In this document: positions 1 through 64,000 of the stretch, in pieces | Position numbering within the stretch: the first letter of the stretch is position 1 | How the letters are laid out: every line of letters begins with the position of its first letter | Origin: Lepidodermella squamata | Lineage: Eukaryota; Animalia; Gastrotricha | Reading direction: 5' to 3' | NCBI GenBank assembly: GCA_047495785.1 | Contig: JBLDXI010000050.1 | Span: forward strand, 372,001-436,000 | Length of the DNA: 64,000 nucleotides | Program-made: the position numbers and the translations under genes | The notes under the pieces: model-generated | What the model was told of the DNA's origin: nothing | Databases searched by the model: none | What the model saw: only the letters and a program-made list of their open reading frames with translations

Positions 1-1098
1 CTCAACATTTCCATCTTGCGACAGGTGGACCATTTATTCCGGGATGCGAAGGAAAAACCGAACGAAATATTTGGTGGCATCATTGTTGTATTTTCTGCTG
101 ACGTCTGCCAGCCGTTTCCAAATAGTTCAGGAATAGTCGCTACTGAAGAATCCATTGTCGGTCGCTCGTTTTTCAAGAGTGAATATTTTGAAAGTAGTGA
201 AAAGCTGCATTTGCGAAGCTCTATGCGCTTAGATAAGACTGCAAGTGACTATCAAAAGTATGCGAATTGGTTATTGGACTTGGGAATCGGCCGCCTGACA
301 GGTCCCCAAGTTCTTCTATACGACAATTACCATTTTGTCGACTCCACTTTTGAATTATGTACAAGCGTCTATAACAACTTTCAGCAGAACAAATCTGATC
401 CAGTCTACTTGACCAAAAGGCTTATCGTTTCCATAGGAAACTCTGCTGTTGAAGCAATGAATGAGTTGTTGGTAAATATAGCCTGTTCACCGTCGGATTA
501 CCATAAAATAGAGACAACATTCGGAGTTGACTGCGATGTTAGTGCGATTAAAATGGATTATAACGATGTACCCCAGCTCCATAGAGATCGTTTTGAAAAG
601 ACTTCTGCTCGATTTTTCGCCGATTCACCCGTCTCAGTCGCTGTAGGAAGCGTTGTCTGCATCACAGCAAATTGTGAGGCTCTAGTGAACGGGACCCGAT
701 TTTACCTAACACGAATTGTTGACCAAGAATTGTATGGAGTCCAACTGCCAGATGAGGCTAAAAAGGGGGAAATTAAGATTCCTCGGCAAACAATTTACTC
801 AGGCAAAATAAGCAACTCTGCAGGAAATGGATGTTATCGTTTATTCAAAACAAACTACGCATTACGTTTAGGTTACTGCACATCCGTGGCCCGTGCTCAA
901 GGTGTATCCGTTGAAATCCTCGGAGCATATCTACGACAAGCCCCAGGTCGTGCACATGGAGTTGTCTATGCGGCACTTTCACGAGGGATGCGTTCAGATC
1001 AGACATATGTGTGTGCTGACAAGAAAAGCGACCGTTGGATTGTGAGGGCATGCTGCTTTCAATGTGTAAAGGATTTCCATAACCAGCATGCGGAATAG
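1..1098 (+). CDS. PIF1-family (SF1B) DNA helicase, diverged; N-terminus lies outside the window
   Basis: Frame open from base 1. PIF1-like motifs in order: FGG..VVFSADVCQ (cf. FGG..GDFRQ), LRSSMR, YANWLLDLGIG, LVNGTR, LRLGYCTSVARAQG (cf. LAFAMTINKSQG), HGVVYAALSR (cf. HGQLYVALSR). Confidence 0.8.
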   Translation, partial: LNISILRQVDHLFRDAKEKPNEIFGGIIVVFSADVCQPFPNSSGIVATEESIVGRSFFKSEYFESSEKLHLRSSMRLDKTASDYQKYANWLLDLGIGRLTGPQVLLYDNYHFVDSTFELCTSVYNNFQQNKSDPVYLTKRLIVSIGNSAVEAMNELLVNIACSPSDYHKIETTFGVDCDVSAIKMDYNDVPQLHRDRFEKTSARFFADSPVSVAVGSVVCITANCEALVNGTRFYLTRIVDQELYGVQLPDEAKKGEIKIPRQTIYSGKISNSAGNGCYRLFKTNYALRLGYCTSVARAQGVSVEILGAYLRQAPGRAHGVVYAALSRGMRSDQTYVCADKKSDRWIVRACCFQCVKDFHNQHAE

Positions 1099-1297
1099 AT
1101 AAAAACAAAATTCTTCTCAAAATTGAAATAAATAAGACTATATTCTGATATTGTAAACTCCTTTCTCACATGCTTCATTCGCACTAGACTTCAATTATAC
1201 ACCTTGTTCGAAGTGCACATTTTACCTTTTACCCAATAAAAAATCACTTCCCTAATTGCAATTTATTTCAAATTTTAGTTGTTAAGAATGATAGAAA

Positions 1298-4200
1298 ATG
1301 GAAGAATTTGAAGCCAGAAACGCCTTTAATGACTTACTCGAGCAATCATGTGTGACGATCGAATATCGTAATTGTACTACAATCGATTCAAGATGGGGCC
1401 TTAGTCGCCATTCATGGGCAGTAACAGTAATGATCGACGAAGACCGAGAGGATAGACTACAAATCGGGGCAGGTAACAGTTCAACAAGTGAGACCCCATT
1501 AGAAATGGTAATTTTTAAAATTGAGAAAAGTTTGAGCGATATTTGCGAATATCTTAAGACTTATTTCGACCCTGAGAGCACAGTAAGGTTAACACTTTAC
1601 AACTCAGCTTTCGTGACACGTGGTGCACTTCGTTTGGGATATACAAAAGTACGCGAGCTTAGTCCCGATGCGATGATAGAATTGTTCGAGCATGTAATGC
1701 AAAGTCATTCAGTAGCTGAATTGAGTGAGGAGTTCAAACTGATCGTAGATTCAGTTGACTTGAAGAGACAGGAGGGGCGAGAGAGAAGATACCGCAACAA
1801 CCTCGAAGGAGGAAGTCCTCGAAAATTCGCCAAAGGATTTGAACAGTATGCACATTTTTTAAGTTCAAAGCCTGGGAAAATAGACATTTGCGGTAGCAAC
1901 AGCTTGTGCCTGCCTGAAGCTGTAATACTAGGTGTTGCCTTTCAGCAGCGGGCAGAGGACGCAGCTCCAACTCGTTACTCTCTTTTTACAAAGTCAAAAA
2001 ATAGTGCAGTATTACTGCGAGAACAAGCATTATCATTGTTGAGATCCGTAGACATTGACACATCGAAAAAATCTTACGGGATAAGTGACCTAGAAAAAAT
2101 GGTTGAATCACCCATGATTGCTCCATTCGGATTACGATTTGTTATTGTGTCTGCATTTTACCAGAAAGTAATAGCTAGCTTGCCTGAAAGACCCACAGGG
2201 CCGTCAAAAAACGTTTACTTGCTGTATGTAGAACCGCAGGCGATGCAATACGAAAACAATTCGTTCCAGCCTAGGGCGCATTACGTTCATTTGAAAAAAA
2301 TGATCCCTTTCAATCGTAACAAACAATTTTGCTGTGAATTCTGTCTACGCTTTGCTAAGGACAAGCGCCTTCACTCAAACTGCCCTTTTCGGTGTTGCAA
2401 ATGTCTCATGCATGGGGAAAACTGCAAGGAAAGAGCGAAAAGCGCGGGCTCAAAAATTTTGAAATGCAATGAGTGCGGACTATTTTTTTACGACACGGTG
2501 TGCTATTCAAGGTAAACAAATTTTTATTATCAATATTACTTATACAGCTACTCTGTTACTAGGCATAAAGCGGGTGGGCGAAAAAGCCGATGCGCAACTT
2601 TTGGAATGTGCGGTAGTTGCAAGAAGGTTCTCTACAAAAAATCGCTTGCTAACCATAAGTGTCGCCCTAAGAAGGTCAAATGCGAAGCATGTGACCGTAT
2701 TCTGATGACAAGTGCAGAAGAACACATATGCAGTATGGCTATTCCAGACCTAGAACGGATAGCCACTGGCGGGACGAAACCTTCGCGTAATCAAGACCCA
2801 ATTTATTTACTGTTTGATATTGAAATAATTCCTCGAGGTATAGATAGGCAACATCTTCCCTGTTTGACATGTTGCCTCGTTTTTTGCGATAGATGTAAGT
2901 TAGAGAAAGGTGACTTGACCAATCTTGTATTCAATGAAACCGAGTGGAATGAATTCGGAGATTCACAACACTCATGGGAAGAAGTTAAGGTTCACTTGAA
3001 CGAGGTTTTCAACTTCCCAGGGTGCGATTATTGCTCTCCAAGTCTGCAGAGTAGACTTTTGATTTTTCACAACGAAGATCCGACGCAAACCATCAATGCA
3101 GCCTCGCAATTTCTATACTGGTTGGTTTCATTCGTAAAAGAGCATGATCGAAGGAGATCGCGATTTATTTGCTTGAGCCACAATGGTAGTCGTTATGACA
3201 TGATGTTTTTATTAGGAGTTTTAGAAGACAGTAGTCTTTCCTTCGATATAATTCAACATGGGGGGCGACTTCTCAAAATTTCTATGCTCGAAGGAGCTCT
3301 AATTTTTCTGGACTCTTGTCAATTTCTAGCGACTTCATTGCGTAATATCGGCAAGGCCTTCAACATCAGACACTCTTTTATAAAAAAGACATATTACCCT
3401 TATAACGCCCATATGAATGGGGAATATGGCCTAGACTATTGTGGCCCTCAATTGGAAATGAGGTTCTATTCAGAAAGTAGACTAGTCGAAGAAAGAGAGG
3501 CACTTGCTGAATACCTGCGTAAAAAAATCTCTCATAACTTCAACGCCAGAGTTGAAATGACTCTGTATTGTACACTTGATGTACTCACACTGTACCTAGG
3601 TCTGAAAAAATTCACAGAAGCCATGAAGCAAATAGAGCCAACTATTAACCCATTTTTAGTTTCATCAACTCTTTCGTCTCTTTCCTCATTAATATTTCGT
3701 TCCAAGTATTTGACTGATGCAACAATTTTCTGTTTACCTCATGCGAGCGCAGCTAAGATAGATAAGCAATCAAAACTTGGTATTGCTTATTTGATGTGGG
3801 TGGAAGAAAAATACGGAGTCCTTATAGAAGGCGCTCATCGAAAAAATGAACGGGAACTTCAACTAAGGTCAGGGCAGAAAGTGAAGCTGGATGGGTACAT
3901 TTCTCACACCGAAATGAAACCAGCGCTACAACTAGAGGTTTTTAAACAACTTGCAAATGGCCCTGAAGCTTATTTAATTGAAATAATGGGCTGCCTGTGG
4001 CATGCGCATCCACCTTGCGTACCAAGAGACGGAATTCACCCAATTACGAAGCAAAGTTTCGCAGCAATAAACAGGAAAACTATGGAGAAAGTTAATGCCA
4101 TCCAAAACGATGGTAGATTTAGCTTGCACTTCATTTATGAGTGCGAAATTAAGAATTTACTAAAGCAAGACAAAAACATGTCTATTTTTTTCAAAGATTT

Positions 4201-5808
4201 TGAAGATACTGATAGATGTGCGGAAGTAGAGAGGTTAAAAATAAGATCAGGATATTACGGTGGGAGGACAGAGTGCTATCAAGCCCTTCCAACATGGCGC
4301 CATCCTAAGGAGGATGATTATTCACCCAAGAGACGAATCGCCTACCTCGACATAAACGGGTAAGTATGATAAAAATGAAAAAGCTAAATCTGACTGTTGA
4401 ACTTTAGCTTGTATTCTTTCACCATGGCGAAATCCAGATTCATGATTGGAGAACCGTGCCAAGCTGTTCTTGACCTGCATAACAACCATGAAGCCCTACT
4501 TGCAAAATTTAACGACACAGAAGACCCACTTTTCGGAATGATGAAGGTGAAAATCCTGCCACCCCAAAATTTAAAACTCGGAGTTCTACCATTTCACGTA
4601 AAGTCCGGCCATTTGACATTCCCATTATGCAGGACATGCGCTCAACAAGCTTATACTGGACTGTGTGAACACGATGAAAATGGAAGATCATTGCTCGGAA
4701 CGTGGACGACGATTGAAGTGAGAACAGCTGTTTCGCGAGGATATAGAATTCTTAGGATTTTCGACGCGATTCATTATAACAACTCCTCCGACAGCCTGTT
4801 CAAGAGCTTCATTAACAAGCTGACTAAACTGAAGCTTGAAAACAGCCCGTTAACAACAGGGCGAAGCGTTGACGAGCAAATAGAAGAAGTTAGACGTACA
4901 GAAGGGATCGAACTGGATAGAACAGCCCTGGAGAACCCGAGTGCTGCGATTAGAAACGTGGCTAAGCTTTTGGCGAATTCAAGCTATGGAAGACTTAGCT
5001 TGCGACCGGACAAGAAGAAAATCCGAATTTTAACAACACCAGATGAACTGGAAACAATTCTATCCGACAGAAAAATCACAATTCTGGATTTCAAAGTTGT
5101 CGGATATGGGCAAAACTCAAAATTGAGGGTAGAGTATGAGCCCGCAAATGGCTTCGAAATTAATGGTAGCTGTACCAACATCATGCTAGGAAGTTGGGTA
5201 ACCGCTTTGAGCAGGTAAGGTGTTAGATTTTAAGGTAACGTGTAAAAGGCAATTCTAATTGCAGGCTGAGACTACTGCAAGGCTTGGAAGAAGTAAATTC
5301 TCATCCTGGAGCAAGACTTCTGTACGCAGACACCGATTCTGCTATTTTTGAGTACGACGATGCTTACCCACTTAGCAGTATCGTTTCAAACATTGGAGAT
5401 AGGCTGGGTGATTGGAAAATAGAAGAGACAAACATTAGCGATTGGGTTTGTCTCGGACCGAAAAGTTATGCCTATCGTGTCGAAGCGACAGAAACATCTC
5501 CTGCAAAAACAGTAATCCACCACAAAGGTATGAAAAACCAGAATTTCGCCATATTTGAAAAGTTAGATTTTTCAGGCATATCGCATGCAAATTCGAAAAT
5601 AACTTTCGATTCAATGGTGGAGATTTTACTTGGACAACGTCAAAATGTGATGTCAAATGAACTGCAATTCCGTATTGTTGAAGCGCCAATAGCAGCGGTA
5701 AAATACGTTAATATAGACAAAATAATAAGACTAACATCTTCGAAAAGGAAGCTGTGCTATAATCTCAGTGGAATAAAAACACTTCCTTTCGGATACGTCA
5801 GTGAGTAA
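1298..5808 (+). CDS. Protein-primed DNA polymerase B (Polinton/Maverick type), 4 exons: 1298-2511, 2563-4359, 4408-5214, 5265-5808 (~1453 aa)
   Basis: GT-AG introns 2512-2562, 4360-4407 and 5215-5264 join four ORFs in frame. Exonuclease motifs FDIE, HNGSRYD, YCTLDV. Also YYGGRTE and polymerase motifs DINGLY (across intron 2), KLLANSSYG, YADTDS and GPKSY. N-terminal CxxC Zn-finger array; internal VSR-like nuclease segment (KLDGY...IEIMGCLWHAH). Confidence 0.93.
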
Positions 5809-5908
5809 TGTTGTGTCTATGGCTTCTAAATAAAGAAATAAATCCAGTGTTACATGTAACGCGAGAGAATTTTTTCTTATAGAACTTAAATACTAAGATT
5901 TATCTCGA

Positions 5909-6121
5909 ATGGAAGAAGAGTTTTCAAAACGGACTAGCATTACCGATTTGGAAGAAGAATATGGAGTCTGCATTATGTGTGGGGACGATCTAACAGAGAG
6001 TGAAGTCCTTCGCTCACTGGATGAATTCAACGACCTGTATTGTGATAACTGCTACAAACTGCTTATAATATCAGAAATAGAGCTTAAAATAACAGAAACG
6101 AACATCAGCAATGAGAAATAA
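5909..6121 (+). CDS. Small acidic Zn-binding protein (CxxC...CxxC), putative Polinton accessory gene
   Basis: 70-aa ATG ORF with CIMC and CDNC, co-oriented directly after the polymerase; AATAAA overlaps its stop. Confidence 0.5.
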   Translation: MEEEFSKRTSITDLEEEYGVCIMCGDDLTESEVLRSLDEFNDLYCDNCYKLLIISEIELKITETNISNEK

Positions 6122-6189
6122 AAACATACATTAGAAATGCCAAGTGGCCTCTGAGTCATCCAAGGACGTATAATTTAGGACAAGCGGCC

Positions 6190-6294
6190 TAGTACTTGGG
6201 TTACTAGGAGCGGTCATAGTACATGGGTTACCAGGAGGCGAAAGCATAGTACTTGCATTACCAAAAGCTCTAGGACTGGTAGCGTATTACTACT
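6190..6294 (+). repeat. Degenerate ~27-30 bp tandem units at the candidate Polinton terminus
   Basis: tagtacttgggttactagg / tagtacatgggttaccagg / tagtacttgcattaccaaa / tggtagcgtattactact. Confidence 0.55.
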
Positions 6295-8196
6295 GAAATA
6301 TCTCCGATTTGAATCCATATGTATGGAATTTCAGAAGTTATTTCGAATAAATAATTAATAAATATTATTAATAAATAATATAAATATTAATAAATAGTAT
6401 TTCTGGGCTGGTATTCATTGAACATAAGCTTGATTTAATACGCTAATTTCGATTTGCGAACAATAATTAGTTAATTGTTAAATGTTGGAAAATATGCATC
6501 GACATGACGAGAAATATTGCTAACCTCACAGGCGCGATTCAAGTGAAACGTGGGAACAATTTCAAAAAAACAACGGAAAATTCGGAAATTCAAATAATTC
6601 TCAGCCGATAGAAAATGGTCTCAGCATTAATCATTAATGTTTCCGGCCATGATTTAGCAGACTTTTATAACGCGACACGTTTGATAAAAAACACGGCCCA
6701 AGATTAGATTTGCTAGGCGACTGCACTTGAAATTTGGTTTATCGTTTGCGAAAAAATTGTTGCTTGGTAAAATTATCGAAAAAATAAATAATGAACCTGC
6801 GGCCAATTTCTATAATAGTCTCATGACAAAATTCCCACAAAAAAAACATGATTTTGAAATTTTCCAGATTAGTTTTTCAAATAATCAGGAAAAGATGAGG
6901 CCGTATATCGAGGTAAACAGATTTTAGAATATTATAATATAATACGAGAATAAATTTGATAAATTGCCAGGAAACATTGGGAAAAATAGCCATTCCTAGC
7001 GTAAAATATGGCACATATTTTCACCCGACCTAAGCCTTGTGATGCAAGGTGTCCCAAATTAACGCAAGCAAAGAAAATACTCTCTACAAGAAAATAAAAG
7101 GGTTCACAAACTCTCAAGACGAAGTCAATCTCCTGGCCCGAAAATTTGTAGAGAAATTCAAAAATCATGAGAATCAAGTATATCGCACTTGTTAACGGGG
7201 TTTAAAACGTCTAAAGAAATTCTGTGTAACCGGATATAATAAAATTACAGCGAACCAGTTACCATCATTGTTTTACGAGTTTTCTCCGGTATTATTTCTT
7301 CGGTTATACTTACTGCGGATAAAGGATAGTTTTATTTAAGAAAAAAATTAGTTAAATTTTCCAACAAAAAGTTCTCAAATTAAAAAATAATTGTGCAACT
7401 TCTTGGACACACCATAGGTGTGGGTAAATGAATAAAAATATTCTACACTTTCTCCTAGTATAAAATTGGTAGCTCAATAATTCAGAAAATAATTTTCAAA
7501 AATGATAATGCTCGTTAGCAATTGACTCAATAGAATCGGGACTAATTTAGGGTTCGCCTTCTAGGAATTAATAAAATAACTAACCCGAAAATATTAAGCG
7601 CTTCTCACTTTTCTAAAAAAAAGCACCACAGCGAGGTCCAGGCATTTGTATGCCTGTGTATGTAGCTAATAATGCTTCGAATGCTCAAATAGTTATTTGA
7701 ATAGAATGTCGAAGTGGCTCATGTTGAATGAATTTCGAAAAAACGTAAAATGTTAGCTAAAAATGCTGTTAGAAAATGCTACGAAATTCGGTCAAATTGC
7801 CTTGATAAAACAAAACGGAAAAATAGAAATCTCTTCGAAAACTCGGGGCCACAGTTCTTAATTTGAGATAAAATTGCCGAAGGTAAATACAATTGCCTAA
7901 ATAATTAAATAGAGTAGCCCATAGACGTTGCCTTGTATAGCTCGATTGTCGTCGAAACCAATGAACGCATTTGAAACTGTATTAAAATTATCGACCCAGT
8001 TTTCGAGGTCAAATTTCTTTGTTGCGTTGAGGCGCGATTGTTACGCAAACAGTAAAGGCGTCGAGAAACGAAGAAATTCATCGTTCATTTTCGTTCATTT
8101 GCTTCCCAAACGCAGGTCGTTTTATGGACTTCTCAAAAGTCAAGTTATTTATCGCGAATTTTCTGTAATTCGATTATCATTGATCAAGGTTCAACC

Positions 8197-9630
8197 ATGG
8201 CTGGCAGGTATTGCGTACTAGTTGCTACTAAATTTATTCCACTCAACTCTCAGACTCCAGCTTCGATTGATACTTATGCTTATAAAAAAATCCGGGGTAA
8301 TTTGACACGCTTTTAATTTATTTTTTAATTTATTATAGTTTTTAACGAATCGATCGTATTCGTCCGAAATCGATTGAGAATCAGGTGATGCTTCGTTGCC
8401 ATTTATTGTATTAAATTGGCATTTTCTGTTTTTATTACAGCATGGTGATGACATTCAGTAACGTGAGCACGTGGCGACACTCGCCTGGGCAACCACGACA
8501 TTACGGTATTCTGTTGAAGTAAGTCGATGCCAACAAATTCTAATAAATTCGAAAGCAAGTCATTTTTTTCTTTATGAAGATTGGAATCTAACTTGCCTAC
8601 TATTTTCTCATACAATGCTTCGCGTAGCCGAGTGCAGCCAATTCAGATTGGTATGCATTGCTATTTGATCATCTCTTTTTAAATTAATTTTGAATTTAGA
8701 TTTCACTGCATCGATCGAATTCGTCCGAATGAGAAACAGGTAAAGTTTCATTGCAATGTAAAAATTTGCATGAATTTTCTTTCTATTTTTAGATCAGCGT
8801 TGTGCTGCCATGCAGTAACGTGAGCACAAGACGAAACAATCTCATGTTTTCCCTGGGCTATCACGACAGGATCATCCTAATTCAAGTAAGTCGATGCTAA
8901 CAATTTATAGAAAATTCTCTATCGAAATTCTTCGATGTTTTTGGAAATATTAAAAAAATATAAGAAATTTTAGGGAAATTTTAGAGGGACTTCGAAACTT
9001 ATTTGTTGAATTGACAAATAATTTGAAATTGGCAAAATTCTAAAATTTTTCTGAATATTTTTTCGCTTTTATTTTTTTTCCATTTTTAATCATTCAAATT
9101 CAGCTTTTTTTATTTGCGAAATTTTTTTCAAAAGATTAAAATTTTTATATAATTTTCAAAACAATTATCAATTTTATCGAGAATATTTTAAGAATTCTTG
9201 TTTTAAATATTTTTCCGGTTGGTCAATTTTTTCTCAGTTTTTAATCCTTAAAATAAAAATTAAATTTGAATATGAATTAGCTCTTAACATTTTAATAAAT
9301 TTTTCTGCGATTTTTAATTAAAAAGAAATTTTTCGAGCACTTTTCGCTTGAAATTATTTGAAATTCACTCGAATTAATTCCGGCTTATTTCAGAATGGCT
9401 CGAATGGCTCAAATGGCTCGATTGGCATCCAGCAATGGAGCGATGCGAATTTGGTTTCCGAGCAGCTCAAGGCTTCGGTTTCAACAACTATTCTCGGCGA
9501 CGGCAATCAGCGGCCAGCCGGAGCAAGAACAGGCTTTGATGCCTAACTATTGACTGTTGTTTTTATAGTCACCCTTTTATGTCAAAACTTGTGAAAAAAT
9601 GTGAAATTGTTTGATTGATGAAATAAAAAT
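8197..9630 (+). other. Multi-exon spliced-looking unit with a tandemly duplicated exon pair; coding status unclear
   Basis: GT-AG bounded blocks 8197-8296, 8339-8384 and 8441-8518; paralogous blocks ~8700-8739 and ~8793-8885; last block from ~9394 with AATAAA ~9622. Confidence 0.3.
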
Positions 9631-10899
9631 TGCTAATGTGGATTTAATGTCTTATGTCTGGTCTAAGAAATAGCTTCGAAGAGGGAAGCAGAGGAGAGCG
9701 GAAAGGAAGGAGAAGCTTTTATTAGCCTTGTTACATGAAAATGAACCTTCATTTTAGGCCAAATTAGAAGTTGATTTTGCAAATTTTCAACGGAAAAGCT
9801 GAAACCTCAACTTAGCCTAACGTGGCAGTTGCGAACATCCAGAATGGCCCAACTTCGGGGTTTCGGTAATTTTTGTTCAATTCTGTATCAGAAGTCTAAA
9901 ATAGGCTAAATTGGTAGTTCGAAAGCCCGAAATTCTTCCGAAAATTCCGAATTTCTTAGGCCTACCATGGGCAAAAATAGTTGGACGAAGATTGAAGCTA
10001 TCTGGGCGCAAGCTTTAAGTCGAGTTTTGAACCCTAATTTTAGCCTTAGTTGGCGTATGGATTTCCGACAGGGTTCCTCTTTTCATGTTTCTAGCCGAGA
10101 CCTCGCAAAGCCTGTCTCCGGATTCGCCTCTTCACGGACTTGGGCGTCATTTTCTGAGCAGTTCATCTACTCTGTCTTGCTTTATTTTTGTCTGTTTTTA
10201 TGGTTTATATTGTATTTGTTGTAGCATTTGGAAATTATTTGCGTGTTGCATTCGGAATAAAGCAAAGAAACATAATTTAGAAATAATTCATCGAAATAAA
10301 TCATCAGCTATCGCTCTTCGCTCTGAAATTGTCGAAGTAAAATGCTTTCATGCTGAAGTAAGCTGAGTTTTTTTACATCGTCTACAGATAAAATTATTAC
10401 TTTGAAGCGGTCTTCAAAAATGAGAACATGACAGCGGCAAAGCAAAACTGGCAGAAAACTCTTTCTAAATCATAGTGAATAGTTAATGCCATAATAAAAA
10501 ATCCGAAATTAGAATCCTCCAAAATATTATATTGAAAATTCCAGGCACCATTCTCGCCATAAAAGGCGTGATAATTCGAATTATTTCTCTCTGATTGATT
10601 TCTCATTTTTACAAAGCGAACGCCGTCACGTGACTGCAGCGCACATTGCGTGTTTACTGTTCACATTGTTTCCCCGCGCATGCATGCGCGCCCGTTGTTT
10701 ACACAGTGGACCAGCACATTTCAAATATTAGTGGAGGTATTAGTTTTTCTCCTGGGAGAAACCGATGTATCGGGGCCTTGGCAGTCAATGAGTTAAGGAA
10801 GCTGTTTTTTCGCGAAATACATAAATTGCAAGAAAAGTAAATTATTCCATCGGAAAGACTTATTTTGATTTATTTCATCGGAACACGCGACTATTTCAT

Positions 10900-11325
10900 C
10901 AATTACCACTGTCGGCCTGCGGCCTTTGACAGTTGACGGGGAACTCCGTTACTTCGTCAAGCACGTGGGCACGTGTGACTCTGAACATGCATAACCTAAG
11001 ACCTAGGTATAACGTTTTCGTGCACATCGTTGACTTGCTGTCCAGCTTTGCGCATATAACCAAGTAGCGTGTCATCCACACGCGACGACGGCGTAATTCC
11101 CGGATGGAATCGATTCTTCATTTGAGATTCATTCGGTAACCGTCACCTACACCACTTAGCATTAGGGACCATATCTCGCAGCTTATCGCGTATTACGTTG
11201 TAACGCCCGGGCTATTTTTTGAGATGGGCTTGCAAGTCAATGTATCGTTGCTTAGGTGGGCTTCAATTCCAGCTACAAATCATGAATGTGCTAGTATTTG
11301 AACATTTACGTTTTACGTCACATTA
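10900..11325 (-). mobile_element. Helentron-associated/DINE-like non-autonomous element, 3' part
   Basis: Reverse-complement homolog of ~15973-16283, including ggagttccccgtca and the terminal hairpin actgtc-aaa-ggcc-gca-ggcc-gacagt. Confidence 0.6.
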
Positions 11326-11399
11326 GCTTATCAACGGTTAAAATAGCGCGAATGCGTAGCGTAATGGTTTTTACGAAAACGTAAGCGGGTCTGGTAATG

Positions 11400-12675
11400 T
11401 GCTATTACCGTTAGTCATTCATGAACTATCTACTTATACAAGAATAACCTGTTACCAGAAAATCAATTCGGCTTCTTATCGCGTAGGTGTTGTGAGACGC
11501 AGCTTCTTTCCTGTACAAATGACTGGCTAAAATTTCTAGACCAGCTTCTTGACGTAGTAGTTATTTACCTTGATTTATCCAAGGCATTTGACACTGTTAC
11601 GATATTACGATAGGGTACGTAGAAGAGATTATTAGCAAGAGCATTTCGAGAGGTCCTGAGCTAAAAAGCTATATTTTTTCCTAGTGATATCGTTGTTATT
11701 AGCAAAGCTTCTTGACTTCAACGTTTGTGGTGCGCTTCTCAACTGGGTCAGATCCTTTCTTTCGGATCGCTTCTTTCGCGTGACTGTCAACTCGAAAAAT
11801 TCGGAATGGTTCCCGGTGACATCAGGGGTACCTCAGGGCTCGGTCCTGGGCCCAATATATACTGTTCCTTATATTCACATCGGATGTGAACTCGTGTATT
11901 TTGAATTCGATCATGAAATTATTTGCGGACGACACAAAATTGTACAAGGTCATTCGAAGCCTCGCTGACTGCTCCGAACTACAGGAAGACCTAAATCGGC
12001 TTATCAATTGGTTCGATACAAATGGGTTAGCTGTAAATTCGAAGAAATGCGTGGTTCTGAAAATGGGCCAGAACGAGTTTCCGTTTAAATTCGACATCAA
12101 AGGTGTGGAGCTACAGACGGTAAACTCAGTGAAGTACCTGGGCGTTATCATCGGCTCAAAACTATCACTTTCAGAACACTGTCAGTCTCTCGCCGCCAAA
12201 TGCCATCGCATCGACGGTATGATAAGGAAGTCTTTTTCTTCTAAAACTCTCCGATTCAGAGCGTATAAGACATATACGCTGTCCTGTCTGGACTTTTGCC
12301 CTGCCGTGTATTCGCCGTTTAACCTGCAGGACATCGATGACCTGGAGTCGGTACAGAAACGTTTTATCGAAGCGCATACCACAAATCGGTCGTCTTACGA
12401 AGATCGTCTGAAAAAACTGGGCTTAACGACGCTTGAAGTTCGCCGCCTCCAACATGATTTGATTTTGATGCATAAAATGTATCAGGGATTAGTTGACATT
12501 GATTTCTCTGATTTCTTTGAAATCTGCCGGAATCCTCGCCTACCTCCTCACTCCAGATGAGCGCTTGTAGAAATAACCTAAGCTATAAATTCTGCTTCTC
12601 TAGGCGTGTTCGTGCTGCGTGGAACCGTCTGTCTTCTGTTGTCGTAAGTAATTCTCATCAAGCGTTCTGCAACTA
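11400..12675 (+). mobile_element. CR1-like LINE ORF2 (RT) fragment, degenerate
   Basis: NQFGF, YLDLSKAFDTV, SGVPQGSVLGP, LFADDTK, KYLGV, LEVRRLQHDL; frameshifted, with an ~80-bp insertion near 11606-11690. Confidence 0.85.
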
Positions 12676-12880
12676 CAGTGTGTCCGCGAAATAATACGCA
12701 CCTATTTTTAGACTCTGGCGCGAGACCCCATATGATGCACTAGGCACACGATTTGCTCCAACCATCAAAACATTTTTGCTTTTTGTCGCACGCGTCAGAG
12801 AAAATAGTGAAAATTGAAAAATTGAATGAAAAAATTGAAAAATTAAAAAAACTCAACCGAATAAAAATATTTATTGAAAA

Positions 12881-14041
12881 ATGAACTTGCTTTTACTAAT
12901 ACCTTTATGTCTAATCGGTTACTCGAAGGAAGAGAGAGCCGAAATGGTAACCCTCTTCCTCGAGAATCAGAGGAACGCTAATAAAGCGGCATTATTATTC
13001 AGGCAAAGCCATCCAGGCTCAAAATGTACGCACGAAACCGTTTTGCGTCAATTCGGAAGGCATAAGAAAGGTAAACAGTTTTTACAGTGAATCCATAGCC
13101 AGTGATAACCGTGATTATTTGTAGGGGATTACTCTGATAAGAAAGCTCCGGGGAGGAATCGGACCGTCCGCACTCCAGAAAATATCGAGAAGATTTTGAA
13201 TTTTATCGAGACGAATCCGCATAGCTCAGTTCGTGGGGCCGAAAGAGCTCTCAAAATTTCAAAATCGGTTATTCATAAAGTTCTCGTGGAGCATGATTAC
13301 CATCCGTACAAGATGCAGCCGCTGCAAAAACTAAACCCCAATGATTATGAGAATCGTGCGAAATTCTGCCAGTGGCTTTTGTCGATGGGTGAAGGTTTGG
13401 ATGACTATCTATCTAATATATTGGTCAGAAATGAGTCACAGTTTCGCGTCGACGGCCTTGTTAACCACCAAAATTACCGCTTTTGGTCCAAAACTAATCC
13501 TGGTTTTGTTCAAGGCGAGAGGAATCAAGGGGCGGAGACTGTGATGGTTTGGTGTGGGATCTGGAACGATACGGTTTTGGGACCTTATTTTTACATGAGA
13601 ACAGTAACTGGAAAATCTTATCTCGATATGCTGCGAGGATATGTATGGCCTCAAATTTGCGGCACTGTGAGTGACGACACGGTTTTCATGCAAGATGGAG
13701 CACCCTCGCACTTCGCGAAAGATGTCAGGGCCTAGCTTAATGAGCACTTTACAAATAATTGGATTGGACGGGCGGGACCTTACCCTTGGCCAGCGCGGAG
13801 TCCCGACCTCACTCCCTTAGATTTTTTTTTCTGGGGCTACATAAAAATGAAAGTTTATGACGGGACACCAATCGCTGATCTGGATGACCTGAAGCAGCGA
13901 ATTATCAATGCTTGCAACACCGTAACGCCTGATATGCTGAAAAATGCTAGAAACAATTGGAAAAAACGTCTGAACATATGCTCTAAGGTCGGCGGCCAGC
14001 ATTTCGAACACATTCCGCGTAGCCAGTGGACTTTGCCGTAA
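12881..14041 (+). pseudogene. DD41D transposase with one intron (13071-13124), inactivated
   Basis: N-terminal HTH region spliced to GR..VRTPENIEK; QDGAPSH is followed 41 residues later by the D of WPARSPDLTPLDFFFWG. In-frame TAG at 13733-13735; first catalytic D appears as N (VRNES). Confidence 0.85.
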
Positions 14042-14181
14042 TTGTGAAATTATTATTCAAATGTTCTGCATCTAAGTGTGAGATGGAGTGAGGCGTGATG
14101 GAATTCGAAAAAAACTATTTGGAGAAAAAAACGCATTTAAAAATTAAGTTTCTCATTTATTAAGATTTTCGAGTTGTTCGT

Positions 14182-14650
14182 TCAGCTCATCAATAAAAGC
14201 TTGATGTTTAATTTTTTTGAACATCCGTTGAGCCTTGCTGACGATTTGACCAATGTTTCTGCCTGGGAACGCTTTTTGAACATCCGTTGAGCCTTGCTGA
14301 CGATTTGACCAATGTTTCTGCTTGGGAACGCTAATAATAAAAATTTATCTTTTCTTTGAGCGTAACATTTCAGCCGGGTTTCAGTAGGATACGCATCGGC
14401 GAGAACACACGCGTCAACAAACGGCTGCAGATCTGCCGCTTCTTCATCGGGCCAATCCTTGCAGTTAGCCATCACTAATTAATTAGTACATAAAATGTAT
14501 GAGGCATGGCAGGTAGTAATTTTGAAACCACTTACTTATTTCCGCAGCTTCCTTTGCGTCCTTGACAGGGACAGGAGCAGGAATTCCCAATTTTTGGCGA
14601 CGAGACTGAGCTTTAGGGTCAGTTGAAACTGAAGTCTTTGTCTTGGTCAT
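14182..14650 (-). CDS. Two-exon hypothetical protein (~135 aa) inside the DD41D element, convergent with the transposase
   Basis: ATG at 14650, exon 1 14650-14536 (MTKTKTSV...EAAEI), GTAAGT..TTAG intron 14535-14475, in-frame join to ORF 14475-14182. Confidence 0.55.
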
Positions 14651-15385
14651 TATTGAAGAGAAAGCGGGTACAAATTTTATAAAACAAGTACAAAAGAAAA
14701 AACAAAATCCGTGTGTATCGTGGAGATCGTTTAGATGGCATAGATCGCACGAGCCATTTTATAGTCTACTCAGCACGCGATTACAACATGTTTGTGAACA
14801 TTGCAACTCGTCTATTTTTAGGTGCGTATTATTTCGCGGACACACTGTATATTAAACATAATTCGGCTCTATTTGTGTGGAAGGTCATACAGGATGTTCT
14901 CAACTTACATGCACCTTTAACAACATCGAAACCAGCTCGCTCCGAACCTGTCGATCAATCTAAAGCGGCTAAGAACGCTTATTCAAGTCTACGAACAAAA
15001 CAGCGTATTCATCGATAAATATCGAAATATCGAAAATCGAAAATCGAAAATATCGAAAAAACAACCGTCGAAAGTATCGCCAACTTGTGACGGAAGCTGG
15101 TTCGAATCCTCGCAAACAATGGCAAGTCATCAATAATTTTCGACCTAAGAAGAAAAGAGAATCGCCTTTCAGTCACCTACTACCTAGCCAAATGAAGGAA
15201 ATGGCTAACAATTTCAATGAATTTTTCGTCAGTGCCAGTCAGAACATTGCTCAAACTATGGCTAATCGGCTATGCTTTACCAGACGTCAAACGGTTCCTG
15301 ACGAAAAGTTTTCTTTTCAGACGATCAGGATCGAGCAAGTACGCAGCGCTCTCGATCGTCTAAGTTGGAAAGCCACCACTGGCTT

Positions 15386-16283
15386 TGATGACGGGGAACT
15401 CCCGTTGTCGTAGGCCGTGTTCGGTCTGTCGGTCTGTCGGTCTGTCGGTCTGTCGGTCGTCAAGGAGGACAGTGGGGTACCTATAAAAAATAGCGGTGTA
15501 GTCACCCCATGCAGGCTGTATTCCGTTGTTAGGTGTGTCCTGAAGGAGGATAGTGGTGTACGTAAAAAAACAGACTGTCCAACTGTCGCACAACCATCTA
15601 TTATTGCTTATTTTTATTACTGAAGATTGAAAGGCGTGTTCAAGATTGCCGCAGGTGTGTATGTTTGTGTAAGGAGGATTAGTAAGTATCAAAAACATAG
15701 AGCTAGTTTTAGTTTTATAGAGTTAGTCGTAAAACTAGCTCTATGATCAAAAACAATGAGAGTGACGGGGACATGGCGTCATCAGTCGTCTATCACCTGT
15801 TTTCAACCCTCCTATGAAAAGTCTCCCGGGCACATGCAATTCGTACTGTTTTTCGGCTTGTGTGACATGACATTTTTTGGCCTACGACTAGCGGTGGTAG
15901 CACGTTCCCTAGCCCCTGACCCGCTCACGTTTGGTTACGCTACGTATGCGCTCTATTTTTACTGAGTAAGAAAATGTGACTAACACGTAAATGTTCATAT
16001 ACTTGCACATTCGTGATTTGTAGCTCATCTTGAATTGAAGCCCCCTGAGCAACGATACATTGACTTGCAAGCCCATCTCAAATAATAGCCCGGGCTACTA
16101 CGTAACTTGATAAGATGCGTGATATATAGACCCTAATGCCAATTCAACCATCATGGATCATGGGTGTGCGCGAAAACGTTATACGTAGGTTATGCATGCT
16201 TAAAGTCAGACGCGCCCGCGTGCTTGACAAAGTCACGGAGTTCCCCGTCAACTGTCAAAGGCCGCAGGCCGACAGTGGTAATT
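15386..16283 (+). mobile_element. Helentron-associated/DINE-1-like non-autonomous element, apparently full length
   Basis: 14-bp subterminal IRs tgacggggaactcc (15389-15402) and ggagttccccgtca (16237-16250), 5' hairpin, (ctgtcggt)n microsatellite, 3' stem-loop 16251-16276, T-rich ends. Confidence 0.7.
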
Positions 16284-16349
16284 GTGAGAAAGCGTCGTCA
16301 AATTGTCAAAGAATGCTATTTCGTGGTACCCTGTGGCTTTATTTAACAA

Positions 16350-17156
16350 GAGAAGAGGGCTCTACGCCCTTCGCTTGGCCGTCAAGTTTGTCGTTAGAAA
16401 GACGGCGATTATGATGGCCAACGGGCTTGTGTTTAGTCATTTGAATTACGGTGACATCACGCTGGGTCAGGCAGCGCCGAGTTCGCTAGCCAAATTGCAA
16501 TCAACTCAAGATCGGGCCATTCGTGTCATTTGCGGTGCACATCCCTTGGCTGATCCCGAACCATTAAGACGCCGTCTAGGTTGGGTCGACGTGAATCAAA
16601 AACACGCGATCCACCTTGCTACATTCATCTGGAACTGTCTACATCAGCAAGCGCCATCAATGTTGCAAACACTATTCCAATTGAACGAAGCCAGCGCGTA
16701 CGGCTTTCGTCACTTTGAGCCAATGATCAAGCCAACAGAACGCAAAGAGCGCGGTGCACTCAGTTTAGGCTACCGCGGGCCTGATTGGTGGAACCAGCTT
16801 CCGACGGCAGCACATCAAGCAGAATCAGCGCAGGAATGTCGTGAAGCTGTTTATCAGTATTGTTATTCCAATAATGCCGGCAAATTGAAATTGAATATAA
16901 ATTAGCCTTGATTTTGTCTTGTATGTATCTTATATTTTTATAAAGCTATCCAGCTTGTCAAGAATTGTTGTTGCCTAAAAATTGTTGTTACATCACTACT
17001 ACACTATCTGCACTCGTAAAAAGCAATTTTTGTTATCATTTGCCAATGTCCTATTCATCTGTAAACTGTCCTGCAATTACATGTTTCACTTTCAAATTAC
17101 CTCTTGTCAAGCTGCCCTCTTCTGGGCGTTAAAGCTTATAAATAAATAAATAAATA
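16350..17156 (+). mobile_element. 5'-truncated LINE (element B) with (TAAA)n tail
   Basis: C-terminal ORF2 segment paralogous to 17864-18592 (RRGLYALRLA, MMANG.VFS.L.Y.D); (taaa)n at ~17138-17156; AACAA on both sides (16345-16349, 17157-17161). Confidence 0.8.
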
Positions 17157-20100
17157 AACAAAATTCTACTCGAAGGAAATATCCCTCTAGTCTAAAAAAC
17201 GTCAGTTGTTTCTCCGCTCTACAAGAATGGCTCGAAAGTCGAAATTAGCAATTACCGCCCGGTGGCTATTTTGTCACCGCTATGCCGAACCTTCGAGCGT
17301 GTCATCGTGGAACAAATGAAGGCGTATCAAACGAGAACGAAGTTTCTTTCTTCTAGTCAATTCGGTTTTAGACGTTTCCACTCTTGTGACACCTGTTTAT
17401 GCAAAATTACAGAAGATTGGCGAGTTGCTATGGACCAAGATATGGCTACTGTGGCGCTTTCAATCGATCTTAGCAAAGCGTTTGACACGCTTCATCCGAA
17501 TGGCATCACTGCGTCGCTTGCAAATGCCGGGTTCGATCAGCACTCGATCAGTTTAATGGGAAGTTTTATTACCAACAGATATCAAATTACAAAGCTTAAT
17601 GGATCTTTGTTAAATAGCCTACCAGTCCAATATGGCGTTCCGCAAGGAAGTGTGATCGGACCATTACTATTTGTAATCTACGTCAACGACTTGGCTCTTG
17701 TTCCCACCTAATCAAAAATCGTCTTCTACGCCGACGACACCTCGATCTACTGCTCTAGTCAGGACATCGCAGAAGCCACGCGTCTCCTCCAGCTCGATGT
17801 TCAGAAAGTGGCAGACTGGCTCGGAAGCAACAGCTTGATGGTAACGCCAAGAAATCGCAACTAATGGTGATTGGTGCGGAAAGTGAATCGATTACTGAAG
17901 TTAGAATCATTGTGAACGACTCTTCTCTCGTGCCTTCTGACAAAATGGAGATTCTCGGCTTTATCCTCGATCGAAAACTGTTGTTTAAGGAGCAGATCGA
18001 ATCTATTCGCAATCGAGCTCGGCGTGGTCTTTACGCGCTGAGACTTGCAGCAAAATACTTGGATAGGAAAACCCTGGCAATGATGGCAAATGGTGTAGTC
18101 TTCAGCTACTTGGGCTATGCCGACAATGTCATTGCGCAGTCTGCCGACTCGAACCTGATACCGATCCAACGCATTCAAGATATGGCTGTTCGAACAATAA
18201 TGAAGGCTCCGAAGAACGCTGATGCAGATGAGTTGAGGGAAAAACTGAATTGGTTACCTATGCGAGGCAAACGCGATGTGCACCTGGCGACATTGGTGTG
18301 GCGATGTGTGAATGGCGAAGCCCCAGAAAGTCTTGTGAATCTGTTCTCTCGCAAGATGTTTGACCCTACGCAAAAAATGATGCGTAGTCAGTTCACACAA
18401 GCGCTCGTTGTCCCTAATTTAACATCGGCACAGGGTCAAAAGACTTTGGCGTATCGAGGAGCAATACTATTCAACAATCTGTCGACTGATGCACAAAGTG
18501 CTATCTCAGCTAATAGCTGCCGCCAACAAACTTACCTGGAACTCCTGAAAAAACCATTCGCTTTTTCTAATAATTCAAAAATCATTAAATAATTCACCGG
18601 AAACCTGAAACGGAACTGATACTATCATGGCACTGTGACTACTCTACTGCGGCTGCACTTTCTTTTGGGCAGGTCCCCGGAGGGGGACTGCTGTTAGTCG
18701 GAAGACCAGAGTTTTCTGTGAAGAATGCGGCAGACTTCCCTCGATTTCCTTGTTAATCTCTTAAAAATTTCTCTAACTTTTTTGAATTCTTATTTTAATC
18801 AGATTTTTTTCTTTGAATATTCAAATGTATGCAAATTAGGTCTCGCCTAATTTGGAGGAGAGACGTCCTTCTGGTCGTGCAGGGTTTACCCTCATCGACA
18901 GATTTTGTAAGTGAGAAGCGAAAACATCGACGAGAGCAGCATCGTTAATCGTTTCGCGGTTGTCGCACAGTCCTGTTTGACAACTGAGGAAGCCGTGCGG
19001 CAGAGGAGTATAACTGCGCCACACGAGAAGAAATTATTGAGGGAGGGTTCTGTTTCTAAAGGAGGTAGAAAAACAAAGCCGCGTAAGATCTACCCCACTC
19101 CGCTCGCCCTGCTCGCTCCGTTTCGCAGGTCCAATGTGAGAAGAGGAGCAGCGGAGTATTAACTGCGCCACTGGCGAGACGGTAGGCTCAGAACATCACT
19201 CCATCGGTGAGCTGTGCATAATCACACTGACAACTGATACGCAAAGAACGGTTGAGACAAGTTCCGTTTCAAAATGAGCTAGACCAACGAAGCCGCGCCA
19301 TTGTGAGAAGTCTTTCAATGATTTGGTCAGCTGAGTATTTGACTGAAAATCACTGAAGTCGTTGCAGTTAAAATAAGATTGCAGATAGCTAAAATGACTC
19401 TGATTGCGCTTCTGATTCAGAAAAGATACACTTCCAATGCCCCTTCGCCTTCAATTCAGCATTAGCACCAGCCTACGATGATCAGAGCAGAACGCCGCGT
19501 CGCTGAGGTGTGTTTTATCACTGTAACACGTATTCACACCGTTCGATAGTAGTCGATCAATTGTCCTTTAGGAAGACTTCTAATTTTCACTGATCATCGT
19601 TTCATTTGGTCAACTGAGAGTACATATATTGCTGTCACAGGACCTTGGAAGGCAGGGTTGCCGTTGTTGATTTTTGTTCAACATCCGAACTCCGAACACA
19701 TGACTTCAGATCATCTGATTTATAGAAAAAATACCCTAATGCCTCGAGCACACAGTTAATGTTTCGCTGAACTCATGCCAACTCACGTTTTATTATTATT
19801 GCTGGATTGGTGCTCCTTGAGGAATCTCCGGAGTCATCCCAGAATTATTTACTCTTTTCTCAGTGAGGATAATCACGCTGCGCTATCATTCAGTTAAAAT
19901 TAATCAGTGATTAGTGAATTCAGTGATAAATGACATGTGAGTTTCGTATCTAATAAAGAGCAAGTAATATCGGAAGAAAGCTTCTCTACGACTTAGCTAA
20001 CCTCTATTCAATACCTAGTTATCAGTAATTTTTAGTTTTGTATTCGAAAAACTATTATCAGAAGAACGTTTTTATATGATACCTAGAGCTAATTCATCCA

Positions 20101-21099
20101 AGGGTACGCATTCCGAGAGCTAACCATAATACGCATCTAAAGAGAACAGAGAAGCATAATGCTGAGAGATGAAGCCACCCTGAGAGGTCTTCGTAAATGG
20201 AATAATATTGACATCAGCCATCAGCCGCAATCCAATTAGTTTGTGTTACTTTTATTCCTCTTGAATACTCTTGAACTTCTAGATCTTCTCAGAAATTAAC
20301 CGGCTGAATTCCTTGGAGATTAATCTATCGAGCGCAATTGTGCTTCCAATTTTTATTTTGAGTTTGCATATTTTTCGTTAGAAGAGTGATAGAACCGAGA
20401 GAAATTCGGAGTTCAGAATCGTCAATAAGCCCACAAGGGTAGATGCTTTTCATTTATCATTATCCACGTTGAACGATCCTTACCAGAGCATTTAAGCTCA
20501 AGCACAGAAAGGCGCCATAAAAAGCACAGAGAGACATAAGTTGTGTTCTCTATGCTCTCAAGTTGCTCGTTTGCTAAATGAGTGTTGGCTTTGACCTTTG
20601 ACTCACTGGTATAACTTCTCTAAAACGAAGAACAAATGCACTCGCTAACTTACAGTTACTCACAGATTGCGGAAAATGCACCCTGCGTTCCTGTGGCGCT
20701 GCATGAAGTGGGTGTACATGCCATGTATGGTACGGGTGGTAGCGCCACAACTACGGAACAGGCAGAGGAGTTCTTCGTGATGTGTCCGAAAGAACGGAAC
20801 CTTGCGCTCATCTCTTACTAGACCTTTTCTATATAAAACATAAAATTCAACATGACATCCGAACGCTTGAACAACACTAAGAAATATTTTACCTTAATGA
20901 GAAATGCGCTGAGTAACTACGAATCTACGAATCTACGAACACTTGGGATGACATTTATGCAATTGAACCCGATAAAACTGGATGAAGACTCCCAATGGGT
21001 AGCTTCGACATAATAATACTAAATGTTGATACCAATAAGATTTGAGGCAAGCCTTATGAAAAAAGCCCTTGTTTAAGCTGGAAAATATAATTTTAAAAA

Positions 21100-22122
21100 G
21101 TAATTGCTCAAGAACATTTATTTGTGCAGTCACCCCAAATGCGGCTTGTCTCAAATACGTCTCGGCTTGTCGGCTTGCAGGACGCATCTTGCAGCATCTT
21201 CAATCTTGAAGTTGCGATTAGCCGAAAATCCAATTCGGACTTCCGCAATTTGATCTCGGATGATACAAAGAATCATGCCAAGATACCAAGAATCTCACGA
21301 CCTTCTAAGGCAGGGTATATCGCACAGGACATACCCGCTGGAATTTCAGGAACGGCGGATAGACCACGCCGATACTCGCTGGTGTCATACAGTTAATAAC
21401 ATGAAAAAGCTCATCGCCACGCAAGTCCTGAATGTCAAGCTACGCGGGGTTACTTGCTCAATGACACGAACACTTGACCGCTGCTGCACCCGAGAAGTCA
21501 TGAGTCATATGAACGAAATTTGTTGAGGTCTACTTATATCGTTAGCGGCGCGCCAAAACAACCACTTAGATGATTCATTCGATCGTACTTGAAGTCGCCG
21601 AACGTAATGATAAAGTACGATAGGCCATTTGAGCACTGATTTTTTTCTACTCTCGATCGTACTATCCATATAAAATCTATAAATAGTAAAGTGGTTGTTT
21701 TGGCGCGCCGCTAACGATATTTCAAGCTGGCTGATTAGTTGCCCTCCAAGCGAGCCAGGCGAAAAGAGTGAAGACGGCAGTCCGTCAAACATCTGAAATT
21801 TAGACGAAAGAATGAAACATGGGATCTAACAAATCTAACACGCCGCGCTGATCTTTGAGATTGTTAGCCTCAATTTCTAACTGATTCCCGGTTACGCAGG
21901 AGTCAGCCTTTGTCTCGTTGACGCATCGTTTCTACGTCAGTCATCTCTTACTAGACCTTTTCTATATAAAACATAAAACTCCTTTTTCTGCAAGACAACG
22001 CAAGACAATGGGACCTGCCCATTACGCCACGCTGCAAGCGCAGCGCAGCGGCGTAAGAAAATTTCACTATCGAGCTTCCTTCCTGGATATCATGCTCATT
22101 AAATAAATAAATAAATAAATAA
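21100..22122 (+). mobile_element. Possible highly decayed LINE 3' end
   Basis: (taaa)n tail at ~22100-22122 and a weak ORF2 C-terminal-like segment (FQERRIDHAD). Confidence 0.3.
21539..21717. mobile_element. MITE with TA target duplication
   Basis: ~29-bp perfect TIR tcgttagcggcgcgccaaaacaaccactt flanked by TA on both sides. Confidence 0.75.
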
Positions 22123-22754
22123 AAATGTGACATCTGCGGCGAGGCGCCTCGAAATCACATACTGCTGATCATCAATTTACCATTTGCTAACTGTTCATTA
22201 CGATTTGCAAATACAGGGTGTTTCAGAACTTGCGCACTAAAATAACCTGCGGCAAATGGTTGCCTTGGTATCCAGAATAAACGTGCGCGCGCTGCGCATA
22301 CATTCCGCGCACATAATATGTTTATATTCATGCATAGTATAAGGCGCGGCTAGCGCAAACGGTAATGCGTGTAATGCGTATATGCTATGTAGTTGGCGTT
22401 AAACGTCCCATATGGCGTGCAAGCGGTATGCGTGCATTATAACATGCGCAAATCGAACTCGTATATACCGTAACGCTGCTGCAGTAATGGGGATATCGCT
22501 AGGAAATAAGACTTGCTCTTGCAAAATATCTGGAAATTTGCCGATTTCTCAATGAAGAAACCTCCAACAGGACAGGTTCTTAATGCGGCTATGAATAAAT
22601 TTCGAGTTTGCAATACAAATATGATGAAAATTATTCCAGATAATGTGATTTTTACGCCGTTGCTGTTGTTTTATTCCATGAATTTGATTTCACTTTCATT
22701 CACTCTTGAAAAGAGCAGTAAAAATTGAGAAGAATTGAAAAAAGTCGTGAGAAA

Positions 22755-23830
22755 AGGTAATGCCGGGTGAAACCCGGTACTATACTGTCGAAATTGCCTG
22801 TCCGTCCGTCCGTCTGTCCGTCTGTCCGTCGTCCGTCCGTCTGAAGCCGCGCACGCGCGCACTTGACCCGCACACCTTCAATAAAATACCCTGCGCGCAC
22901 AAGAAAAATAATAGCGATGGCACGCACATTTATTTCTTCGAAATTTTTCGATTGCTCCACATCTACGATGAATTTTTTTATGCGGTTTTCAGCAAATGAT
23001 AGGTCTAGTCCAGTGGTTCTCAAACTAATTTCGCTCCCGGTCAAAAATGGCGGCCGGATGGCGACCTTTCCGGCCGCATTGTCTCTTGAACCCTCAACCG
23101 GCCGCGTGTAATGATGAAATAGGGCCTTCCCGGTCGCACGCCTCTATAAAATCGAGAATTAAAGTTTTCGAGTGCGCTTTTGAGCGAATTGGTTATTAAA
23201 TTAGGGTTTTGACAGTGGTTCTTGACAGCATTTCTACGCGACCCATGATTGGCCATTCAACTGAAGTCACTACCCACCACTCTCAAAAAGTGAAAGAAAT
23301 TTTATGTAATATTTTGGCCTCCAAACTCCAAACCCGTACATTAATAAACCTTTGCAAGCGAAGCGAGCTTTAGCTGACAATATTTTTCCATAATTCTTTC
23401 TGAAATTGGAAATTGGGCTCAAAATGCGTTACAAGTGAGTGTTTCTCGATGCGGTGGTTGGTATTCAATGCTAAAAGTCAATATAATAACGATTTGAAAG
23501 TGAATCAGCGAGCGAAGCGAGAAACGTTTAAAAAATTCATCATTCGGATACGTCGAATTTTTGCTGGAAATGTGGACAAATTAGGTGAAACCTTGGACTA
23601 TTCCTCTCGAAAGAGCCGTCCGGCCGCACGCAATGCAAGAGATAGGCGGACCTCTGCCGGCCGGAAAAACGGGGTTTGAGAACCACTGGTCTAGTCTGTG
23701 GTCAAAATTCCAGAAAATCTTGTTCTAAAATGATGTGGGCAAAAAAACTGGCAACGAAATGCGATCATAGCATTTCTTCGTTATTAATAATAAACATCGG
23801 CATAAAATCGGCGATAGTTAACTGTTGTTA
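22755..23830 (+). mobile_element. Second DINE/Helentron-like element (different family), 3' end uncertain
   Basis: 5' hairpin ccgggtgaaacccgg followed by a (gtcc/gtct)n microsatellite at ~22798-22842. Confidence 0.45.
23011..23688. mobile_element. hAT (Charlie/Buster-like) non-autonomous element
   Basis: 15-bp TIR cagtggttctcaaac; 8-bp TSD gtctagtc with central TA (23003-23010, 23689-23696). Confidence 0.9.
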
Positions 23831-25319
23831 GCTAATCGTTGGAGTCATTATCATCGTATCATCATCATTTGTATTCGTAAATTGATATTTCCAGGATTAG
23901 AAGGGCCGGCTACTTACACTAATCCAATTGGTTATAAAGTTCTAGCGTGCCATAGACAATGATGGTACAGATCGGACACTCACGCGCTTCGCATGCGTGG
24001 ATCGGCCATTATAAATCCGGCCGAAAAGTCGTTGTTCTCCTAAATTCTTGAAAAAAATATCGAAAAATCGGGCATTTTTTACGGTAATAATGATCCAAGT
24101 CCCGTAGTGCGGTTCGATTTCGTTGCCGAGAAAATCAATATCGAAAAATCGATTACTCACACTCTGTATTGTTGTGTTGCGTCATCGCGTGCCATGCTCG
24201 CTCAATAAAAATAAGCATTCGAAAAACGTAAAGTTGTTGTGTGCATGTGTCATTAAAGTCAGCACTTCAGAGGAAATTTTTAAGGAGGATTTCTTGAAAT
24301 CTATTTCCTACCAATTGTATGATGGCGACGATAGCAGCCAAAAGGTGAGTGATGATCCTCCTTAAATTGTGCTCATTTTTATTTTTTTTTCCAAAATATT
24401 GAAACCGATAAAAATATTTAGTATAGGCTGCAAAATTGTGAAAGAAATTTAAAGTAGGTTTTATTATAAATCTATGAAACAAAATCTCATTTATTGGAAA
24501 ATAATTCGAAAATTAATTTAATTCAATTTAAAATTTAAAAATTGATTTTTCCATAATTTTTTTGAATTTTTCGATATTTTTTATTCAGACCAAGGTTGAT
24601 TTTGCCTCGATAATTGAGACTTGAATTATATGGAGATTTGTTCTTAACAACCTTATTTTCTTCTTGGTTGCTGAGCTTCATGATTTAACTGAATGGGACG
24701 AAATTGAAGCTGAAGACGAGTTACCGCAAAGAGGAATGGAGTACGAAGAAACGCTCCCCCTAATTGGGGAAGAAATTATTGTCAACATTCAACATTGGTG
24801 GATTTTGCGTCAAATAACTTTTAACTGACAAGCTGAAATGCCCCGGCTGTATCGATTCCCTGACACGCGATTTCCTTCTGACTCCATGCCGTGTGATAAA
24901 GGGCTTCAGTTTCCGAAAACAAGACGGGAAATTACCGTAACGGGTCCTAACTTTGGACAAAACACCTTTTTTTAATTTAAAAAAATTGGGATTTCGTCTA
25001 AAAAAATGAAAAAAAATAGCCAAACCTCCGCCCAAGGAAGCTGTGTGGACAGGTGAAGTTTGGAAAATTTAGAAGCTCACCTTGATTTTAAAAAAATAGG
25101 TTAAGAAACCTCTAAATTTGGACACTCGTTCCCAAATTTGGACACCTCATTTGCATATGCTAATTCGACCTTACACACATTTTATTTCTTGTTGCGCAAT
25201 TTTTCTCGTGTTTTTAAAGGCGACTTTTGTAGCTTGAGACTAAAATAATGCTACCGATAGGATTCACTCATTGTCAGATTTAATGGAGATGTACGCAATA
25301 CCAATTATACACCAGGCTC

Positions 25320-26350
25320 TTACGCCACAGCTGAAGTCAGCCCGACGCATTTTATCAGTTTAGTTTTCATTTCATCTTTTTCAGTCTCAAACGCAAGTTA
25401 CTTCCTTTTTCTAACCTTGAAGTTATTTAAAACTTATATAATTAGTCTGCACTTTATATTTTTGTAATAGTACCGGTGCCCGGCAAACAGCCGTCAATGT
25501 GGTCTAGCTAGCTCACCTTCTAACGCCAATCGACTGCGGTAGCTGCGACGCTTTAAACGTAATTTTTTACTATTTTCGAAAAAATCTTGAAATATGATTT
25601 TATTAAACTTTTTTCTCAAGCCTTACAAAATTATGCAATTTGCTTAATATTTTTAGAGCAATGAGCCAGGATGACTGTGACTTCAGCGCCCGATTTGTCA
25701 CTAAATTCAAACTCTAAATCGAGGCAAGTTATTCCCAAGAAATTGCGGTTCAGGAAAAATTGAAGTTTAATTTTTAAATTCAATTTAGTCGAATAAATTA
25801 ATAATCTAATATTTTTTGGAAATTTATAGGTCGATCGTTCGATGGCAATCCTGTGTCAATCACTGCCAATGTCAATGGCTCTCAGCTGTCATCGCTTTCA
25901 ACTGTGATCGGCTTCAGGATGGCTTTGAAAATGTGCGAGATGAACATTTTTAAACTAATTACATCCGATAATTTACTCTATCGTGATTATTTGAATTTTA
26001 CCTTGAATTAAAATTGCTAGTATAAAATGCGGATAACTGAGTTCTGACTTGAGTAACAAGAGGAATCAAGTGACATGAAGCCGGGTAGTTGCATTACAGG
26101 ATTGTAGTCTATTTGAATGAAGAGCAAAGGTGATATGAGCAAAGGTGGTTTTGGCCTAATTTTTAACTCCGAGAGCAGTTTCGCCGAAAGTTTCATCTAT
26201 CTGTTTGGCCGAAATTTGGTTATTTCAGCAAAGGATTTAGCTGAAATTTTGGCGGAGAATGTTTTTCGCCGATATTTTGGTCGAAGTGTTTCGCCTATTT
26301 GCTCAGACGGAAATTCGCGAGACCAAATGGGCGTTTTGGCCATATCTACG
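25320..26350 (+). repeat. Dispersed ~1-kb spliced-looking repeat unit, copy 1
   Basis: Collinear with 45210-46250; related segments at ~27420-27603 + 28916-29820 and, inverted, ~32345-32870. Confidence 0.65.
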
Positions 26351-27603
26351 GCCAAATTGATTTGACGAAGCATTTTGTCAATGATTAGGTGGAAATTTGG
26401 CGTCAAATTTTGGCCTACTCATTTTGACGAGTTTCGGCCATTGTTTCACCTAATATTTTCGCCTATAATTTATTTTCCACTCGTTGGACCTAAAGTTCTG
26501 CGAAATATCTGACTGAAACTGATTTGCGATTTTTTAGTCGAGGGATTCTGGCCGAAGTCAGTTTGGTCTAAAGTAATTTGCCATTCAATCAGCGAAGTTC
26601 CGATCCGCAATAGACTGAAGGTTTTGGCATAAATCGCTTGAATAATCAACCAAGAATTACGCAGCTTCCTGTCTGATGAAACGCAACCTGGCTTGAATCA
26701 ATCAAGGCCATAAGCAAGTGATGATTTCCGTTTTTCAAGTCTTTATTATCCATTTGAAAGCTTCAGAATCTGTCTCTGTGACCTCGCCGGAATTATTTGT
26801 TACATTATTTGTTATTTTCTTAGGCATCATACAGGTTTTTTCCGGTTCAGATTTGGTACAAGATATTTACGCATTGGACGACACGAAAGTGATTTTTCGA
26901 ATGAGAAATTTTATTCGTAATTGTGAGAAATCCTATTAAGTAATAAAATGTTTCATAAAATCAGCTCGAAAGCCGATGAGGCTTTGGATGAGATTATTCG
27001 GATGGTTTATTACTGCATTTATTTCAGCAAGATTAACGTTGCTTCCGACCTATTTTTTAGCTGAAGAATCGCAAATCCACATTTTACGGTGGATCTTTGA
27101 TAAGGTAACCATTAACCATAAAAAACGACTGGTTGGATCTGGAGTTCTGGCATTAAACAAACTTCACTCTTACTATTTTTAGCCGTATCAAATAACATTA
27201 ATTCCCGGGCCTTAATAGTTTGCAGTTCAATAATGCAATTTTACCTAAATGCTGGCTATCCCAAGAAAATCCGGATATTGATTCAAAATGATCGGGATAT
27301 GAATTCGAAAAGATAATTGATAATCCTGATGAAGGAATCTAAGGAATAGTGATGCGGTATTTCCTAGTTTTACCTAGTAAAAGTGCCCAGAAATCTAATC
27401 AGCAGAGCAAATTCAAGTGCAGATCTTAAAAACAACACAGTAAAAATCGAAATAAAATAAATGAGGATGAAAAAATACGTAATGAGACACGCCCTCGTTC
27501 CACACCATTGTTATGCAACTCTAAGCTGTGTTGCGCCACAGCTAATCTCAGCTTGTCGCATTTTACTGGTTTAGTTTTCATTTGAACTTTTTTCAGTCTC
27601 AAG

Positions 27604-28912
27604 CGTCGTTTTTACACGACGGAGGGGTACGGAGGCATTCGTTAATTACATCTGTTGCTATCATCTATTTAACGGCTCTGTTGAGACAAATTTTGATTAC
27701 GCAACTAAAGAGTTTCAGAAAATTGAATTTTGATTTTTTCCGAAGCGTCAAGAAAGCAATTTCAAAAAGAAATTTCAAAAATATATTTTCTTCTTAGTTG
27801 GTACTTCAAAGTTATTTTTACTAATAGCCTCAATTATTATTCGAATATTTCGACATGTTGAATTTTTTCAATAATTGAGTTTTTGATCAAATTTACAAAT
27901 TTTGCCATTTGCCAGTCGGAAATTTGATCAGCAAAAGAATATTCGGCCGAATTCGGCTATATCAACCCGAACGTCGAAAATTGTTTAAAATTGCTTCAGC
28001 TGATTTAGATAGCCATCGATTGAGAATTTCGTCCTATTGTAACTCCGGGACGTGTTTATAATTTCCTAAAATTATTTCTAATTTGCGCAAACTATTTTTA
28101 ATTTTGCAAGTTTTTGGACGCAATTTCGGAAAAAATTCAAAGAGAATATTTGATTCTTCATCCGCGCTTTTTACCGAATAAATTAAAAAATTTAGCGAAG
28201 ATAACCCGGAAAACTCCGATTTTAACTGTTTACGGTAATTTTGACTAATGTATTTTACCCGGTTGGATCATTTTAATCTAAATTATTGTCAACTCATTGA
28301 CAAGTGACATACTTGCTTACTATTCTCATGACATTTTGAATTTTTCTAAGATTTTTCTGCCCATGCGATATGAATTTACCTCGCATTTTAGATATTCGTC
28401 AACTATTTATCCCTGTTTTTTTATGTTTGATTATGGCTTTTAGTACACGGTTCATTACCTATAGGGTGTTTAATCGCCCCCAATTTCAAATAAATATGAA
28501 AAGCGAAAACATTGCCGCGGCCTTCAAGTATAGCATTACGTGACTCATATTGACGGTAAATACAAATTTTGATCACATTTGACAGTCAAAATATTCTTTA
28601 CTTCGGTGACATTCAAAAAATGATTTTTTGTTTTTCCATGGCTTAAATTTCGAGGGCCATAACCACGAAAATTGATTTTCAGGTGGCTTAAGTTGATGCA
28701 AACCCAGCCTAACAATGCTTTTATGTTCTATCGACTGATTTTTCCCTGAAAACATAACGGCGGAATTTTAATGCCGAAAACAAATTTAAAATTTAAAATT
28801 CGCTTTTTCGTGAAAGCTCAGTTGCGTAATCAAAACAGAGCCTCGAAATAGGGGTGGCAACTGATGGCATTAACGAACGCCTCCGTAACCCTCCGCTAGT
28901 GTAAAAACGACG
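27604..28912. mobile_element. Non-autonomous TIR element with ~130-bp imperfect TIRs
   Basis: cgtcgtttttacac...gtgtaaaaacgacg; AAG on both sides; interrupts a sequence that is contiguous in the paralogs at ~25385 and ~45255. Confidence 0.7.
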
Positions 28913-29832
28913 AAGAGCAAGTTATTTCTTCCCCTTAAACTGAAAATGAATAACAACTTTAATCATTTGTACTCTATATGAAGCGACACCGGTGGCCGGC
29001 AACCCGCCGCCCGTCAATGCGATATGGCCAGCGCTCCATTTCGACAGAGAAAATGAGGTCTTTTGTAATTTAGATTTTAATGCCTATTAAAAGTCTTAAA
29101 CGTCAAAATATAATATTTTTTGTTCTAAATGTTTACAGGTCGAATTGACTACACCGTGATAACAGTGAGTTCAACACCTGGCTATGGTGGCAAAATTCAA
29201 ATTTCAATCAGAGTTCTCTAATATTTCCTTTGAAATTTCATATAGATCGATTGCTTGATGATGGCAACGATACTACTACAAGTCTACTGCTGGCAAAGCG
29301 GGCTGGCTCTCTCGGCTTCAACTCGGCTATTAAACTTCTGATCGGCTCCGGGTCGGCAGCTCGAATAATTTAAAACATATTTTTCGAGATTTTATATTCG
29401 ATTTTACCCGGCATTTTTTGATCATACCTAAGTTGTATAACTTGAAAATTCGCAATGCTATGCTGCGGGGAAAAATGAAGATTTTTCATCCCCTTATCTT
29501 TTGCATACCCGGATTTCCCGTAGACGGAAAATAAAAGGACGCCAAATCGGGGTTTCACTGTATTTTGGTCAATTTTTAACCCAGGTCGCAGTTTTGCTGA
29601 AATTCTCATCAATATTTTGTCGAACATTTGGTCATTTCGACGACACGTTTAGCTGAAAAATTTGGCCGAGAGAATTTATGGCCAAAGTTGGGTCGACACG
29701 TTTCGTCTATTTGGGGGTATCAAATAAGATGACCAAATGAAACGGCCGAGATTTTGGTCTTATATTTCCGTCTGGGTGGGGGTATCAGAAAGATGAGCCA
29801 AATTCTAGGCCGAGATTATCGCGGTAACACAG

Positions 29833-30875
29833 GGACCATACTTTTAACTACATTAAATTCACTTCTTTTCCCATTAAATTCCTTCTTTTTACATTTAAAA
29901 CTTTTTCTGCCATTATCCACTCTTTTTTCAAATTATAAATACTCTTTTTTCCATTAAATTCAAATTAAATCCGGGTGTCTCGAAAAAAATATTTTTGAAA
30001 TCGCCATCGTCTTCTCAGTCGGAATAGCCCTGGTTTTTCCTCATAAGCCAGTTAGCTGTTGATGCTAGCTTAAAATCTTCATCGGGACCAGATGATTGCA
30101 GGTAATCCAGGTCTTTCTTAACTCGAGCATACAACTTGGGACGGCTTCGGCTGCGCCACCACTCCTCTGCGTTCTTATTAACGTGAAATGCACCACTAGA
30201 CGGCGAGCGTGGGGAAACACTTTCCTTGCTGCTTTTGTAATGACCTTCGAACTATCTCCCGTCATGATTCGCTTGTAAGCTCGATGATCTTCGTGGCTGG
30301 AAACTGACATGAGCACTGTGTGAAAACGGTTCTCGGCATCAGAAATCCCTAGAAGCATTAGGACACCCAGTCAGGGTTTCTCAATAACTTGCACGTCGCA
30401 TCCACCTGTTGTTTCCGAAGACAATTTTCATTTTCTATTTTTACTCACTTGAGTTGCACCTTTCTCGGCTTCGTCAAGCTTTCTGAGAAGCCTGGCTGAA
30501 TTAAGCTTTACTAAGAGAGCCGTATCCCAGTCATGCTGAAAGCGAGATGCCTCTTCGTAAACAACCGCCGTACCTCGACCTGCTCTAACCTGCTCACAGA
30601 GGAACTGCTCAGGCCCTACGCTAGAAACGACTGTAGAAGGGCTCGAGAATAAACGCTCGAGAATAAATAACCGACCAGGGCATATTCCGACTCAGAAGAC
30701 GATGGCGATTTCAAAAATATTTTTTTCGAGACACCCGGATTAAATTTGAATTTAATGGAAAAAGAGTGTTTATAATGTGAAAAAGAGTGGATAATGGCAG
30801 AAAAAAGTTTTAATGTAAAAAAGAAGGAATTTGATGGGAAAAGAAGTGGATATAATGTCGAATAAAGTATATTTC
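29833..30875 (-). mobile_element. MULE/Mutator internal-deletion derivative
   Basis: ~195-bp TIRs (~29838-30032, ~30675-30870), TSD taacacag (29825-29832, 30876-30883), transposase remnant at 30065-30358 (GDSSKVITKAARKVFPHARRLV..H). Confidence 0.85.
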
Positions 30876-31548
30876 TAACACAGCTGTGTGTTGCACAACA
30901 ATGGCGGGTCGAGTCTCATTTCGACTTTTTCACGGTCATTTCATTTTATTTTGTTACTCTGCTACTGGTTTTTGAAGATCTGCATGTGATAGCATATGTG
31001 ATAGAGCCGTTGGAATAATTTCTCAATTAACCCTGAAAACACATTAGTTTGCGGAGGTTTCCATTCTCTATATAATATTCATCGGAACAACACATTTTCA
31101 GAACTAGTATTTCTAGAACTTTTTAAAAAAATTAAAATTAAAATTTTAAAATTTTCTAAATTTTAAGAAAAATTATCGAACATTTCCAAAAAAATTGTTC
31201 TCTTTAGCAAAAATTATCGAAAATTCAAATAAATACATGAAATAGAATATCGAATTGAACCTGAAACCAGCTTAGATGATACGGAAATAAAATATAATTA
31301 AAAATAATTGCGGTTTAGTCACAAAGAAAGGTTCCGGAGCTTGGAGATGGCTGATGAAGGCTATTAACAACGGAAATCGTAGCCAGATTATTAAGATAGA
31401 TTCTCTGAATTGATATCTGGCCAGGCTGTATTCTGTTTAAAGGCTGCGTAATTTTAAGTTGACCACTCAACCCATTTTGGCCGGAACCTTGAGTGTATTG
31501 CGATCGGCAATTTTTTGAGTGAATGGTAAATTATTTTGGAACAAACTT

Positions 31549-32336
31549 CCCAGATAAAAATCCGTCCGCCCAAATGCACGTTTTGGCCAAATCTTCGGTT
31601 AAATTTCTTGTTGAAGGGAATCAACAATAATCATGTGGAATTTTGGCGCCATTTTTCACCGACCTCATTTTCAGTAAATTCAACCATCGTTTTATCAGCA
31701 ATTTTAGACAAAAATCGAGTTTGCACCTGTTGGCTAAAAAATTGCGAGAATTATTTGGCTGAAGCAGCTTCGCGAAGAATTTGCCGATTAATTTGGGCGA
31801 AATACGTCCAAAATAATTTACCATTCACTCAAAAAATTGCCGATCGCAATACACTGAAAGTTTCGGCCAAAATAGCTGGAGTGGTCAACTCTAAAATTAC
31901 ACAGCTTTTAAATAGAATATAGCCTGGCCAGAATCAATTCAGAGAATCTACCGTAATTATCCGGCTATGATTTCCGTTGTTAATAGCCTTCATCAGCCAT
32001 CTCCCAGCTCCGGAACCTTTCTTTTCGACTTTACTGGAATTATTTTGAATTATTATTATAAGCTGTTATTCAGGTTCAATTCGATATTCGCAATTTGCTA
32101 TTTGCTATTTGCAATGAAGAGCGCATTTATCAAACAGCAGCAGCTTCGTGGATGGATGGATGCGAGATTTCGATCTCGATTTGAAAAAATTAACTTGAAA
32201 TAAAAAAATAAAAAATTGAGCTCTTCATGTGCATTTGTATTTGAATTTTCGATAATTTTTCGGGATATTTGAATTTGAATTTTTCGATAATTTCAGAGAA
32301 CACATTTTTTCGGGAATTTAATTGTTCTTAAAATTT
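31549..32336 (+). repeat. Arm 1 of a ~788-bp near-identical inverted duplication (partner 38981-39768)
   Basis: Mirror-image identical ORFs (31967-32203 vs 39114-39350; 31621-31824 vs 39493-39696). Confidence 0.9.
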
Positions 32337-33025
32337 AGAAAAATTTACCGCGATAATCTCGGCCTAAAATTTGGCTCATCTTTCTGATACCCCCAAATAG
32401 GCGAAACACATCGACCAAATATCGGCGAAAAACATTCTCGGCCAAAATTTCAGCTAAATCTTTTGCTGAAATCACCAAATTTCGGCCAAACAGATTGACA
32501 AGACTTTCGGCGAAACTGCTTTCCGGGTTAAAAATTAGACCAAAGCCACTTGGTCATATCATCTTTGCTCTTCATTCAAATAAGACTACGAACCTGTAAT
32601 ACAACTGCTCGGCTTCATGACACCCGATTCCTCAAGTCAGAACTCAGATATTCGCGTTTTGTTCCAGCAATTTTTATTCAAGGTAAAATTCAGATAATCA
32701 CGATAGAGTAAATTATCGGATGTAACAAGCTTAAAATTTTTCGGGAAGCAAATTTTTGAAGCCTTCCTGAAGCTGATCAGAGTTGAATAGCCATGAGAGC
32801 GGCCATTAGAATTGGCAGCAATGATTGCCACGGAATGAATAGCCATCAAACGATCGATCCATAAATTCAAAAAATATAATTAGATCAATAATTACGTGAT
32901 GGAAGTTGGCGAACCCTTTTTGAAAAAACCTTAGCGAACCATAGCTAACTCGGTCCAAAAGTTTGTGTCACTCGATATTGTTCTTGTGTTAGACTCAACA
33001 CATCTAATGAGATAGGCCGCAAGAT

Positions 33026-33385
33026 GGTCGGCCATACCCAGACCTGGTCGGCTGGGGGTGGTCAGCCAACTTCCATTTTCAGGCCAAAAATGGAAGTTGG
33101 CCGACCACATTTAGCTTACAATTTATTAAAACTTCAGCGAACCATAGTAAAACGGGGCCAATTGTTTGTGTCACTCGATATTCCTCATATACAAGTCCTG
33201 ACACATTTAATGGTATCAAGTATAGATTGGTCGGCCACACCCAGACCTGGTCGGCTGAAGTTGGTCGGCTAACTTCCATTTTCAGGGCCAAAATGGAAGT
33301 TAGCCGACCAATTTTAGCCGACAGCTGTGTCAATGAATTCTTTGGATGTGTCAAGTCACCACCTTTCAGAAAATATATTGTGTCA
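33026..33385 (+). repeat. Arm 1 of a 360-bp identical inverted repeat (partner 36647-37006)
   Basis: Identical 91-aa mirror ORFs 33079-33354 and 36678-36953; built from ~200-bp units rich in ggtcggc/gccgacc; a diverged unit extends left to ~32900. Confidence 0.9.
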
Positions 33386-33510
33386 GGGTTGAATTGGGAT
33401 AAGATCCATTAAACATTTATTCGATTGTAAGCCAACTCCTCGGCAACGTATTTCACACTCTTCCAACGACGCTATAATCACAATCGACACTTGTGGACAC
33501 TTTTGGAAAA

Positions 33511-34020
33511 TTATTTTTTCATTGATACGACCGGCTCGTAGTGATTCCCACTAAGACGTAGGTAGATGGAGCGGCCATCGTTAGCTGCCGATGCAGCGGA
33601 TATACCATCAAGCCAGTTGGGCTGGCTCGAGGGACCAAGGCGCTTCCACGCCCACAGTTCGTTGGAAGTGGAGGCAGCGGTTTCATTGCCATAGATAAAT
33701 ATTGGCACCGCGAAAATGTCGGAGATGGCCTGGAGCTCGATGTACCGGCCGTACGTTGTCGGAAGCCGCATCTCCTTCTGCTCCACCCATAGACCGCCGT
33801 TGTTGGCATATTTAGGCTTAAGTAGCGGCGAACCTTCGCGAACAACGTGGTCGCAAACAAAGTCGCAAACGTGGTCTGCAGAGATTACATGGTTCATAAT
33901 GATTGAAAAGCAAGTCGTAATGACTTGAAACGTACAACTTCCCAAATCTTCCATTGCGGGTAGAAGAATGCCCCTAGATTTAAATGGCTCCAATGAGTTT
34001 AGAGCCTCAGACGCCTTCAT
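33511..34020 (-). pseudogene. OTU-family cysteine protease (deubiquitinase-like) domain, 5' side abuts a LINE tail
   Basis: EDLGSCTF (cf. GDGNCLF), TYGRYIELQAISDIFAVPIFIY (cf. WG..IEL.A.S), IYLRLSGNHYEPV. Confidence 0.7.
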
Positions 34021-34029
34021 ATCTTCTTG

Positions 34030-36570
34030 ATTTTTATTTATTTATTTATTTATTTATTTAAAACTGCAGATTCGCGTTGCGCGTGTACACAGTGATTTGT
34101 TTTTATATACAGTTTTCAAATATTTACAGGCGTCTCACCGTCGACACACAAGTTTTTACAATTTCAGGCAACAAGTTTTGTAAAATATAATTTTTAAAAA
34201 CAGTAATTGAACGCGAGTTAATTATGCATTCTGGTACCTTATTCCATACTTTGTTAATTCTGTTGCCAATACAAAATCTTCGGGGATCGGAGCGACATTT
34301 AGAAGGAACTATGCAGTGTTTCGCCTTTCTAGTGTTAGTAGAATTTTCGAACAAAGATGAAAAAGAGACATCAACAAAATTGTGGTAAGCTTTGAAACAA
34401 AACAACAAATCACGTAAAATTCTACGATGTTCTAATCGTAGTGTACCAGAGTGTTTGCACGCATCATCGTAGCTCAAGGTTGGAAACACAGCTTTAAGAA
34501 ATCTTTCTTGTATTTTTTCCAAATTGTCGATCGTTGTGAGAAAATAGGGGCTATACACAGTGGAACAGTAGTCCAGAATCGGTAAAACATAAGTTTTAAA
34601 AGCCATTATTTTTAATCGATTGCATCTGAAACTCTTCAAAATAGCAGAGCATAGACTTGAGCACCGGTTCATAAGTGTAGCACAATGTTGCGTGAAGCTT
34701 AGATCCTTATCAAAAACAACGCCTAGGTCTTTAGTAGACTGTACAACGCGAATAGGTATCTTATTTATAGTATAGTCTGTCGAGATTTCATTGCTTGCTC
34801 CGATTCTCATTACACAACATTTTTCACAATTTATATCGAGACCATTTTCATTAAAACAAGAAATGACGTTGTCGAGATCTTTTTGCAAAACACATTTGTC
34901 TTCAGTTTTCACAATCGGTCTGAACACTTTGTTGTCATCAGCAAAAAAAAATAAGGGAGACTCGACTTTTGTGTCGATATCGATAGCTATAAGAAATATA
35001 ATAAAAAGAAGCGGTCCAAGAACTGAGCCCTGAGGCACACCTGAGTTCACATTTCTCCAACCTGACATACTGTTACCTATTTTAGTTCGGAACTTGCGGT
35101 CTAAGAGGTACGACTTTAGCCACGCGAGTAAGTTTCCGCATATGTTGAAGCTCTTAAGAGCACTTATTAGCTTGAAAATAGGAACAGAGTCGAAGGCTTT
35201 CGCCAAATCAAGGTAAATTATGTCTACGGGTATATTATTGTCTCGGTAGAACGTGAATTTATTGAGACAGATTAAGAGCAATAGTTCAACATTTCGCTTT
35301 TCCAGGAAGCCGAACTGGTTAGGCGGTATCACATTATTTCTTTTCAGATACTCAGTAAGAATATTTTTTATAATTTTTTCTTGCAATTTGCAGATGTTAC
35401 TGGTAAGACTGATAGGCCGGTAATTTTTAGCTTCCAGCCGAGATCCGCTTTTCTTGTAGATAGGAATAACATCTGCCACCTTCCAAACGTCAGGTAGCTG
35501 ACCTGAGAGCATAGAAGAGTTGAAGATGATAGAAAGAGGTACAGAGAGAGAAGTAGCGAGATTTTTAAGTAAAAATTGAGGCAGATTGTCAGGGCCACCG
35601 CCAAATTTTGGCTTCAAGTTGGAGAGATACAGAGATACAGTATATTCGTCGAACTGAATGTGTTGTAGGCAGTCATTTGTAATCTTGTTATTATAACTGG
35701 TCCCCTCCGTAGATAAAGGCCTAAAATTCGCAGAGAAAGTGTCGGCAAAAAGCTCAGCCTTGTCTAAATCGCTAACGACAATTTTTTCTTTCGATTTCAT
35801 CGCTGAGGGCACAGACGATTTGTTTTCTTTCAAGAAATTTGATACAAATTCAAAGATTTTTTTCGCTGAACCATTTTCCAGAAGATCGTTTTCCCTTTGA
35901 TACTGAAATTTTAGCATTTCTTTTTGCTTTCTTTTTTGAAAGAACTTTCCGCCGCTTTGAACTTGTTTCGCGCATCGGCATCATTTAGCTTGTTTTTCAG
36001 ATATTTGCGATACGCTCGCTTCCTTTTATTTTCTAACGAGCTCGCTTTATTTTTGGATTTGCGGCGCCTTCTGGAATTCAGTTTTAAATTCCTGCGCGGA
36101 GAAAATTGAATAATTCCTCTATACATTATATCCAAAAACGCTGAGTAATTTTCGTCTACGCTAGTAGATTTCAGAATTTCCTGCCAGTCATACTTTTGAA
36201 GATATTCTGAAAAAGCAAAGAAGTCAGTGTTTCTGATATCAAAAACGCCATTGATGTCGTTTGAGACGGAGGGCGGTTTGTTTACAATGTTTAGATTTAT
36301 AATCATTGTATCGTGATCGGTTTTAGGTAAGGGTGTGAGTATGGTGATATTTTCTACAATGTCGCGAGATTTAGTAATGACCAGATCAAGAATGTTTTTC
36401 CCAGCGCGAGTAGGTTTTTCTACATTTTGAACAAGATTATTTTCGATTAGAAAAGCATTAAAATCGATGAAACTTTGTTTGGTATAAAACGTAGAAAAGT
36501 TGTAATCAAATTTCGGGAAATTAAAATCTCCCACAATTATTACAGTTTCGTGAGTATTTACAACACCGAG
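34030..36570 (-). mobile_element. CR1-like LINE, 5'-truncated within the endonuclease; ORF2 otherwise near-intact
   Basis: APE motifs GDFN, PTR..NILDLV, TDHD; RT motifs NYRPISLTS, DLAKAFD, GVPQGSVLGP, FADD; one frameshift in an A-run at ~35915-35925; (TAAA)n tail at 34030-34060. Confidence 0.92.
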
Positions 36571-36646
36571 AAGAAGTGCTCAAGCACAATGTATACATTT
36601 TTACAATCACCAAGTAATGGCTTCTCAGGGAATGTTACCTTCCCTA

Positions 36647-37006
36647 TGACACAATATATTTTCTGAAAGGTGGTGACTTGACACATCCAAAGAATTCATT
36701 GACACAGCTGTCGGCTAAAATTGGTCGGCTAACTTCCATTTTGGCCCTGAAAATGGAAGTTAGCCGACCAACTTCAGCCGACCAGGTCTGGGTGTGGCCG
36801 ACCAATCTATACTTGATACCATTAAATGTGTCAGGACTTGTATATGAGGAATATCGAGTGACACAAACAATTGGCCCCGTTTTACTATGGTTCGCTGAAG
36901 TTTTAATAAATTGTAAGCTAAATGTGGTCGGCCAACTTCCATTTTTGGCCTGAAAATGGAAGTTGGCTGACCACCCCCAGCCGACCAGGTCTGGGTATGG
37001 CCGACC
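36647..37006 (-). repeat. Arm 2 of the 360-bp inverted repeat
   Basis: Reverse complement of 33026-33385. Confidence 0.9.
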
Positions 37007-37686
37007 TCCCGCTCCAGCCAGCAGATTCCAATGTTGATCTTCCTCCCATTGTCGATCCAGTTTCGAAATCTGGATTCTGGATTGAAGAACTCCTTCTGGC
37101 CAACAGCGATCTCGCAATTCTCCAGGATCCGAAAGGCTGGGTAAATGATCGAATCGTTGATGCCTTCCAGGAGCTGGTTCGCGAAATATTACCACCTGTT
37201 GTTGATGGGCTTCAGACCCCATTGGCGGCCTATACGGTGGAAGGTTTCAAAGCAGCGATAAATCAGGGCGTGCAAATACACCATGAGGGTCAACATTGGT
37301 TCGTAACCTCAACCCTTTCACTTGACAATGAAAACCGCCCGCGCCTAGAGCTGTGGGATAGCATGAGCCGCACCAAAATCGCCGATCATGCGAGGGATCA
37401 GCTCAGCAGCTGTTACGAAGAACTCCGCGATAACATGAACAAATTGACCGTTACAATAATGCCCTCTGATCAGCAGCCCAACGGAAATGATTGTGGGCTG
37501 TATGCCATGGCTAACATGGCCGAGCTAGCTTTCGGCAAAGACCCTTCCAACGTCTCCTATGTCAACGCTGGTAATGCCATGCGGTTGCACGTGATTCAAT
37601 GCTTCGAAGCAAAAGTCCTGTCTCGATTCCCTTCGGTTGTGCGCAGAGGCCGGCGGTCAGCGCCGAAAATTGTACAAATTCGATAA
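36997..37686 (+). CDS. Ulp1/SENP-like (peptidase C48 clan) protease domain, probably transposon-derived
   Basis: GWVNDRIVDA, QIHHEGQHWF, WDSM, QQPNGNDCGLYA: complete His-Asp-Cys triad with oxyanion Gln; AATAAA at ~37777. Confidence 0.8.
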   Translation: MADLPLQPADSNVDLPPIVDPVSKSGFWIEELLLANSDLAILQDPKGWVNDRIVDAFQELVREILPPVVDGLQTPLAAYTVEGFKAAINQGVQIHHEGQHWFVTSTLSLDNENRPRLELWDSMSRTKIADHARDQLSSCYEELRDNMNKLTVTIMPSDQQPNGNDCGLYAMANMAELAFGKDPSNVSYVNAGNAMRLHVIQCFEAKVLSRFPSVVRRGRRSAPKIVQIR

Positions 37687-38980
37687 CATTTAAAAGCCCC
37701 GTGTGATATTTGCTATTTTTGTGATGTTTTCATCATTATACAATTTCACCTGTTATATTTACCTGTTTGTAAATCAAATAAAACTGTTATTATTTGCTAC
37801 TTGGCCTTCGTTTTAAGAGTTGAAGTTGAAAACAAGCGTTTTATAATCCAGCGAAATGAGGTTCGGAAATGCGGAAACATTAGACTACGGATTCTTAGAA
37901 AGCTTTCAATGCTAATGATAATTTGACCAAGTCAGTTAATTAATCTCTAAACACGCCAGCCTTATTTTTTGCTCTAAATTTGAACTTTGACCCTAATTTT
38001 AATATTCATATCAGGGTGTCCGAAGTTACCCCAGTTGTGTCCGAAGTTAGCCGAACCAGTTTTCCTTTAATACCTGTACGGGAAAAATTATTTTTTTACC
38101 GGAGTTGATACTAGAATATGCAGTTTTTCAAGGCGCATCTTTTGACATGAAGCCCGTCAAAAAATTCGTTCACCTCGAAAAACTAAGCCCCAAAAACACG
38201 TTTTTGTCCGAAGTAAGACCACCTTACGGTACAAATCATTAATTTAACTGAGGACTCTCATAACAAAAACCATAATTGAAGTCAAAGCCATATCAAGAGC
38301 AAGCGGCGATGTAATCAAATGAGAATATTATTTAAATTAAAATAATTTTTTTCAAGCAAGACAAAATGGTTTCCTTTGTTTGGCATGGCTGCCAATAAAT
38401 GCTAGAAATTTATTTCAAACGCTGAGACTAAGCCTGAAGCAATTGGAGGAGCCATGATCACTGACTGCTATATTTCATTTATAAATTTGGGATTTTTTAT
38501 TTAATGCTAGGTCCAAATTTAGCGCTGCGGCCAGCCTAATTACGTTAATGATAGAAATTATGGAAATTTTTCACCGCCGATATCTTGATATTTATTACCT
38601 TCAATTTACCTTTCATCTCATCAATAATGACCTTCGAAACCACAATGACCCTCTTATTGAAACTCCAATTTTCAAAATGTTTAGATTTAATTTGGCATTT
38701 TCATCGCTCGCGGCGATTGCGCAACACCTAATCTTACTGTGTGGACTTAATTACTATGAACAGTCAGAAATACATATGTTTTTGTAGTGTAAAAGCGGCT
38801 AAAATGCGCCGTGCTGACCTCAGCTGTGGCGTAACACAACAATGGCGCAGAACGTGGTCGCGTCTCATTATGACTTTTTCGCACTCATTTCATTTTATTT
38901 CTTTACTCGGGATTTTTAAAGATCTGCATGATGTGATAGCATGTGATAGAGCCGTTGCAATAATTTCTCAGTTAGCCTTG

Positions 38981-39768
38981 AAATTTTAAGAACAATTAAA
39001 TTCCCGAAAAAATGTGTTCTCTGAAATTATCGAAAAATTCAAATTCAAATATCCCGAAAAATTATCGAAAATTCAAATACAAATGCACATGAAGAGCTCA
39101 ATTTTTTATTTTTTTATTTCAAGTTAATTTTTTCAAATCGAGATCGAAATCTCGCATCCATCCATCCACGAAGCTGCTGCTGTTTGATAAATGCGCTCTT
39201 CATTGCAAATAGCAAATAGCAAATTGCGAATATCGAATTGAACCTGAATAACAGCTTATAATAATAATTCAAAATAATTCCAGTAAAGTCGAAAAGAAAG
39301 GTTCCGGAGCTGGGAGATGGCTGATGAAGGCTATTAACAACGGAAATCATAGCCGGATAATTACGGTAGATTCTCTGAATTGATTCTGGCCAGGCTATAT
39401 TCTATTTAAAAGCTGTGTAATTTTAGAGTTGACCACTCCAGCTATTTTGGCCGAAACTTTCAGTGTATTGCGATCGGCAATTTTTTGAGTGAATGGTAAA
39501 TTATTTTGGACGTATTTCGCCCAAATTAATCGGCAAATTCTTCGCGAAGCTGCTTCAGCCAAATAATTCTCGCAATTTTTTAGCCAACAGGTGCAAACTC
39601 GATTTTTGTCTAAAATTGCTGATAAAACGATGGTTGAATTTACTGAAAATGAGGTCGGTGAAAAATGGCGCCAAAATTCCACATGATTATTGTTGATTCC
39701 CTTCAACAAGAAATTTAACCGAAGATTTGGCCAAAACGTGCATTTGGGCGGACGGATTTTTATCTGGG
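38981..39768 (-). repeat. Arm 2 of the ~788-bp inverted duplication
   Basis: Reverse complement of 31549-32336. Confidence 0.9.
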
Positions 39769-39794
39769 GATTTTTATCTGGGCAGACGTTTGCT

Positions 39795-40080
39795 GGAATT
39801 TCTGTGAGAGCTACCACAATGATCGGACACGACGCGTTCCGTCTGGCAGGATTCTCGATTTCCTTCCAGACAATGCATTTCATGTTATTTCTGTGAGAGC
39901 TACCACAACGAACAGACACGAATTGTTCTGTCTAGTAGGATTCTCGACTTCTTTCTAGACAATGCATTTTATGAAATTTCTGTCAGAGCTACCACAATGA
40001 ACAGACACGAATTGTTCGGATTTTCCGATTTCATGGAATGCATTGTCTAGAAAGAAATCGAGAATCCTGCCAGACGGAAG
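39795..40080 (-). repeat. Diverged ~89-bp monomers related to the 90-bp satellite
   Basis: atttctgt(g/c)agagctaccacaa repeats at 89-bp spacing and is the reverse complement of the satellite core ttgtggtagctctcacagaaat; another monomer at ~41365-41460 (+). Confidence 0.8.
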
Positions 40081-40129
40081 CCTTCGATGCCAGATGGATA
40101 GTGCTGAAAATTAGTGCTGGTTAGGTGCT

Positions 40130-40600
40130 GAAATTCGTGTTGGGTACATTTGGAAGACTCGATAATTCCGTCGTGGTTCAGCGTGTCAAACGCCTTTGAC
40201 AAGTTTATTGACACGGCACCGACAACCTTCCCGTCACACATCCATTGACGCCAATCTTAAACTCGGCGATGCATGTGTCGGTAGAATGCTTTTCTCGGAA
40301 GCCATGCTGGGCTGATGTCTAGAACTTGCGTAGGAAGGCCAAGCATCGTTCGAAAGTGCGCGCGATTGCAGATGTGATAGAGATGGGTCGATAGTTGCCA
40401 ACATCCGCTCTGCTCCCAGATTTGTGAAGAGGAGTAACGATTGAAACCTTCCAATCATCAACAAACTTTCCTTTCTTAATTCCCATGTTGAACAGTATTG
40501 CCAAATATGGGGCGATTGTGGACTTCGTCATCTCCACGACGCATTCAGGAATGCCATTAAACCCTGTGGTCTGTTTGTACGGCAATTACGACAATTGAGT
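40130..40600 (-). mobile_element. LINE RT fragment related to element A
   Basis: TTGFNGIPE, WKVSIVTPLHKSG, NYRPISI, SINLSKAFDTL across frameshifts. Confidence 0.8.
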
Positions 40601-42729
40601 GTTACCTTCATCCTTTATAACCATCGTCGTACCGTAATGGTCGCTAAGACCAACCACGAAATATAAGACGAAATATTGCTGATCATAAAACGTAAATTAA
40701 GTAACATCAAGGACGTGAAACAGGAAACAGTATACCTTTTCTCAGTGAGAAAGTGAGAGCCCCGGGGACAACTGAGCGCATAGCTAAGGAAGCCCGACAA
40801 CATTAGGCTCGCGCTAGCCAACCGGCGGACAACGAGAGCCTCTACGGACCGCCAGAGCCGCACTTACGCCCCGGAACGAACACTTTCCGAGAGAGAAATT
40901 TGGGTTTTTTTTCATTTCTGTTATTTTTTCACATATGGCAATTCTGCAAGAATAAGTCCAAGAATAATATGACTCATAGCATGATGGCGCATTCGTCATA
41001 TATAAGAACCGTATAATAATATTTTCATATTTCAGTTAGGTACAAATATTACTAAAATTGGATCAAATATTAACAATTAGCATTGAATTATAACAAAGGT
41101 TATAGACATATAAACATGGATCTAAACGATTTCTACGAGAGAAGCTCGAATCACATCTAGCGGCGCTATGACAGTTGGACGTGTCGGTATTACACGGGGC
41201 TTTTGCAGTTGCTCCACGGTTTCCAGGCCACATTCAGTACCAAATCGAATAGCTCTTGTGACCGCTTTCGCTGTTTTTGCAGCAAATCTGTCCTTTAGCA
41301 TTGGGACCCCGGTTTCCAGGTGAATTTGCTGGTGAAGGTGAAATATTTGACCATTTCATGAAATGCATGAAATGCATTGTGCATTGTCTAGAAGGAATAC
41401 GAGAATCCAGCCAGATGGAACGCTTCGTGTCTGTTCATTGTGGTAGCTCTCACAGAAATCCCGGTGCCCTTCGAATCAGGACCCTTCGAAACTTGTAAAT
41501 ATGACAACGAAACTAGGGATTCATTTTTCAACCCTACTGCGTAACCCGACAAATGGCCAATTGTGACTTGCCCCATCCAGCAAAACCGAATACAGCCATA
41601 GTGGTCATGTCGGTGCATGCAAAGAAAGAAACAAAGATTTCCACGACACGAACGGTGACAGTACGGGGGCTCCCCCGGCATTTCTGTCAACTTTTCAACA
41701 ATGGCACTAAACTGTTTGTTCTCCTTCAAATGTAATAGGTCCATCGATGTATCCTTCCGGCATTTCAGGCACATTATGCTTCATGCTTTGACATTGCAGT
41801 CATTCCGCCTAGAACACCAACATCGGTGGTAAACACTGCCGGTTTTTCGCTTATCAGTTTGATATTTGATCCCGTCATAGACAGTGACGATCGACCACTT
41901 TCATTTATACCTAACTATTTTAGGAGGTGCCGCAGAAAATGACAGATTTGTGAATATATCCCCTTTTATCATCCGTTTCCGGCTCTTCCTGGTAGCGAGT
42001 TTCGTCGAGGCGCTGTTTCAATCCTTTATTTTCTTCAATTGCCTGTTTATAGCGATCAAGTAGGGTGTTAGGGCTAATCATGCTCGGGACATTAGGTGAT
42101 GTAAGAAGAGGAGATGGCACAATAACCGCATTGGACATTGGATAACAGGTGTTTTCGAGTAAAATGTGAGTTGTCATATTTAGCAAGAGGGGGAGTTTTT
42201 AGAGAGTGTTGAATACTTTATATCATCAGTAAATCAAGGGGGCTGAATCATTTGTAAATCCACCAGCGCCAAATTGAAATGTGCGCATTAAAAGCAAGTA
42301 TCCCGTAGAGCTTATTTTGCGCATATGATACCTAGCTGATGCTTTGTGTCAGCCGGAACTACTTTCCGTCATGTCATTCACGCGCCACAACATGCTTTTG
42401 CGTTTAAAGCCAAGTTCAAAGCCCCGCACGTAATATCTTATATATATCGTATATACTCGAAAAAGTGAACGCCTTGGTAATGCATTGAATCTGAAATATT
42501 AACATGGACCTAGGGACTTCGATATAAAATCGATAAACCAGGACGTTGTTCCGGTCAGCCATGGTGCCTGTTTCTCCCTTAATAGTATTCAAAACTTGTC
42601 ATAACTTGAAAATATACATGGAGGTTAACACAAAGTATGTCTGACAAGATGCGTAGCGGCATTTAATTCCTGGTGGAATTGTTCCAAGAGCAACAGCCTC
42701 TTCTTCTTTGCTTGATAACAAGTCTTCAG

Positions 42730-43694
42730 ATGGCTTACCTTACTCTGGCGATAATCGCTGCCGCCTGTGCCGCAGCCACAGCTTGCCCTGCGTCGACGAC
42801 GACAACCCCGTGCCCAACGGGCAGCGCTGGTTGCGCCGCAAATCAACAATGCGCAGCGACTCCTAGTATCTGTGATACTACCGCCAAGAATTGTATCGCC
42901 AAAACCGACAATCAGTGTGCAACAAATGGTCAGACGTGCCAAGCTACGGTAATCCGCAAAATCCCTCATTATTATAATCGAGATGTTATTTTTCTCATCC
43001 AATGACTCCCAATACCAGCTACTCTACCAGCTTTGCTCAATGACGACTCAGGGGTCTGCTGCCGCTGATGCTACTGGGGTTGCTAAAACTGTCAAATTTT
43101 GTCACAACGAAGCCGGAACTGGATCCACAATTTGTACTAAGTACATTACAGCACCTACTGCTGCTACGGTAATTATTTTTTGCGTGCAGCTAATCATATT
43201 AGTTTGGAGTTTGATGTGGATAGATTGCTTCTGACTCAGTTAATACCTTCAGCACATTTGCACTATGCTGTGGTGCCACAACTGCGACAACTGCCAATAT
43301 CAGATACGAAGCACTACCGCAGCCGAGTAATGCAATGCCAATTCTGACATGCATTGGAGCATTGGATGCGACTCCATACAAAATAACAGGTGCAGCTGCA
43401 ACTATTGCAGCTGTTGGGTCATGTGTACGTTTCCCCCACACTGCTAGCAGTTCTACTAATGTACAAGGAGCTAGTGGATTGGTGAGCATCCATTCTGTTG
43501 TTCATCTATATAAATTGTCTTTTAAATTTATAATATGTCAGGCGGCATCCGTTACGGCTTATCAATACGCTACGTTCGCAGGTTGCTGCACTGCACTTGC
43601 CGGTGTCACTCCAGATGCCAAAAAAACACCGGGTTTTGGCACTGCTACCATATATAATATCGCGGGTATTGAAACCTGCGGCGCCTTCGCTTAG
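42730..43694 (+). CDS. Secreted Cys/Ala/Thr-rich protein, 4 exons (42730-42948, 43019-43168, 43224-43481, 43542-43694), ~260 aa
   Basis: Signal-peptide-like start MAYLTLAIIAAACAAA; three phase-0 GT-AG introns restore one frame with regularly spaced Cys; AATAAA at ~43846. Confidence 0.75.
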
Positions 43695-44399
43695 TAAAAA
43701 CCGATTAGCTCGAAATTGTGTGACGCTAAGCATATATTGCTTTATCGGCTTATCGATAAAGCAAATCATCAATGAGCCGATGATTTTCAGTTATTTCTGT
43801 TTTTAACTCGGCTAATGAATGATAAATGATGAATGATTAATGATAAATAAACTTGACGAATACAGAAAAAGGAGCGTGAAAAAGGAGTGTACGTCATGGG
43901 CGCCAGATGGTCAGCTGATTCATCAGAAGGTGGGAGGGGAAGTGATCATAATATTCGATTCTTTTCTTGTTGGTTCGGATCGCATCTTAAAATGAATTTA
44001 ACTTTTGTTGATGGTTTCAGATAGGTGACATCACAAGGAACACGCTGGTTATTTTTCCAAAATTTCCCAAAAAAAGTTTTCCAAAATGTTTCCAAAATTG
44101 ATCCAATTGTAGGAACAATATTAACCATTGAAATTGAAGAAATTGAACATCGCTGATGCAATAAAAATATATTTACACCTCTAATTGAATCGAAATTGAA
44201 GCAGTTTTTCGGTGTTCCGTGTAGCGTGTAGACCAGATCGAGCTCTACAATTTGACACTTGGAGCGAACTTGGAAGAATTTATGTCGTTTTTCTGGAAAG
44301 TTTTGAAAATCGAACGTGGATTTATGCTTTATGCACTATAAAAATTGGACTTCAGAATCGGTGGGCGATCTCTACTGAATTATGTCTATTTTTTTTTAT

Positions 44400-44735
44400 T
44401 CATTTAATTGAAAGATTGTGTTTTCGACCACAATTCACCATATTTTCCATAAAATGATCAATGTGAACAGAATAGTTGGCGGGTTGCAACCCGTAGGAAT
44501 CCAAGAAATTGACGCAAGTCGAATTCACATGGAGGGCTATCCAGTGGGATCCTGGCGAGGAGCTGGGTGAAGCGTTAACTATCAGATACATCGGCTTCTC
44601 ATTAACATTCCAGTTTTCGTAATGTGGCAAGTGATTGTATGGAATCCATATAGAGTTGTCTATGGTTTGCGGGCCGAAGATTTCGAGTGCGCGCACATGA
44701 GTGCGAGCGCCATAGACAATTATTACGGAATTCAT
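44400..44735 (-). pseudogene. Adenain-like (Polinton PRO) cysteine protease fragment
   Basis: IVNASPSSSPGSHWIAL...FLDSYG..P matches the Polinton protease pattern N....PG.HW.A...FDS.G; the catalytic Q..S..CG segment is not seen. Confidence 0.7.
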
Positions 44736-44779
44736 ACATTTTATAAATTCATCAATAATTAATTTATGTTGAGTAGTCT

Positions 44780-45030
44780 AATGCCGAGTTGTCGTGAATT
44801 GTTGAGTTAATTTTAGTTTGCCGAGTTGTCGTTTCCATATATTAGTGATTTTCGAAATGCCGAGTCGTCGTTTTGCCGAATTGTCGAAATAGGACACGTT
44901 GCCTAATAATCGTTTGCCGAATTGTCGTTTTCGGTCCTTTAGTTTTTCAACGTCAAGTTGACGTTTGCCGAATAGTCGTCCCGAGCTGTCGCATGTTGAA
45001 TAGTCGTTTGCTCACTTGTCGCCACACCAC
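44780..45030. repeat. Cluster of short ccga(g/a)ttgtcg motifs, likely a DNA transposon subterminal region
   Basis: Seven or more degenerate copies of gccgagttgtcg; no partner end seen. Confidence 0.4.
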
Positions 45031-45209
45031 GCATAGACCTCAATCGCGCTAATTTTGAGGTATTTCTTCTCGAGCAGACTCGCTTCTTTGGTAAATCTTT
45101 TAAATTTGAATTAAAATTGGATAAAACCACGCATTCAGTCTTTCTTGAAAAATGATTTCGCAACAGTGAAAATAATTAACTTGGATAATTATGGGTAGTC
45201 TAGTGTAAA

Positions 45210-45680
45210 TGCGACGTTTATCAGTTTAGTTTTCATTTCATCTTTTTTTCAGTTTCAAAAGCAAGTTAATTCTTTTCCTTGGCCCGGAATTCATTTATAA
45301 CTTTAAATCATTTGTCTGCACTTGATATTTTTGTAGTAGCACCGGGGCCGCCCGGCAAACAGCCGCCAATGTGGTCTGGCCAACTCTCTTTCTAGCGCCA
45401 ATCGGCTGCGGTAGCAGCAACGCATTGAACGTAATTGTTTTCTACTATTTTCGAAAAAATCTTAAAACCTGATTGCTTCTCAAGCTTTAAAAAAATAATT
45501 CAACCCTAATTAAAGTCTCTTAATATTTTTAGAGCTCGAAATGCGCCACGATGACTGGGACTCCATCGCCCGGTTGGTCACTAAATTCAAACTCTAAATC
45601 AAGGCTAAATCAAGTTATTTCCAAGAAATTGCGGTTCAGGAAAAAATTGAAATCATCATTAAATTTCAATTTTCGGAATT

Positions 45681-45714
<34 letters not shown>

Positions 45715-46250
45715 TAATCTAATTATATTTTTGAATTTATAGGTCGATGGTTCGATGGCAATGCCGTGCCAATGGCTGCCAATGCGAATGGCTCTCGGCT
45801 CTCGTGGCTATTCAACTCTGATCGGCTTCGGGACGGCTTCGAAAATTTGCATCTCGAACAATTTTAAACTATTGATTAATACATCCGATAATTAACTCTG
45901 CCATGATTATCGGAATTTAACCTTGAATAAAAATTGCTACAATAAAATGCGAATAACTGAGTTCTGACTTGAGTAACATGAAGAACCACAGTGACATGGA
46001 GCCAGGCAGTTGAATATTACAAGATTGTCGTCTTATTTGAATGAAGAGCGAAGATGATATGACCAAGTGGTTTTGGTTTCGCCGAAAGTCTCGTCAATCT
46101 GTTTGGCCGAAATTCGGTGATTTCAGCAAAAGATTTAGCTGAAATTTTGGCCGAGAATGTTTTTCGCCGATATTTGGTCGAAGTGTTTCGCCTATTTGGG
46201 GGTATCAGAAAGATGAGCCAAATTATAGGCCGAGATTATCGCGGTAAATT
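45210..46250 (+). repeat. Dispersed ~1-kb spliced-looking repeat unit, best-preserved copy
   Basis: GT-AG introns 45431-45532 and 45573-45742, AATAAA at ~45927 and ~45941; homologous to 25320-26350. Confidence 0.65.
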
Positions 46251-46550
46251 TTCATCTGGGTAGGTTTTTGTTTTTGTTTTTGCCTCTTCAACCCATATCG
46301 GCACGAAGCTGATGAACGGAGGTGAACGGCTATTTGACACATGAAGGAAGATGAACTTTTTTGATACAAGGTGAACGAACGTGAACAAGCAAACGATTTT
46401 TTCTTGCTACGTGAACAGAGGTGAAAAAATGTGGGCAGCAGTCAGAAGGAGATGAACTATGGTGAACGTTACTTGGAGAGCTGATAAAACTTAATTTTGG
46501 CGGGAAATGAAATCCAATGTAGTTGAAGATCATTGCATTTCGGCAAAGTT

Positions 46551-47289
46551 ATGAATTTTGCGTTGGTATACCACGGTATAACGCAAACCTTAGCTAACTT
46601 CGGATTACAGGTTGTTTGAGCGCATTACGAATGGTCTCCTATGATGTTTCTAGTTGTCTGGAGGACAACATGTCAACCAGCGATTTTTCTGGAACTTGGA
46701 ACACGGATTCTTCGTGGAATTTGACCAAATGAGACTACGTGAAATTTTCTTGATGCATCCTGAAAAAGTCGACGCTAGTTATCTGCGGCCGGATTCGCCT
46801 GGTTTTCTACGGATTGCGTACATTTTTGTCGACGAAATTGAGGAGGAAGATGAAAACTGGCCAAGTATTGTTCTGTCCATTATAACAGCGGCCGGCGAAG
46901 CAGCGGGTAAAGCAGCTGTAAACGAGCGTCACGCGCTTATTTTCGGCTTGAAAGAAATGTTACGCTCGAACGGGCCCTATGCCATTGCGATTCTTGAATT
47001 CTTTGTCAAAAGGCTACTTCAATCCGGTTCTCGACTGAAAATATCATCTCTGGACAATGCGCTAGGTGGTGAGATTTTGTCTAGCTCAAGGTTCAAATCA
47101 CTGATGCCTGAAATTCTAAGCGAGTTTGACGATTCAATCTTAAAACGCCCAATTTTCACGCTAATGTCTTTGGCTCGACGTGCTGTATTGATTCGACTGA
47201 GACTTGGCTTGATGAGGCGCAATGAAGATATCGCGAGTTTATGCCTACCTGACAGCCTTAAAAACTATCTCCATTTCGACGATTTGTAG
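46551..47289 (+). CDS. SOCS-box protein (~231 aa), exons 46551-46610 and 46654-47289
   Basis: C-terminus PIFTLMSLARRAVLIRL...IASLCLPDSLKNYL matches the BC-box plus Cullin-box consensus at the canonical C-terminal position; 43-nt phase-0 intron; AATAAA at ~47344. Confidence 0.75.
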
Positions 47290-47645
47290 CTGGTTGTTGT
47301 ATTATACTGTTACAACGCACGCTTATGTGTCGAGTGAAAAAGGAATAAAAAGGCGGAAAAGTACTCATATATTTCTTATTTAATTCAAAAGTTGAGCCTC
47401 TTCATAATCTAGTCAGTTATAACAGCAGCGTTACACGGAAATATGAACATCATCGCATTAATAACGCTTGGTTATACTCTATTTTCAGCACATACAAATT
47501 GAAAAAAATTTCCGAGCTTGAAATAAAAAAATCTCAGAAAATTTTCCAAAGATGATAGTTATTGTAGCTATGAAACAGCAGATGCAGCTGCAGCTCGAAA
47601 AGTCAAATAGCGTCAATGTAGTAGTAAGAAACGTTGTACTAAGAG

Positions 47646-50477
47646 CTATGAGGCGATTTCAGTTACATTTGTTATTTTAGAGAGAAAAATTTCGCCACTA
47701 GCCTTGCTTTTGAAAACACAACAAGGAGCAGTAATGGAATCGTAAAGGTGGAAGGTCATGCAAGCGCCGATCTCGGTGACGACTTTGTGGTGACCGCGAC
47801 TTGAATTCGGCCATAGGTTTCGCACGCTTAACAATCGCAGGCCCACCCATAACTTGGAGCCATCTTTTAAAAAAATGGAGCAGACGCCGTATCCAAACTC
47901 GCCGAAAACGGCAGTCCCAGACTCGATAGTATCTCCACCAGTCAACAGGCCAAATGGGGTGAGACATTTTCTGTAAAGCTTGGGAAGATCATCCGGTAGA
48001 ATCGATAGATTACTCGTTTTCGAGATGTTATAGCGTTCGGTGATGGTAAGCTTAACGTCAACTGCAGCCCAGATGTAAACAGATTCCCCAGCTGTTTCGC
48101 CCGATTTATGCAGTGGTCTCGCCTCCAGCGACTTGTAGAAGCGAGAGGCGACATCGGCGTCCTGAAAGCGGTAAGAGCCATGTCGCAAAGCCTCCTCGAT
48201 GAGTGCCCGCTTCGCGATCTGATCGAGAGGGTGATTTGGGCCGGTGACGAATCGAGCTAAACGGCCGTAAAAACTCTCTAGCCCGAATTCGTCATACTCT
48301 GATAGGATACCATGCCTGGCCAGGAAAAGGCCAAAGTGTCTAGTTTGATGGATGGCATATGACAACAGCCGTTGGCCAAACAGCTGCCCAAAGCGCACGA
48401 CGAAGTTATCAAAACTTCTGCCAAGCTCTTCCGGGGTTCGACCTAAGAAACATAAATATAATTATTTGTCAAGCCTAAATTTATTAAACTCTGAAATTTA
48501 CCATCAAAATTTGGTACGAGGGATGAATGAACGATGTCGCAGAGCTCGATGATAAGAGTGCCGTAGGTTTCCAGCCACTCGTCATCGACATCAGGGGCTC
48601 CTTGACGGAAGAAAATAGGCGCCAGGTGGAGAATGAAAAGCGATACTCGTTCGCTTTTAATTTCCGGCTCTCAGCAATGCTCTCACGACCTCGAGTTTGA
48701 TAGAACGACGGAACACTAACCGTTTCAATATCATCCTCAATTTTTTGAAATGCGGTGTCCGAGCAGAGCTGAGCAGCCGATCCTGGTGCGATGATTCTTT
48801 CACAAATAACACGTATCACACCGAGGCACAATCTGTGTAGGTAGCCGGGGGCGGTGTCTTCAATGATATCGTAGAATATCAGGCGAAACAGTGGGCTCAA
48901 GTTGTAGGTACCCTCCGTTTCATCATTGCCTTTGAATGTTCCTCCGGATTCGTCGAAAAGCTGCTTAGCTAGTAGCGCTGCCAGTTTTTCAGACTCGTGA
49001 GTTCGAAGGTGTAAGGGGCTCGGAGCTTCACCCTCTTCCGGAAAAATGACAGTACTATCGTCCAGTCGCTTTTTCTTCTTCTTATTGGCAGCGTTTTCCT
49101 CGTCTTCATTGTCTGCTTTTTCTTCCTCATCATCAGCTTCATTACCTTCGCCAATTTTAGACTCGGCATAGGCCTGTCTCGATAATCCGCGAGTCCTGCA
49201 GTAAGCACAGCAATAGTGTCCTCCCGACTTGCGGCACATGGCGTGCGCTTTTGCCGGCAAGTCCATCACACCAATGACTCCTTTCGGCGTCACAACCTAA
49301 ATCAGGCACATTAAATTTTGTTATTAAAATGTTTATAGTTCCTAACCTTGATTTCAGTGCCACAAGGTAATGTAAGCCCATTAGAAATAACTTCATTCAT
49401 CTCGGTGATAAACTCGCTGAAAGTATCTTCAGGAACGGGATAACCGTCGCCGGACCAATTGTTAACCAGGAAACGAAGGCGGGTACCCCGAACACCGAGA
49501 ACCAGCATCCATAGGTTTTTGTTGGTATCTTTGTAAGCTCGTACTCCGTCATAGCCAAAGTAAAATGCGATTTTCTTACTGCTATTCTTGTACTTAACGG
49601 AAGTCAGCGCAGAAATAAGACGATCTTTGAATGGAAGATTGATCATTAAGCCATTTCCAGCTTTCGACACTGTAGGCGTTTGTACATAACGCTGCAAAGT
49701 TCGTACTGAGCCTATACCTTGAAACAAATTGGGCTTAGGTAGCAACACGGCTTGATCCTGAATTCCGCTCAAAATTGACTTTCATGATAATCTGCCAGTA
49801 ACGGCGGTTGCAAGACATAACATGAGACCATCTCCTAAAGTAGACTCGCTGCCACCATACAGCGGCTGTTTCAACTTATCGCGCCAGAAGTCATCTGGTA
49901 AATAATTATCGTGTTCCTCGTCGCTATTTCCGCCTTCTTCTTCTTCAGATTGAGAATTTCTTGAGGGGCTTGTCGAGAACTCTTCTTCGATCGAAGAGCT
50001 ATCAGATGGTAATCGATCAGCATCTATAGGCTCGAAAGTGCTGGTATCTTGGGGATGAGGATGTGAAAGGACACTTTGAACCCCCGAAGTTAGTTGAGTC
50101 ATTTGCTCACCATCCGAGTCGGCGCCAGCCTTCTGAGAAGTTGAATCAATATTCTCAGCCGACGAATTAGAGTCGATATTCTCAGATGATGAATTAGAGT
50201 CAGTAGTTTCAGAAGACGATTCAGACTCTGATTGTTGAGAAGACAATATCGGAAGTTCTTTAGATGAACTGCCAGCGATTATAACACGATTGGAAGCTGT
50301 ATTCACTGTCGAACTAGCACCCGCAAGAAACCCCGCTGCAGGTCGAATTTCATGCATAACCTTATGCGTATCGCGCCGTCGTTGCTTGTCAGATGGTTCT
50401 TCGCGAGATTCAACTTGTTCAGGAGCTCTCGGCTCACCAGCTTTACGAAGTGGAACGAATCCTTTGCGCTTTCCCAT
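47646..50477 (-). pseudogene. EnSpm/CACTA transposase, introns 49346-49297 and 48501-48443, with a nonsense codon and a frameshift
   Basis: YDGVRAYK...LW, DLPAKA...GHYCCAYC, YLHRLCLGV, KANEYR, YAIHQTRH...EFGLESFYG.L; in-frame TGA at 49784-49782; 1-bp frameshift near 48640. Confidence 0.85.
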
Positions 50478-51083
50478 TCATAGATAATTAATGATAACTA
50501 TAGAAATAAAAAATCCACCTTAAATGTACGTGGTGATTCTGAAAACCCTTTCTCTTGCGGCAGAGAATGGCAGAAAGTTTCGATGACGATTTAACAGTAA
50601 CAATAGTAACAGGATGTTGGATGAAAAATAAAACCCAAGTCGAAGCTATTGTATCTTCTACCCTATGTGACGTAACGAGTCGCGTGCCGGGATGCCGGAA
50701 GCGTGGCGGCGCGGAAAATAACGTTGCTATGAGTTTTACTTTTCACATTTCAATTTAAAATTATCAATAATCAATATTAAAAACTTGATTTTAGATTGTT
50801 ACAGTAATTATAATTTTTTCCCGCTCTTTTTTAAGCACAATGTTTTTTGCGAGCACGCGTGCACTTTTCAGTTTTTTTTGCGAGCACGTGCGCTTTGCTT
50901 TAAAATGGTAGCCGATTCATGAAAAACGGTTAGTTTTTTGTTTTTTTTTGCTATTCTTTCTTTTTGCCCTTCCTTATGGTCGACACTGCGCCATTTGCAA
51001 TCTTACCAGTACTGTAATTTTTTATTTCCATTTAGGTCCACTGCTGGTTTTAGAGTTATTGTCATCAAACTGCTGCCGTAAAC

Positions 51084-52632
51084 ATGGGCAAGAAATCGGA
51101 ACCTTACTCTCGCGAGCCTCACGCCGTCATCAAATGGCTGCAAAAAACTGTCGATGGCAATACAATGATCGGCTACGTTCCCTGTTCAAATCTAATCATG
51201 CAACCGGGCACGACCACTTCAGACTTGGTTGCGAACGAAACAAAGGTGGCGGCTGTGTTCAGGCATCAGATTCACGACGCTCTTTTCATTGAAATGTGCA
51301 AGAACGAGAAGATTGCAAAGGAATACGTGGAAAAGCTGGCAATCGAAATGCAAGTAGCAGCAGAAGCAGCAGCAGCGGCGGCTGCGGCGGACAAAGAAAA
51401 TGGCAATTTAGAAATCGGCTCGAAAGTCAGCAAGGACAAGAAGAACAAGAGTGAAACTGTGGAGAAGAAGGGCAGCAAGGAAAAGAAGGATACGAAGACG
51501 AAGGTTACGACATCGGAAGAAAGCGAGAGTGCTGTGGATCAATCCAAAGCGAAGAAGGCAAGGATCACGCCAGAAGCTAGCGAGCCTGCGGTCGAGAAGT
51601 GTTTCGTTCAAGCTGCAGGCACTAATTCAGAGTTCGGTCAAGGAAGTGATGTGGTCGATAGTTCTCTGGATCAAGCCACCACAACAGCCCATTCAGAACT
51701 GGTTCCACGAAGACATGATTCTAGTTCACTGGCCCCTTTGCCTATGCTTCCAGACGATTCGATGCTGATGTTCAATGACCCAGCCTTTTCTCAACTACCT
51801 AGCGACGGCCAGCCTGGCATCATAACGATGGTCAAAGCAGATGTGATTCTGTCGATGGCAGTGAAAGTGGATGAATTGTACATGGTTACCTTTTCTGATG
51901 TCCGCAAGCTTATGGTTTGTTCATCTCGTTTGTATTATATTTTTTCAATGTCATTTCTGTCTTAAAGCTCTTTGATTACATTATGCTGCTTCTTTTTTTC
52001 CAGGTTGCTGGGGTAGTCCCGCCAAGCGCCGAGTTGCTGGAAACATGCGACGACATCATGTTCTCAAGCGAAAATGGCAACAAATACGCAGCTCGTAAAT
52101 TGATGCTCGAAATGGTTATTGATAACAATTCGCATGACGACTTGATGAGCAAGACCCTAACTGGCAAGCAAAAGAATGGCAACGTCGATGCTGCGAAGGC
52201 GCTGGACCGTACGAAATGGGCGGCGATCATCAGTAAGTTGTCTTGACCCTTCATCCGTGCAGTTTCATAATTTTTTCTCCTCGTAGATTATGTTATATCG
52301 AGGTATCGGATTGTAGATGGCTTCAAATATCTACAAAAGAAGGCGATGCATTTTTTGAAGTACTACCGGTCGAAGTATGCAGGTGAGCTATTTCGGCTTC
52401 ATTGTAATGCCTAATGCTTAATATTTTGTTATTCATAGGAGGAGTGCCAGCGCGTAAAGATCTTTCCGCCACAATTGACAAGTCTGCCCAGATCGAAGAT
52501 TTCCATTTATCCAAGAGGCGCGTGACCCCGGCGACCCCGGCGACCCCGGCGACCTCGGCGACCCCGGTGACCCCGAAACCAGCTACCGCGGACGCCGGTG
52601 ACGTGAGCGATTCCGACGATTCTGATTTGTGA
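51084..52632 (+). CDS. BEN-domain-like accessory protein, exons 51084-51914, 52004-52232, 52287-52382, 52439-52632
   Basis: GT-AG introns keep one frame. ARKLMLEMV...LMSKTLTG...ALDRTKWAAIINYV resembles the BEN consensus; Lys-rich linker and (TPA)n tail; divergent from the transposase. Confidence 0.65.
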
Positions 52633-54289
52633 CTTGTTATTTTGATTGCGATTATACTCTCTCGAGTTCTCTTGTTTCTTTCGTTTGCAGATGTGAGCGA
52701 TTTCGATGATTATTCTGATTTGTGAAATGTTAATTTGATTGTGATTATACTCTCTCGACTTAGTCGTTATTTCCATCACCTGCTCGGACGCCGATATGTG
52801 CGATTCTCCGACCATTCTGACTTGTTGTGATATACTCTCTAGAGCTCGACTTCGATATCATTCGTTTTTTCATGAGCAGTTAATGTACTCCTCTTTTCAA
52901 CTTTTTCATTGAACCATTTCATTTCAATTATACTCGCGTCTCTTGTCAAGTAGATTGAAGATTGAGTCTCTCGTTATTCTTGTGCCTAAGTATGTGCCAA
53001 ATCAAGTAAAAAGTAGTCATAATAAGAACGACGTCTTTTTATTAGTAAAAGTACGTGAACGAATAACTGCTGAACGCACATGAACCAGCTAGCTGAACAG
53101 AGGTGAACCAGGCAGCTGAACGTAGGTGAACCAAACAGCTGAACTGAGGTGACTAACGACGGTTTGACACCTCAGTTCATCTCTTTAACTTGTTCAGCTT
53201 ACTTCAGCAAAACGGTGCCGATATGGGAAACGGAAAAACCGTGAAAGCAACATGCGTTGGTCATGCGTTGGTCTTTTTCGAAATTCGGCTGAAAATCTAA
53301 GCATCGATTCATCCGTAAATTTCCGAAAGCACCTAAAAAATAGGCATTTTCCTGAACCATTGGGGATTCAATTTCAGTAGGCAAATCGCGAGAGGAAGAT
53401 GCTGATGTAATGTTGACAGGGCTGCTTTTCGACATTACGACTTTTTTTGCTAAAGAAAAATATCTCTAAAATGCAAAAAGGGCAAAAAAGTTATGCAACT
53501 TTATTTAAAATAATTTCGTATAATTTATAAAAAATTCATATAATTTTTATTATAATATAAAAATGGGCAAGAATTTATTTTAAAGTAACAAATCAAAACG
53601 AGAATAATAAAAATGCACATTAATCGGAACAAATATTCTCTTGCTTCACCCTCCCGTTAAATCGGAGAATGACAAGAATATGAACAATATAGAGATTTGT
53701 CACCTCAGGAAAAATTCTGAAGATAGCATTGAAATTGGAGGATGGAATTATTCGAAATTGTTTTGAAAATTCTCTTCCCCACCTAATAAAAATTTGATTT
53801 GATGAATTATTCAAGATTTAGGTAGATAATGAAACTACCAAAAAATAAAGGGTCGACAAAAGTGGGATCGGGATGTGGCAGCTGTCGATGTCCTTGTTCT
53901 CGCCTTCGTTTGACAAAGCGAACCAGAAATATTGCACCGACGATCAAAACAACCCCTTCAATGATACCTACAGGCAAGCCGATTTTTCAGCACGGACATT
54001 TCATCAACAGAATTTTAGCCGTATTCAACAGGGGACTATGCGCTGCACTGAAGATGGAGACAAAAAGTGCAAGTTCACGTTTTAGCGGTTATGACGCGTC
54101 AAAAACGGCAATTTGGCTCAATGGCTTGTAAAGTACTGTACTTTCAGGGGTGTTTTGCGGCCAGTTTTCAATGCCAGGGAACCTTTCCTTCCGGTTCTAA
54201 CCATGACAGTCGAATAGAGGGCCATCGGTTCAGAAACCCCGAAAGATTTGAAGGCCGCGGGGGCCCACGTTTTAGCGGTTATGACGCGA

Positions 54290-57200
54290 AACGATAATTC
54301 TCGGGTGCGAAACGATAATGCCTGGCAGACAGAACGCGTCGTGTCAGTTCATTGTGGTAGCTCTCACAGAAATTTCAGAAAACTCATTTCTCGGTTGCGA
54401 ATCGATAATGCCTGCAGAAAAACGCATCTTGTCCGATCATTGTAGTAGCTCTCTCAGAAATTTCAGAAAATTCATTGCCCTTGAGTGAATGAAGAATGGC
54501 TCGCCGACAGAACGCATCGTGTCTGTTCAATGTGGTAGCTCTCACAGAAATTTCAGAAAATTCATTTCTCGGGTGCGAAATGATAATGCATGGCAGACAG
54601 AACGCGTCGTGTCAGTTCATTGTGGTAGCTCTCACAGAAATTTCAGAAAATTCATTGCCCTTGAGTGAATGAAGAATGGCTCGCCGACAGAACGCATCGT
54701 GTCTGTTCAATGTGGTAGCTCTCACAGAAATTTTAGAAAATTCATTTCTCGGGTGCGAAATGATAATGCATGGCAGACAGAACGCGTCGTGTCAGTTCAT
54801 TGTGGTAGCTCTCACAGAAATTTCAGAAAATTCATTGCCCTTGAGTGAATGAAGAATGGCTCGCCGACAGAACGCATCGTGTCTGTTCAATGTGGTAGCT
54901 CTCACAGAAATTTCAGAAAATTCATTTCTCGGGTGCGAAATGATAATGCATGGCAGACAGAACGCGTCGTGTCAGTTCATTGTGGTAGCTCTCACAGAAA
55001 TTTCAGGAAATTCATTGCTCGGGTGCGAAACGATAATGCCTGGCAGACAAAACGCGCCGTGTCCGATCATTGTGGTAGCTCTCACAGAAATTTCAGAAAA
55101 TTCATTGCCCTTGAGTGAATGGAGAATGCCTCGCCGACAGAACGCGTCGTGTCTGTTCATTGTGGTAGATGTCACAGAAATTTCAGGAAATTCATTGCTC
55201 GGGTGCGAAACGATAATGCCTGGCAGACAAAAGGCGCCGTGTCCGATCATTGTGGTAGCTCTCACAGAAATTTCAGAAAATTCATTGCCCTTGAGTGAAT
55301 GGAGAATGCCTCGCCGACAGAACGCGTCGTGTCTGTTCATTGTGGTAGATGTCACAGAAATTTCAGGAAAATCATTGCTCGGGTGCGAAACGATAATGCC
55401 TCGCCGACAGAACGCGTTGTGCCTGCTCATTGTGGTAGCTGTCACAGAAATGTCAGAAAATTCATTTCTCGGGTGCGAAACGATAATGCATGGCAGACAG
55501 AACGCGTCGTGTCAGTTCATTGTGGTAGCTCTCACAGAAATTTCAGAAAATTCATTGCCCTTGAGTGAATGAAGAATGGCTCGCCGACAGAACGCATCGT
55601 GTCTGTTCAATGTGGTAGCTCTCACAGAAATTTTAGAAAATTCATTTCTCGGGTGCGAAACGATAATGCATGGCAGACAGAACGCGTCGTGTCAGTTCAT
55701 TGTGGTAGCTCTCACAGAAATTTCAGGAAATTCATTGCTCGGGTGCGAAACGATAATGCCTGGCAGACAAAACGCGCCGTGTCCGATCATTGTGGTAGCT
55801 CTCACAGAAATTTCAGAAAATTCATTGCCCTTGAGTGAATGGAGAATGCCTCGCCGACAGAACGCGTCGTGTCTGTTCATTGTGGTAGATGTCACAGAAA
55901 TTTCAGGAAATTCATTGCTCGGGTGCGAAACGATAATGCCTGGCAGACAAAAGGCGCCGTGTCCGATCATTGTGGTAGCTCTCACAGAAATTTCAGAAAA
56001 TTCATTGCCCTTGAGTGAATGGAGAATGCCTCGCCGACAGAACGCGTCGTGTCTGTTCATTGTGGTAGATGTCACAGAAATTTCAGGAAAATCATTGCTC
56101 GGGTGCGAAACGATAATGCCTCGCCGACAGAACGCGTTGTGCCTGCTCATTGTGGTAGCTGTCACAGAAATGTCAGAAAATTCATTTCTCGGGTGCGAAA
56201 CGATAATGCATGGCAGACAGAACGCGTCGTGTCAGTTCATTGTGGTAGCTCTCACAGAAATTTCAGAAAATTCATTGCCCTTGAGTGAATGAAGAATGGC
56301 TCGCCGACAGAACGCATCGTGTCTGTTCAATGTGGTAGCTCTCACAGAAATTTTAGAAAATTCATTTCTCGGGTGCGAAACGATAATGCATGGCAGACAG
56401 AACGCGTCGTGTCAGTTCATTGTGGTAGCTCTCACAGAAATTTCAGGAAATTCATTGCTCGGGTGCGAAACGATAATGCCTGGCAGACAAAACGCGCCGT
56501 GTCCGATCATTGTGGTAGCTCCTACAGAAATTTCAGAAAATTCATTGCCCTTGAGTGAATGGAGAATGCCTCGCCGACAGAACGCGTCGTGTCTGTTCAT
56601 TGTGGTAGATGTCACAGAAATTTCAGGAAATTCATTGCTCGGGTGCGAAACGATAATGCCTGGCAGACAAAAGGCGCCGTGTCCGATCATTGTGGTAGCT
56701 CTCACAGAAATTTCAGAAAATTCATTGCCCTTGAGTGAATGGAGAATGCCTCGCCGACAGAACGCGTCGTGTCTGTTCATTGTGGTAGATGTCACAGAAA
56801 TTTCAGGAAAATCATTGCTCGGGTGCGAAACGATAATGCCTCGCCGACAGAACGCGTTGTGCCTGCTCATTGTGGTAGCTGTCACAGAAATGTCAGAAAA
56901 TTCATTTCTCGGGTGCGAAACGATAATGCATGGCAGACAGAACGCGTCGTGTCAGTTCATTGTGGTAGCTCTCACAGAAATTTCAGAAAATTCATTGCCC
57001 TTGAGTGAATGAAGAATGGCTCGCCGACAGAACGCATCGTGTCTGTTCAATGTGGTAGCTCTCACAGAAATTTTAGAAAATTCATTTCTCGGGTGCGAAA
57101 CGATAATGCATGGCAGACAGAACGCGTCGTGTCAGTTCATTGTGGTAGCTCTCACAGAAATTTCAGGAAATTCATTGCTCGGGTGCGAAACGATAATGCC

Positions 57201-60200
57201 TGGCAGACAAAACGCGCCGTGTCCGATCATTGTGGTAGCTCTCACAGAAATTTCAGAAAATTCATTGCCCTTGAGTGAATGGAGAATGCCTCGCCGACAG
57301 AACGCGTCGTGTCTGTTCATTGTGGTAGATGTCACAGAAATTTCAGGAAATTCATTGCTCGGGTGCGAAACGATAATGCCTGGCAGACAAAAGGCGCCGT
57401 GTCCGATCATTGTGGTAGCTCTCACAGAAATTTCAGAAAATTCATTGCCCTTGAGTGAATGGAGAATGCCTCGCCGACAGAACGCGTCGTGTCTGTTCAT
57501 TGTGGTAGATGTCACAGAAATTTCAGGAAAATCATTGCTCGGGTGCGAAACGATAATGCCTCGCCGACAGAACGCGTTGTGCCTGCTCATTGTGGTAGCT
57601 GTCACAGAAATGTCAGAAAATTCATTTCTCGGGTGCGAAACGATAATGCATGGCAGACAGAACGCGTCGTGTCAGTTCATTGTGGTAGCTCTCACAGAAA
57701 TTTCAGAAAATTCATTGCCCTTGAGTGAATGAAGAATGGCTCGCCGACAGAACGCATCGTGTCTGTTCAATGTGGTAGCTCTCACAGAAATTTTAGAAAA
57801 TTCATTTCTCGGGTGCGAAACGATAATGCCTGGCAGACAGAACGCGTCGTGTCAGTTCATTGTGGTAGCTCTCACAGAAATTTCAGAAAACTCATTTCTC
57901 GGTTGCGAATCGATAATGCCTGCAGAAAAACGCATCTTGTCCGATCATTGTAGTAGCTCTCTCAGAAATTTCAGAAAATTCATTGCCCTTGAGTGAATGA
58001 AGAATGGCTCGCCGACAGAACGCATCGTGTCTGTTCAATGTGGTAGCTCTCACAGAAATTTCAGAAAATTCATTTCTCGGGTGCGAAATGATAATGCATG
58101 GCAGACAGAACGCGTCGTGTCAGTTCATTGTGGTAGCTCTCACAGAAATTTCAGAAAATTCATTGCCCTTGAGTGAATGAAGAATGGCTCGCCGACAGAA
58201 CGCATCGTGTCTGTTCAATGTGGTAGCTCTCACAGAAATTTTAGAAAATTCATTTCTCGGGTGCGAAATGATAATGCATGGCAGACAGAACGCGTCGTGT
58301 CAGTTCATTGTGGTAGCTCTCACAGAAATTTCAGAAAATTCATTGCCCTTGAGTGAATGAAGAATGGCTCGCCGACAGAACGCATCGTGTCTGTTCAATG
58401 TGGTAGCTCTCACAGAAATTTCAGAAAATTCATTTCTCGGGTGCGAAATGATAATGCATGGCAGACAGAACGCGTCGTGTCAGTTCATTGTGGTAGCTCT
58501 CACAGAAATTTCAGGAAATTCATTGCTCGGGTGCGAAACGATAATGCCTGGCAGACAAAACGCGCCGTGTCCGATCATTGTGGTAGCTCTCACAGAAATT
58601 TCAGAAAATTCATTGCCCTTGAGTGAATGAAGAATGGCTCGCCGACAGAACGCATCGTGTCTGTTCAATGTGGTAGCTCTCACAGAAATTTTAGAAAATT
58701 CATTTCTCGGGTGCGAAACGATAATGCATGGCAGACAGAACGCGTCGTGTCAGTTCATTGTGGTAGCTCTCACAGAAATTTCAGGAAATTCATTGCTCGG
58801 GTGCGAAACGATAATGCCTGGCAGACAAAACGCGCCGTGTCCGATCATTGTGGTAGCTCTCACAGAAATTTCAGAAAATTCATTGCCCTTGAGTGAATGG
58901 AGAATGCCTCGCCGACAGAACGCGTCGTGTCTGTTCATTGTGGTAGATGTCACAGAAATTTCAGGAAAATCATTGCTCGGGTGCGAAACGATAATGCCTC
59001 GCCGACAGAACGCGTTGTGCCTGCTCATTGTGGTAGCTGTCACAGAAATGTCAGAAAATTCATTTCTCGGGTGCGAAACGATAATGCATGGCAGACAGAA
59101 CGCGTCGTGTCAGTTCATTGTGGTAGCTCTCACAGAAATTTCAGAAAATTCATTGCCCTTGAGTGAATGAAGAATGGCTCGCCGACAGAACGCATCGTGT
59201 CTGTTCAATGTGGTAGCTCTCACAGAAATTTTAGAAAATTCATTTCTCGGGTGCGAAACGATAATGCATGGCAGACAGAACGCGTCGTGTCGGTTCATTG
59301 TGGTAGCTCTCACAGAAATTTCAGGAAATTCATTGCTCGGGTGCGAAACGATAATGCCTGGCAGACAAAACGCGCCGTGTCCGATCATTGTGGTAGCTCT
59401 CACAGAAATTTCAGAAAATTCATTGCCCTTGAGTGAATGGAGAATGCCTCGCCGACAGAACGCGTCGTGTCTGTTCAATGTGGTAGCTCTCACAGAAATT
59501 TCAGAAAATTCATTTCTCGGGTGCGAAATGATAATGCATGGCAGACAGAACGCGTCGTGTCAGTTCATTGTGGTAGCTCTCACAGAAATTTCAGAAAATT
59601 CATTGCCCTTGAGTGAATGAAGAATGGCTCGCCGACAGAACGCATCGTGTCTGTTCAATGTGGTAGCTCTCACAGAAATTTTAGAAAATTCATTTCTCGG
59701 GTGCGAAACGATAATGCATGGCAGACAGAACGCGTCGTGTCAGTTCATTGTGGTAGCTCTCACAGAAATTTCAGGAAATTCATTGCTCGGGTGCGAAACG
59801 ATAATGCCTGGCAGACAAAACGCGCCGTGTCCGATCATTGTGGTAGCTCCTACAGAAATTTCAGAAAATTCATTGCCCTTGAGTGAATGGAGAATGCCTC
59901 GCCGACAGAACGCGTCGTGTCTGTTCATTGTGGTAGATGTCACAGAAATTTCAGGAAATTCATTGCTCGGGTGCGAAACGATAATGCCTGGCAGACAAAA
60001 GGCGCCGTGTCCGATCATTGTGGTAGCTCTCACAGAAATTTCAGAAAATTCATTGCCCTTGAGTGAATGGAGAATGCCTCGCCGACAGAACGCGTCGTGT
60101 CTGTTCATTGTGGTAGATGTCACAGAAATTTCAGGAAAATCATTGCTCGGGTGCGAAACGATAATGCCTCGCCGACAGAACGCGTTGTGCCTGCTCATTG

Positions 60201-63200
60201 TGGTAGCTGTCACAGAAATGTCAGAAAATTCATTTCTCGGGTGCGAAATGATAATGCATGGCAGACAGAACGCGTCGTGTCAGTTCATTGTGGTAGCTCT
60301 CACAGAAATTTCAGAAAATTCATTGCCCTTGAGTGAATGAAGAATGGCTCGCCGACAGAACGCATCGTGTCTGTTCAATGTGGTAGCTCTCACAGAAATT
60401 TTAGAAAATTCATTTCTCGGGTGCGAAACGATAATGCATGGCAGACAGAACGCGTCGTGTCAGTTCATTGTGGTAGCTCTCACAGAAATTTCAGGAAATT
60501 CATTGCTCGGGTGCGAAACGATAATGCCTGGCAGACAAAACGCGCCGTGTCCGATCATTGTGGTAGCTCTCACAGAAATTTCAGAAAATTCATTGCCCTT
60601 GAGTGAATGGAGAATGCCTCGCCGACAGAACGCGTCGTGTCTGTTCATTGTGGTAGATGTCACAGAAATTTCAGGAAAATCATTGCTCGGGTGCGAAACG
60701 ATAATGCCTCGCCGACAGAACGCGTTGTGCCTGCTCATTGTGGTAGCTGTCACAGAAATGTCAGAAAATTCATTTCTCGGGTGCGAAACGATAATGCATG
60801 GCAGACAGAACGCGTCGTGTCAGTTCATTGTGGTAGCTCTCACAGAAATTTCAGAAAATTCATTGCCCTTGAGTGAATGAAGAATGGCTCGCCGACAGAA
60901 CGCATCGTGTCTGTTCAATGTGGTAGCTCTCACAGAAATTTTAGAAAATTCATTTCTCGGGTGCGAAACGATAATGCCTGGCAGACAGAACGCGTCGTGT
61001 CAGTTCATTGTGGTAGCTCTCACAGAAATTTCAGAAAACTCATTTCTCGGTTGCGAATCGATAATGCCTGCAGAAAAACGCATCTTGTCCGATCATTGTA
61101 GTAGCTCTCTCAGAAATTTCAGAAAATTCATTGCCCTTGAGTGAATGAAGAATGGCTCGCCGACAGAACGCATCGTGTCTGTTCAATGTGGTAGCTCTCA
61201 CAGAAATTTCAGAAAATTCATTTCTCGGGTGCGAAATGATAATGCATGGCAGACAGAACGCGTCGTGTCAGTTCATTGTGGTAGCTCTCACAGAAATTTC
61301 AGAAAATTCATTGCCCTTGAGTGAATGAAGAATGGCTCGCCGACAGAACGCATCGTGTCTGTTCAATGTGGTAGCTCTCACAGAAATTTTAGAAAATTCA
61401 TTTCTCGGGTGCGAAATGATAATGCATGGCAGACAGAACGCGTCGTGTCAGTTCATTGTGGTAGCTCTCACAGAAATTTCAGAAAATTCATTGCCCTTGA
61501 GTGAATGAAGAATGGCTCGCCGACAGAACGCATCGTGTCTGTTCAATGTGGTAGCTCTCACAGAAATTTCAGAAAATTCATTTCTCGGGTGCGAAATGAT
61601 AATGCATGGCAGACAGAACGCGTCGTGTCAGTTCATTGTGGTAGCTCTCACAGAAATTTCAGGAAATTCATTGCTCGGGTGCGAAACGATAATGCCTGGC
61701 AGACAAAACGCGCCGTGTCCGATCATTGTGGTAGCTCTCACAGAAATTTCAGAAAATTCATTGCCCTTGAGTGAATGGAGAATGCCTCGCCGACAGAACG
61801 CGTCGTGTCTGTTCATTGTGGTAGATGTCACAGAAATTTCAGGAAATTCATTGCTCGGGTGCGAAACGATAATGCCTGGCAGACAAAAGGCGCCGTGTCC
61901 GATCATTGTGGTAGCTCTCACAGAAATTTCAGAAAATTCATTGCCCTTGAGTGAATGGAGAATGCCTCGCCGACAGAACGCGTTGTGCCTGCTCATTGTG
62001 GTAGCTGTCACAGAAATGTCAGAAAATTCATTTCTCGGGTGCGAAACGATAATGCATGGCAGACAGAACGCGTCGTGTCAGTTCATTGTGGTAGCTCTCA
62101 CAGAAATTTCAGAAAATTCATTGCCCTTGAGTGAATGAAGAATGGCTCGCCGACAGAACGCATCGTGTCTGTTCAATGTGGTAGCTCTCACAGAAATTTT
62201 AGAAAATTCATTTCTCGGGTGCGAAACGATAATGCATGGCAGACAGAACGCGTCGTGTCGGTTCATTGTGGTAGCTCTCACAGAAATTTCAGGAAATTCA
62301 TTGCTCGGGTGCGAAACGATAATGCCTGGCAGACAAAACGCGCCGTGTCCGATCATTGTGGTAGCTCTCACAGAAATTTCAGAAAATTCATTGCCCTTGA
62401 GTGAATGGAGAATGCCTCGCCGACAGAACGCGTCGTGTCTGTTCAATGTGGTAGCTCTCACAGAAATTTCAGAAAATTCATTTCTCGGGTGCGAAATGAT
62501 AATGCATGGCAGACAGAACGCGTCGTGTCAGTTCATTGTGGTAGCTCTCACAGAAATTTCAGAAAATTCATTGCCCTTGAGTGAATGAAGAATGGCTCGC
62601 CGACAGAACGCATCGTGTCTGTTCAATGTGGTAGCTCTCACAGAAATTTTAGAAAATTCATTTCTCGGGTGCGAAACGATAATGCATGGCAGACAGAACG
62701 CGTCGTGTCAGTTCATTGTGGTAGCTCTCACAGAAATTTCAGGAAATTCATTGCTCGGGTGCGAAACGATAATGCCTGGCAGACAAAACGCGCCGTGTCC
62801 GATCATTGTGGTAGCTCCTACAGAAATTTCAGAAAATTCATTGCCCTTGAGTGAATGGAGAATGCCTCGCCGACAGAACGCGTCGTGTCTGTTCATTGTG
62901 GTAGATGTCACAGAAATTTCAGGAAATTCATTGCTCGGGTGCGAAACGATAATGCCTGGCAGACAAAAGGCGCCGTGTCCGATCATTGTGGTAGCTCTCA
63001 CAGAAATTTCAGAAAATTCATTGCCCTTGAGTGAATGGAGAATGCCTCGCCGACAGAACGCGTCGTGTCTGTTCATTGTGGTAGATGTCACAGAAATTTC
63101 AGGAAAATCATTGCTCGGGTGCGAAACGATAATGCCTCGCCGACAGAACGCGTTGTGCCTGCTCATTGTGGTAGCTGTCACAGAAATGTCAGAAAATTCA

Positions 63201-64000
63201 TTTCTCGGGTGCGAAATGATAATGCATGGCAGACAGAACGCGTCGTGTCAGTTCATTGTGGTAGCTCTCACAGAAATTTCAGAAAATTCATTGCCCTTGA
63301 GTGAATGAAGAATGGCTCGCCGACAGAACGCATCGTGTCTGTTCAATGTGGTAGCTCTCACAGAAATTTTAGAAAATTCATTTCTCGGGTGCGAAACGAT
63401 AATGCATGGCAGACAGAACGCGTCGTGTCAGTTCATTGTGGTAGCTCTCACAGAAATTTCAGGAAATTCATTGCTCGGGTGCGAAACGATAATGCCTGGC
63501 AGACAAAACGCGCCGTGTCCGATCATTGTGGTAGCTCTCACAGAAATTTCAGAAAATTCATTGCCCTTGAGTGAATGGAGAATGCCTCGCCGACAGAACG
63601 CGTCGTGTCTGTTCATTGTGGTAGATGTCACAGAAATTTCAGGAAAATCATTGCTCGGGTGCGAAACGATAATGCCTCGCCGACAGAACGCGTTGTGCCT
63701 GCTCATTGTGGTAGCTGTCACAGAAATGTCAGAAAATTCATTTCTCGGGTGCGAAACGATAATGCATGGCAGACAGAACGCGTCGTGTCAGTTCATTGTG
63801 GTAGCTCTCACAGAAATTTCAGAAAATTCATTGCCCTTGAGTGAATGAAGAATGGCTCGCCGACAGAACGCATCGTGTCTGTTCAATGTGGTAGCTCTCA
63901 CAGAAATTTTAGAAAATTCATTTCTCGGGTGCGAAACGATAATGCCTGGCAGACAGAACGCGTCGTGTCAGTTCATTGTGGTAGCTCTCACAGAAATTTC
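54290..64000 (+). repeat. 90-bp satellite DNA array with higher-order repeats, running off the window
   Basis: Core ttgtggtagctctcacagaaatttcag every 90 bp; 720-bp periodicity over ~54850-57730; marker 88-bp monomer at ~54383, ~57891 and ~61039. Confidence 0.98.

Follow-up and report, generated by a model that had tools for sequence, protein, structure and literature searches.

A tentatively assigned CMC/EnSpm-type transposon copy with a SOCS-box gene as probable family cargo in Lepidodermella squamata

The element, its ends and its class

The window, meaning the whole stretch of 64,000 nucleotides from the gastrotrich Lepidodermella squamata that was analysed, contains a real 7-kb cut-and-paste transposon at positions 46292-53227. 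Its terminal inverted repeats (TIRs) are perfect over 13 bp, with CCCATATCGGCAC at 46292-46304 (+) and the inverted CCCATATCGGCAC at 53215-53227 (-), and pairing of the two ends extends to 36 nt at 72% identity. When up to 2 mismatches were allowed, the two element ends were the only TIR matches in the whole window. According to a reading of the flanks, AA lies directly outside both TIRs (46290-46291 and 53228-53229), is not part of the repeats themselves and is taken as the target site duplication, with the reservation that an AA match alone has a chance of 1/16 and that a single insertion site is concerned. No empty site was seen, and none could be built from the flanks. The first-pass annotation had described one element with a transposase, bounded by TIRs and an AA duplication, and this was confirmed by the perfect repeats and by AA on both sides.

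The left subterminal array (46313-46467, +) holds eight TGAAC motifs, mostly arranged as TGAAC-N5-TGAAC pairs. The right subterminal array (53056-53196, +) holds eight TGAAC motifs oriented like the left ones, followed by two inverted copies.

The termini read CCC…GGG (CCCAT) and are accompanied by the 2-bp AA duplication, which agrees with the TIRs and 2-5 bp duplication that serve as the criterion for CMC/CMCT elements. CCC termini are known in animal EnSpm-type families. The 5'-CA…TG-3' termini of most, though not all, CMC/CMCT members are absent, as are the CACTA/CACTG termini and 3-bp duplication of the strict plant CACTA definition. The earlier label 'CACTA transposon' does not hold in the plant sense; the transposase has CMC (CACTA/Mirage/Chapaev) motifs. 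Compared with the CMC/CMCT elements as described (EnSpm/CACTA, Mirage, Chapaev; PMC12730594), the element differs in its CCC…GGG termini, in a second gene that is BEN-like and in a third gene for a SOCS-box adaptor. With slightly less than even confidence, as for the whole of the explanation preferred below, it is regarded as a decayed member of a young family of DNA transposons of the CMC/EnSpm type. A Helitron-like 3' end considered in L001 was unsupported (fold z -0.75).

Transposase, BEN-like gene and SOCS-box gene

The transposase gene runs on the minus strand and has three exons, at 49347-50477 (exon 1, first D at 49548-49550), 48502-49296 (exon 2, second D at 49261-49263 and C(2)C at 49198-49209) and 47646-48442 (exon 3, containing H(3)H and a putative catalytic E), the motifs being assigned by reading of the sequence. 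In the spliced read-through, the motifs fall at D310, D389, C407-x2-C410, H-x3-H near 675 and E near 699, and on this reading they make up the set by which CMC/CMCT transposases are defined (PMC12730594). The exon pieces gave 0 matches in Pfam, PDB, protein or metagenome searches; profile tests used single exons as queries rather than spliced proteins.

A contig of the public run X1, 99% identical to the window copy (0.9% between copies), holds all three genes without the lesions of the window copy. X1 is one filtered contig set, and a relationship between it and the source of the window is possible. Sister families are also present in X1, with transposases about 86% alike. In the window, transposase exon 1 carries a premature TGA at 49782-49784 (Trp in the X1 copy) and, relative to X1, 27-nt deletions near 49680 and 50181, and exon 2 carries a 1-nt frameshift near 48635. 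Because of the TGA and the frameshift, the window copy is non-autonomous.

Divergently from the transposase runs a BEN-like accessory gene (51084-52632, +) of 449 aa in four exons (51084-51914, 52004-52232, 52287-52382 and 52439-52632; the first donor is uncertain). It is open throughout, its introns are canonical GT-AG, and the BEN-like domain lies in exons 2-3. In language-model (Atlas) features the gene reached cosines of 0.95 and 0.94 to BEN clusters, with 16 of 30 matches being BEN and a recognition of 2329. Pfam BEN (PF10523) gave no match with exon 2 as query, and the AlphaFold model of the BEN exon (pLDDT 49, no fold match) was too poor for a meaningful fold search. A relationship of the BEN exon to designed ankyrins was rejected as a weak match summed over repeats, and the BEN call was preferred. 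The divergent, spliced structure proposed for this gene in the first-pass annotation was thus upheld, whereas its BEN identity is suggested by the language model and was not matched by the BEN profile. No paper describing an EnSpm element with a BEN domain was found in the literature search. By analogy with plant TnpA, the protein would probably bind the TGAAC subterminal repeats.

The third gene lies behind the left end and is convergent to the transposase. Its open frame at 46654-47289 (+) ends in a SOCS box, and none of 2000 shuffled versions of the region produced an ORF of this length. In the T-run at 46684-46688 the window has one T fewer than X1, which has an extra T behind 46683; with this T, a 206-aa reading frame without introns starts at the ATG at 46670. 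In the window the same ATG meets a stop after 20 codons, which leaves a 186-aa ORF from the ATG at 46729. Read against X1, the window gene probably carries a 1-nt frameshift, and the gene itself (46670-47289, +; 206 aa in the X1 copy) probably consists of one coding exon. The alternative is cis-splicing into the 211-codon frame that is open from 46654 in the window: a segment at 46622-46654 (+) ends on a TAG acceptor (46651-46653), 16 nt before the ATG at 46670, and two diverged sister contigs of X1 have retained it; the acceptor may be used. Of the 'convergent spliced gene ending in a SOCS box' proposed at first, the box and the convergence stand, but splicing is not needed once X1's T is supplied.

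The SOCS box (47155-47271, +) has a BC-box with Ala in place of Cys and the cullin box LCLP. As the first-pass annotation had expected, it is recognised by Pfam PF07525 above the gathering score (25.6 versus 23.5 bits, E 1.4e-5). The best PDB sequence match of the protein was the ASB8 box (E 0.1), in which Ala likewise replaces the Cys of the BC-box. Against the Cul5 pattern LP-hydrophobic-P, LCLP is non-canonical, in that the fourth Pro is kept and the second is lost; the pattern of a Cul2 box can be matched to this stretch as well (PMC3355856). The helical N-terminal domain (46684-47154, +) ranked closest to ASB17, ANKRD9 and ankyrin clusters in Atlas features (0.82-0.87 for these clusters; Atlas scores of 0.82-0.90, low recognition). 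A degenerate ankyrin domain of ASB17/ANKRD9 type, as these language-model features suggest, is taken as a lead only. The Pfam Ank repeat gave no match in the protein, and the AlphaFold model (pLDDT 51, no fold match) was too poor for a meaningful fold search.

Relatives of the cargo and its retention

The sole database relatives of the SOCS protein were two tandem, intronless genes with 28-34% identity, beside which no transposase or BEN similarity was found. One of them, P0001, has a SOCS box of 34.2 bits with the canonical cullin box LPIP. Outside the box, where the N-terminal domain is compared, the alignment to P0001 scored 92 against at most 55 in shuffles; homology therefore reaches beyond the box, and the whole gene is a member of the family. 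No match came up when the SOCS ORF was used in a word-based protein search, and a three-sequence profile search returned solely its own members. P0002 was rejected as a low-complexity chance match. A phage or bacterial donor is without support, because no relative was found in metagenome, viral or bacterial contigs.

The SOCS gene lies within the TIRs in the window, as first proposed, and the X1 copy without lesions has it too. It therefore belongs to the family as cargo and is no one-off fragment of the window copy. Of the refuting conditions named in the first-pass annotation, neither the lack of a SOCS-box profile match nor presence in a single copy turned out to apply. Between these two copies only, the cargo differs by 1 synonymous change, 1 non-synonymous change and 1 indel. 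Apart from one short patch, the coding region was not found at >=80% identity in other X1 contigs, which leaves no close host parent there and hints at an old, selected cargo. As this absence rests on one filtered contig set, the host parent may be lost or filtered out. In simulations, a neutral 186-codon ORF at 20% divergence stayed open in ~6% of cases with substitutions alone and in 0 of 3000 when frameshifts were included. Since close similarity to host paralogs was lost and the ORF was kept, the cargo has probably been retained by selection.

We rate as somewhat less probable, though still a serious competitor, a Pack-type capture, in which one gene of the host SOCS-box repertoire rides along as a passenger that brings the element no benefit and is bound to decay, as it has in the window copy. 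The tandem arrangement of the relatives, away from transposase or BEN similarity, speaks for it, and so do the probable loss of the frame in the window copy and the youth of the family, as a neutral ORF survives the 1% divergence about half the time in simulation. Against it stand the missing parent at >=80% in X1 and an ORF and SOCS box that are complete rather than fragmentary. Any effect of such a passenger would be the dispersal of adaptor genes for the host, which would in itself suggest a route by which the host's ubiquitin-adaptor repertoire is moved around the genome.

Possible functions of the adaptor

The explanation we prefer, held tentatively and a little short of an even chance, is a decayed CMC/EnSpm-type copy whose cargo is a host-type, probably selected SOCS-box substrate receptor; its expression, ligase assembly, selection and benefit are what we infer. 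The family core would consist of a DDE transposase and the divergently transcribed BEN-type DNA-binding helper, and the third slot would be filled by a gene acquired from the degenerate-ankyrin/SOCS-box class of host type. From what is known of that class, intact copies most likely make a working substrate receptor, in which the SOCS box would bind Elongin B/C as well as Cul5 or Cul2 as the cullin, while substrates for ubiquitination would be picked by the helical N-terminal domain. Leading substrate candidates would be a host protein by which transposition is restrained, or else a protein encoded by the element itself. Among the runs holding the element, none was an RNA run.

Viruses are known for the targeted destruction of host factors, and viral SOCS/BC-box proteins degrade restriction factors in this way. 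VANC of plant Mutator-like elements binds DNA motifs of its own element, and its anti-silencing effect has been shown. To our knowledge, few systems of transposon counter-defence are known (VANC, fungal TET/JBP cargo). A narrower version of the preferred explanation, along the lines of the first-pass proposal and in our view unlikely, would place the element among them: a CMC family encoding its own selected Elongin B/C-cullin receptor, which would bring a Piwi/Argonaute, HP1, SETDB1 or HUSH-type factor, or another host silencing or restriction factor, to the ligase for degradation, as a Vif-like counter-defence. It draws on the possible old retention of the cargo, on fungal EnSpm elements whose TET/JBP genes have been proposed to reverse silencing (PMC12730594) and on the viral ankyrin/SOCS-box protein MGF505-1R, which brings in a cullin ligase and reduces p300 (PMC13342108). 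By reasoning, a degrader acting in trans would help all elements, so that selection for it would be weaker than for sequence-specific VANC systems.

The fungal TET/JBP-carrying EnSpm/ESTA/Plavaka elements (PMC12730594) are likewise CMC-type with a captured cellular-type gene, but their cargo has an enzyme activity with a direct bearing on the silencing mark and is found repeatedly, in many lineages, whereas the cargo here is a putative substrate adaptor, seen in one family. VANC is similarly an accessory gene of a cut-and-paste element directed against host silencing; its nearer analogue in the present element, if any, would be the BEN gene, a counter-silencing role of the SOCS gene being hypothetical. 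Like ASB17/ANKRD9/ASB8-type receptors and viral MGF360/505 proteins (PMC8867543, PMC13342108), the cargo combines a helical N-terminal domain with a C-terminal SOCS box, but it has no Pfam ankyrin repeat, is only ~200 aa long, carries the cullin box LCLP and is transposon-encoded. Cullin-ligase substrate-receptor modules inside transposons are also represented by the F-box isoform of Zisupton, an F-box capture (Böhne 2012, cited in PMC12062965), and by telomeric elements of Drosophila that contain fragments of F-box genes (PMC13534243). Those cases are SCF/F-box modules, fused or fragmentary, whereas here a complete gene of Elongin B/C type stands on its own within a CMC element. The literature search found no paper joining a SOCS box, a DNA transposon and CACTA, in line with the earlier remark that no described case of such cargo was known. 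A whole SOCS-box receptor in a mobile DNA transposon would offer a direct test of degradation-based counter-defence in animal transposons.

Very improbable, in our estimate, is self-regulation, by which the adaptor would destabilise the element's own transposase or BEN protein, or titrate Elongin B/C as a decoy, and so limit or time transposition. The genes are linked and convergent, and cullin binding through the non-canonical LCLP could be weak, as has been reported for SOCS1 (PMC3355856). Against this, LCLP keeps the fourth-position Pro, to which the same review gives the greatest importance.

Element ends, transposase and BEN-like gene

The CMC/EnSpm-type element (window 46292–53227, 6936 bp) is bounded, as the first-pass annotation had described, by a perfect pair of 13-bp terminal inverted repeats (TIR), CCCATATCGGCAC at 46292–46304 and its inverted copy at 53215–53227, with AA immediately outside each terminus and outside the inverted repeat. 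No further site of this 13-mer was found elsewhere in the window at ≤2 mismatches, and no repeats of other element parts were found within it. Eight TGAAC motifs form a left subterminal array (46313–46467) and eight, in the same orientation, a right one (53056–53144), besides which two inverted copies lie near the right end. The left side adjoins an older repeat (45800–46252), with copies at 32340–32798 (83%) and 25897–26301 (81%).

The transposase was read on the minus strand over three exons (50477–49347, 49296–48502 and 48442–47646) as ~907 aa, with X placed at its two breaks, a TGA at 49782–49784 and a 1-nt frameshift near 48635. Its motifs (D310, D389, C407-x2-C410, H-x3-H and E within an LES motif) match the C(2)C and H(3-4)H signature of the CACTA/Mirage/Chapaev/Transib clade (PMC12730594), to which it was therefore assigned. 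Since profile and homolog searches with the separate exons gave no match, the putative CMC (CACTA/Mirage/Chapaev) assignment is based on motifs and end structure. CMC-type motifs, TIR and duplication were all found, but strict CACTA termini were not, the CCC…GGG ends and 2-bp duplication differing from those of plant CACTA elements; the name CACTA given at first pass does not fit the termini, and the transposase reported there is a three-exon gene that is broken in the window copy.

The accessory gene was modelled as four exons (449 aa, open, GT-AG introns). No Pfam match was obtained with its exons, but a language-model feature comparison against protein clusters (Atlas) scored exon 2 at 0.95 and 0.94 against clusters of BEN proteins (16/30 matches, recognition 2329). 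A BEN identity, as in the first-pass annotation, is likely on these features, though short of proof. The single-sequence structure model of the BEN-like exon was poor. By analogy with plant TnpA, the BEN-like protein would bind the TGAAC arrays. Overall, the element resembles in its working a CMC element with accessory genes. A 93-bp degenerate duplication of the gene's last codons and 3' flank follows the gene end (52600–52860).

The SOCS-box gene and a second copy

The ORF at 46654–47289 ends in a SOCS box scoring above the Pfam cut-off. A public sequencing run, X1, contains 74% of the element's sampled words, and no RNA run was found to contain the element. One X1 contig (6279 nt) spans 46314 to past 52190 with 52 substitutions (~0.9%). 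At the window's stop it reads Trp, the base missing at 48635 is present, its transposase is longer by two 27-nt insertions, and 46683 is followed by one extra T; with the X1 indels added up to 52190, the element measures 6999 bp. Listed transposase differences comprise 9 synonymous and 12 non-synonymous changes (ratio ~0.4, Fisher p 0.04), as expected for an intact versus a decaying copy. This 0.9%-diverged copy lacks the window's lesions, so the SOCS-box gene is not confined to the window copy, which the first-pass annotation had named as a refuting case. The gene moves with the elements of a young family, and the copy in the window is a damaged one. X1 counts as one study, and its source and that of the window may be related.

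With X1's T, an intronless 206-aa ORF starts at ATG 46670, while in the window this frame stops after 20 codons and 186 aa remain from ATG 46729; the window gene is probably frameshifted. A TAG acceptor (46651–46653) lies 16 nt upstream of ATG 46670, and the transposase and BEN genes likewise have TAG acceptors upstream of their ATGs. Of the spliced SOCS-box gene first proposed, the SOCS-box ending is upheld, but the coding part is probably a single exon and cis-spliced models are less likely. In X1, a pair of diverged contigs align to the left repeats and then meet the window sequence again, each ending at 46654 on the TAG acceptor. Together with an X1 transposase relative of 86% identity (48714–49058), this suggests a sister family whose left end has a gene slot like that of the window element; the gene in that slot was not visible in X1 contigs at 80% identity. 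The shared left-end repeats and acceptor 46653 occupy 46405–46654.

Among 1.84 billion representatives searched, the only true relative was P0001 (E 2.7e-9, 34% over residues 33–210), with similarity persisting outside the SOCS box (score 92, shuffles ≤55). P0001 and its paralog P0003 are neighbours on a 2.2-kb contig, L001, in tandem, intronless and each ending in a SOCS box; no transposase or BEN-gene similarity was found on L001. The paralogs (L001:533–1890, run SRR23086389) lie 92 bp apart downstream of an unassigned ORF, an operon-like packing. The best solved-structure match was the ASB8 box (E 0.1), which also has Ala replacing the BC-box Cys. The cullin box reads LCLP and keeps the fourth-position Pro, called the most important (PMC3355856); the Cul2 pattern also fits, so the predicted partner may be either Cul5 or Cul2. 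For residues 1–153, SOCS-box, ASB17, ANKRD9 and ankyrin clusters ranked first by Atlas features (0.82–0.90), a lead only, because scores for part of a protein lack calibration and the neighbouring box may have influenced them.

Retained cargo or passenger

Between window and X1, the SOCS-box gene differs by one synonymous and one non-synonymous change and an indel, too few to bear on selection. Over its coding region, the whole X1 contig set yielded at 80% identity no other contig but a 20–40 nt patch. Had the gene been captured recently, a closely similar host gene would be expected, so the lack of one in the X1 set argues indirectly against recent capture; X1 contigs were filtered, however, and a parent may have been lost, which keeps a mere passenger a real if lesser prospect. 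Against a passenger stands also that simulated neutral ORFs of this length at 20% divergence seldom survived (~6% on substitutions alone, 0/3000 with frameshifts included). We tentatively favour, at slightly under an even chance, a retained functional cargo.

A specific counter-silencing adaptor, as first interpreted, appears unlikely; the earlier reading is borne out in part, for the SOCS-box cargo. Fungal EnSpm elements carry TET/JBP cargo proposed to counter silencing (PMC12730594), and in viruses, cullin ligases are recruited by proteins of the ankyrin/SOCS-box type (PMC13342108); transposon-borne cullin adaptors are known for F-box (PMC12062965, PMC13534243), whereas here the box is SOCS. 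A literature search, which missed most subscription journals, turned up no description of a CACTA-type element carrying a SOCS-box gene. Self-regulation of the element by this gene is very improbable.

Other features of the window

Several ORFs at window 16–5808 encode a PIF1-like helicase and a DNA polymerase B of the protein-primed type (DNA_pol_B_2); the region is Polinton/Maverick-like. Within 33511–37686, a non-LTR reverse transcriptase (RVT_1, 34124–35917, minus) is flanked by a Ulp1/C48 protease ORF (36922–37686, plus) on one side and an ORF (33511–34020) ending in an OTU-like HYEPV motif on the other; the latter gave no Pfam match, and OTU is a tentative reading of the motif. A tandem array at 54300–64000 (180-bp period, ~54 copies, 88% match, 90-bp subunits) runs past the window end.
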